Positions 1 through 64,000 of a stretch of 64,000 nt of DNA are shown one piece after another. The notes below the pieces were generated by a model. The model ran no database searches. It was given only the letters and a program-made list of their open reading frames with translations, and was not told the origin of the DNA. Within the stretch, counting starts at the first letter, position 1. Each line of letters opens with the position of its first letter. The DNA is from Leucoraja ocellata (lineage: Eukaryota): NCBI GenBank assembly GCA_036785375.1, contig JAWMAR010000226.1, forward strand, positions 2,852,001 to 2,916,000. Reading direction: 5' to 3'. A program made the position numbers and the translations under genes.

Positions 1-880
1 GTTGCCAGCAATACTGCCCTACTTCAATTTGCCATAATCAATGGGTGTGTGTCATTGCCTTGGGGCTCTAGTCTGGTCTAGAATTCCCTCTTGGTATCCC
101 TGATAGCTTTGCAACGGGTGTAAATAGATTTATTGTAGCACTCAAGGTTGGTTGACTTGGACGCTGTAGTTGATGGATTTCACCTGGGAGAGGACTTCAC
201 CGTTCTTCCATGGTTTCATGGGACTGTTCATGAGAACACTGATAGTGTCTTCTTTGACACACATTCCCATACATTTTTACTGATGAAGTCTGTGATGGCA
301 ATGGCATACACATCCAGGTTAGCCATGGGGTCCTTGAATATGAGTCAGTCCACCAACTCATAGTCACGAAAGATTTCAACTGTTTCCTCAAACCAGCACT
401 GCATAACTTTCTGTACCAGATCCTCCTCTTTGATGGTTTTTAGCAATAGCCAGAGGTGTTTGGTTGTCTGGTTGACAGGAGATGCGTTGATAGTTATTTG
501 GTACCCCACTCTTTTGAGTATGAGCTGATTGGAGTCCCGGTGTATTATGAACAAAGCTTTGGCGTATTTCATTTCAAGGTTATTGGCAACAGTGTGTAGT
601 GCAAGCTTAGCATCAGCTTGGGGTGGGATGTACTGTTGTCACAATAGCTGAACTGAATTCCCACGGCAGGTAGTAGGGATGACATTGCATCATACCATAT
701 TCCAGATCAATGGAACAGGAGCTCGCTGGGACCACCTCGAGACATTATTTAGGAAGCAGACCCCTCCACCCCTATCCATACCCGAGCATGCCATATGGAC
801 CCACCCGGTGTCATGACAAGCACTCGGGTTGGATGGCATTATGATGCCAGGTAGTGCGGGACAAGAAACCCATGGCACGA
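1..880 (-). mobile_element. Degenerate Rex1/Babar-type non-LTR retrotransposon fragment (APE endonuclease and linker region)
   Basis: Minus-strand translations give DRGGGVCFLNN..W (endonuclease motif) and VMQCWFEETVEIFRDYELVD...FKDPMANLDVYAIAITDFISK...KPW, homologous to the Rex1-like piece at 26148-26522. Many stops and frameshifts. Confidence 0.7.
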
Positions 881-1297
881 CCAACACGGAATCCCATAAC
901 ATTGACATCCTGGAGATCACCATTGGCCAGAAGGTTAATTGGACCATTCATTAAACTTGCTGTAGCTTCAAGAACATGTAAGGGTTAGCTTGTTCTGTGG
1001 GGAATGGTTCATCTCCCTATTCTCCAAACTCTTTCTAACACTTACGCAACTAAATTCAAGGGTAAGTGGAATACAATCCATTTGCCTGGTGCATTGCAAT
1101 TCCACCAACTCTTGACTATGTTTGCTAATAAATTCAGAGGAAAACTATATTCTCTGATAGGCTTTTGGCTCACCTTATATATTCATATTTTCCATCACAA
1201 GTGCAGAGTTGCCACAGTAGGTACTATTTACAAATTGTATGGCAACAGTTTACCAAAGCGCCATTCACGGCACCACACTTCTACTGCCTTCAGCCTG

Positions 1298-1529
1298 NNN
1301 NNNNNNNNNNNNNNNNNNNNNNNNNNNNNNNNNNNNNNNNNNNNNNNNNNNNNNNNNNNNNNNNNNNNNNNNNNNNNNNNNNNNNNNNNNNNNNNNNNNN
1401 NNNNNNNNNNNNNNNNNNNNNNNNNNNNNNNNNNNNNNNNNNNNNNNNNNNNNNNNNNNNNNNNNNNNNNNNNNNNNNNNNNNNNNNNNNNNNNNNNNNN
1501 NNNNNNNNNNNNNNNNNNNNNNNNNNNNN
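1298..1529. other. Assembly gap (N run)
   Basis: Continuous n characters. Confidence 1.
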
Positions 1530-1795
1530 CACGCACATATTTTTAGCAGAGGTTAATAGACAGAGATCTGGAGTAGATCGTTCATTCCGATTTCTTCTCT
1601 TACCTCGCAGTTACTTAGATCAATTGCAACAGCAGTCTGCAACGTACAGGAGATCAATTGATCCAGCTTTTAACACATCTGTGTCTAAAGTGCTAACATG
1701 GTCAGGAGGAAGAGGAACTGTTAGGACCTCCTCTGTTCTCTCTCTTTCCCACATTTGCAGTCATGTGCTTGCATACACAAAATCCTGTATATTTA

Positions 1796-2036
1796 GACAC
1801 ACAAAGCTGGAGTAACTCAGCGGGCCAGGCAGCATCTCTGGATAAAGGAATGGGTGACGTCTGAAGAAGGGTCTCGACCCGATAACTCACCCATTCCTTC
1901 CCTCCAGAGATGCTGCCCAAAGATCCCGTAGCGGAGCTCTGCTATAGGATATTTGATGCTGCCTGTCCCGCTAAGGTACTCCAGCCTTTTGTGTCTACCT
2001 TCGGTTTAAACCAGCATCTGCAGTTCCTTCCTGCAC
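1796..2036. mobile_element. Penelope-derived short element, inverted arrangement, with hammerhead-like core at 1861
   Basis: Arm gctggagtaactcagcgg...ggaatgggtgac is followed by ctgaagaagggtctcgacccga and the reverse-complement arm. Flanked by 14-bp direct repeat ATCCTGTATATTTA (1782-1795, 2037-2050). Confidence 0.75.
1918..1955. mobile_element. 38-bp palindromic mini-MITE (P- or hAT-like, 8-bp TSD)
   Basis: CAAAGATCCCGTAGCGGAG|CTCTGCTATAGGATATTTG has 15/19 self-complementary arms and is flanked by ATGCTGCC at 1910-1917 and 1956-1963, interrupting the host repeat. Confidence 0.7.
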
Positions 2037-3276
2037 ATCCTGTATATTTACTTGCACCTCTACACACAGTATAAACATGCATACACTGTTGTCTTTGTTA
2101 ACTCACTATTGTTTCTGAGCAAGCCTTCTGATTCGGTCACGCTGCAAAATGCTTCCTTTATTGTACTGCATTGACAGTTTTCAGAAGAGCAATTAATGCA
2201 GATGTTGTGTAATGAGTGGCAGCACTAGTTTCCAAAATGAGTGCCCTTTTGTTCTACGATACGCAAGGCTTAGGAACAATGTGGTATTCTGTAGAAGGAG
2301 TAAATACACGAAGGAAACTCCAGTGACAAGCTGAGGTCATACATCCTGTTTCAAAACACTTGGAGCATGTTCGGCAATTAAATGTCGGGGGCTCTACCAA
2401 GTAGATTACCCATCCAATTCCTGTTTTAGAAATTGTTTTGATTTAATCAGCATTAAAACTCGGTGCTAATGGAAATATCATAATAATTATTAAGAAAAAA
2501 GGGCACCACAAATAGAGGGATATTTGAGCCACTTATCAAATTGTCATGTTTCTTCACCTAGAAACGAGAGGATAATTTCACAACCTGCATCATTCCAACA
2601 TACGATAAATAGAAGTATCAAGGTGACTATTCTGTACATCTTTCCCTGGTCAATAGTTCAAAATAGAAGGGGTTCTGCTTAACGGATATATTTGATTTTA
2701 TCTTCTACGCATTTACCCAACCATTAAGCCCTTTTAATTATCCCAAAGAAAAACAAAACGAGCAGTCGGCATGAGTTCGATTAGACCTTTCTAGAGGCTG
2801 AACTGAATTTCACATGGAAGGCAATGTCATCTGACACATGTTCGCAGGTGGGTGAGTGGACACAGGAAATACGAGCCTTTCAACCCTGGATGATGCTCAG
2901 CCTGCAGGTTTCTCTGAATAGAAATTGTCATATTTAAAAAAAATCTTTACATCTGTAAAATAATAGGACAAGACGTGTTAAAATAAAAGCAATGGTGCAG
3001 GTTTCTTTTAGCTGTGCACAAGGAAGATGCAAACTTGTACACTAAATATGCAATTATGTAGAAAGAAGACAAAATGTTAAAGTCTAAAATATATTCTCCC
3101 TGCTGTTGTGATGCCTATGTGGAGAGCGAGAGCTGTACAGTGCGGTGTTCGCTGGGATACGGAACCATGTTTGATATTCAGTCACTGCTAGCCTAACTAA
3201 TCTCAGCAGAAGCAACGAGGACGTTGTACAAACTGATTGTGCTTTAGAGATGAAAAAACAGTTATAGTTCCCAGTC

Positions 3277-3455
3277 AGACACAAAATGCTGGAGTGAGGT
3301 CAGGCAGCTCAGAGATTGTTTCATACCTCAAGCTTCCCTCTCCCGTGACCCTCAATGTGAAGAAGGGTCTCGACCCGAAAGGTCACCTGTCCCTTTGAGA
3401 TGCTGTCTGACCCGCTGAACTACTCCCGTAATTTTGTGTCTTTCTTAGGTGTAAA
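3277..3455 (+). mobile_element. Penelope-derived short element with degenerate hammerhead-like core
   Basis: gtgaagaagggtctcgacccgaaaggtcacc...gatgctgtctgacccgctgaactactcc, same family as 22882-22972 and 61466-61592. Confidence 0.65.
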
Positions 3456-3959
3456 GAATTTTCAAAGTGGCAGAATCTTCACATGAAAAATCCATCCATT
3501 TGAAAAAAATTGGGTGAAAGATTGATTTTGACATTTGTCGGAGATGAATGGACATGATTGGCTGATATTAGAGGAAAGTTCCAACAGGCCCAGCTGTCAG
3601 GGGAATATACAAACAGAATCCAGTCTAACATTCAGATTGTAGAAACAGGGAACTGCAGATGCTGGTTTAGGAAAGAAGACTCAAGGTCCTGGAGTAATTC
3701 TGAAGATCAGGCAGCAACTCTGCAGAACATGGATAGGTGATGTTTTAGCCCAGGGCTAAAGAAGATGGGCATGATAAAGCCTGTCAGGTAATAGATGGAA
3801 ACACATGAGGGGGTTGATAGGCAGATAAGAGCCAGAGATGAAAAAGTATGAGACAAAAGGATTGAAGAATTGTGAAATGTGAAACTAGAGGAAGGAATGT
3901 AGGTGGAGGCGAGTATAGGGAATCTATATTTTCAATAATAGGTATATAAAAACATGAGG

Positions 3960-4290
3960 GGAATAAATAGGGTGAATATAAAGAGTTTTTTTTTTACCCA
4001 GGGTGAGGGAATCAAAAACCAGAGGACATAAAATTAAGGTGAAAGGGGCAAGGTTTCACAGGAACAAGCCCAGTTTTAACTCAAAGGGTGGTACATGGAA
4101 CAAGCTGACGAGAATGTTGTTGAGGCAGGAATTATAGCAGAACATAAAATACACTTAAACAGGTACATGTACAGGAAAGGTTTAGAGGGACATGAGTCAA
4201 ACACGGGCAAGCAGGACTGGATAAGGTTTTGTTTGGCAAGGACGTGTTTGACCAAAAGACCTGTTTCTGTACAGTATGCCAATGATTCTA
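3960..4290 (+). mobile_element. CR1/HER1 LINE 3' fragment
   Basis: aaccagaggacat...aaggtgaagggg...tggaacaagctg matches the conserved CR1 ORF2 C-terminus/3' UTR seen in the other copies. Confidence 0.65.
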
Positions 4291-5017
4291 AATGGTGGAA
4301 CAAGCTTGAAGTACCAAGTGGCCTTCTCCTGCTCTTAATGTTCGTGATTTTTTTTAATTTTCAAAATCTAATTTTCAATTAATGTACAAATTTACATATT
4401 GGACAGTTTATATTGTTCCCAATCGAGTCTAGGTGAAGAAACAATTAAAGTATCAAAGAACAAGACTTTTTTTAACGACATAATTAACGTGTTAAATGAA
4501 ATAAAGTAGAACATCTGGGAGATAATTATGTAAGGAATAACGTTGGCAGAAACACGGAAAGGCATTGAAAGCTGATATGCTTTTATTTTTACGTTAAGAG
4601 CATCAGTCAGTTTGGAAACTCCCAGCCCGGAAGTCCCCACCCAGTCTTTGCTGCTCGCAGTTGACAGGGCGAATAATCCATGTCGGTACCGGGCGGCTGA
4701 TCGACGGCGGAGAAAGCCTCTGAATTTGGGCCGTGGCTTCGTATTTCTCCCAGCAATGTGACACTGGCAGACGGAAAGTTATCTGGATTTCGCCCCGGCT
4801 AAATCAAATATATTAAAATTATCAGCTGCTTTTTAAATGTAATTTCAATTATATGTATCCTATATATATTCCCATGCGCTCCCATATTCCCCAAAAAACT
4901 CCCATTGTTTTATGTTTTATGACTGTTAGCAGATCAATGTTCCCTCCTGGGATAAATGAAGTCGCATCGTACTTTATCCGAACGTAATCCGTGTTTATTA
5001 TTTTTAAAACATTTCAG

Positions 5018-5193
5018 TGGCTGAAATTAATCTTATCTCTCTGCTCCAGCCATTGGAAGACGTTTTACGACGTTTATTGGCTAAAAAGTACTTTAATGGC
5101 AAGTTTCTCAACCAATTAAAAGAACTCCGAGGAGTAAAAGGTACTAGGTTTACATTTGCCGGGACTCGAAACAAACGTCCCTTTACTGTAGCG
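5018..5193 (+). other. Candidate 176-nt exon of unknown transcript
   Basis: Acceptor tttaaaacatttcag| and donor GCG|gtgagt. One open frame: (V)AEINLISLLQPLEDVLRRLLAKKYFNGKFLNQLKELRGVKGTRFTFAGTRNKRPFTVA. No family recognised. Confidence 0.2.
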
Positions 5194-6322
5194 GTGAGTG
5201 AGCGGATCTGGTCTGCGGTGAATATGCAGTAACATTGCACCACGCCGATCAATGCAGTCACATGAAATGATCCCTGCTTATCGGGCACTTCATGGGGATA
5301 ACCTTCAGTATCTACAGACACTGGGGGGGGGGGGGGGGGGGTCATGTGGACAAAATGTGCGTGGAAATGTTCAGGAGAAGTTTGCAATTCCTTTCCGCTT
5401 AATCCGCAAATGCGGTGGCCCGACTAAGTCAAGGTTGTACAGTATTGAGCTTTAGGGAGGATCGTTGGTCCGGTGGGTCTTTATCGCACACGCACCGCCC
5501 TTCCAAACAGGATCTTGCAGACGGGCAGAGTCCAGGCGCTACCCGGAGCTGGTTTCTCGATAGCATCTTTCCTTTGCCGCTCAGCTGTGTGAAATCCCGC
5601 GTTCACCGCAGCCTTGGGTTTGAGCGAATGTGGACTGGGTTAATATCCACAACACTGCACTACATTTCATCCCACCAGCAGTTTATTAATCATACTTCAA
5701 GCTTGATTTTTTTTGGTTGATTAATGACCCTAAGTAAGAAGAGAAACGCAGCACAGTCAAATTACTTGTTTTATTTTTTTTATAAACCAGTAAGCAGCGA
5801 TGGAACAAACGCCCGGAGTAAAACGACAGAGCAGCGACTGCAGACGTCCCAGGTTTACTGCTCGTACTCGTAACCCCAGTTGTGAGCGCAGGCATTCCCG
5901 GAATGAAATGTTCATTATAATTCCGTTTTAGCAAGCATTGTTGCATTTCAGCCCATGTTCCAGAGCTGAGATACGAGTGACCAACGCATTAAGCCCCCCC
6001 CCCCCCCCCCCCTATCCTACCCCGGGTCAATGCTGCTTATTACCAATATGGATAGAATTTCAACAGTTGAATCTGGCAGACAACAATGTTCTCCAAACGG
6101 TCCGGGAACTGCTTTATCTTTAGCAAACACATCGTGCATCTTGTTTACATATTAATTCAGGGCGTGAGTCTATAATGTTAACATCTGCAGCAGTGTCACT
6201 CTTAACCCTCTGGGAACTTTGCATGAATATTATCATTGTGGGGTTGGTACACAATATTCCTCCCAGAACAGCCCCCTCTGGTGCGAAGGAGCCGCGGCTC
6301 ACAGCTGAGAGGGTGTGTGTGG

Positions 6323-6357
6323 GCAGCAGTAGCAGCAGCAGCAGCAGCAGCAGCAGC
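6323..6357 (+). repeat. (CAG)n trinucleotide microsatellite with one TAG interruption
   Basis: gcagcagtagcagcagcagcagcagcagcagcagc. Confidence 0.95.
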
Positions 6358-6574
6358 AAACTCTCGGTGGAGTTTTGTACAGTTCTGGCCTCGAACGCCC
6401 CCAAGAGAACAGGACTGCAATGTCACCGGAGGGAGGGGGGAGAGGAGCACTCGGGCCTTGCATCTTCACTTCCACACACTTTCACTTGATGTTTCAGCTA
6501 AAGGATGTTACGACTATTTTATTTTGGCTTTAAATGTTACAAACCCACGCAAGCTGCAAACGGTACAGTACAGG

Positions 6575-7160
6575 GATGGTGTCAGGACACGGGGGCCTGA
6601 ACTACAGGGAGAGGTTAAGCAGGCTACGACTCTATTCCTTTGAGCACAGGAGGATGAGAGGTGATCTTAATGAGGTGTACAACATTATGAGTTATGGAGA
6701 GAAGGCAGGAGAATGGGGTTAGGAGGGAGAGATAGAGCAGCCATGATTGAATGGCGGAGTAGATTTGATGGGCCGAATGGCCTAATTCTACTCCTATCAC
6801 TTATGACCTTATGAGAAGAATGGATTGGGTAGATGCACAGTCTCCTGTCCAGTGTAGGGGAATCAAGAGCCAGAGGACATACATTAGTTTATGGTGAAGG
6901 GAGAATGATTTAATAGGAACCTGAGGGGTAACCCTTTCACACAAAGGATGGTAGGTGTATGAAACGAGCTGCCAGAGGATGTCCTTGAGGCAGGTACAGA
7001 CAACATTTAAACAGGTACATGGATAAAATGGGTTTACAGAGATTTGCGTCAAACGTAGGCAGGTGCGACTAGTGTAGATGGGACCAGTGTGGGCAAGGTG
7101 GGCTGAGAAGCCTGATTCCACGCTATAGGACTCTATATAGACTCTATATGACTCTATGAC
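6575..7160 (+). mobile_element. Two adjacent CR1 3' fragments of different subfamilies
   Basis: LNYRERLSRLRLYSFEHRRMRGDLNEVY (CR1 ORF2 C-terminus). Tails end in cttatgaccttatga (~6812) and (ctatga)n-like repeats (~7160). Confidence 0.75.
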
Positions 7161-7175
7161 CCATACCTCTGAACC

Positions 7176-7310
7176 CAGTCTGAAGAAGGTCTTGAACAGA
7201 AACGTCACCTATTTATGTTCTCCAGAGCTGCTGTCTGTCCCACTGAGTTACTACAGCATTTTTTGTCCTTTTGTGTGTTAACCAGCACCTGCAGTTCTTT
7301 GTTTCTATAT
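7176..7310 (+). mobile_element. Penelope-derived short element with hammerhead-like core
   Basis: cagtctgaagaaggtcttgaacagaaacgtcacc...ccactgagttactacagc...accagcacctgcagttc. Confidence 0.65.
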
Positions 7311-8611
7311 TCTTCAATTCTGTCTCCGAGAGGTTTGCATGTTCTCCCTGTGACCCCGTGGGTTTGCTCCAAATTCTCTGGTGTCCTCCCACTTCTCAAA
7401 AATGTCTGCATTAGAAGTTTAATTTTCTGCAGTAAATTGCATCGAATTGTCGGTCAGTGATAGCATATGCAAAGTACTGAAGGACATGTGCAGAGAATAA
7501 AAGGGAATTAGTGTAGGATTGGCTTTAATGGTAGTTTGGTGGGTGACATGGACTTAGTTCTGTCAAAGGACTTGTTTGCATGCCTTATGATTGAATGACT
7601 TCGATATTTCCCACCTACCATTGATTCAGTCCTGGTTATATCTTGCTGCACCCTGAGACATTTTGTCACCAGATGCCCCATACTACAGGTACATTACAAT
7701 AAAGATGGCACCCCTAGGTTTATGCCTAACATACTAATTTGTCCCCATTCCCCTCCATCTCTGTATCCCCCACTCTCCCAATTCCACAAGGAAGAACAAA
7801 GCCTTTCAATACTGGCAACACTAGGATATCTCCTCAAGATAAATGTTGATCAATGGTGTATCAATTGGTAGGTTAATTAGCCAGTGTTAATTGTATTGAA
7901 CTGGTGGATGATGGTAGAAATTTGCAATTTCAAATATGCCAAGATCATATCAGACCCTGAAATAGTAAGTATTTAATCTACGTTGGCAGCAAGTAAGCCC
8001 TCACATCTAGAAACATAGACACATAGAAATTAGGTGCAGGAGTAGGCCATTCGGCCCGTCGAGCCTGCACCGCCATTCAATATGATCATGGCTGATCATC
8101 CAACTCAGTAACTATTTACTGATCATCCAACTCCATCTATTTCTTGTAGCTCCTGAACTAGAACTGTCAGTATTCAAAGAAGCTCGTATCCAGTTACCTT
8201 TGCTATAGATTACTGGTTATACAGTCTACCCACTCCACCCCAGTTCATATCTCCAATCAATATTTCCCCAATATCCTCTCCCACCTCTACTACAACCCTA
8301 CATTTCCTTTATCCCTCACCAACCAAATGTCTGAATTTCCCCGACAAATGCAGGGGGCTGCACAATGACGATGAGGTACGGTTACTACCTTACAGCACTG
8401 GAGACCTGGGTTCGATCCTGACTACGGGTCCTGTCTGCGCAAACTTTGTATGTTCTCCCTGTGATCTTGTGACCTTTTTAGACGTAGGCTGGCCCCAGAT
8501 ATTCATCTCCATTCTATTTCTGCTGCAATGGCACACAAACCATAAATCTAATGAATGGATCCGCAGCAAACCCAATTCAGTGCAAACTGGGTTCAAGCAA
8601 GATTGTACCAT

Positions 8612-9055
8612 TAGTGTAATACAGCATGGAAACAGGCTTCAGTATGGCTTGCCCATGCCAAACAAGATGTCCCCATCTACTCTAGTCCCACCTGCCCATG
8701 TTTGGCCCATATCCCTCCAAACCTTTCCTATCCTTGTACCTGTTCAAAAGTCTTTTAAATGTTGTTATAGTACTTGCCTCAGCAATATCCTCAGGCAGTT
8801 TGTTCCATATAAAATATGTTGACCTACAGGTTCCTATTAAATTATTATTAAATCTTCCTTTTAAATCTTTCCCTTCTCACATTAAACTTGTTATCTGGTC
8901 CTGATTCCCTTAGTCTGGGTGGAAATACAGTGTAATCACTCTCTCTAACCCCCACATGATTTTATACTCCTCTGTAAGATTACCCCTTCACCCCCTGTGC
9001 ACTGAGGAATAAAGTCCTTACCTGCCCCAACTCTTCTGATAGATCAGGCCTTGTG
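8612..9055 (-). mobile_element. CR1 3' fragment
   Basis: Reverse complement of the CR1 3' UTR/ORF2 end (cagcatggaaacaggc..., cctccaaacctttcctatcc, ttcctattaaat). Confidence 0.65.
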
Positions 9056-9275
9056 TCCTGGCCACATGCATTATGCAAACAATTTGCTCAGTCTTCCAAT
9101 ATTGCATCTCATGTCCAAGAAATTTGCATCAGATTGGAGCTAACCTGCAGAATCAACTGGAAATTGTTAAACCTTCTTTGCTTTTACTTGCATCTATGGA
9201 TATTTATGTCGAGCTCCAAGTCTTCATCAGTTTCTTCATCAGTTTGTTCACTGGTATATGTGAGCAATATATACC

Positions 9276-9276
<1 letters not shown>

Positions 9277-9322
<46 letters not shown>

Positions 9323-9331
9323 AATATATAT
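9277..9331. repeat. (TA)n microsatellite
   Basis: Long ta dinucleotide run. Confidence 0.95.
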
Positions 9332-9779
9332 CATTTAAAGTAGCTCTTTCTTCTCAATAACCCTTTCTGGCCTAATCCTCTCCCTTCACCACCTCCAGTT
9401 TAAATTCCATTTGGAATATTTTGGAGGACCAAGAAACCAAGAACCAAGAATGTATATGGTATATCGTATATCATATATCCTGTATCATATGGTATACCAT
9501 ATAAACCACAAAATAAAGTTTCTCCCCAATGTGTTCACTGTTGCACAAGGTCATCTGCCATAAAGGTTGATGACAACACCCCACAATACATAGACCATCA
9601 TCATATCATAGGAGGTACTCTTCATTGAAGGTGTTGAAATTCACTAAAGTCTTCAGTGGGCCGTAAAACCATTGGCTATCCGGGAAAATTAATGTTCAAG
9701 GAAAAAGGCCTCAATGGTGATATAATGCTTGTGGTCTATTAAGTAACAGTGGTTCTCATCTAGTCTGAATGCTTCAAAG

Positions 9780-10090
9780 CTGAGGAATAGATCAGGTAGA
9801 GTTTCTTGCCCAGAGTAGGTGAATCGAGGACTAGAGGACAAAGGTTTAAGGTGAAGGGGTAAAGATTTAGTATGAATCCGAAAGGTAACACAAAGGGTGG
9901 TGGGTGTATGGAACATGCTGCCAGAGGAGGTAGTTCAGGCAGGGACTATCCCAACATTTAAGAAACAGTTAGACAGGTACATGGATAGGACAGGTTGGAT
10001 ATGGACCAAATGAGGACAGGTGGGACTGGTGTAGCTGGGACATATTGGCTGAAAGGCCTGTTGCCATACTGTATCACTCTATGACTCTAA
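9780..10090 (+). mobile_element. CR1 3' fragment
   Basis: gaggactagaggacaaaggtttaaggtgaagggg...ggaacatgctgccagaggaggtag...ctctatgactcta tail. Confidence 0.7.
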
Positions 10091-12049
10091 TGCCATGGAT
10101 TACCTACAGCACACAAAAAGATCCAACATACAAGCCATAGCTAGATGACTCTGCATGCCGATCCCAGAAGATGATCTGAGAAAACATTACAATTGGTCCA
10201 CTCTTTTAAATCTTTATTTCAACAGCAGCATTTCCTATCCTTAATATGTACACTGTGGATGGATTGATTGTAATCATGTACAGTATTTTCTTTGACGGAT
10301 AGCATGCAACAAAAAGCGTTTCACTGTATGTTGGTACATGTGACAGCATTAAAATAAACTGAATAATGCTAATTCCGCTAAATTCTCCAAATCCCCTGCC
10401 AGGATAAGCCAACAAAATATTGGTGTCCCCTCTGCACCAACCTCTCCAACATCATGGCTCTTATTGAGCTTGGCTCCCCATCCTCCCCACCAAATATCTC
10501 CTGCCCATCTGTGGCAGTGTGTGCAGATCCTACATTGTCTCATTCAGCCATAGAGACATGCAGCATGGAAACAGGCCCTTCAGCCCAACTTGCCCACACC
10601 GACCAACATCCAACATGTCCCATCTATACTCATCCCACCTACCTGCGTTTGGCCCACATCCGTCTAAACCTGTCCAATCCACGCACCTGTCTAAATGTTT
10701 CTTAAATGTTGTAATAGGACCTGTGTCTGAGTCATCTGAGTACCAGTCATCTGACAACGCAGAAAATTTGGGTTGTCGCAAATTGTTCTCGACTGCACTC
10801 GGTTGCCTAAGAGGAACGGGCAGCATAGCACACATCCCAAAACTAAAAACTAGAAATACAGATCAAAGGTTGAACTGCCAATATAATTAATATTAATTTT
10901 AGTTAAAATGGAACTGCTTTTGCAGAATAAAATAAGTGACGATGCCTTTTATTTGAAATAAATTAAATGAAAAAAATGAATTGCAACTATTATTTCCCCC
11001 CCTCCCCCCCCCCCCCCCCCACCCCCCCCACCCCCCCTCCCCCATCCCCCTTTTCCTGTTCTTCCTGAACCACAACTTCTGAATAAAGGGCATCTCTAGT
11101 ATAATGTCAAATGACAATTTTAAATATGTACCTGCATTCATCCTTACTGGTTAGCTGACAGTGCAGGGATCACTGCCAGGCCAGTCACCTTTTCATCTGG
11201 CAGTCGTATGCACTGATATTCCAACAGAGGTGACAGTACGTTGAAATTAGAAACACTGGATGATTCTTTCCATCTTCAGTTAGTTTTGGATAATGAGCCT
11301 AATTTAAGCCTTCAACTGGTTCATCTGAGGCTAATTAACTCGGTATGGACCAGGAACCTGACTTTTAGAAAAGTGGTTCTAATAATGGAAAATAATATTT
11401 TCCCTTCTCCCTGTTTCCGCAGGCCTCCATGCGATAATGTGGTTAGAAGAATGGGTTGACAATGTTGGTTCAAGCCTCTAGCACAGGTGTAGCTGTGAGG
11501 AATTGTGCATAGAAAACTGTGACTCACCTTATGAGTTTCTCTCCTCTTTCCATGAATGAGTCACTTCTAGGTTTGACATTTAATTAAGTGTTTTATTTGG
11601 TGGTGTATTTAAGTTCCCAGTTTCTATACATGAGATGACTTTTCGCAGGCCCCCTTGTACTTTGGTACTTTGCTCTTGTACTCAACTATAGGGTTTGTAT
11701 CTGAGTACATCTAAGTGCGACAATTCACATATAAGTTTGATTTATTTTACTCTCAATCTTGACGGTTAAATTTTGCACTCTTTCATTCACTATGAAGCAA
11801 GGAATTCTGAAGGTAGAACATGTCAGCTGTACAATGACATGCTAAACTGCTGTGCAACTGTAGAAAGGCCAGGTCTGAAGCATCAGTCTGAAGAAGGGTC
11901 CCAATCTGAAACATCACCAATCTATGTTCTCTAGAGATGCTACTTGATCTGCCGAGTTACTTCAGCAATTTGTGTCTTCTTTTATAGAAATGACAGCTTT
12001 AATATCAGAGGAAGCTGGGATAATTAAGAAGAAACCCCACCTGCAAAGT

Positions 12050-13860
12050 ATTTATGTATCTGGCTGATGCAGTTGGGACATTGGAGCTGAAATAGGTCGA
12101 ACGGTCCTTCGATTTTGGTTCACTATTCTGTAAGTTAATGGCTGATCTGATCTTGGTCTCAACTCCAATTTCCCACGAGTTCCATACAAACCCTTGGCTC
12201 CCTACTGTCATAAAATCTTTCAAAGTCCTGAATATTTTCAATAACTCAGTCTCTATGTGTCTTTGACGAAGAGAGATCCAACACTTTGTAACCTTTTTAA
12301 AGAAGAAAAGCCTCATCTTCACTTATAACAAGTGACATTTTATTCCGAAAGCGCAAGATTCCTCTCTTCCCCTATTAGCATTTACACCATAAATCACTTC
12401 AGAACCTTATATATTTCAATAAGATTACCTTTCATGCTTTTAGATGATAATTAGTGTAGGCAGACCTGCTCAATTGTTCCGCAGAAGATAATCCTTTCAT
12501 CATAGGTATCAGTCTTGTGAATTTCTCTGAGCTGTCACCAATCTGTTCTTAAATAAAGAAACCAAAACTCTGCTCATTGCTTCAATATAATGCTACAAAT
12601 GTAACAAGATTTTATGTTCCATCTCCTTGTTTTAAAGGCCAACATTCTCTTGCTGTGGCTGCATTCTGCGTGCCTCGTGTACAAGGACACCCAGATCCCT
12701 CTGTGCAGCTGGAATGTGTAATCTCTCTCTGTTCTGCTTTTCAACTCACTTTAAACCCCATCTGCCAAATTCTTGCCACTCACTCAGCCAATCCGTCTCC
12801 CTCTGCAATCTCAACATGGTTTTTAGTTTAGTTTAGAGATTCAGTGTGGAAACAGGCCCTTCAGCCCACTGTGTCCACGCCGACAAGCGATCCCGGTACA
12901 CCAGCACTATCCTGAACATTAGGGACAATTTACAATTTTTACCAAAGCCAAATTAACCTACAAATCTCTTCGTCTTTGGAGTGTGGAAGGAAACCGGACC
13001 ACCTGGGGAAAACCCACGAGGTCACATGGAGAATGTACAAACTCCGTACAGCAGCACCCGTAGTCAGGATCGAACCCGGCTCTCTGGCATTGTAAGGCAG
13101 CAACTCTACCGCAGCGCCACAGTGCCGCATGTGCTGTCCTCCTTGTACCTTGATTTCCTGCACATCTTTGCATCACTGGCCAATCTACTGCAATCCACTT
13201 GACTCTTCATTTAAGTCTTTAATATAGTTACTAGTTGAGGCCTCCGCCCTGATCCTTGTGGCATTCTATAGCACATCCATTCGCTAATTTTTCAAATATA
13301 TTGTCCCTGTGTCATGAATTTTGAAATTGATGCAATAACCTGTCATAAAACCATGCTGAAAATGCTTGGTTGCATGAAAATGTCTAAATATCTTACTGCA
13401 GCTACGTGTACTTCCTTAATAATAGTATTCAGCACTTTCCCAGTGACAAATGTCAAGTTAACTGGCCTAGATTTTCCTGCTTTCTATCTCCCTTCTGGGT
13501 AGCGGAGTTATATTTGCAATTTTACAATGAGCTGGAAGATCCCAACCGATCTATTTAGTGTACCTATAATGACATTTTAAACCCCTAAGTTGCGGGCCAT
13601 CGGGTTCATGGTACTTTTCAAGCTTGTTTTCATTAGTCTGCCTGGTACTTTTTCTGGCGCTAACATTCTTTCTCCCTTTGGCCCTCTAGTTTTCACTAAT
13701 ACTGTGTGTGATGCTTTTAGTGCCTTCTGTATCAAGATTTAAGACAACATATTTGTTCTGAATCTGGGCAATTTTCTTATTTCCCATTATTAACATCTCA
13801 TTCTCTAAAGGGATGAAAAATTACTTTAGTTAATTTCTTCCTTATTAAAGGCCACTGGCT
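12050..13860 (-). mobile_element. Old, degenerate CR1 LINE interrupted by a SINE
   Basis: Patches reverse-complementary to CR1 RT sequence (gatccttgtggcattc = GVPQGS region; aagttaactggcctag = RPVSL region). Split by the SINE at 12823-13130. Confidence 0.5.
12823..13130 (-). mobile_element. Full-length tRNA-derived V-SINE (HE1-like)
   Basis: Minus strand has A box tggcgctgcgg, B box ggttcgatcc, central gtttgtacattctcc...ggtttccttccacactccaaagac domain, CR1-like tail and (ctaaa)n end. Confidence 0.85.
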
Positions 13861-14296
13861 ATCCAATCTGGGCTAGAGACATCTGGGGGAGAAGCTATAA
13901 TAAGGATCTGGAAAAATACATCTACACATATTTAAAATAGGAAGGAAAGAGGGGCAAAGTCAAGGACAACAGTAATGAGGAAGACATAGATCCAGCTACC
14001 TAAAGCAAGAAAGAGAAAAAAAAGAATCTCATTGAGACATTCGGGTCATTTTTATGTGTTTTAGTGTAACTTTCAAGAACATGAAGCAGGCCAAAATGTA
14101 AGATGGAGCATTCACTATTTTATTGATTAACACATCTGTCCATTGAATTCAGGTGGTCAACATTTCAGGGAGGAAATATAAAAGATGTTACTTGAAAATA
14201 AACATTTTCAAACTAGAATTGACCACCTTGGAATTGAGGGTAACTCTGCAACCAGAACAGAACGCAAAAGGCTTGGTGAATGAAACATATTATTTT

Positions 14297-14431
14297 TTGT
14301 GTCGGAAAGAACTGAAAGATGCTGGTTTAAATCGAAGGTAGACACAAAATGCTGGAGTAACTCAGCGGGACAGGCAACATCTCCGGAGTGAAGGAATGGG
14401 TGACGTTTCGGGACGAGACCCTTCTTCAGAC
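14297..14431 (-). mobile_element. Penelope-derived short element, hammerhead-like core at 14402-14429
   Basis: Minus strand reads ctgaagaagggtctcgtcccgaaacgtc. Flanked by TATTATTTT (14288-14296, 14432-14440). Confidence 0.75.
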
Positions 14432-14989
14432 TATTATTTTCTGTACTCGGTAAGATTTCCTGTGATGAGTTCATTCTGTCATTGGTGCGGCATCGAGAAT
14501 CAGAGTAGCAGATACTCGCAGGTCCCTTCAGTATTTACAGTACCTACGCATATTGCTACAGGTCACATTTTATTAACAGCAGCAAAATATTCATTTAATT
14601 TTGGTTATGAACCTTGCTATATCAGATAGACAAACATGCTGTACGTCTGTACACCCATACATGTGGGAGTGTGGCAAAGTCGGCATTCTTTAAATTCTAA
14701 TGTTAGTACATTGTGTTCTGCTGTCAGCAGAGTCTTCATGTAATCACTGGGAACAAAAGAAGACCAGAAGGACTGTCCATGGCTTTTGATTGTTGCTTGC
14801 CGATGACAAGCAAACCTACATTTTTCTCTCAAAATGAACTCGACAACCATTGGATAGGAGGAAATGGTGTATCCACATAGTCACAATAGAATTTTTAGCA
14901 ATGTCCAATGTTCAATTATCATCCCAAACAATTTCAGAGTTTTCCTGCAATTCTTGAAATGCACCTTTTTACAAAGATCCTTTTGTATT

Positions 14990-15470
14990 TTGGATTCAAT
15001 GTTTACTCAATCTATTCCCCTTGTGATTTTATATACGTCTATAGCATAACTCCTGACCCTCTGTGCTCCAAGAAATAAAGTCCTACTTGCCCAATCTCAC
15101 CCTGTGCTTCGGGCAACATCTCTATACATCTTCGCTGCACCCTTTCCAGCTTTATGGCATCTTTCCTATAGCAGCGTGACCAAAATTGAACAACAATACT
15201 CCAAGTGAGGCCTCACCAATATCTTGTACAACGGTAAATATAATGTTGCAACTTCTATATTCAATTCCCTGATTGATTAAGGTCAGCATGCTAAGAGCCC
15301 TCTTCACTACTCTATCTATCTGCAATATCATATTCAGGAACCTATGATCCTAAATCCCTCTGGTGCACAACATACCATTCACTGTGAAGGTCCCGGTCTG
15401 GTTTTAGTTTCCCAAATGCAATGCCTCACACTTATCTGAAATAAACTCCATTAGCCATTCCTTGACCCAT
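14990..15470 (-). mobile_element. CR1 ORF2 fragment
   Basis: Reverse complement of the LYKxLVRPHLEYCVQFWS region (tactccaagtgaggcctcaccaatatcttgtaca). Confidence 0.7.
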
Positions 15471-17079
15471 TCTGTTTGTTGCAAGTCCATGATCATTTGA
15501 TTTTATGAACCAGACTATTGTCCTTGATGAAACGGCTTTCACTTTAATGTTTGGTCATTACCAAGCAAAAATATATTAATGGAAAATATCTGGATTTACC
15601 ACTATTTTGCACGGCCTAATGAATGGATTTGTGAACATTAATGTTATCAAAATATTTTGCAGTTGAATCCAGACTTGGAAGAGCAAAGGTTTCTACTTTC
15701 CTGAGAATTTATTCAGTTGACCAACAGATATTCTGGGAAGGAAAGATGGATAAAATTCAATACTTGCCTGCTCCCTTAATATTTCTTTTGTTCACAGTCT
15801 GTTTTTGCAAGTTCATTAATGATTATCTTGCTTCATAATTGAACACTGGGATATTAAGCATGGTCAATTTTAATGTTTAAAGGCCACAGGGCTGCATAAC
15901 CCTTTCATGTAAGTTCAGTTCAGTTCAAGTAAGTTAATTCTTGCTACAGTTTGTCTACTAGATTTAATATTCCTTTTGAGAAGAAAGAACAATCTTATAA
16001 TTTAATATTGTAACTCGTAATTGGTTTCTTTTTCTAAGCCCCAGTTTATGGTCTGTTATCTTTTATTCTCCTCATTGAAAATTAATTAATGTTTTATGAG
16101 GTTTGAGAACATATGGGTAACACTAAATGAATAGAATATCAGGGCAGGGATTTATCCAGGGTGGAGACATGGTGGTTTTACTTTGAGGGTAATGTCATAC
16201 ACAATTTTGCTTCTTTTCATTGTCTATCCTGGACTGTTGCCCTAAAAATCAACTTAAACTATTTAATCGTGCCAAATCATCATTTCCATCTCCCTTTCCC
16301 CTTTTACTAACTGCAACTGTGCATAAAGAGCCATATTTCCATAAAATACAGAATTAGGCCATTTGGCCCACTGGGTTTATGCCAGCTCTCAGAGCTGTCA
16401 CATCAATCTCATTCCCTCTCTTATATCTCTTTCATCAATTCAGATGGCCATCAACATCAATGTAGATGCGTTCTGCCATGCACCTACGTTGTGGGTGATT
16501 TGCAGCAGCTGATTAACTAGCCAACTAGCAAGTCATTAGCATGTGGGAAGAATCCAGAACTCGTGGGAGAAACGCACAAGTTCACAGGGAAAGCATGCAA
16601 ACTCCACTCTGGAGTCAGGAGTTATGAAGTACATAAGGTCATGAGTTATAGGGGCAGAATTAGGACATTCGGCCCATCTTCTATACCATTCAATCATGGT
16701 TGATCTCTTTCCCTCTCAATCCCATTCTCCTTCCTACTCCCCATCACCCCATGACACCTTTACTAATCAGGAATCTGTCAATCTCCGCCTTAAAAATATC
16801 CATTGACTTGGCCTCCACAGACATATTTGGCAATGAATTCCGAGCTGTGAGAAAGCACCAATATGCTGCCCCTCAAATAACTTCTGGCGTTTCACTGGTA
16901 CTGTTTATCTCCAGAGTTTATTTTCCAGATCTAGTCTATTCTTCTCCATATCCCCAAAAGGTTTTTTCAGCACTTATCCTCAAAGTAATTAACAACATTC
17001 CACGAAACGCCAGAAAGGCCATTTTTGCATTTCCATAACCAAACCTTCTGTAAACCTTTCACAGTAAATGACAGGGAAC

Positions 17080-17705
17080 CAGGGAGTGTTTTAGAGCAGA
17101 GGGGTCAGGGAGTGCAGGTACATTGTTCCTTGAAAGTGGCATCACTGCTAGATAGGGTAGTCAAAAAGCCTTTCATTGAGTATAGAAGTTAGGAGGTCAC
17201 ATTACAGTTTGTACAAGGCATTGGTGAGACCACATTTGAAATATTGGGTTCAGTTTTGGTCACCCTGTTATAGGAAAGATGTTGATAAGCTTGAAACGGT
17301 GCAGAGAAGATTTACGAGGATGTTGCCAGGACTCAAAGCCTTAGGCGATAGGGAAAGATTGAGCAGGCTAGTACTTTCTTGGAACGCAAGAGGATGAAGG
17401 ATTTAGACAGATAGTATAATTGCACAGAATAGAAGAATCAAGATTGAGAGGACTTGGCTTTAACGGAAGGGGGAAAGATTTACTATGGGCCTGAGGGGCA
17501 ACTTTTTACACAAAGGATGGTGAGTATGTGGAACAAATTGCCAGAAGAGGTATTTGAGGCATGTGCTATCACAACATTTAAAATACATTTAGACATGAAT
17601 AGGAAAGGTTTGAAGGATTTGGGCTGAACGCAGGTAGGTGGGAAGACGGGGCATCTTGGTCGGTGTAGGTAAGATTTCCATGCATTATACACTGTATGAC
17701 TATGA
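17080..17705 (+). mobile_element. CR1 ORF2 3' end and 3' UTR
   Basis: ORF 17176-17397 LYKALVRPHLKYWVQFWSPCYRKDVDKLETVQRRFTRMLPG, followed by a (tatgac)n tail. Confidence 0.85.
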
Positions 17706-18029
17706 CTGATTCACACCAAACTGGGAATCAGATAGGAATTCCTGTGTAGATTAGCTCCAGATCATGTGATCAACCTCTGGGTTGAGTGAATGGTCTTGAA
17801 GCTCACGCGAGCATTTTCAATTTTCTTTGGGTTCAGTATTATTTCTTCTTTCAATCATTGCCACCCATATACACCGTTAAGACCTTGTGCTGTTTCGGGT
17901 GTGGAATTTGTCCAAATTCGGTACGTATACTTCAAGGAGAAAAAACGAATGCCTTGAAATTGCACTGTGTAACAAGTACGTTAAATAAATATGGAAACTG
18001 CTGGCCAGGCTGTACTTAGAGGAGAGGAA

Positions 18030-18330
18030 AGGCATCAATGTTTCAGGTGAATGACCTAACATTCAAATTAGGAAATTTGAGAAAAAATCAAGTTTTAAGG
18101 GAAGAGATGAAGTTTTAAGGAAGAATGGATGATGCATGAATATGCAAAGTAAATGAGGGTGGTAATGTGCAAAGTAAAGAAAGGGAAGTGTGAACTGGAG
18201 CGCCAGTATCAACATCTGAAATTTCTGGTCCTCATTGAGTCTGTGATGCCACAATGAGCCCAGTCAAAAGATGGGGTTCTGCTCCTTGAGCGTACTTCAC
18301 TGGAGCAGTACAAGAGACTGAGACCAGTGC
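18030..18330 (-). mobile_element. Degenerate Penelope-like element 3' remnant
   Basis: Minus-strand DNA resembles the GIY-YIG C-terminal segment at 32470-32590 and ends in a degenerate hammerhead-like segment (aggtcattcacctgaaacatt) near 18035-18060. Confidence 0.4.
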
Positions 18331-18519
18331 TCATTAAGGGAGATGGCTCAATACTTCGATAGTTCTTTATTATCACATGTACCAAGGTACCCGTGAAATT
18401 CTATTTTTGCATACAGATCAGCAAGATTATTGGCATAAATAAGTCCAGGATGTAGAGATGCAGCACTCCGAGTCCACTTGCAAGTCACCAGATTTTGGCA
18501 CCAGCTTGATAGTCACTGC

Positions 18520-19590
18520 ACTCACATTCAAAGAAGTCCATCAGAGTGAGAGCTATGTCAGGAACATTTCCCCCACCCCACCCCCTCCTTTCTCTGGAGA
18601 CCTGTACAACACGTCCCTGTGGACACAATCTATTTTGGATCTTCAGAAGAAACGTAAGAAGGCTCAGCTGATTGCCGCAGCAGTGAATCTGGGGGTGGGC
18701 CGCACCTGTGCCACATACAGCAACACCAAGAGCACCTTGTACATGACAACTGGGTTCTACTCTGCACAAGTGTTCAGCGCTCCCACATCCCCATTTTTTG
18801 TTTTGTTTTGGCTTATTGCACCAGTCAATTCTAATTGAATGTCCCAACTCTTCTAAATCTCGCCAATCTATGGGCTGACACTGGGTTCAAGTGCAAAGTG
18901 CCTTCATCATCCATGCAAAGGGAGATTTTGACCTGAGTGTACCTGCTGTCTGGGATCATCATCCCCTCTTATCCCTATGTGTTTCCTAATGGATTCAGCA
19001 AACATTCAATATGATACACAACCATGACAACAGAAATAGTACAGCCTTGCTGACTCCAGTTTACTTGGAAAGCTTTCCATTTCTCACCTGTTGATTTGGA
19101 TCATACTGTTGGTGTCTGTGACAAGCAGTTGTTCCGATTAAAGACCCCCCCCCCCCCCCCCTCCCCCCCCCCCCCCCCCCCCTCCCCACCAGCCATATTG
19201 TTGCACATGTCCATCATGTTAGTGTGTGATATTCCGTCAAATGCCCACCTTGGTCCAGGCTGACTAGGCTGGTGTCTCTGGCTGGGTAAGGCACAGCTCC
19301 GATCAAGGCGAATCATTTACCCTAGGCAGACTTGACTCAAATCGTGATGACATTGGGCAAAATCTTGTCATTCACATTCAACAGCAAGAAGAGTTTCCAA
19401 CTTCAGAACTCTTCCCTATCCCTTTTTTGTTTATGGGTAAAGCTGATGATGTCCAACCTTAGCGATACAGGCGTGGCCGTAAGCTTTCAGCAGGTCTGGA
19501 CTGATCCAGTTCCACAAAGCCAAGTATAAGTCAGCTAGCAGGTCAACTCTCCTGGGAGTTTCATTTGTCTCAATGGAATAGATAGAGCTG
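18520..19590 (-). mobile_element. Degenerate Tx1-type (L1 group) LINE RT fragments
   Basis: Minus strand gives ETPRRVDLLADLYLALWNWISPDLL, KQKGDREE..WKLFLLLNVNDKIL, LVSLDQ..AFDGISH and LLYVAQV..SKIDCVHRDVLYRSPEKGG..NVPDIAL, typical of Tx1 ORF2. Confidence 0.7.
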
Positions 19591-21829
19591 TCGGCCAGCT
19601 CGCCTACTTCACCACCTGTACCCGGCGGGACTCCAGTGCCCTCCCCGGTCCCATCCCCATCACATCCCCAGTCACTTCACCGGTGAAAGTAGAAGATGGG
19701 GATTGTACAACACACGTGCTGGACGGGTCAGCAGGCCACCCATTAGATAGCGATTTTGTGTAACCATTTATACTTCCCCATATGCGTATTTAACGTCTCG
19801 GCTGCTGTATTGCTTAGCCACTATGTTTCCACGTATCTATGCCTTATTTGGTTTCTACAAGGATAGATGTAGATTCGTTAATTCCTACTAACCAATTGTA
19901 GTGCTTGTTAGTAGTTGCTCCGCCTAATATGCGATTTATATTAACAAGAGCTTGTTTAAGTAATTCATTCTGAGTAGTTGCTAGTTACTGTAATGTCCTG
20001 CAGCCATACGCTGTATGTGGACTTTAATGAATATGTGTTGTATCTTGGACGTGTGTACGACTCGACTCATTACAGTGCTAGTATACGGGACGGCGCGGAC
20101 TCCGTGGGCCGAAGGGCCTGTTTCCGCCGAAGATAGACACAACATGCTGGAGTAACTCAGGGAGTCAGGCAGCCATCTCTGGAGAAAGGTGGAGCCCACA
20201 ATGATTCAGTTTAAGTCCAATGGCTTTTTTTCCCCTCTCCGTATGGCAAAAGTCAAAAGTGAAGTGGAGAGAATAAAATGGGATCCGTGTAGGATTAGTG
20301 TGAAAGGGGTGCTTGAAGATCGGCGGGGACTTGATGGTTGAAGGGCCTGTTTCCGTGCTATGTGACTGCAAGCAAAGCTGGAGTATTGGTGATCAGTGTG
20401 TGTGTCAGCGGGCTGGAACAAACCAGAGAATGGCCCTCGCTAAGTATCTGCGTTTATAAACCCCGCAACTTAAACACATATGCGTTAACCTCTACAGGCA
20501 GTCACTGAAAGCAGTCTCGTCAGCGGCAGCCTCAGTTAGCTGGAGTTATGGGTTTCTATATGTAAAACGATCAGAGAGGGTTAACAATGATGAAACGAAA
20601 GCCATTTTCATAGGAGGATCTAAAACCTCAGACATGTTTTATTTTCACACACTCTTTCAATGATAGGGACCTGTACAGGGGAGACGGTGTCTCGCTAAAA
20701 AAAAAAGGATCCCCGAGGTGATATGGCTGCAGTGTTCAGACAAATGACATTGCCCGAGGCGGAGGCAACGGGTTCAGATCCCCGGCCTGGCGATTGGGTT
20801 TAATGGAGCGACGAGGTGCGTCTGCACACAGACAGCGATCCCGCTGGTGATTCAGTGATCCATTCACCCGCCGCTCCTGCACCAAATGGTTAAAAAAACT
20901 AACAACGAACGCATTGTGAACAGCCCGCTGTTTTCTCCCTTGCCATATGCGACTGGGATATAACAGCCTGGTGGTCCGCCTATGGAGAATTCTTTGGTCT
21001 TCCCTTCACAAAGGGCTCGGTGTCCTTGGAGTTGGGATTTGATTGCTTTCGAGTGACCCCTGCTGGAAAGTGTATACATGGGTTTAGGTTCAGCGGGTTT
21101 ATCTCCCCCTGCTAAATAACTACCGAGACTATTTTAGGAACATAGTATCCATTCCGTTATATTACTGCCGATCTCCTGGTACAGGTGGAAGGAGAAATAA
21201 ATAAGCACAACAACACAACCATTTGAGTTGGAGCAACAATGCGGAGCTCCTCCACTGGAGTGAAGAAACATGTGACGTTTCGGGTCGAGATCGTCCGCTC
21301 TGATCTATCGGTTTCACATCTTACCCTTCCATCCGGAATCAAGAGATATGGGGAGAAAACAGGAACGGGGTACTGATTTTGGATGATCAGCCATGAGCAT
21401 ATTGAATGGCGGTGCTGGCTCGAATGGCCGGCACTCCTGCACCCATTTTATCCACGAGTCTATGTTTCTATATCTCAACTCTCCCTCTCCCCTGACTCCC
21501 AGTCTGAAGACGGGTCTCGACCCTAAAAGTCTCCCATTCCTTCTCTCCAGATATACTGCCTGAGTTACTCCAACATTTTGTGTCTATCTTCAATTATTGC
21601 ATTAGTGTCGACTTGATAATGGTGTTGCATTTGAAGACACAAGATATCGCAGATGCTGGAATCCCGAGTAAAACATCAAACGGCTGTTGGAGCTCAGAGT
21701 GTCAGGCATGTCGGCTCCTTCCTCAGTCAGATGAAGGGTCGTCTGCCCATACTGCCTGACCCGCTGAGTTCCTCTAGCAGTTTGTTTTGTTTTATTATAC
21801 ATTCGAATTCGTCGTTGAATATTCAAAGC

Positions 21830-22010
21830 TCCCTTCACTGGAGAATTGAGCGTGCAATCTTGGCTGATTCTGCTGTGCAGTGCTGAGGGAACGGTGCAAG
21901 CTTGGAGCGGCAGTCTTTCGGAAATGACCGAGACCTTGGATGTATATATATAGCTAGATCGGTGTATGTACGGCACTTTTATTCAAAGAGATGCAGGGGA
22001 GTTCTCATGG
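21830..22010 (+). mobile_element. DeuSINE (SacSINE1/AmnSINE-like) remnant
   Basis: gtgcagtgctgaggggaacggtgc...gtctttcggaaatgac...ggcacttttattcaaagagatgcaggggagttctc resembles the Deu domain as I recall it. Confidence 0.5.
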
Positions 22011-22881
22011 GCCACGAAATCCCTCAAATTTCCCCCACGTTTGTTGCCTTTACCCTGTTTACTTCTGCAATAGTATGAACAGCGAAGTTACAGCAGTGAA
22101 GCAGGAACTGCTATGAGGAAATCTCTCGTCATTGTACACTGGCGAGGACTGATGCCTCGACCAACAGCAATGGTGAATTGATTATTGTTTATGATGCTCA
22201 TACTGTTCAAATTCGCTTTGTAAATTTGTTACATTATATTGCAGTGAAGTATTTTCAAATATTCTGAAAAATATGTTGTATAAAATCATGTTCTTTATTA
22301 TTTTTTTTCGCCTTATTTGCGAAGGCATTTTACTTTAACACATCTAACCGGGCTGTTTCAAATTTGTTAATGTCATCTTGTTCTGAATTTTTATACTAAA
22401 AGAAGAGTTTACCATTCTACTTCCTAAATCCATCAAGGGGCTGGCAAAGAATGAGGTGGTTCATGGATGTTTTTTTGTTTGTATTTTACTGCTGCTCAAT
22501 CAACAAATGTAAATAGCAAAGGCACGGAAACACCAAAAGAATAATAAAAACATATCTATTCATGGATTCACTGTCTCTATTCTGTTTTGTCGTTTTTTGC
22601 ACAATCCGCAGGCATTGCCACTTTTCATTTCACTGCACATCTCGTATGCGTATGTGACAAATCAACTTGACTTGACTTGACTTCAGCGAAGTTCCAGCAG
22701 ATGAACAGGAACTCAACCCCGGAAGTGCATAGCTTGGCTATTTTTACTTCAAAATGTGGCCATGGTTGGTAGAAGCAGACATTTGACACTGGCTTCCCTC
22801 TGGTGAAGAAAAATATCCCTTCGCCAAAGTAGGTGCGACTTCTTTATAACATTAGCCGTACACACCTTTATCATGTTGTTA

Positions 22882-22972
22882 GACACGAAAAACTGGAGTA
22901 ACTCAGCGGGACAGGCAGCGTCTCTGGAGAGAAGGAATGGGTGACGTTTCGGGTCGAGACCCTTCTTCAGAC
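22882..22972 (-). mobile_element. 91-bp Penelope-derived element with intact hammerhead-like core (22943-22970)
   Basis: Minus strand CTGAAGA-A-GGGT-CTCG-ACCC-GAAAC-GTC. Flanked by 14-bp TSD TTATCATGTTGTTA (22868-22881, 22973-22986). Confidence 0.8.
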
Positions 22973-23420
22973 TTATCATGTTGTTATTTGGGAATCTACC
23001 GGCAACACTCTAAGATCACCTACCACTGACCCAGCCCGCCTATGGCCGTGTTTCTGCATTGGGAACGAGAATGTAGACTCGCGCCTCTGATTTAAGTTTA
23101 CACTGCATGATTTGACTCTCCTCGCTATAATTTATCGTGTTTTTCCCTCACTCTGCGACTTTCCTATAAACAATGACTCACACTGCAGTCTGCTATCACG
23201 GGCTTAGCCAGCCAGCCAATACCTTACCTAAGCAACTACGCTCCATCTGTGGCTGAGACAGGCAGTGCCAGCTAACTCTAACACCATGTGATGATCTCCA
23301 GTCCAAGTCTATCCTCATTAAGCATACGCACAAAGACACATACACACATATGCCACAGTCACGGGTGTCAGTGTATGACTTATTTTTTTCTGAAGCAGCC
23401 CATCGATTCCCCTTTTGATT

Positions 23421-23513
23421 CTGAAGAAGGGTTTCGGCCCGAAACGTTGCCTATTTCCTTCGCTCCATAGATGCTGCTGCACCCGCTGAGTTTCTCCAGC
23501 TTTTTTGTGTAAC
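23421..23513 (+). mobile_element. Penelope-derived element with hammerhead-like core (23421-23448)
   Basis: CTGAAGA-A-GGGT-TTCG-GCCC-GAAAC-GTT. Flanked by CCCCTTTTGATT (23409-23420, 23514-23525). Confidence 0.8.
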
Positions 23514-24559
23514 CCCCTTTTGATTCGTTTGCTACTCAACTGCATCAAAACATAATTGATAGCAGTTATTTGATCTACCAACAATCGTGCATGTGGGAGG
23601 AAAATGGAGATCCCGAAAAATCCTCCACTACATCTTTACACCCTGGACCAGCCTATTGAGATCTGCTTGGGCCTCACACCATAATGAATAAATAGTGAAT
23701 GGTTAAACAGCAGAGTGATCAGATGGGTGTCTAACTACGGCTGTGGACCTTTTGAGGGCAAGGATAGACTTTATTGATCGGCTGATCATTTTGTGCCTGT
23801 ATGTTTGAATGCACAATTCTTATATTTTACATTCAATAAGCAAACGGTGCTTTTGCACAGGAAAAAAAGTTAGATGTCAGTACCTACCGTCGTGTCCATG
23901 GGGCTTTGATCCCCACTGAGGGGGGATCTGGGGATTTCATTGCATCAATTAATTGTGTTTCATTCTTTGACACCTGCTCACCTCTGCAATCTACTCAGCC
24001 ACTTTTAAGAAACAAGGTAATGAAGGGAGTAAACTGGTTATTTTATTTGAATGAACAGATGGCCCAGGGAAAAATACAAATGTATAAGCAACAACCAATT
24101 CAGGACCATATTCACATCTCTTTTGCATCCCCTACCATCTGCTAAATAACTGAGATTAAAATTCCAGATTGTTGGCACCCAACACCAGAAATTATAATGC
24201 ATATTACATACAATATGAATACAAAGTGTAAATTTGCAAAGTGGATGGGTTTTTTCGGCGGGAACCGGTGAGTTCAACAGGTTTTGTAAATTGATGTCAT
24301 CCTAATTCTCTTACACGAGCAGAAGATGTTCAGATCACCCCACCCACAGTGCAAATGAGAAATGGCCATTCAGGAAAATGCATCCTGTAAACATTTCAGG
24401 ATTTCACACCTGCATTGAATATTGTACAAAGGAAATATGTGAACATCCAGGGCAGCACAGTGATACAGTTGCTGCCTTACACTGCCAGAGATCCGGGTTT
24501 GAGCCTGACTGTGGGTTTAGTCTGTATGGAGTTTATGTGGCTTTATTACTAACTATTCT

Positions 24560-25085
24560 ACAGCATGGAAACAGCCCCTTCGGCACAACTTGCTCACGCT
24601 AACTAACATGCCCCATCTATATTAATCCCTCATCCTCCTGCACTCCAAGGAATAAGGTCTACTCAACCTTTCCTATCTATAGCTTAGGCCCTCGAGTCCT
24701 GGCAACATCCTAATATTTTTTTCTGCACCCTCCCTTGCTTAACAACATCTTTCCTATAACAGGGTGATTAAAACTGAATATACTCTAAATGTGGTCTCAC
24801 CAATGTCTTGTACAACTGTAACATGACCTCCCAACATTTATACTCCATACTCTGACTGTTGAAGGCCAATGTGCCGACAGCCTTTTTGACCACCCTATCT
24901 ATTTGTGATGCCACTTTCAAGGAACTATGTATCTGCATTCCTAGACCCCTGCCATTCATCATGGAGGTCCTGCCCTGATTTGACATCCAAAATGCAAAAC
25001 CTCACACTTCTCTGTAGTAAACGCAATTAACCATTCCCTAGCCCTACTGTCCATCCGATCAAGATCTTGCTGCAATTTTTGACAA
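24560..25085 (-). mobile_element. CR1 ORF2 3' fragment
   Basis: ORF 24768-24986 HSSLKVASQIDRVVKKAVGTLAF..LYKTLVRPHLEY. Confidence 0.85.
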
Positions 25086-26522
25086 TAGCATAAGACTGAT
25101 CAGGAAACATTGACTAAAGTTATGGCATTAACAAGAGGGATGGTGTGGTAAATTGATCTGTTGTACTATTGCAAAGAAGAATTCCATTATTCCGTTTCAG
25201 GGCATATGACAATAAAACATTATAGACTCTTGTCTTGAAACTCTCAGCACATGGATAAATTAATTGGCTCCATCTGGAACACCTGCAATTGTCTCATGAA
25301 TCTATCTTCATGTGAACTTGACACTGGGCAATGCCAAAAAGGTTTATGGTTCAAGCAGATAACTTTTCACCAGATGTCATAATAGCCACATGAGAGCAAA
25401 AGAAAGAATGACACTTTAAATATTAAACACCTACAGCTGAGCCTCTGGAAAAACATGGCATGTGAAAATGTTCACATTCATGATGTTCGAGGAAATGCGG
25501 AACTGCCTGTAAAGCAAAGTTATATTGATCAAACCTCCCCCCCAGTGACAACACCCACTAATTCTTGCACAATATTGTAGTACCAGCTGTCAGACAGAAG
25601 GCAAAAAGACAATTGATATCACACCACAGGTAAGTGAAAGATATCCTGAATGGCACCACAGTACTGTAGTGACAACGGCAATATCTGGCTACACAAACAA
25701 TGAAGTAACCAATGCTTTGAAACTGGCATTCTACTGCCATAATTAAAGGGCTCCGCTGTTTGGCCATTTTTTGTCATTTCAGTATATGAAGATAACATTT
25801 ATGAAGGGAGAATTTGAGAATTTGTGAAGGCCCAAAAATCGACACAAAAAAGGATGACCATTGTTTTCAGAACAAATACTCTCCCCATTTTGAATGCAGA
25901 TGCATAATAATACAGGGATATTGTCCAATAAATATGGAATATTTATGGATAAGGAAGTGGGTTCTCATCCCTTCCATCCAGATGCCTTCAGTACGGAACT
26001 ACCCCTCCCTCACTTTAACTGGGCATTTCAAAGGTTTCTGCTTAGATTTCCGAAAGTGGATCATCCATTCTGGGCTTATTGCTTGGAGATTGCAGTATGT
26101 TTGTGGAAATTCAGCTTCTTATGCCTTGTTAGATTATCATACTTCAAATATAAGCAACTGAAGCGTGCTCCCCCAGAGGTGAGGACTGCACAGAGCTGTT
26201 CCGTGGCGGCAGAGGAACAACTACGGGACTGCTTGGAGTCTGTAGACTGGGCAATGTTCAAGGACTCTGCAACATACCTGAATGAATACACCACAGTCGT
26301 CACAGATTTCGTAAGGGAATGTGTGGAGGACTGTGTTCCTACAAAAACCATCCGAGTGTTTCCTGACCAGAAGCCTTGGATGAACCAGGAGATCTGCATT
26401 CTTCTTGGACCAGATCCCAGGCATTCAGGTCTGGTGTCGCAGAGGTCTATAAGAAGCCCAGATACGACCTTGACAAGGCCATCAAAAAGGCCAACAGGGA
26501 CCTGCTCTAAGCTGAAGGATGG

Positions 26523-28571
26523 TGTAGTGGCCATTTAGCTTATTTTGTGTGTCATTAATTATGGCATGTGCCTTTAAATCCTAGACTGCCTGTTATTATG
26601 TGGGTGGGATTTATTACGTATTCTAGGGTGTGTTTGGAGTTAGCGTTCTTGCGCAGAAGCTTAGTTCTTTAGTTTTAGTTTTGAACTTACATGGGGATGG
26701 TTAACTCTTCGACCATGTGACATTTAACCGAGACACGAGGAGTTTTCTAATGTTTATGCGATACGCTGGAGTTTGACGAAGATTAAAGTATACGTCGGAA
26801 TATAAGGTTGGATGTATCTTATTGTGTTTCTTCAACAATAAAAGCCTATTAATCAAAAGTGTGGTATGAAGATATATCTGTGACGAAGCTTTGTAGGTCT
26901 CATGGAGAGCTCACATGCATATTACGACATTTTCCTTAACCATGTACAGGTGCACAACCTTTTATCCGAAATTCCAAATAACGAAAAGCTCCGAATAGCG
27001 GACATTTTTTCGGTCCTTGAAGAAAGGTCCTTGAAGACGTTCACCGAGGGCGGCCCGCAGAGGTGACAGCGGAACCTCCGGTCGGTCCTCGAAGAAAGGG
27101 GAACTAAATCCCCATTCATAAAAGAGAAGGTGAGGGTATATTGCGCGGGAGGGTTAATAATTGACAATCTGCTGCTACCTGCCCACTGAGTTAAAACGTT
27201 CCCACGGTAGACTCACGATACACAGTGTATCGTGAGTCTTGCGTGGGAACTTTTTAACTCAGCGGGTAGGCAGCAGCAGATTGTCGCTCCCTTCAGTTTC
27301 ACCCCACCTACACCCCTCTGCTTCCTGGCCATGTGTGTGACCCCTTCCCTTCCCTCTCCAGCTCCCCGCCCATTGCACCGGCGCGGGGGCTTTGCACTGT
27401 CTTCACGTCGACGATGCCAGCAGGTCAGTGCCAGTCACCGGAGACGTCAGGACCAATGGGACACCGACCCCCAGGCCCACTGCAAGCACGGAGATCCCAG
27501 AGACCCACAGCCAGCAGCAGCCCAGCCCCGTTCCAACTCCAGAGGAACACACTCCCCGTAGGGACAGAAGCTGATGGTGTGCAAGGTACGTCTTGTTCTT
27601 GGGGTTGCGGATGAGGGGTCGCTGACGTCTCCGGCCACCCCCCTGAAGAGGAGCTGAGACTGGGAACTGTACCACCCTTGCCCCCCCCCCCCCCCCCTCT
27701 GCAACTGCAAACACCCCACTCTCCTGCTCACCTGCAAGGGCGGTACAGTTCCCAGTCTCAGCTCCTGTACAGGGGGGTGGCCGGAGACGTCAGGACCACC
27801 AGAAGCCACTCCCCGATGGGCCGCTACGGCGACAAGTGGCAGTTCGCCCACAGCCCGAGCTGCGCCCCCTCATCGGGACACCGACCTCCAGGCTCACTGC
27901 AAGCACGGAGATCCCAGATCAGCAACTCCAGCCCAGCCCCGCTCCAACTCCAGAGGAACACGCTCCCCGTAGGGGCAGAAGCTGATGGTGTGCAAGGTAC
28001 GTCTTGTTCTTGGGGTGGCGCAGCTCGGGCTGTGGGCGAACTGCCACTTGTCGCCGTAGCGGCCCATCGGGGAGCGGATTCCTCTGGAGTTGGAGGGCGA
28101 GGGGGGTATTGTGCCGTTTGATCGCCCCCTGCTATCCCAGGGACAGGGAGACACAGCGGCCTTTGAGAATGGTGGGCAATCACTTCCAAAGTTCTGCCCA
28201 CACAGTCAGTACACCTCTCCTACACTTGTCTCCCGCACTAAGATCATCTCGCAGAGAATGATCCCAGCCTAACCCTCCCTATTCTCTCCTATTCTGCAAG
28301 AAAAAACTACATTGAAGACTCAAACTCGCGATCGAGTAACTGCCGGGATCGAGGCACAAACTCGTGACCTTGCGGATAGGAGCCGAGCACTCTACCACTG
28401 CGCCAGCCGTTAAAATCTACGCTAAAAATCTTCCATTCCGAAAGCCGAAAAATTACGAATTACGAAAAGTGTCTGGTCCCAAGGCTTTCGGATAAAAGGT
28501 TGTGCACCTGTAGTTCAACTTAGTGGCTAGAGGGAGCAATCTCTTGAACGATATAAAAATCCGCCACTGCA
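26523..28571. mobile_element. Solo LTR (~485 bp without the nested MITE), 5-bp TSD
   Basis: Ends TGTAGTGGC...GCCACTGCA, flanked by GATGG (26518-26522, 28572-28576). Removing it restores the Rex1 frame KLKDG-AGVQPLWQGL. Contains AATAAA at ~26838. Confidence 0.8.
26947..28510. mobile_element. Non-autonomous Tc1/mariner (pogo/Tigger-like) DNA transposon, 1564 bp
   Basis: Perfect 25-bp TIR CAGGTGCACAACCTTTTATCCGAAA (26947-26971, 28486-28510) flanked by TA on both sides. No transposase ORF. Confidence 0.9.
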
Positions 28572-29045
28572 GATGGTGCGGGTGTTCAGCCATTGTGGCA
28601 GGGCTTGAATGCCAACACCCCCTACAAGGCAAAATCAGAAGGCAGCTCAAGTGACAGGGAAGCATCAGTCCCTGACGAGCTCAATGTATTCTTCGCAAGC
28701 TTTGATAGGGAGAACACTGATGCACCTTCCCGAGTCCCCATACTCCCCGATGGTATTACAGTCACATTCACAGAGGCCAACGTCAGAAGATCCTTCAGGG
28801 GGGTGAGCCCTCGGAAAGTGTCTGGACCTGATGGTATACTCGGTCGAGTTCTCAAAACCTGTGCAGACCGACTGGCTGGAGTTTTTGCAGACATTTTCAA
28901 CCTCTCATTACCGAGGTCTGAGTTTCCCACCTGCTTTATAATACCGATGCGCAAGAAGAGTAAGATGACGTGCCTCAACGACTATCGACCAGTGACACTA
29001 ATGGCCGTGGTGATTAGGTGCTTTGAGAGGTTGGTTATGGCGCAT

Positions 29046-29837
29046 ATTCAGATTCAGATTCAGGTTCAACTTTAATTGTCATTGTCAGTGAACAGTACAG
29101 AGACAACGAAATGCATTTAGCATCTCCCTGGAAGAGCGACATAGCATATGATTTGAATAAATATTTACATTAGCATATATACAGACATAGTGTTTTTCCT
29201 GTGGGAGGAGTGTCCGGGGGGGGGGGGGGGGATGGGTGATTGGCAGTCACCGAGGTACATTGTTCAGTAGTGTGACAGCCGCAGGGAAGAAGCTGTTCCT
29301 GGACCTGCTGGACCAGCAACAGAAAGGCCTGTAGCGCCTCCCGGGTGGTAGGAGGGTAAACAGTCCATGGTTGGGGTGAGAGCAGTCCTTGGCGATGCTG
29401 AGCGCCCTCCGCAGACAACGCTTGCTTTGGACAGGCTCAATGGAGGGGAGCGAAGAACCGGTGATGCGTTGAGCAATTTTCACCACCCTCTGCAAGGCCT
29501 TCCGGTCGGAGACAGAGCAGTTGCCATACCATACTGCGATACAGTTGGTAAGGATGCTCTCGATGGTGCAGCGGTAGAAGTTCACCAGGATCTGAGGAGA
29601 CAGATGGACCTTCTTCAGTCTCCTCAGGAAGAAGAGACGCTGGTGAGCCTTTTTGACCAGAGTTGAGGTATTGTGGGTCCAAGAGAGGTCGTCGGAGATG
29701 TTACACCCAGGAACCTGAAGCTAGAAACACGTTCCACCTCCGTCCCGTTAATGTGGATGGGGGTGTGCGTGCCGCCTCTGGACTTCCTGAAGTCTACAAT
29801 GAGCTCCTTGGTCTTCTTGGAGTTAAGGGCCAGGCCA
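29046..29837 (-). mobile_element. Younger Rex1/Babar-type LINE 3' fragment inserted antisense into the host Rex1
   Basis: ORF 29247-29585 NFYRCTIESILTNCIAVWYGN..LQRVVKIAQRITG..RNSFFPAAV. Tail gacaattaaagttgaacctgaatctgaatctgaat. Confidence 0.9.
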
Positions 29838-30030
29838 AACTCCTACCTCAACACGAATCTTGACCCACTACAGTTTGCCTACCGTCACAACAGGTCAACG
29901 GAGGATGCGATCTCACTGGCTCTCCACTTCGCACTGGACCATTTGGACAATAAAAACATTTGCATCAGGCTGTTGTTTATAGACTACAGCTCGGAGTATA
30001 ATACCATCATCCCCTCCAAGCTGGTTACCA

Positions 30031-30892
30031 GCCGGAAGTACTCGTCGGACCCAGGCTCCGTAATCCTTCCCGGGAGCCGGACCCACACAATTTGAGCCGC
30101 CTTTCCTCGACGCCCTTCATCTCCCTCCGAGGCACAGGGAGGCGTGTCCTGTACGGGCTCCTCCTCCACACCCTGCACTTCCTTGCCCTGGTCCACCGTC
30201 CGGACACCAAGTGGCGGTCGGTGTTGCCTTCCGGCTGCGAGGGGGGCCCCCGGTGGGGTCCCTCAGTGCAGGGATTCTCCCCCTCTACATCGGGGACCGG
30301 GGTGGAGGGTACTGCACCAGGGAGTCCCTTGTAACCGGTTTCTCTCGCAGTTCACAGACTCGCCAGCCGCCTGCCACTTCTGCGGGCTGGAAGAATCTGT
30401 ATACAACGTGTATATGGAGTGTGTGAGGTTGCAGCCCCTGTTCCATTATCTAAATGGGTTGCTCCTTGCATTCTGGCTGCACTTCTCACCAACCATCGTC
30501 ATCTTCGGACACCCTGTGCTTAGGGGAGAGGGTAGGGAGAGGGTAGGGGAGAGGGTAGGGGAGAGGGTAGGGCCGAGGATGTCCTGGTTGGGTTGCTCCT
30601 GGGCCTGGCCAAGTTGGCCATCCGTGTCACGGTGCCAGGCGGAAGAGGGCTCTGCCCGAGCCGGCTGCCTGCCCCTTTTCTGCAGTTACGTCTATGTCCA
30701 GGTGGTGGTAGAGAGGGAATACGCGCTGTCCACGGGCGCCCTGGGGATTTCTGGGGGTTGAATGCCTCCTTGACAAGGAGTGTAAGATAGTTATATAATA
30801 GTTTATCGTTTGTCGTGACTTCTGTTTCGTTTTTTACTGTACTGTAAATATTATTTTAATATTTGAATAAATATTTTTAGTTATATATAAAA
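30031..30892 (+). mobile_element. Tx1-type LINE 3' fragment (ORF2 CCHC region) with A-rich tail and 13-bp TSD
   Basis: LYGLLLHTLHFLALVHRPDTKWRSVL..GWRVLH..CHFCGLEESVYNVYMECVRL. TSD AAGCTGGTTACCA at 30018-30030 and 30893-30905. Internal (GAGAGGGTAGGG)x4. Confidence 0.9.
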
Positions 30893-32309
30893 AAGCTGGT
30901 TACCAAGCTCACGGAACTGGGTCTCTGCACATCCCTCTGCAATTGAATCCTCGACTTCCTCATCCACAGACCACAGTCTGTTCTAATTGGCTGAAATATT
31001 TCTCCCTCATTAACAATCAGTGCAGGAGCACCTCAAGGCTGCGTGCTCAGCCTCCTGCTCTACTCACTCTATACTCATGACTGTGTAGCCGGACACAGTG
31101 CAAATTCCATCTTCAAGTTCACCGATGACACCACCATTGTTGGACAAATTACAGATGGTGATGAGTCAGAGTATAGAAGTGAGATCGCCCAACTGACCAA
31201 AAGGTGCCAGCACAACAACCTGGCTCTCAATATCAGTAAAAACAATGAACTGATTGAGGACTTCCTTCCAGAGGAAGGATGAGGACCCACAATCCTGTTT
31301 ATATCAACAACTTCAAATTCCTGGGCATGTATATTTCTGAAGATCTTTCCTGGACTCAGCACACTGATGCAATTATAAATAAAGCACACCAACACCTCTA
31401 CTTCCTGAGAAGATTACAGAAATGTGGTATGTCAGAGAGGATTCTCTTGAACTTCTACAGGTGTACAGTAGAGATCTTATTGACTGGTTGCATCAAGGCC
31501 TGGTTCGGCAATTTGAATGCCCAAGAGAGAAAAAGACTGCACAAAGTTGTGAACACTGCCCAGTCCATCACCGGCTCAGACCTCCCCACCTTTGAAGGAA
31601 ATTATCGGAATCGCTACTTCAAAAAGGCAGCCAGCTTCATCAGAGACCCACACCATCCTGGTCACACACACATTTCACCCCTGCCATCGGGAAGAAGTTA
31701 CCGGAGCCTGAAAACTACATCGTCCAGGTTCAGAAACAGCTTCTTCCCTGCAGCCATCAGGTTATTAAACACTACAACCTCAAATAAGCTCTGAACTACA
31801 ATAGACTATTATTATTATTATTAGTAGTAGTAGTATTGCACTACTATCGTTTGTTTTTTGTGCGTTAGTATGTGTGCGTACGAGCGTGTGTGTACTTGTG
31901 AGTATGTGTTGTGAGTATGTGTATATATACACACTGAACTTTTGTGTGAACAAATTTTTCCTCTCACATTTGTTATATTGTTTACAGTGTACTATGTTTA
32001 CATATTCTGTTGTGCTGCAGCAAGTAAGTATGTTATTGTTCTACCTGGGACATATGACAATAAAACACTCTTGACTCTTGACACTTTATATAATAATGCC
32101 CAGATTTGTAGAGAAACTGGAATAGATTAATTAAAGTCACAGCCAAGCCTGAGGACAGATAATGAATATCACCACAACCTTGTTAAAACATCATCAATTT
32201 ACCAATATAGTTTCTAACTGCTGAACAGTATATCCAGGTTACACAATCTCGAAGGGTGGTCCATCTGAGTGAGGCACAGCCTATTGCAGGAATCTTTGAA
32301 GCAACCTTT

Positions 32310-32595
32310 CCTGTACATTTGGGAAACAGGACGGCCAGTTATTTTAGCTACTCGTAGCAAACCTAGACTCGGCAATCATCTCGCTGAACACTTGCGCTCA
32401 GTCTGCCTAGGCCACTGGAATCTCCCGGTTGCCAACCATTTCAATTCCCCTTCTCATTCCCATACTTATCTTTCTGCCCTGGGGCCCTTCCACTGGCAGT
32501 GAGGCCACACACTAATTGGAGGAACAGCACCTCATATTTTGCTTGAGTAGCTTACAACCCACAGAATAGCATAGAATTCTTTAATTTTAAGTAAC
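32310..32595 (+). mobile_element. Penelope-like element GIY-YIG endonuclease remnant
   Basis: YIWETG..RLGNHLAEHLRSV..LPVANHFNSPSHSHTYLSALG.., then EEQHLIF in a shifted frame; matches the vertebrate Penelope/Neptune C-terminal endonuclease. Confidence 0.8.
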
Positions 32596-32787
32596 TTAAT
32601 CTCATAATCCCACCTGGACAAATCCACCTTTGTCCTTTCAAGATTGCTGTATCTAGAAGTTCTTCTGTGTGCCACCATGAGTGTGGTTATCATACAGTGA
32701 TCAGTAACATAACTAGTATATCATGACCTTGCATTTCAACTAATGTCCTACAAGGAATGTGATCACAAATATTGACATGTCATGACA

Positions 32788-33843
32788 AGTAATGGTGGAT
32801 GGTTGTTTGTCAGGTTGGAGGCCAGTGACGAGTGGGGTGCCACAGGGATCTGTGTTGGGTCCACTGTTGTTTGTCATGTACATCAATGATTTGGATGATG
32901 GTGTGGTAAATTGGATTAGTAAGTATGCAGATGATACTAAGATAGGTGGGGTTGCGGGTAATGAAGTAGAGTTTCAAAGTCTACAGAGAGATTTATGCCA
33001 GTTGGAAGAGTGGGCTGAAAGATGGCAGATGGAATTTAATGCTGATAAGTGGGAGGTGCTACATCTTGGCAGGACAAATCAAAATAGGACGTACATGGTA
33101 AATGGTAGGGAATTGAAGAATGTAGGTGAACAGAGGGATCTGGGAATAACTGTGCACAGTTCCCTGAAAGTGGAATCTCATGTAGATAGGGTGGTAAAGA
33201 AAGCTTTTGGTGTGCTGGCCTTTATAAATCAGAGCATTGAGTATAGAAGTTGGGATGTAATGTTAAAATTGTACAAGGCATTGGTGAGGCCAATTCTGGA
33301 GTATGGTGTACAATTTTGGTTGCCTAATTATAGGAAGGATGTCAACAAAATAGAGAGAGTACAGAGGAGATTTACTAGAATGTTGCCTGGGTTTCAGCAA
33401 CTAAGTTACAGAGAAAGGTTGAACAAGTTAGGGCTTTATTCTTTGGAGCGCAGAAGGTTAAGGGGGGACGATAGAGGTTTTTAAAATGATGAGAGGGATA
33501 GACAGAGTTGACGTGGAAAAGCTTTTCCCACTGAGAGTAGGGAAGATTCAAACAAGGGGACATGACATGAGAATTAAGGGACTGAAGTTTAGGGGTAACA
33601 TGAGGGGGAACTTCTTTACTCAGAGAGTGGTAGCTGTGTGGAATGAGCTTCCAGTGAAGGTGGTGGAGGCAGGTTCGTTTTTATCATTTAAAAATAAATT
33701 GGATAGTTATATGGATGGGAAGGGAATGGAGGGTTATGGTCTGAGCGCAGGTATATGGGACTAGGGGAGATTATGTGTTCGGCACGGACTAGAAGGGTCG
33801 AGATGGCCTGTTTCCGTGCTGTAATTGTTATATGGTTATATGT
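32788..33843 (+). mobile_element. 5'-truncated, well-preserved CR1/HER1 LINE (RT core to 3' tail)
   Basis: ORF 32792-33484 SGVPQGSVLGPLLFVMYINDL..SKYADDTK, frameshift, then ORF 33486-33764 TRGH..FFTQRVVAVWNELP. Tail gttatatggttata. Confidence 0.95.
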
Positions 33844-34399
33844 CCTTGAACATGTATCCCGAGCCTCCTTCATAGACTTGGTGAACCCCATCAAAATTAC
33901 ATTTCTGTGTTATCCTCAATTGGAGATGTACTTGTCTTCAACGGCAACAATGTCACTTTAGTATATCCATGATTCTGTTCATTTATTAAGTTTCCATTCA
34001 TTGTTAACATTACATTCCTGCATGTAATACGTGGTGCTGAATTCTCAGGATTGATTGGTGGCAACTTCAATGGAAGGTCAGCAAAAGTCGCACAGGAACA
34101 GTAGTCTTCTGGAGATTCAACAGATTTCTCACACTGTTATGTAGGAAGCGTAGGATCATTCTTAAGACATGACTGCCTACCTTGACACTGAGGAGTATTT
34201 TATCTGAGCAAAATTCTGTCTTCATGATTTATCAATAACCCAATCCATACTCCTTGCAATGTTCTGATTATTTTGAGGAAGGCTCAGATCAAACTATCAG
34301 GATCCTGGCCTATACTTCCAACATTTTTGATATGCACTTGCTTCAGGGATGCACTAGTGTGAGCCAAGGAATTTCAAGTACTTAGAGTCACAGTGACGT

Positions 34400-34658
34400 C
34401 GGAGACCCGGGTTCGATCCCGTTTACGGGTGCTGTATGTATGGAGTTTGTATGTTCTCCGCGTGACCTGCATGGGTTTTCTCCGAGATCTTCGGTTTCCT
34501 CCCACATTCCAAAGACGTGCAGGTTTGTAGGTTAATTGGTTTGGTAAATGTAAAAATTGTCCCTAGTGGGTGTAAGATAGTGTTAATGTACGGGGGTCGC
34601 TGGTCAGCGCGACCTGATGGGCCAAAGGGCCTGTTTCCGTGCTGAATCTCTAAACTAA
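34400..34658 (+). mobile_element. HE1-like V-SINE, 5'-truncated
   Basis: gagacccgggttcgatcc (B box), central domain, gggcctgtttccgtgctgaatctctaaactaa tail. Confidence 0.85.
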
Positions 34659-34700
34659 TCAGCTAGAGGTAGTGTAATTATGCTCCTAAAGCTGACCCCC

Positions 34701-35196
34701 TGTAGTCTAGTTCAATAAAACACTGAGTCAAGCATTGGACCACTAAACTTTATTTTTTGAAACAACAACAAACTCCCTATACTATACCTAACCACCGTGG
34801 GTTCGAGCCTTGTCTCTGCTCATTCAAGTCCTTCAGCCTCGTGCAAGCAGACACCTCCAAAAGATTACGCAGTCCCAGCACCAAGATCGACAACGATCCT
34901 CATGTGGGTAACCTTTTATAGGTCATCGGACCCTGTGGGCAGAACTACATTGGGGTGGCAGCCTCTACAAGCCAATCACACATAATGTTCACATTATACA
35001 GTAATTGACAGTTCCCCAACCCAATTACAAAGTGCCCTATTACAATGTTTCTACAGAAGCTTCTGGAAACCAGTCAGCTAACTAAGTAATGCAACATTTC
35101 CCCTGGCAGTATAAACATTCCTGCCAAGGCTCCACGCTTCAGCCAATCATCAAACAGCAGTACAAACACCTTGAAACATTATTAATAGTATTTACA
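34701..35196 (-). mobile_element. Probable solo LTR (~496 bp)
   Basis: TGTA...TACA ends. On the minus strand: CCAAT-type boxes, TATAAAAGG (~34912-34920), then AATAAA (~34748-34753), in U3-R-U5 order. TSD is imperfect (CCCC / TCCC). Confidence 0.55.
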
Positions 35197-35884
35197 TCCC
35201 TCTTGCAGCTGGCCAATCCTGATTATGCATCTGCAACACCTCTGAGCTTCTCTGCAGAGTCCTCATACATTTTAACAATGGAGGGGACATCTGGATCTCA
35301 CCTTATCCGATATATCAATCTAGGACCTAAATTTCCTGGGACCGGCTTGCAGCTTGTAGCTTTCAACAGAAAACGGCCAAACAGCAGATGCATAGATCCT
35401 CTATTTTATAATAACTCTAATTTGGCCAATATTTACAGTAGCATTGCAACAGGTCTACCTCTCTGCTGTGAACAACTTCTTCATCTCTTTGTAGTGATGT
35501 CAGATTTAAAGAAAACACACATGCAAACATCAAATTAAGAAAGGAATGGATTCATATATGATACTTCTAGATATTACAAAGCCTGCTATTTAAGCTTATG
35601 ACTTTAGGTTGGTTGCTTCTTTGAAGAAAGCTGCCAGCCTTCCTGGAAGTGTTCCCCAGCTGCAGTCATCGTGTATATGAATGAAATAGAGAAGTTGGAA
35701 GAGAAAAAAAAGGGAAGAAAAGGACACTGTTTTCCCTGAAAAGCAAAACAAAAAAAGATTGCTTTGGAATCTGCTGCTTGTTCTGCAGATTTCAGGTTCT
35801 TAATTACCTATTCAAATGGTAACATCCATCAACGTTGGGAAGTTAAACAAGGGCTGGACCTCAACAGTGGCCTGGGGGAGGGCT

Positions 35885-36490
35885 GCAGGTACATAGTTCC
35901 CTGAAAGTGTTGTCACAGGTAGATAAGGTGGTCAAGAAGGCTTTGCCATTCACGGGCCTTCATCGGTCAGGGTATTGATGTTGGTGATGTCACATTTGTA
36001 GTATTGTGTTCAGTTTTGGTCACCCTCTTATTAGAAGAATGCCGTTAAGCTGGAAAGAGTGCAGAGAAGATTTATGAGGATTTGAGGGCTGGAGCTATAA
36101 GAAGAGGTTGGGCAGGCTAGGCCTTCATTCGTTCGAGTGCAGGTGGCTGAGATCTTATAGGGGTGCATTAAAAAAATCATGAGGGGGATAGATAGGGTGA
36201 ATGCACCATGTATTTTACCCAGTAGGGAATCAAGGCTTGATAACATAAGTTTAAGGCGATAGGAGAAAGATTTAAGAGGAACCAGAGGGGGGCCTTTTTC
36301 ATATAGAGTGACGGTTACATGGAACGAGCTGTCAGAGAAAGTAATTGAGGAGGCAGGTAATAAAACATTTAAAATATGTTTGGACAGGAACATGGATAGG
36401 AATGGTTAAGAGGGATATGTGCCAAACATGGGCAGGTGGGACTAGCATGGGCCGAAGGGCCTGGTTCCATGCTATATGACTTTATGACTA
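35885..36490 (+). mobile_element. CR1 3' fragment
   Basis: tagttccctgaaagtg..gtattgtgttcagttttggtcacc..ggaacgagctgtcagag..(tatgac)n tail. Confidence 0.8.
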
Positions 36491-37783
36491 TGATCTTCAT
36501 TTGGAGTAGTTACTGTTACTGTCACTGTAATTCCTCAACAGTAATAAAGCAGCACCTTCATTATTCCTAGCATGAACATACAGCGAGTTAAATGCCAACG
36601 TACCATTGCACAACACTACCTACAGAGGTCAGATAAAGGTCATTGTAGTAAAAGACTATGGAGAGGATTCTATATTATTATAATAAATCTTTTTGTTGAA
36701 ATGAAGTTGCACCACAATGTCCCTTATTCGGTCTCATTACTTACTTTCAGATTACATCTACATGGCATCTACATCCCTCGTGTGAATTTTAACTTCCGGG
36801 CAACTGTCCAAAGCAAATAATATCCAACCAGCGAACCATCTACATGGGACCCTGATCAGTTCTAACAGCTGGGTACTACTCTGTTTGCTAGCTCACAGCT
36901 GAAACCGGCATTAAAGAAATATTTGACCAGTGCAAAGGCAGCCTGAAATACAATCATTAGCAGCAGGGTAAATTTTAAGAGGAGAGGACATGGGAAAGGG
37001 GGGTTAAAAGGAAGAGGGTAGACAGAAATACTGGAGAAACCCAGCGGGTGAGGTAGCATCTTTCAAGAGAAGGAATAGGCGAAGACCCTTCTTCAGATTG
37101 ATGTTGGGAGGTGGTGGAGGGGGAGCAGGATAGAGGGGCAATGTCTAGTCTTTCACTGTGGCCTGGAATGCTATTAGTGCTTCATCTGATCCAACAATGG
37201 GAAATATTCGACTTCGTATTGGGGCCTTTACCTTGCACCCATCAGGCATTCCCGCTTAGTGTGACCATGGCATCACTCTTTACATCAGGTAGTCATCAGA
37301 AATCCACCAAAGCCAACACTACAGGGTGGTGTTGTTCTTTAGAAAAGAGATGCTCAACGTCCACTGCTGCCTTACATTCTCTGCCAGGAGAGGAAGTTTA
37401 ATTTATCCCTACAGATTCTTCTTTCTTCTGGAATCTTAACACTTGTAAATCCTGTAATGTGGAAATCTGTTTTCTTCACTGAGATTAATTAATTACAATG
37501 ATATTCCCTTGTCCAACACAAAATATTAATTCTAGATTGCTCCATATCAAGTGGAAACATTAAAGAGCACAATAGGTTTCTAACACGCATCCTTACCCAC
37601 CCAAAGAAGGTAACTGTGTCTTCCTTAACATAATTTTGAAAGGGAAAACAGAAGATTCTAAAAGGTTTTGCAGGTCAGCTAAATAATATTGCAACTGCAT
37701 TGTATCCTTTAACTGTATTTTTCTACCTGAAAGTTGAGGGGAAACCATAAACTTGGCAGGCAAAGCAACAGAGCTGTAGACTG

Positions 37784-37918
37784 ATCAGTCTGAAGAAGGG
37801 TTTTGGCCCGAAACGTCACCTATTTCCTTCCCTCCATTGATGCTGCTGCACCCGCTGAGTTTCTCCAGCATTTTTGTGTACCTTCGATTTTCCAGCATCT
37901 GCAGTTCCTTCTTGAACG
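37784..37918 (+). mobile_element. Penelope-derived element with hammerhead-like core (37790-37817)
   Basis: CTGAAGA-A-GGGT-TTTG-GCCC-GAAAC-GTC. 15-bp TSD CAGAGCTGTAGACTG (37769-37783, 37919-37933). Confidence 0.8.
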
Positions 37919-38122
37919 CAGAGCTGTAGACTGGCTGGGATGCTTTAATTCAATTATTCCACTTGTCAAATTTAGTTCTTCTCCTTATCTCACAATTAGC
38001 TCTCTATTTCTGGTATTTGGAGTTACATAGGATCACTAAGGATGAAAGTGGTAGTGAACAGCCATCAGTGAATAACAACAAAGGGCTTTTACATTTTGCT
38101 TAACACTTCTGGAATCTGGAAT

Positions 38123-38124
<2 letters not shown>

Positions 38125-38178
<54 letters not shown>
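38125..38178 (+). repeat. (CT)n microsatellite
   Basis: Dinucleotide run. Confidence 0.95.
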
Positions 38179-38179
<1 letters not shown>

Positions 38180-39019
38180 AATTAAAGCATGATGTTGTGG
38201 ATAAAGTGGAAGGACATAGTGAAAATGTCTTCACCCATTTCATTCAAAGATTGGGGAAAGATGGACAACTTTTTTTTCAAATCCGATACATTTCCTAGTA
38301 TGGCCTTGAAATCGGACTTGCAACAAGTGAAGACAAGGAGCTAAATTAAGCAGGTTGCACTTTTCCACAACTCTCTGTTGCTGAGGCACAGTGTAGGGAT
38401 AGCTATGTTTCGTACAGCAGTTCATAGAGCAGCAAGTTGGCTGAAGGGCGGCATAAATGCTGAAATACTGATTTATATTCATTCTGATTGGTGCCATTGT
38501 TGCTTCAAAACATTACTTGATACACTTTCCAGGAGTATGAGCATTTTTGAAGTAACCATTCCTTTCAAATCAAAAACAGGACCACTGGGTACAGTTAGAC
38601 ATTTAAAATATGAAAATACAATTGTAGGGACTCTACATAGTTCAGCTCTCCTTGCTAAAAATCAAAATCAATGTATCATGTATGTGCATGAACAGGTATT
38701 TTTGCAACATACATCTTTGATGGTTTCCTGAAACACAGAACTAACATGACAAAAATGGTTCATTAATTATGAGTAGAGCTTGCTCATCACCATGGCAACT
38801 AGAAGTAGTGACAACAGGATTGTTGCCTGAGTGGAGAGTGTGTTGATTTAACTAGTCAAATTGTACAAACTTTTATTTGTAGGTATCTTTGAGAAGAATG
38901 ATAGTGAGTTGGTAGCACTCAAAATGAATTGATTCAAGTTGCTTTCAATAATTACTATTTCATCTTTGCATACACGTGCAGCTGTAAATTATCAGTGTGA
39001 GCACATAAATGTCCATTGT

Positions 39020-39392
39020 AAGTCATAAGGCCATGTGATAGTAGAATTAGGCCACTCGGCCCATCCGCCATTCAATCATGGTTGATCTATCTCCCCCTCC
39101 TAACCCCATTCTCCTGCCTTCTCCCCATAACCTCTGACACCTGTACTGATCAAGAATCTATCTATTTCTGCCTTAAAAATATCAACTGACTTGGCCTCCA
39201 CTTTAGACTGTGGCAAAGAATTCCACAGATCCATCAGCCTCTGACTAAAGACATTTCTCCTCATCTCCTTCCTAAAAGAATGTCCTTTAATTCTGAGGCT
39301 ATGACCTTTAGTCCTAGACTCTCCAACTAGTGGAAACATCCTCTCCCCATCCACTCTATCCAAGCCTTTCACTATTCTGTATGTTTCAATGA
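39020..39392 (-). mobile_element. CR1 3' fragment
   Basis: ORF 39100-39441 IETYRIVKGLDRVDGERMFPLVGESRTKGHSL..WNSLP. Confidence 0.85.
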
Positions 39393-40855
39393 AGTGTGTA
39401 TGAAGGAACTGCAGATGCTGATTTAAACCGAAGATAGACACAAAATGCTGGAGTAACTCAGCGGGACAGGCAGCATCTCTGAAGATAAGGAATTTTCAAT
39501 TAGGTGATTGGTCAGTCTTATGATAGAGGACTACCCACTCAACATTTGGATATTAGATAAACTGTAAAGTTTATTAAGAGCTAACAGTGAGGGGTGTCAT
39601 TGGTAATTTACAATCTATGTTGTACTTTGACTGTCAAATGGGTTTATGTTGCTATAAAAACACACCCAAGGTGCTGGAGTAACTCAGCTGGCCATGTAGC
39701 ATCTCTTGTGAATAAAGACAGGGTGCGTTTCAGGTTGGGACCTTCTAAAGACCACAAATTAGCAATCTGGAGAATACATATGATGCTGGCTCTTGTCTCA
39801 ATGCCACACATCAGTCTGAAGAAGAGTCAGAAAAGAACCAAAACATTGCCTATTCATGTTCTCCAGAGATGCTGCCCGACTCACTGAGTTATTCCAGCAC
39901 TTTGTGTTTTTTTGGTAAACCAGCATCTGCAGTTCCTCATGTCTTTATTTTGCTACAGTTTGTTTAAGAGCTGCTATTTAAATGTAGGGTGAATTTCATA
40001 CCATTTGTTCCGCTACTGAAAATTCACAAGAAATTCATCAAAATGTAAGGCAAGTTTATGGATGTGGATGGTGCAGAATTGACACAGAGGAAATGTTCAA
40101 GCAGGATTTTCAGGAATGTCAAGTTCTTAGATGGGCCATACCAGATATGTTTAGTTTAGTTTATTGTCATGTGTATTGAGGTACAGTGAAAAGCTTTTGT
40201 TGCGTGCCAACCAGTCAGCAGAAAGACAATACATGATTACAATGGAGCCACCCGCAGTGTACAGATGTGTTTAGTGAAGGCAATTTCTTATTAATTTCCC
40301 TATAGATGGTGTATGAAAAATGGTGCGCGTCCCCTTCCCTCAACAGCTATTGCACATTAATGAGAGAAACAACTTCACAAAGTCAAAACACAAATTAGCA
40401 ACATGAAGAATCCATACTGGTTCTGGCTTATGTCACAATGCTGTACAGCAGCAAACGCAACACATGGAAATATGAATATAATTTTAAACTCTGCCCCTCT
40501 TTTATTTCTCAACCAGTGTAATGTCACAGCAACAGATCCAGGAATGCTGAAATAAAACAGTTTTCCACATTAAGAGAGCATGTTCTGTAAAACAAAACTA
40601 TTCTAAAACCAGACTTGAAGAAAGTAAACATTTTAGTGTGGCGGCTCCCAAGGGTCGCGCCATCATAGCTGTCGAACCCCTCGGCACGGGAGTGGTTCAG
40701 TCCGGAGGCGGCCCTTAACCAGAGGGTTTAAAGGCAGGGGTTTGGGTGCCATCTTTCTCTCGTTTGGACCTCCCTGCAACCGGGAGGAACATAATTAAAG
40801 GTGCCTCTCAAAATACTTGACTCCTCTCTTCCTTTTTGAGACCCACGCACCACAT

Positions 40856-40869
40856 TGGTGACCCCGACG
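40856..40869 (+). promoter_or_regulatory. Primer binding site complementary to the tRNA-Trp 3' end
   Basis: TGGTGACCCCGACG, one base after the 5' LTR. Confidence 0.85.
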
Positions 40870-40882
40870 CTCCATTGTCGTC

Positions 40883-42230
40883 ATGATGGAGAAAGAAGAA
40901 CGCCCTGCCTCCTCACAGGCCGGCCAGGCCGTGTCTCTGGACGCGGTCTCGGTAAAATTGCCCAACATCTGGACCACCCGGCCGCACATCTGGTTCCAGC
41001 AGGCGGAGGCCCAGTTCAACCTGCGGGGCATCACGGTCGATGCCACCCGCTTCTATTACCTGGTGGGGGCCCTCGACCAGGACACGGTCGAGAAGGTCAC
41101 GGACTTCCTCGCAGCCCCCCGGACACTGATAAATATCTCGGCCTTAAGGAGCTCCTGCTCCAGATTTATGGACTAAGTAGGATGGTGCTAGGCTGCTAGG
41201 ATCCTGCATATGGAGGACCTAGGCGACCGACGGCCATCTAGCCTCCTAAAGGAGATGGTGGCTCTCCTGGATGGGCACACGCCGTGCCTGATGTTCGAGT
41301 ACACCTACCTGCATCTGCTGCCGGCCTATATCCGTCTTCAGCTAACGGACGCCTCCTTCGCTGACATCAGGGCCCTCGGGAGGCGCGCCGACGCGCTGTG
41401 GATGGCGCGCCCTGATGACGTCAACGCGCTGGCCGTCAGCAGCCACGGGGCTCGCACCTGCATTCCGTGCCAGACGGCGAAAATCCAGCGCCATGTCCGT
41501 GCGCCTCTCCAGGAGTTTGGTCTACCTCACTGGCGATTTGACCTTCTCCACATGGACATTGTGGGGCCTCTCCCGCCATCCCGGGGCATCACCCACCTTC
41601 TCACAATGGTGGACCGCTTCACGCGGTGGCCGGAGGCCATTCCGCTGACCGATACTTCAACGGCTACGTGCGCTCGTGCGTTGTCCGAGCACTGGATTGC
41701 TCGCTTCGGGGTGCCGGCGCACATCTCCTCAGATCGGGGGCCACAGTTCACCTCCGAGCTGTGGTCAGCCATGGCTCGCTTGCTGTAGGTGCGGCTACAC
41801 CACACCACGGCTTACCACCCGCAGGCTAACGGTCTGGTGGAGAGGTTCCACCGGCAGCTAAAGGCGGCGCTGAAGGCGTGACTCTCCGGCCCAGACTGGA
41901 TGGACGAGTTGCCGTGGGTCATGCTGGGCATTCGGACTGCTCCTAAAGAGGACTTGGCCTCATCATCGGCGGAGCTCGTGTACGGGTCGCCACTCACGGT
42001 GCCCGGGGAGTTCGTGCCGTCGGCGCCGGGGCAGCAGGGAACGCCTCGAGGGCGCCCCCCTTCACGGCTCCCTCCGCCTGTCACTCCACCTGTCCTCCCG
42101 CCGGTCCCTCGACCTGTCCCTCCACCTATGCCTCCGCCAGCCCCACGATCTGCTGACTTCCGCACGCGGGCCGGCCGGGTCGTGCGCCCACCGGTGCGTT
42201 TCGTGCCTCGGGTTCTGGGTGGGGGGGTCC
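40883..42230 (+). pseudogene. Gypsy gag fused to integrase; protease, RT and RNase H absent; frameshifts and stops
   Basis: Gag: KLPNIW..WFQQAEAQFNLRGIT..LGDRRPSSLLKEM..ADALW. Then directly CIPCQ..HMDIVGPLP..VDRFTRWPEA..ISSDRGPQFTS..TTAYHPQANGLVERFHRQLK (DDE integrase). Confidence 0.9.
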
Positions 42231-42837
42231 TGTGGCGGCTCCTCCTGCATTCCGCGCCAGACGGCGAAAATCCAGCGCCATGTCCGTGTGCCTCTCCAGG
42301 AGTTTGTCCTACCTCACCGGCGATTCGGCCATCTCCATGTGGACATTGTGGGGCCTCTCCCGCCGTGCTGTCGAACCCCTCGGCACGGGAGTGGTTCAGT
42401 CCGGAGGCGGCCCTTAACCAGAGGGTTTAAAGGCAGGGGTTTGGGTGCCATCTTTCTCTCGTTTTGACCTCCCTACAACCGGGAGAAACATAATTAAAGG
42501 TGCCTCTCAAAATACTTGACTTTATGAGATCCACGCACCACATTAGGACATTATCAGGTCATTGCCCAGAACGTCCAATTACGGGCTTATACTTAGTGTA
42601 TGTTCTGCGTTGAATGCAAACACTACTTTGAGGGGGAGAAGTGGGGGGACTGTGAGCTTTGTACTGACTGTGAACTTAGAATATCCCACAGCAGCATGGA
42701 ATACATTTTATTCTCTGCCTCTTGCCATCCTCTGTTGCTGGGATACAGTTTTTTGGGAAACGTGCTGGAACCTCACTAGTGTGGCTGGCTTTCATCTGTA
42801 ACCTAAAAAGGCCGATGTCTTATTTTCCCACTAGTCT

Positions 42838-43125
42838 AGTTTAGCTTAGAGTTACAGATGAAAACAGGCCCTTCGACCTTCTGAGTCTGTACAGGCACCG
42901 GTGATCACCCCGTACACCAATTCTATCCGCCACATTAGGGACAGGTTACAGAAGTACGTTTCTGGATTGTGGGAGGAAACCAGAGCCCCGAGAGAAAGCG
43001 CACGCGGTCACAGGGAAAACATCCAAACCCTGTACATACAGCACCCGTAGTCAGGATCGAACCCGGTCTCTGGTGCTGTAGGGCAACAACTCTACCGCTG
43101 CGCCACTGTGCCGCTGTGCCGCCCT
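42838..43125 (-). mobile_element. Full-length HE1-like V-SINE
   Basis: Minus strand gggcggcacagcggcacagtggcgcagcggtagagttg..ccgggttcgatcctgactacggg. Confidence 0.85.
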
Positions 43126-43327
43126 GTCTGCAAAGTATTCTAACCAACCTTTCTCCTGTTATCCCACAACTTTGCGACACGTGGAAAGGGCAAACTCTGT
43201 TGATGATAGAAACCTCTTTACAAATGCACATTTGAACAGGAGATGTAGGAAACCAATCAGCATTGGAAAATTGGCTGTTTTTTCCTTTCCCTGGTGTAGA
43301 AATGCTGAGGCCAATTGTGATGCCCTG

Positions 43328-44044
43328 CTACAACTACAGCTACAGCCGTTTACAGCCACAGCTACAGCCACAGTTACAGCCACAGCCACAGCTACAGCCA
43401 CAGTTACAGTTACAGTTACAGCTACAACTACAACTACAGCTACAGCCGTTTACAGCCACAGCTACAGCCACAGTTACAGCCACAGCCACAGCCACAGCCA
43501 CAGTTACAGTTACAGTCACAGCTACAACTACAACTACAGCTACAGCCGTTTACAGCCACAGCTACAGTTACAGCCACAGCTACAGCCACAGCCACAGTTA
43601 CAGCTACAGCCACACCTACAGCCACACCTACAGTCACAGCCACAGCTACAGTTACAGCCACAGCCACAGCTACAGCCACAGTTACAGTTACAGTCACAGC
43701 TACAACTACAACTACAGCTACAGCCACAGCCACAGTTACAGCTACAGCCACACCTACAGCCACACCTACAGTTACAGCCACAGCCACAGCCACAGCCACA
43801 GCTACAGCCACAGCTACAGTTACAGCCACAGCCACAGCTACAGCCACAGCTACAGTTACAGTCACAGCTACAACTACAACTACAGCTACAGCCACAGCTA
43901 CAGTTACAGCTACAGTCACGGCTACAGTCACGGCTACAGCCACAGCCACAGCTACAGCTACAGCTACAGCTACAGTTACAGCCACAGTTACAGCTACAGC
44001 CACAGCTACAGCTACAGCTACAGCCACAGTTACAGCCACAGTTA
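43328..44044 (+). repeat. Compound hexamer tandem repeat (ACAGCT/ACAGCC/ACAGTT/ACAACT)n, ~717 bp
   Basis: Period-6 array with variant units and recurring higher-order blocks (…ctacagccgtttacagcc… three times). Confidence 0.95.
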
Positions 44045-44589
44045 AGATCAGCTAATTGACCACAGACCAGACATTAGAGGTGAGGCTTTCCTGTTGTGTG
44101 TGGCCTGCTACAAGTGCATTAACCCACTGATCCATGAGGGGACACACAGTGAAACCACATCAAAAGATAACTATCATTTACATGAGGACGGAATTCAGTG
44201 GGTGGCGCTGTTGAGCACAGCTGCCCCGCCTGCAGCTGTTCGTCCATTCATCCTTTTAAAAAATGTTTAGTCCGTGAAAAGTTTTGTTTTGGAGGTCTTT
44301 TAGTCTTTTTATGTGGGGGGTGGGGTAGGGGGAAACTGTTTTTCTCAGTCACTACCTGGTCGATGAATGTGTCTTTTCTCTGAACCACATCTTCGCCCCC
44401 TCCTCGCGGCCTAACATCTGGATTGGCGCGGCCTTTCCTGCCGGTGACCGGCCAGAGCTTCAGCTTCAGCAGCAGCGCAGCACTGAAGTACCATCGCGGA
44501 ACGGAGCGATGCCTTACAGGGGTCGCCGTGTTGGAGCTCCGGAGTGCTGGGATTGCCGACCTCAACACCGTAGAGCTGTGGTCTGCGGA

Positions 44590-45303
44590 AAAATATTGGA
44601 AAGACATTTTTGATACTATTTATGTAGTCTTATGCCCCTGTCCCACTTAGGAAACCTGAACGGAAACCTCTGGAGACTTTGCGCCCCACCCAAGGTTTCC
44701 GTGCGGTTCCCGGAGGTTTTTGTCAGTCTCCCTACCTGCTTCCACTACCTGCAACCTCCGGCAACCACCTGGAACCTCTGGGAACCACACGGAACCCTTG
44801 GGTGGGGCGCAAAGTCTCCAGAGGTTTCCGTTCAGGTTTCCCAAGTGGGACAGGGGCATTAGGTATCGATTTATAACCTCATCCTATTACTGCAATATTT
44901 GGGCTACCAATGTTAGATTTTATTCATTTGTCCCGCTCCGCCCATCAGCTGATTGTTTTTACCACACTAGTCACCAGAAGATCTATTTTATTTAAATGGA
45001 AAGACTCCAACCCTCCGACCACACTCCAGTGGTACTCTGAAACGATATCATGTTTAAATTTAGAAAAAATCTGGAGTGACATTGTTAAACCCTTGGTTAA
45101 ATTTGATAAGACTTGGGGAAAATTTATTCAACTCTTTTATACAACATAAATTGTTCCCAAGCCAACCGTTATAAAAAATATTTTACCTCTATATGGTGGA
45201 ACGGACTTGATGACAAACAGATTTAAATTGTTGAAATTCTCAGTTCAGATTCTGTTTTGCTTTGCTTTGCATAAAAATACAAAAATAAAAATAAATAAAA
45301 AAG
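44590..45303 (+). mobile_element. L1-type LINE 3' fragment with A-rich tail, interrupted by a MITE
   Basis: KYWKDIFDTIYVVL|GIDL..PITAIFG..RRSILFKWKDSNPPTTLQWYSETISCLNLEKI..KFDKTWGKFI is fish-type L1 ORF2 C-terminus. Tail aaaaataaaaataaataaaaaa. Confidence 0.8.
44633..44858. mobile_element. Palindromic MITE, PIF/Harbinger-like (TTA TSD)
   Basis: Near-perfect fold-back TGCCCCTGTCCCACTT...AAGTGGGACAGGGGCA. TTA at 44630-44632 and 44859-44861. Removing it restores the L1 frame. Confidence 0.85.
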
Positions 45304-45334
45304 AACCGAGAATTCCCTGGCTCCAATTACTTTA

Positions 45335-46000
45335 CTTTTAGTCTTTACTTTGGAAACACTGCGTGGAAACAGGCCCTGCAGCCGACTGAGTCCGCACCCA
45401 CCAGCGATCACCCCAAACACTAGTGCTATCCTACACCCACTAGGGACAAATTACAATTTACAGAAGCCAATTAACCTACAAACCTGCACATCTTTGGAAT
45501 GTGGGAGGAAACCGGAGCACCCGGAGCAAACTCACGCAGTCACAGGGAGAATGTACAAACTCCGTAGTTCAGTTTAGTTTAGCTTATTGTCACGTGTGCT
45601 GAGGTGCAGTGAAAAGCATTTGTTGCGTGCCGACCAGTCAGCGGAAAGACAATACATGATGACAATCGAGCTGTCCACAGTGCGCAGATACATGATAAAA
45701 GAAATAACGTTCAGTGCAAAATAAAGTCCAGTAAAGTCTAATTAAAGATAGTCCAAGGGACTCCAATGAGGTAGATAGTAACTCAGAGCCAGTATCTAGT
45801 AGCTGATAGAATGATTTACTTGCCTGATGACAGCTGGGAAGAAACTGTCTTTGAATCGGGAGGTGTGCTTTTTCACACTTCTGCACCTCTTGCCAGATGG
45901 GAGAGGGGAGAAGAGGGAGTGACCAGGGTGAGACCGGTAGACAGGATCGAACCCGGATTTCTTGCACAGTAAGGCAGCAACTTTACCATTGCACCAATAT
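45335..46000 (-). mobile_element. HE1-like SINE split by a Rex1 3' fragment (~45566-45935)
   Basis: SINE body 45335-45565 and tRNA head 45936-46000 surround HPGHSLFSPLPSGKR..RFKDSFFPAVIR plus a Rex1 3' UTR. Confidence 0.8.
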
Positions 46001-46592
46001 TCTTCACAAAAAAGACATTTACAAAATTGACAGGTGTCCTGGTGCGTGCAGACGCATTTAATAATAATCCCTACCCATACCGCAATACTGTACATTCCCT
46101 CCTCTTCCTAATGGAATTCCAACAGGCCATCCTAAGCAGTCCCGGGTCCCAGACTACTAGCCAAGGGAATTACACATTGAAAAATGTCATCCAAATTTCT
46201 TCTTAATGATTTTTATAATGACTCACTCGATAGCTAATTAATTGAAAGCATTTCTGCTCTAATATTTCAAGAATCAAATTGATAAATCATGATTGTTATA
46301 GCAATTGCTTGTTTTTTCAATATAATTGATTTTAGCAACAAAACATTTGCAGGCTGTTTCTCTCAAATTGGTGAATTCAAAGAATTAACATGATTCAGGG
46401 GGCAGCATTTCACTGTGGGATATCTGGTTGCCACTGGCTTTTCAGATTAGTTTACTTCCATCACATATCATTGTGTGAGCATGCACCAATATGCACTGTC
46501 ACCGTCTCTTTCCAAAATTCTAATATTACTTGCTGTGATTTCTGTAAAAGGTTCATGGATGACAGAATGACTACAACAGATATATTTTTAAG

Positions 46593-47787
46593 ATATACTA
46601 TGTGGGACCCGTTGGGTCCCAGCTTCACACAGGAGGGCTGGTCCCCCAACGCAATATTCCACCTCTCCACCAATTCCAATATTGCTGGCCAGCTTTCTGG
46701 AGCGCTAGTGTGGTGTTGTGGGCCACAGGGACTGGTTTCCAGAGGGCTAGTATTGACATTGTGGCCCGAAGGAATTCTTGGGCTGGCAGCTCAGTCACTG
46801 AGACCACTCACACACACACTTTCACACACACACACACACACTGTCACACACACTCTCACACGCACTCACATACTGACACACACACATACACTCACAAACA
46901 CATACACACAAACACAAACACCCACATACACACACAAACATACACTCACACTCANNNNNNNNNNNNNNNNNNNNNNNNNNNNNNNNNNNNNNNNNNNNNN
47001 NNNNNNNNNNNNNNNNNNNNNNNNNNNNNNNNNNNNNNNNNNNNNNNNNNNNNNNNNNNNNNNNNNNNNNNNNNNNNNNNNNNNNNNNNNNNNNNNNNNN
47101 NNNNNNNNNNNNNNNNNNNNNNNNNNNNNNNNNNNNNNNNNNATATATGGCAGTAAACATTCTTGAATTCTCACATGGCTGAGCGCTGCCTCTCTACTTT
47201 GGGGCTTCCGCAGTCACTGGCACTTCCGGAATCAGCGTGATCTCTGCACTAAGCGGAAGTCACAATATGAGCGGGATTTTTGAACTGAACACAGTCGGAC
47301 CTGATAAAGGATTTATTCCTTCCAAACACAGTCGGACCTAATAAAGCATTGCAGTTTCAAGCACAGGCAGGGCAGCTGGCCAAACAACTCATGGCATTGT
47401 CATTAAGGGCTAACAAATCATTTATTGCAAGTACATTTCAGACTCGCAGTTCAGTTGATTCACATCTTAGAATAAGAGTCGTGGCCTCTCCCGTGCGATC
47501 TTGCAGAGTGACTGAGTCACATCCAGGCATCCGATGTTTTATAGTCCTGTTGTTCCCCCCCCCCGGAAGGGGCGTTACCTACATCGCGGTGATTGATGGG
47601 CGAGAGGATCTCAACGTTTTTTAAACACTCATAACTTTTTTATTTTTCATCGATGGGGCGTGCTCAGTGGAGGAGGACTGTGAGTAAGATGGCCAAAAAT
47701 CATAGCGATATATGGGAGCGTTTTTTCTAAAAATCAATATACAGCACAGGCAGGAAGTGATCAAGATGAGACTTTTAATTATATAGA
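46593..47787 (-). mobile_element. Non-autonomous Helitron-like element
   Basis: Minus strand starts a|TCTATATAATTAAAAG and ends with hairpin GGGACCC-aac-GGGTCCC close to a degraded CTAG terminus. Internal (CA)-rich tract and gap. Second copy at 51652. Confidence 0.7.
46955..47142. other. Assembly gap (N run)
   Basis: Continuous n characters. Confidence 1.
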
Positions 47788-49739
47788 TGTTTAATCACAG
47801 GCTTCTGGTGATGTCAGAGACTAACATTGTTTATTTCTGCCAAGAAATTAAATTTGTATATTTGAGCAAAATTGGCGCTGGTGTTTTTCTTTAATTATGT
47901 CCTCTTCTGAAGGAGCAGACTTGTAATCTCAAACATTTCTCACTGGTGCCAGCAACTCTCCGATATCTTATCTAACTGTGGTGAGCCTGATTTTGTCTTT
48001 GTTTGGTGCACTAGATAGCAATCAGAAGCTAAACCAGAAGCCAATGTTTTCCTTACACAGTCCAAGGTTGCAGCATAGCTAATTATATCGCAACTGATAT
48101 CTGCTCTCCCCATAAAGAGTGTAGAATGAATGTGGGATGTGTTAGTCCGTCTGCGATTTTGCGTTGAGCATTTTATTGACCCATGGAGCCATGATGCAAG
48201 TGGTATTTGTAAGCAGTAACCTGACAATCAGGTTTTGACTGACCCACTGTGATAACTTGTCAGTACATAACGTAAAGAATATTGTTGCATATCATCCAAA
48301 CAGATCAGTTGAAGGACAGGACCAAACAGTGGCAAGATCAAAGTGGCCGCAACATTGGTCTGGATGTTTATCAGAATGAGTCAAGGTTAGGAAGGAAAAG
48401 TGATTAAGTTTTATCCACAAAGAGGTTAATAGATTAAAAAAATTGCTGAAATGCACTTATTACATAACATAGAACAGTACAGAACAGCATCAAGCCCTTC
48501 CACCCACAATCTTTGTGCCAAACATTATGCCTAACTGAATTGATCTCATTTGCCTGCACATGATCCATATCCCACTATTCCCTGCACTTCCATGTATATA
48601 TCTAAAAGCCTTATAAACAACACTATTGTATCTGCCCCTGCCACCCTCTGCGTAGAAAGATTCTCCTGGACATCATTAAACATTCTCCCTCTCAGCTTAG
48701 ACTTCCAGGCGGAAATTGGATATTTTCACCTGGGAAAAAGGTTTTGAATCTCTACCACATCTATGCCTCTGATAATTGTATATACTTTTATCAAGGTTCC
48801 CCTCAACCTCCAACATTCCAGTCCAAGTCTATCTAACCTCTCCCTGTAGCTGAAAGCCTCTAATCTAGGCAACATTCTGGCAAAACTCAGCGGCTGAGGC
48901 AGCATCTATGGAGCGAAGGAAATAGGCAACGTTTCGGCTCAAAACTCTTCTTCGGACTGATACGAGGGTGGGCGGGGGGGGGGGGGGGGGGGGGGGCGTT
49001 AAACAGAAGAGCAAGGTAGGGTTACAATGGCCTTCAAAATAACCTTTTTAAATATATACATTTCTTTCGATTTATTTAACTTCTGTGTGATAAATGTGCT
49101 TGTCCAAATATAAATTCCTATGGACTGCCTTGCCTATGGATAAATGCACTGCTGGGTGAATTTCATGTCTTATTGTGCCTTGAAATCTCTCAGATTACAA
49201 TTAGGTGACCAATGAAAAGAATTTAAGACTTATAAAGCCATTATGTCCTTCGAGCCATTGTTAATTTTACCTAATTTCATAGAAACCTGCACATCCAGCA
49301 CATGTCTATTTCCTTTGCTGTCAGAGTGGATTTTAACCCCATTCACCTGGCAGAAATTAGGTCAAAATGTAGGTAAAACCCTTTTTGTTGACTTCCTCTC
49401 AGATCTTGTATTTGCATTATTTATATAGTTTCTTGCAGGAAGCTTAAATACTTCCCCAGAGCAGTAGCATGTTTGTACAGTGGTCATTGGTAGCAGGAGA
49501 GGATTATAATATGCCGAGGAATGAAAGACTTGAATGTGCAAAGGCCCTTTCATCTCCGGATGTCCCAAAACACTTCCAGCCTCAGAATGTGGGACAACTA
49601 ACTAAAATTATGATGCTGAAGAATTGATTATTTTTAGTCTTTGGAGCACCTTATTATAGAGAGCTGCCTCTATAATAAGGTGCATAATGCACATTTACAA
49701 CTGAGATGGATAGATTTCTAATGCCAAGGAATCACAGGT

Positions 49740-49975
49740 TATGGAGAAGAATATCTCTCCCCATATTCAGTGCTTCTGTGGAAAATCTTACATGCACCTG
49801 AAAGGCCAGGTCAAGCCTCGATGTAGTGTCTCTTCCATCGATTGCACAGTGCAGGACTCCCTCAGTACTCCACTATAGTTTCAGCCCATACTTCTAAACT
49901 TAGATAAATGAACTAATTCTTAAACCCATTTCTTCTGTCTCTAAGGTTAGAGTCCTACCATCCGAACTGTGACTG
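49740..49975 (-). mobile_element. DeuSINE remnant
   Basis: cagtgcaggactccctcagtactccact...cttaaacccatttcttctgtctctaagg is reverse-complementary to the Deu domain and tRNA head. Confidence 0.5.
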
Positions 49976-51651
49976 GCCCCATGATAGTGAGCATAACTGC
50001 ATTGCTAACTTAGTGCAGCTTTCTCATGACATGGAGCTCTAACAAAGGCTGCCTCTGATAGATGTTTTATTTTCTGTTGTAATATTAGGAGCCAATTTTG
50101 GCCATCTGATCCCGACTAAGAAAGTAAGTCTCCCCCTTTCAGGGTGAGGGGGCAGGTGGAGTATCTAAGGTCACCCATATATCTGTGGACCCGCAGCTGC
50201 TTTCTACCAACTTCCTGGCTAGTTCAGCAGGAAGCTGGCCAGAGGTAGATGAATGAGACCCGCTGTTAAAATCCTCTCGGCCTGAAGCTGCAGCAGGAGA
50301 GGGAAAGTGAACTTGGTGACATGGTTTCCTCCCAAAACCTCAGTGCAAAATAAGTGCCTGTGTCCTCCCTCCTAACCCCTCACATTGACCATGTCACATC
50401 ATCAGCAATCTACGGTACTTTTAAAAGCAATGAAGCAAAAAGACACAAACTAAAGCGGCTGTTAATTGTAACCAGAATGATTTTAATAAAGAGATACAAG
50501 GAACTACAGATGCTGGAATCTAGAGTAAAATACAAAGTGCTGTAGTAACTCAGCAGATCAGACAGTATCCCTGAAGGACATGTCGGGACCCTTCTTCGGG
50601 TTTCTATTTAATCAGGTTAATACCAGAATGACTACTACACTTCACTTTGTTACTCACGACTTCACACTAACAGCACTATTTGCTAAATGCTATTATGGTT
50701 TTATCTTTCTGAAAAAGAGTATCATCCAACTTTCTAGGCCACCACCTTCTGAGCTAAATGTTCCTAGGTTGAATACAGTTTATTTTGAAATGTTACAGGC
50801 ACTGCTAAATGAAGTGTTAGTCGTGTCAGAATATATTTTTGGAGAAATAAACAAGTCTCATATTTTGTAATAACATCCAATGGCTTCAGAAAATTGAATA
50901 CATTTGAAACTTACCACTTTTAAAAACGAGTCTCTAGGTTTTTTTAAAGCATTAAAAAAAAACATTTCAAAACCCTGCAGTGTGATTTTCTATGATCTCA
51001 AATTCTAACTAGTTTCCACATAACCTTTTTATTCCATGAAGTTAACATTTTTTTCTATTTGTACTCTTTGTTGTGAAAAACTTTTTGATGAAATCTCTAA
51101 GTAAAGGTTGTCATGGATATACAGGTAGCAGTTTAGTTTTGAGGCTTGTTTCCACCATCACCAGAAGCTGTTATTGACCAGGCAATTCTGTGTAAGAAGT
51201 TCTTTACTCAGCAGGTTACATGTTTATTCAGGAAGTTTATGTCTAGTGTAGATTATGACTTTAAAGAGTGAATTTTCACAAGACTGCAATTGAAAATTAT
51301 ATGACACGGCTCGTGTTCCCAAAATAATTTTTGCAGCCATCAATTATTTGCAACTAAATTACATAAAAAACAAATGTCAGATAACATGATGGAAAGACAA
51401 AAGACAATAGCAGACTACCTGTATAAAAACCAACATTTAGCTGCTTTCTTTGTTTACGCCAGTTTGCTACTGAGAAAAAGGGATTTCCTCACCTATTACT
51501 TTTTTTCTTTGAGGTGAAGGAATTTGAAGTTTCAAGTGTGGTGGAAAATGTTGTTCGTCTTGGCACCTGGGCCCTTGGCTGCACACCCAAATAAGAACAC
51601 TCAAGCCAAATGACATAGGTTTAATATAAGAGAGGAAACATTTAATAGAAA

Positions 51652-52210
51652 CTAGACTAAGTGGGACCCCTTGGGTCCCATGTTCACACAGGAGGGCTGG
51701 TACCCCAATGCAATATTCCACCTCTCCACCAATTCCAATATTGATGGCCAGTGGGGGGGGGGGGGGGGGGCTTTCTGGAGCGCTAGTATGGCGTTGTGGG
51801 CCGAAGGGACGGGTTTCCAGAGGGCTAGTATGCACATTGTGGGTCGAAAGGATTCTTGGGCTGGCAGCTCAGTCACTCAGGCCTGGTGGGCTGGCAGCTC
51901 ACAGGCCTGGGTGGGCTGGCAGCTCATTCACTCAGGCCTGGTGGGCTGGCAGCTCAGTCACTCAGACCTGGTGGGCTGGCAGTTCAGTCGCTCAGGCCTG
52001 GTGGGCTGGCAGCTCAGTCAGTCATGGCTGGTGGGCCGGACGTTGACTCACTCATGACTGGTGGGCTGGCAGTTAACTCACTCACGGCTGGTGGATTCAC
52101 ACACGCACAGACCCTCCATCACACACACACACACTCTATCTCACACACACACAGACACACACACACTCACACCATCCATCACACACTCTCACACACTCAT
52201 ACACAACATA
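51652..52210 (-). mobile_element. 3' part of the same Helitron-like family, with ~30-bp minisatellite
   Basis: Minus strand GGGACCC-aag-GGGTCCC-acttagt-CTAG|t. Aligns with 46593-46830. About eight units of ctggtgggctggcagctcagtcactcaggc at 51857-52095. Confidence 0.75.
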
Positions 52211-52224
52211 TATATGACCGTAAA

Positions 52225-52722
52225 ACTCTCTTGAATCTACTCAGGTGGTTGAGCTCCCTGGAGAGAAAAAGACTACAAAAGTAGTAAACACTGCCCAGTC
52301 CATCATTGGCTCTGACCTCCCTTCCATCAAGGGGATCTATCGCAGTCGCTGCCTCAAAAAGGCTGGCTGTATCATCAAGGACCCACACCATCCTGGCCAC
52401 ACACTCATCTCCCTGCTTCCTTCAGGTAGAAGGTACAGGAGCCTGAAGACTGCAACGACCAGGTTCAGGAATAGCTACTTCCCCACAGCCGTCAGGCTAT
52501 TAAACTTGGCTTGGACAAAACTCTGAACATTAATAGCCCATCATCTATTTGCACTTTATCAGTTTATTTATTCATGTGTGTATATATTTATATAATGGTA
52601 TATGGACACACTGATCTGTTTTGTAGTCAACCCTACTAAATTCTGTTGTGCTGAAGCAAAGCAATAATTTCATTGTCCTATCAGGGACACATGACAATAA
52701 ACTCACTTGAACTTGAACTTGA
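52225..52722 (+). mobile_element. Rex1/Babar 3' fragment
   Basis: KVVNTAQSIIGSDLPSI..IIKDPHHPGH..RFRNSYFP. Tail gacaataaactcacttgaacttgaacttga. Confidence 0.9.
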
Positions 52723-54297
52723 AAGTAAGGATTCACTTCATAACACCTATTGGGAAGAAGAAAAGAGTAACAATGCTAGCAGCACAAGTAATTGAGAGTA
52801 CTAAATATGACTTGCAGAAGTGGGATAATGGTGAGGTAGATTAGGTTGACATGAATATCAACACCTTTGAATTGAAGGGAAGGTCAAGCATTCACATTGA
52901 CCAAATGATTGTATCAAAGAAATATGCAATGACCGAATTTAAGATATACGTCACAATGTTCTCCATTCGTCAGATAAAGAAGTACATGCAATTCTACGGA
53001 CCCAAATAGATCCAAATATCTAAGAAATCTTGTCTACAGATTGAACACGCAATCACCGTTCATATTTGATTCATTCTTTCAAAGAGGGAACGTAGTGTGG
53101 TGTATTTGTATTGTATGTACATCTAATTCATTCTGATGTAAATGATTCATATGTGCATGTATCATAATGCAATAAAAGCATGTGCAACGTGAGTGCCTGT
53201 GATAGTTATTGTTCATCTTCACAAGTAGTTGTGAAAATTCAGGTTTCACAACCTCATCTGAAATTCAGATGTCAGGTAACATTTGAATTTGTTCTGAACA
53301 CATTCAGAAGCATGTACTGAAATTTCAGGTATCTTCCAGAGATTACTTAATGCTGTAGTCACCATCTCTACAATAGTGGCTCACAGACTCTCCGACACAC
53401 AATGATCAGATTGCATGAATAACGGGTTTGTTCTCAGTTTGTGTGATAACCACACAATCAATTGTATTCTTGGCAAGGCTATTAGTGCAATCTGTGGCTG
53501 TTCATCGCTCATTGAATAGGGGCCTGTTACTACCACATGGCAGCTATGGTTAAAAGAAACATAATATTTATGGAATTCTTTGATTAGTTTTTCCTGCACC
53601 AATCATGACAGATCCCCAAGTATTTTTTCTCCTATCCGACATTCTCAACTTGATTCCTCAAACTCCTGACTCAGCAGTTAGTTCCCATCTCTCCAATATG
53701 AATGTCAGTGAGGACAGTCTAAGCTAACCCAGGGATACATTGGTTCAATCTCAATCCTTTCTTTACCAGATATCAATGTCTATTTTTTTCAGAAAATAAT
53801 TGTGAGTAATTTATCCTTTCCAGGTATCATTTATGGACTTCCATCATTGGCTTGGTTGAAATCTTATTACCCATAAAATTATTATTGGAACGATGCCAAT
53901 TAACAGGATTAAAATGGCTAGCTGCTTTGGAAAAGTGATTTCATTCACTGGCACCAGCGAAATTATAAAGAATTGGAGAAAATCTTCACTTTGTGCTTGT
54001 GTGTGTCAGTGTGTGTGTACGTGTGTGCGCGTGCACGCGTATTTATGTGTGTATGTGTGTGTGTGTGTGTGTGTGTTCATGAATGTCAACAGTCTGTATT
54101 CTAATAGAATACTTTTCAAAATAGTCATTGCCTCCTGTTATTAAACTATTTTATTTTTATTGTGAATTAAATATCATACAAAGCAAAAATCAAGGCTATA
54201 AATCTGCATTTCTAATATCTCTTTTACCAAAACTCAGATTTTCTGGATATTATCATTTCAGTTTCTGGGAGATTGGGATAACCTGCTTCCTACAGAG

Positions 54298-54509
54298 GCA
54301 CAAAATGTGTAGGAAGGAACTGCAGATGCTGGCTTAAACTGAAGATAGACACAAAAAGCTGGAATAACTCAGTGGGCCAGGCAGCATCTCTGGAGAGATG
54401 GAATGGGTGACTCTCAGTCTGAAGAAAGGTCTAGACCATAAATGCCTCCCATTCCTTCTCTCCAGAGATGCTGCCTGTCCACTGAGTTACTCCAACTTTT
54501 TTGTGTCCA
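54298..54509. mobile_element. Penelope-derived inverted-arm element inserted in an older SINE tail
   Basis: Two inverted arms around a degenerate core (ctgaagaaaggtctagacc). 10-bp TSD TCCTACAGAG (54288-54297, 54510-54519). Confidence 0.75.
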
Positions 54510-55671
54510 TCCTACAGAGTGACAGTGAGTACACTACCTAAAGTACTGCAGTGGCTGTAAAGAGTTTTGTTTTGTAAATGCTATATAAATGCAATTATTT
54601 ATTTGTGCAGAATTGTTTTGAATGGCTCTTGGCTCCGTAATAAAATCCAGGTCTGTTGAAGACATGAAGACATTGGCGTCTGATGCGTGATTTCTCTCTC
54701 ATTTCATGTGATCAGAATATCAGGGTCTCTGCCTCATTAGTGACTTTTACTGAACAGAATTCTTGACATCCATGGGACATAATTTGATTTGTTTTGTGAC
54801 GTGTGTCTGTTACTATTATGGAGGTACTACCTTAAGGACGATGTGTTGCCAGCATTTTGAAAGTCACTGCCACATGGCTGTGAATGGCACCATTCTTTGT
54901 GCCATTTACTAAAGGTATGAGAGCTATAATAAACAGTTGTATTTCTTTGATGTTCCATGTCTACCTGGTGATTATGTGACTGTGATGCTCTGCCCAACAC
55001 AACCCATATTCTACATCTCTAATTCAAATGAATATCATTAAAAAAAAAACAATGCAGCAGAGGCATCTGCCCTGACTAAATCCATTTAAACCAAGGTGCA
55101 TTCCTGACATTTACATTGATGGATTTAAGGATTTGGGAGAGAGATTAGTAACTGTCTTATATTTCTCTCTGATGATGCTTTTGAGAGAAAGGGTGTCACC
55201 TGACAAAGGAAGAATTAGGCCAATATCATTTACTTTTAGACCATATTCACAGAAAGGAACAGAGAAAATAACAGTTTTGTATGTGGAAAAGATAGCCACA
55301 AAGTGTTGGAGTAACTCAGCGGGCCAGGCAGCATCTCGGGAGAAAAAGAATGGATGAAGTTTCAGGACGGAACCCTTCTTCATAATGTAAATATGGGATG
55401 GGCTGGGGGAGGGTGAAGAGCTAAAGGCCAGAACAGATCAGGATCAATCAGGGCCAGCCACAAAGAACCTCGGACAGGGAGTTGCCTGGTAGGTCCTTTG
55501 TTGGCTCATGAAGGTGTGATCTCAAGAGAGACAGTGGAGATCAGTGGAACAATTGTCATTGCCCAGAGCTAAATAAAGTGCAAGAGAAATAGCAGCCTTG
55601 GTAGATTTATTCATCTTGGATCTAGATTGTCCACAAGATTTGGGCAGATGTGGGCCATTACCTGACTACAG

Positions 55672-55900
55672 GTGCTTGTCTGTACGGAGTTTGTATGTTC
55701 TCCCCGTAACCTGCATGGGTATTCTTCGTTTTCCTCCCACACTCCAAAGATGTATAGGTTTGTAGGTTAATTAGAATTGTATAATTATGAATTGTCCCTA
55801 ATGTGTGTAGGATGGTGTAAGTGTGCGGGGATGGGGATTCTGGTCGGCATGGACTCGGTGGGCCGAAGGGCCTGTTTCAGCGCTGTATCACTAAATTAAA
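55672..55900 (+). mobile_element. HE1-like V-SINE, 5'-truncated
   Basis: gtctgtacggagtttgtatgttctccccg..gggccgaagggcctgtttcagcgctgtatc. Confidence 0.8.
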
Positions 55901-56564
55901 CCAAAATTAAACATTGCAACAATTCTTCTACACGCATTCATGGATTTGGCAGAAGATGATCATTGCAATTTTACTTTGCGTCAAATGTCTGCTGGATCAC
56001 AATTGCAATCTCATGTTTATTACATGATCCTGATTTAAACTGTAAAGCAGACATAAATAAGAAGAGAAAAGAACACAGCTGTCAAAAGATTGGCTGCTTC
56101 TCATTTTCATACCATTTCTTATTCATTTTTGTAGCAATTTCAACCTAAACAGCAATAACCTTTTTCTTGTTGCATTAGAGCCTTGCCAAAAACACTTGTC
56201 TCGCATCCAACAGGAAGTGTGCTATCAAGTGGGCGACAGTCAAATTGTGTTTCTTTAGATAAGTAATATGAATGCAACTGAAGGCAAGTGTTCCTGAAAG
56301 GTAATGAGCCAAAGGTTCAGAAAGAGCAGCCATGATATTTTAAACTGTCAATAACTACACAAGAATATAAAGTATGGTGAGGGGCTGCTTCCTCAAACTA
56401 GAGAGCCCCATACAAGGAACATGCCTGGCCCTCGCTATGCTTGTCTTTCTGTCAGCTATGAGGAACAGTCCTTGTTACAAGCCTATTTGGGCAGTCTTCC
56501 CCCCTCCCCAATGCAGCTCTTTCTCATTGACAACAGCATTGGCGTTGCCTTCTGCATTAGAGTC

Positions 56565-58367
56565 ATAGAAGGGGAACAAGGAAATGTCAGAAAAGTTGAA
56601 CAGGTACTTTGGTTTTGTCTTCACTAAGGAAGACACTAAAAATCTCCCAGATGTACTAGAGGACAGAGGTTCTACGGTGACAGAGGAACTGAAATAAATT
56701 TGCATTAGGTGAGAAATAGCATTGGGTAGACTGATGGAACTGAAGGCTGATAATTCCCCAGGGCCTGATGGTCTGCATCCCAGGGTACTCAAGGAGGTGG
56801 GTCTAGAAATCTTGGACGCATTGGTGATCATTTTCCAATGTTCTACAGATTCAGGATCAGTTCCTGTGGATTGGAGGGTAGCTAATGTTATACCACTTTT
56901 CAAGAAAGGAGCGAGAGAGAAAACAGAATTATAGACCAGTTAGTCTGACATCAGTGGTGGGGAAGATGCTGGAGTCAATTATTAAAGAAGTAATAACGGT
57001 GCACTTAGATAGCAGTAAAAGGATTGGTCCAAGTCAGCATGGATTTATGAAGGGGAAATCCCTCTTGACTAATCTTCTGGAATTTTTTGAGGATGTGACA
57101 TGTAAAATGGATGAAGGGGAGCCAGTGGATGTGGATGTAGTGTATCTGGACTTTCAAAAAGCCTTTGGTAAGGTCCCAAACAGGAGATTAGTGGCAAAAT
57201 TAAAGCACGGTATTGGAGGTGGGGTATTGACATGGATAATGAATTGGTTGGCAGACAGGAAACAAAGAGTAGGAATAAACGGGTCCCTGTCAGAATGGCA
57301 GGCAGTGGTGAGCGGAGTGCCGCAAGGCTCGGTGCTGGGGCCGCAACTATTTACAATATATACTAATGATTTCGATGATGGGATTAAAAGTAACACTAGC
57401 AAATTTGCAGATGACACATAGCTGGGTGGCAGTGTGAATTGCGAAGAGGATGCTAGGAGGTTGTAGGGTGACTTGGACAGGTTGAGTGAGTGGGCAGATG
57501 CATGGCAGATGCAGTATAATGTATATAAATGTGAGGTTATCCAATTTGGCGGCAAGAACAAGGAGGCAGATTATTATGTCAATGGTGTCAGATTGAGAAA
57601 AGGGGAGATACAATGAGACCTGGGTGTCCTTACACACCAGTCGCTGAAAGTAAACATGCAGCTACAGTAGGCAGTGTAGAAAGCTAATGGTATGTTGGCC
57701 TCCATAATGTGAGAATTTGAGTATAGGTGTAAAGAGGTCCTTCTGCAGTTGTACAGGGCCCTGGTGAGACCATATCTGGAGTATTGTGTGCAGTTTTGGT
57801 CTTCTAATTTGAGGAAGGGCATCCTCACTATTGAGGCAGTGCAGCATAGGTTCATGAGGTTAATCCCTAGGATGGCGAGACTGTCATTTGAGAAAAGATT
57901 GGAAAGACTGGGCTTGTATTCACTGGAATTTAGAAGGATGAGAGAGGATCTTATAGAAACATATAAAATCATAAAAGGACTGGACAAGCTAGATGCAGGA
58001 AACATGTTCTAAATGTTGGGGGAGTCCAGAACCAGAGGTCACAGTCTAAGAATAAAGGGGAAGCCATTTAAAACTGAGATGAGAAAAAAGGTTTTCACCC
58101 AGAGAGTTGTGAATTTGTGGAATTCTCTGCCACAAAATGCAGTAGAGGCCAATTCACTGGATGAATTTAAATGAGTTTGAATGAATTGAATTTGGGTGAA
58201 TTTGGATGTTAGATAGAGCTCTAGGGGGCTAGCGGAATCAAGGGATATGGGAGGAAGGCAGGCACGGGTTACTAATTGTGGGTGATCAGCCATGATCACA
58301 ATGAATGGTGGTGCTGGCTCGAAGGGCCAAATGGCCTCCTCCTGCACCTATTTTCTATGTTTCTATT
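56565..58367 (+). mobile_element. CR1/HER1 LINE, 1.8 kb, full RT domain with stops and frameshifts
   Basis: KADNSPGPDGLHPRVLKE..DWRVANVIPLFKKG..NYRPVSLTSVVGK..YLDFQKAF..SGVPQGSVLGP..SKFADDT..LVRPYLEYCVQFW. Tail ttctatgtttctat. Confidence 0.95.
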
Positions 58368-59114
58368 TTTCTAAAATGACTTAACTGCGTGTCACATATA
58401 TTATGATATGTATTCGAGCTGGAGTAAAAGCCGGCTCCTCTCGTTGTCCGACAACGATGTATTTGTCTTGTGTTCTGGTGTTGATGGCGCTCGCAGGTCA
58501 CCACAACTCAGCATCAGGTTTTGCCAAATAAATTGCTCGTGGAATGGAGACTTGTTTTCCCAGCATCCTTGGCAGAGGAGAACCCGCTCTATTTTCGGTA
58601 CGCACTCTAGTGGGATGCTGGACTGGATGGGGTGGAAGATTTTACCCAGTTCATGTAACATCAGCCAGCTGCCATGAGATTGCAAACAGCAAATGCTCAC
58701 GGTGTAAAATATAGCGGAGAGCCCTTTCTTTCAATAGTGAGTGGGTTCGCTAACTGAACTGGCAACTGTCTCGGAGCGCCGAAGATAGCGGAGGTAACTG
58801 GTATCACAGATTTCTGGCGAGGTCCGTGAAGTTAACGAAACGCCACTGGACAGATAGAATTTTAAGTTACAGGTGCAAAGTTGGTGGCCGGAAAATAATG
58901 TTAATTGAAAGTAGTTATGATTTGAAACTCACTTTTGGAAGAATTGATTAAACTTAATCAAACTGGCACTTGTGGGAAATCTTGAATATGAGAAGGGTTC
59001 CGGCCCTAATCGTCACCTGCCCATTCCCTCCACAGATGCTGCCTGACCCGCTGAGTATCTCGAGCACTTTGTGTTTTAGGAGCGATGAATTGTACTACTC
59101 GGAGCTGGCATTGA

Positions 59115-59362
59115 AACATAGAAACATAGACACATAGAAAATAGGTGCTGGAGTAGGCCATTCGAGCCTGCACCGCCATTCAATATGATCATGGCTGATC
59201 ATCCAACTCAGTATCCTGTACCTGCCTTCTCTCCATACCCCCTGATCCCTTTAGCCACAAGGGCCACGTCTAACTCCCTCTTAAATATAGCCAATGAACT
59301 GGCCTCAACTACCTTCTGTGGCAGAGAATTCCAGAGATTCACCACTCTCTGTGTGAAAAATG
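59115..59362 (-). mobile_element. CR1 3' end
   Basis: gaaacatagaaacatag tail and reverse complement of WNSLP..EA. Confidence 0.85.
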
Positions 59363-61465
59363 ACCTCCTTTCTGTGCTACAACAATTTGATGATAGTCTT
59401 AATTGTATATTTGTTTGTAACTATTATGTGTTGCTACATTCTGTACCGTATAACAAAGCAGACGTTTGTACAATTAAACCATGTAATTGCAAGCGCTTCA
59501 CAAAGTATTGTGGACAATGCATTTGGCTTGGGAACTTGATTTATCTGTGGGTTGAGGAGATATAGATCCATATAGCTCCATAGATGCTGCTGCACCCGCT
59601 GAGTTTCTCCAGCAATTTTGTGTACCTTCGATCTTCCAGCATCTGCAGTTCCTTCTTGAACACTAAATGCAGTGTTCGCATCAGCGAGATCCACGAAGTG
59701 AATAAAACCTCTAATTCCTTTAGTGTTGTTTTTGTGCTACCGCCGTCCTGATGCATTTCAACCGTATAATACCACAAGGTGCTGTGTTATCGGGCTGCAA
59801 TTGAAACATGGTTGTCCAGAGAACAAAGGAAGTTATAAAGTCTGAAGAATGGTCCCGACCCAAAACGTCATCTGTCCATTTCCCGCAACAGACACTGTGT
59901 ACCCGTTGTGTTTCTCCAGCAGTTTGTTTTTTTAAGATCTCAGCATTTGCAGTCGCTTTTTATATCGAAGTTATTGGAGCTAACTATCGTCAATGATGAC
60001 AGTGACAGGACGCTTTCTATCTAAGATAGATCTGTCAAATTCTGGAGTGAATCTCCATTAAACAAAACTCTTATCTCAGGTTTCTGTTAACAGTATCATG
60101 GGATCAGTCACTGATCGGAAAGGCCGAGAGTTGAAGTAGTTTGTTACTGCAGAAGGAAGCTTGCAATTTCTTAAAATTTACCTTTACTTAGACAAGGTAT
60201 AATCTGAAGAAGTGGTTTCGACCCGAAACTTCACATATTCCTTTTCTCCAGAGATGCTGCCTGGCCCACTCAGTCACTACAGCATGTGTAAGAAGGAACC
60301 GCAGATGCTGGTTTAAAACGAAGAACGACATAAAAAGCGGCTGAGTTACTACAGTATGTTCTATCTATCTTCAGAGGCAATAAGGACTTGATGTGGTCTT
60401 CGACTGTATGATCTTTGATGGACGCACTTAATGCTGAAAGAGACTTCTAAAAAGCTGCCAGCTTCCCTTTTTTTGAAAAACATAATCTACTTTTTGCAAA
60501 ACAACTTTACCTGTTTCTCTGAATACCCCACTATCTGAACCCAACTCCAGCGTGTTTATTACCAGATATTAACCTCCATGTGGCTCTTGTGCTAAAGTGA
60601 TCAGGGGGTATGGAGAGAAGGCAGGTACAGGATACTGAGTTGGATGATCAGCCATGATCAGATTGAATGGCGGTGCAGGCTCGAAGGGCCGAATGGCCTA
60701 CTCCTGCGCCTATTTTCTATGTTTCTATGTACATCCATGTATCAATATATATTTCCGCATTGTTAGGTCAGCCGACTGGACCAGAATATCCTTGGATGTA
60801 CAGACTCTCTGGTCTCTTGCCTCACAAAAAAACACCTAGAATATTTAGTTAATGTTTCAAAAAATGTTAATGTGTTTAAGAACGGGTTGAAAACACTAAT
60901 ATCTGTCTTTAAACGGTCTGTCTGTATTTCCCGATGTTCTGTTTGGTTTAAGTACTCTTAAGCTGTACAACTACTCGTTGTCTCTTATGAGATAATGACA
61001 ATAAAATGGAATACAATACAATACTCTTTGTGTATTTGATTGTATTTTCACAGTAACATTTCACCAGAGATGTGTGCAGACGGCCAAGCCAGAGGTTAGA
61101 AACCCCCACTCCCCCTCCTCCACCCCCCCCCCCCCCCCCCCCCCCACCACGAATAACCACCAAAATATTGTATAATGGGCGTGTGTGACAGTGTTCGCCC
61201 ATAACAGCAAAGACTTGTGGGTGCGCACCTCCACCAAATGACTCCGGACTCAGGACTCCCCAATAGCTTGTAGTGCAATTGTTGTAGACCCAAAGTAACA
61301 TCACAAATGACACAAATGGAAAAAGGGTCCCGACCCGAAGCATCATCTATCCATGTTCTCCAGAGATGCTTCCTGAACGGCTGAGTTACTCCAGCACGTT
61401 GTGTCCTTTTGTGTAAACCAGCATCTGCAGTTCCTTTTTTCTACATTTAAAAACATCATTACAGT

Positions 61466-61592
61466 CTGAAGAAGGGTCTCGACCCGAAACGTCGCCTATT
61501 ACCTTCGCTCCATAGATGCTGCCTCACCTGCTGAGTTTCTCCAGCATTTTTGTCTGCCTTCGATGTTCCAGCATCTGCAGTTCCTTCTCAAA
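61466..61592 (+). mobile_element. Penelope-derived element with intact hammerhead-like core (61466-61493)
   Basis: CTGAAGA-A-GGGT-CTCG-ACCC-GAAAC-GTC. Flanked by CATTACAGT (61457-61465, 61593-61601). Confidence 0.8.
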
Positions 61593-61670
61593 CATTACAG
61601 TTCTCGCGGTCACTGTAAATTGCATTTGTACTTATCTCAGTAAAAGGAACTCGAAACCGTTCTAGCTGAG

Positions 61671-61743
61671 GGTTCCATAGTGTAGTGGTTATCACGTCTG
61701 CTTTACACGCAGAAGGTCCTGGGTTCGAGCCCCAGTGGAACCA
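61671..61743 (+). tRNA. trnV-TAC: tRNA-Val (anticodon TAC), intronless
   Basis: 73-nt cloverleaf: acceptor GGTTCCA/TGGAACC + A, anticodon stem TCTGC/GCAGA with TAC at 61704-61706, T arm CTGGG-TTCGAGC-CCCAG, intact A and B boxes. Confidence 0.98.
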
Positions 61744-61747
61744 CGTA

Positions 61748-61754
61748 TTTTTTT
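61748..61754 (+). terminator. RNA polymerase III terminator (T7)
   Basis: T run starting 5 nt after the tRNA discriminator base. Confidence 0.9.
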
Positions 61755-61989
61755 GTTTCATGTTTTGTAATGGGCGAACAATTGAATTACACCGAAGATT
61801 TGGACCATTGATCTTTGCACATCCAAGACACAAAATACCGGAGATCCTCACGAAACGTGACCCATTCCTTCTCTCCAGAGATGCTGCCTGCCCCCCTGAG
61901 TTGCTCAGGCATTTTGTGTCTATTTTCGGTGTAAACCAGCTTCCTACACAATGTTATTACAGTGCCTGCTAGATGAATTCTAATATCTC

Positions 61990-63060
61990 AGGACGAATTC
62001 CGTTCCCGGACAGAACAGCATCGCATCTTATGCCACTGCCCACACACACACGGCTCAGTAACGTTGCAAGATTTGGGTGTGCAATGTTGCACTCGGTCTG
62101 CTCCCGTTTCGCGGCTGAAACTCAGTGCGTAACTCTGGATATTGCTCAATGCACAAAGGTCGCTGCGCTTCTCAAACATTCGCCACCTCCCATCGATTCC
62201 ATTGCCTCCCCCCTCAATGTAATTATGGTAGCGACTGCCTCCTCCCCTCAGTGGGTGTTCATTCCCTTTCCCACCTCGCCCGGCTGCTGCTGGGGTGTGT
62301 TTGTGTGTGAGAGAGTGAGAGAGCAAAGATCATATGAGTTAGAGAGAGAGATCCAGAGGTCGGTAGAGTGAGGGGGCGGATACAAGCCCTTCTTCAATGT
62401 AGGGTGAGGGTGCAGCACAGTATGGAGTGGAGGAGAGGTGCACTACGCCCCCATCCAGTATGGGGGGGGGGGGGGGAGTGCAGTGCAACCCCTCCCTCGC
62501 TGTGGATCAAGAGCTGCCCCTCCCTGAGTGCCGGTGTGGGGCGGGATTATGCCTCGGGGGAGAGAGGAAGGGAGGGGGAGGGGTGGGAAACATGCAGGGC
62601 GGCCGCTCCCTCTGCGTGTGATTGTGTTGGGGAGGGTATAGATTGGCCCTTCCCTCAAGGGGGGGGGGGGGGGTGCAGAGGAGTGTGTCAGTGGGTGTAG
62701 GGCGGCCCTCCCTCAAAAACAGGGGGGAGTTGCAGAGCAGAGCAACCTCTCCGGGTGTGTGAACGGGGAGGTTGCAGAGTTTCTCCTCCCTGTGTATCGG
62801 GGTCCGGGGTTGCAGGGCAGCCCCATCCCTCAGCGTGTATTGGGGGGCTATAGAATTGTGTGTGGGTGTGTGGATGCGGGGTGTCCCCTCCCTGTGTGTG
62901 TGTGTGTTGGTGTGTGTGTGTCCCTCCCTCCCTCCCGCTGTCTCCCCGTGGCGGTGCCCAAAGATCTTTGGCGGTGCCTCAGTCAGTCAGTGCTCCACCG
63001 CCTCCCACTGTCGCTCCTGATGTTTGACACTATTTCCCGACCCTCAACTCATGCCACACG
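61990..63060. promoter_or_regulatory. GC/CpG-rich, low-complexity block downstream of the tRNA (candidate promoter-proximal region)
   Basis: Elevated GC and CpG, GC boxes (ggggcgg at ~62372 and ~62537), G runs. No convincing ORF. Confidence 0.3.
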
Positions 63061-63275
63061 TGCAATCACCCCCCCCCCCCTCCCCCACATTCTTTCATTG
63101 TATTGAAAGTTTTGCATTTATGTTTCAAGGGCAAACGTGCTACTGTTGACATGTTGTCTCTGGAGCATATGCACTAAGTAATAGCAGTCTTATTCTTATT
63201 AAAGCAGTCCAACTGTTCCGAACAGCACAGCGAACATCGCACAAGGCTGGCATTTATATTCCGTTTCCTCGTGGT

Positions 63276-63402
63276 ATTTGTGTAGGAAGGAACTGCAGAT
63301 GCTGGTTTAAACCGAAGGAGGGTCTCGACCCGAAACATCACGCATTCCTTCTCTCCAGAGAAGCGGCCTTTCCCGCTGAGTTACTCCAGCATGTTGTGCC
63401 TA
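63276..63402. mobile_element. Penelope-derived inverted-arm element
   Basis: gggtctcgacccgaaacatc core remnant. 10-bp TSD TCCTCGTGGT (63266-63275, 63403-63412). Confidence 0.75.
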
Positions 63403-64000
63403 TCCTCGTGGTGTTTTATTTATTTCCAAGGTACATGATGTAACATCGCTCCGCAATAAATTTATTAGTAACAAAAATATTGCTTAAGTTTGGTAGTGGT
63501 ATTTTGCTCAGTGTATCGACATTTGTGATTACATGGTTTGTGTTAATAACTACATATGATCGGCAATATAAAAACACTAAATAATCCAATTGGCTGTGCC
63601 GCTCTTATTGAATCCTAATTTAGAACAGTGTCTCTTACACTTGTGGATATCCTGGCGAAAAGAGCTAGATTTATTTTACCACACGAGGCACCTCATTTCC
63701 TTTTATTTCTTCCTTCAATTACATAAAGTTTCCCCTCTGTCTAATTTAACTACTTTTTATGCTGCTGTCTTCTAACTGCTCTTTGAATATATTAAAAATG
63801 TTATTCATAATTCTTTATTGATGGTCAGAAATAAGATTAGGCTAGTCCATTACATGCACGTTGTACTCTCCTTCCAAAATAACTCCAGGTTCAAAGCAAA
63901 CACTGATAAAACGTGCAATTATTTCCCAAAAATAAATGTTATTCAGAATTAAAAAATATATAAAACAATAACTGTACAAAAACTCTTCCAACATACTCAG

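Follow-up and report, generated by a model that had tools for sequence, protein, structure and literature searches.

A high-copy hammerhead-bearing repeat in the skate Leucoraja ocellata, probably derived from the terminal repeats of a Penelope-like retrotransposon

The window analysed here is a 64,000-nt stretch of contig JAWMAR010000226.1 from Leucoraja ocellata (assembly GCA_036785375.1, positions 2,852,001 to 2,916,000, forward strand). An nhmmer profile built from window copies found 37 segments of a 90-140 nt repeat, which together cover 3,642 bases (5.7% of the window) and correspond to 28 insertions after merging of adjacent arms. The focal insertion is a 91-nt insert between the two copies of a 14-bp target-site duplication (TSD), and the bounds given for it in the initial annotation, 22868-22986, are exactly those of the duplication pair. 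The main copies and related features are listed in Table 1.

Table 1. Copies of the hammerhead-bearing repeat and relics of Penelope-like element (PLE) coding sequence in the window.
Feature	Position	Strand	Details
Focal insertion	22882..22972	-	Copy with short 3' end (~+92 from core C3), CTCG-loop subfamily
Minimal hammerhead of focal copy	22943..22970	-	CTGAAGA, extra A, GGGT-CTCG-ACCC, GAAA, C-G, T-C; predicted cut between 22943 and 22942
Pyrimidine tract of focal copy	22926-22942	-	Complementary to GAAGAAGGG; equivalents in other copies
Focal TSD, left copy	22868..22881	+	14 bp, exact
Focal TSD, right copy	22973..22986	+	First base common to the AGT start of the element
Intact-core copy, second subfamily	23421..23511	+	TTCG loop, U-G pair in stem II; 13-bp TSD
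Intact-core copy	37784..37918	+	Tail of ~40 nt; 15-bp TSD
Intact-core copy	61466..61593	+	With tail; 9-bp TSD; directly behind older degenerate copy 61313-61450
Near-intact copy	14300..14431	-	With tail; one U-U mismatch in stem II; 13-bp TSD (1 mismatch)
Head-to-head pair	1793..2040		Minus-strand arm followed by tailed plus-strand arm; both within a single 14-bp TSD
Head-to-head pair	39657..39950		Inside 12-bp TSD (1 mismatch)
Head-to-head pair	54302..54510		Joined at short shared stretch GTGAC; 10-bp TSD
Head-to-head pair	63277..63404		Inside 14-bp TSD (1 mismatch)
Broken PLE GIY-YIG endonuclease C-terminus relic	32299..32563	+	tblastn with the open reading frame of contig L002, E 0.007
Broken PLE reverse-transcriptase relic	56427..56555	+	Match to P0020 residues 2-42, E 9e-7

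The exact gapped pattern of the motif occurred five times in the window and the 27-mer motif with up to three mismatches twelve times, against an expectation of 0 for both from 100 shuffles. A reversed-window control with an earlier profile gave one match, at E 0.55, and with none in the shuffles a chance origin of the motif was ruled out. The five exact matches are the five sites that the initial annotation had called intact or nearly so, and its degenerate sites (1861, 3357, 7180, 11888, 21504, 48929-48955, 54419, 59842, 60204 and 63312) were all among the nhmmer matches. Its figure of about 20 recurrences also holds, since the hammerhead region was aligned in 20 of the 37 segments, a count that leaves out five partly deleted or overlap-affected segments. 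The window density corresponds to ~580 segments and ~60 intact motifs per Mb. At a multi-gigabase genome size this would extrapolate to about a million segments genome-wide; summed contig depth in run X1 (~4e7 over the focal element against ~25-35 over unique flank, where depth is not a copy number) agrees with the window density in order of magnitude. The five best copies are 82-93% identical to one another, and the segments form several subfamily groupings with tree support of at most 0.9.

Counted from core C3 as position 0, the unit is composed of (C)AGT, CTGAAGA, an extra A, GGGT-loop-RCCC, GAAA, C, G, T and H, with the predicted cut site after +27. On the 3' side of the cut site follow a pyrimidine tract and ~50 conserved bases to ~+92, and many copies continue for ~40 bases more, to ~+133. 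The bases before C3 are TCAGT in many copies, a sequence that resembles an initiator. Seven of the 37 segments passed the core test (C3 U4 G5 A6 N7 G8 A9, G12 A13 A14 A15.1, U16.1 H17). Only four of them (22970, 23421, 37790 and 61466) keep the core, the 4-bp stem II and ACGT together, and so carry the full motif; 14429, also placed among the intact or nearly intact sites by the initial annotation, keeps three of the four stem II pairs, and 11888 and 60204 are without the palindrome. The extra A after A9 is present in 19 of 20 copies. Stem II carries G10.1-C11.1, and 87% of its cells are paired across 18 copies; it does keep its pairing as annotated, though the changes seen there (U-A to U-G) alter one side of a pair and never both, and the CCCG-loop variant is restricted to copies with a damaged core. 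The ACGT palindrome (15.1-16.1), which replaces helix III, is found in all five best copies; in run X1, 12-18% of the summed depth of contigs shows decay at the CpG of the palindrome. Helix I, described before as 2 bp of GT/AC, is so in 22970, 14429 and 37790; it is GT/GC in 61466 and a single pair in 23421.

The earlier assignment to the minimal type-I hammerhead motif of PLEs agrees with the extra base after A9, the palindrome and the 2-bp helix I described in PMC4209133, and judged by every sequence feature tested the repeats are the PLE minimal type-I hammerhead. The consensus published there is CUGANGAH-G...C-GAAA-N-palindrome-NUH with a helix I of 2-5 bp. The skate copies share with the metazoan PLE terminal repeats (pLTRs) of that survey the CUGANGAH core, a G-C pair closing stem II, the extra base after A9, GAAA-C-G-U-H without helix III, and a 2-bp helix I as in its Drosophila virilis and Culex rows; they are likewise mostly solo, with some opposite-strand pairs. 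Stem II has 4 bp here against 7-8 bp in the Schistosoma type.

The core columns were 91.2% conserved (196/215) and the downstream columns 84.2% (989/1174) in 20 copies, after five segments with deletions or palindromic overlap had been dropped beforehand (Fisher p 0.008, with non-independent cells; column permutation p 0.033). The excess of core conservation looked for in the initial annotation is thus present, but it is only slight, because two downstream blocks, chosen afterwards, reach 90.2%. Covariation in 18 copies did not exceed chance, with 258 of 500 shuffles pairing as well, in a test that has little power among closely related, decaying copies. Neither the entire window nor 22860-23520 matched a hammerhead among the Rfam covariance models at E<=10. 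RNAalifold found no consensus structure for 18 copies. The contig variant table from public runs is blank at 22947-22973, but known loop variants are also absent from it and some differences were left out of its counts, which makes it no gauge of core conservation. Contigs covered 22800-22853 in none of the four runs, a gap that carries no weight as evidence. In the second subfamily, contigs of two DNA-type runs jump back ~30-34 bases at 23427-23461; these are short tandem duplications that span stem II through the cut site and do not repeat CTGAAG.

By energies that take no account of the tertiary core, the hammerhead fold of the focal copy is predicted at -3.9 kcal/mol, against -10.1 kcal/mol for a hairpin that buries the core by pairing GAAGAAGGG with the pyrimidine tract beyond the cut site. 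For a double hammerhead the values are -6.1 against -23.3 kcal/mol for the competing fold, and folding z-scores are not significant (-1.0 to 0.5). The inactive hairpin is thus predicted to outcompete the ribozyme fold. To judge from the sequences, self-cleavage activity is doubtful for nearly all copies, because 33 of the 37 segments are without the full motif, intact cores never follow one another in tandem and the cut site coincides with no copy end. An active tandem dimer within the window was ruled out: copies on one strand abut only at 61313/61466, and there the core of the first is damaged. By eye, the pyrimidine tract resembles a splice acceptor, with the tract, CAG or TAG, and then ATG at most two bases on.

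A TSD score of at least 9 (9-15 bp) was obtained for 10 of the 28 insertions, compared with 1.7% of random pairs, and a clear TSD was absent from 18 of the 28. The TSD bounds were placed by hand, and the TSD at 50493 is offset from the homology ends. The 3' ends of the 37 segments fell mainly at +84..101 (16) and +124..146 (14), with four between and three shorter. These two classes are ~40 nt apart and, by their spacing, correspond to the optional PLE tail (30-40 nt). Six head-to-head pairs with tails outward were found, four of them inside a single TSD. The 5' ends were at -12..+3, the 5' edge of the ribozyme, in 18 of the 37 segments and downstream of it in 16, and three were further upstream; the profile model extends only to -26 upstream of core C3. 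The 400-nt upstream flanks of 26 copies, compared all against all, had almost nothing in common beyond the element and overlapping flanks, the exceptions being a 34-nt match of 21504 with 3357 and two other short matches. Loose ends of public contigs at the 5' edge agree only at 0.31-0.42. Upstream of an old copy, a pyrimidine-rich stretch at 3756-3890 (minus strand) may be 3' UTR sequence kept from the source element; it occurs only once in the window.

At the cut site (+26..30), we found 0 of 37 5' ends and 0 of 37 3' ends. We therefore rejected templates with an end at this position, and the RNA from which the window copies were made was probably uncut. The many TSD-bounded stubs offer a cheap test of where reverse transcription starts and stops, and of cut RNA as template. 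The copies are supported as high-copy retrotransposition products with PLE hallmarks. They may form a separate non-coding family mobilised in trans by Penelope, as was proposed earlier, but ordinary 5'-truncated PLE insertions would look the same, with scattered 5' ends, two classes of 3' end and some copies head to head.

Neither of the two PLE relics in the window is adjoined by a hammerhead copy, and the endonuclease relic stops before any hammerhead. The latter matched 24 library proteins. Five of these have a Pfam GIY-YIG match below threshold, and P0003 and P0008, at the least, seem spurious; among six looked up, the named relatives were from little skate (two) and whale shark (two). Protein searches with this relic and with the open frame of copy 14429 gave no match at E<=0.001. 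On metagenome contig L002 (10-2902, plus strand), the same core with a GGGT/ACCC stem II lies directly before an uninterrupted 961-aa open reading frame with a reverse-transcriptase match (E 5.6e-6) and a GIY-YIG match (E 0.017), both under Pfam cut-offs. By eye, the hammerhead of L002 has one helix I pair only. Core and stem II are also the same in contig L001, again from a metagenome, where a PLE-type reverse-transcriptase fragment lies ~1.5 kb away on the other strand. Both contigs match the family model around the core only (L002 E 0.003), and they are therefore evidence of the motif class, not of the skate repeat family. A Cys-rich linker in the relatives P0006 and L002 suggests the Neptune/Nematis type. 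Residues 2-13 of P0005, upstream of its GIY-YIG fragment, match the element translation (E 5.5e-6; best reversed control 0.001), and P0004 has an inverted match to the element at E 0.006, no better than controls. We rejected these peptide adjacencies as proof of linkage, because at ~1 copy per 2 kb chance adjacency is possible and P0004 is at control level. The exact core pattern had 0 matches in the viral contigs searched, the downstream pattern 0 in the prokaryote genomes searched, and P0006 no relative among viral contigs. A direct linkage of the copies to a full PLE in the L. ocellata genome is what we infer.

Considering the minimal hammerhead motif, the two 3' end sites ~40 nt apart and the frequent TSDs, we think that the repeats are probably terminal-repeat stubs (pLTR plus optional tail) of a Penelope-like retrotransposon, copied from uncut RNA and now mostly dead. 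The GIY-YIG endonuclease would nick the target DNA, and reverse transcription would begin internally at ~+92 or ~+133 from core C3, cross the uncleaved ribozyme and usually stop at ~-3, most likely at the RNA 5' end with the start at the initiator-like TCAGT; this transcription-start reading draws only on the promoter consensus and the clustering of 5' ends. Extension of both nicked strands would give a head-to-head pair inside one TSD. The ribozyme would be relevant only in the tandem transcript of the source element, as a weak dimeric or protein-assisted cutter, and would decay in the stubs. These steps have parallels in an anole element, for which PMC11167929 describes internal initiation of reverse transcription at two sites that define the tail, nicking and extension of both strands, unprocessed RNA as the main substrate, and a hammerhead that cuts only with protein present. 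A 30-40 bp tail and inverted 5'-truncated partners are described for PLEs (PMC8557442), as are 8-10 bp TSDs around inverted pLTRs and an initiator-like motif in a pLTR (PMC3846280). The anole element, PAc of Anolis carolinensis, resembles the skate repeat in its two 3' end classes, its both-strand extension and a hammerhead left uncut in insertions; PAc, however, belongs to the Poseidon clade and has a tested protein-assisted hammerhead (PMC11167929), whereas the relatives of the skate repeat have the linker that suggests Neptune/Nematis.

A separate short element would account for the sharp 5' edge just as well. The repeat may be a self-sufficient non-autonomous mini-retroposon, whose unit is expressed from a promoter within it and copied again in trans by PLE proteins, with stubs making further stubs; we regard this as possible but unlikely. 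Besides the preferred edge shared by 18 of 37 segments, the 37 segments against two unlinked coding relics and the several weakly grouped subfamilies (tree support at most 0.9) speak for it, although subfamilies are also expected from autonomous source lineages. Its 5' ends are not fixed, with 16 of 37 inside the unit and three further upstream, and in the alignment, inspected by eye, neither a common deletion nor a captured flank identified any copies as made from other copies. The literature describes non-autonomous PLE derivatives and, for Penelope of D. virilis, an internal promoter that contains RGACGTGY; pLTRs can also act in trans. The ACGT of the skate repeat matches RGACGTGY only in part, with uncertain spacing, and the promoter match was found post hoc. 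A stronger form, in which the DNA of the hammerhead also serves as an RNA polymerase II promoter inside the unit and each 90-140 nt copy is a full start-to-tail unit re-copied by PLE proteins, seems quite unlikely. It would place the initiator TCAGT three bases before the core and ACGT at ~+27-30 in the ~million copies, with helix I held to 2-3 bp by an RNA start at AGU. Should transcription indeed start at the 5' edge and so overlap the ribozyme, the stubs would amount to a self-promoting retroposon of very small size, and they would supply cryptic promoters in large number. In Fig. S3 of PMC4209133, UCAGU or UCAUU can be seen by eye within ~15 bases upstream of the core in 10 of the 56 rows.

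Under the same PLE origin, the 5' edge might instead be a hot spot of reverse-transcriptase stalling and joining, with a stop at the hairpin around the hammerhead in a long 3' UTR and microhomology joining. The predicted hairpin of GAAGAAGGG with the pyrimidine tract, the 1-4 bases common at the 5' junction in 22970, 14429, 23421 and 61466, and the three copies reaching 15-25 nt upstream are in its favour, but most stops lie just past the hairpin and not before it, and with the non-significant z-scores we find this explanation very unlikely. Lastly, an actively self-cleaving non-LTR retrozyme, spreading via circular RNA, would explain the type-I hammerhead and the very high copy number, and a circular template would let the reverse transcriptase cross the cut site. 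The retrozymes described in PMC7229834 and 10.64898/2026.07.22.740005, which include a chondrichthyan case, are also non-coding, with a type-I hammerhead, a proposed PLE-pLTR origin and solo monomers. They are, however, defined by tandem arrays, with a canonical hammerhead and circular RNA in PMC7229834, and their units are ~220-350 nt. The skate copies are shorter, dispersed and TSD-flanked, with no tandem array of intact units within the window, a minimal hammerhead with a 2-bp helix I, and a hammerhead fold predicted unfavourable (see above). By the tandem criterion the skate repeat is not a retrozyme, and this explanation is extremely improbable.

The stubs of a Penelope-like element thus remain our preferred reading, and PLE terminal repeats carrying minimal hammerheads are a known association, which the occurrence in a cartilaginous fish and the high density extend. 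The 56 rows of Fig. S3 in PMC4209133 contain no cartilaginous fish, and four intact motifs per 64 kb are far above the ~4,000 (coelacanth) and ~9,000 (Xenopus) per genome given there. In the literature found on hammerheads with Penelope, sharks and Leucoraja, there was no paper on the skate repeat family; the chondrichthyan family tables of bioRxiv 10.64898/2026.07.22.740005 may bear on it. The role of the PLE hammerhead is described as still open (PMC8557442, PMC11167929).

The window also contains a tRNA gene at 61671-61743 (plus strand, Rfam 70.5 bits) between two repeat copies, with anticodon TAC (Val) by eye. An inverted repeat at 44629-44862, with 90-nt arms 94% complementary and a 54-nt spacer, is MITE-like, and its MIR820 match is below the gathering score. 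A hexamer-based tandem array occupies 43316-44149. A young ~100-nt repeat family, 88-97% alike and unrelated to the hammerhead unit, is found at 8013-8110, 58279-58373, 59156-59255 and 60591-60730. An integrase core fragment at 41192-41788 (plus strand, Pfam rve, E 1e-13) is probably an LTR-retrotransposon relic, and LINE-type reverse-transcriptase fragments (Pfam RVT_1) at 32786-33484 and 56882-57421 (plus strand) each follow shortly after a PLE relic.
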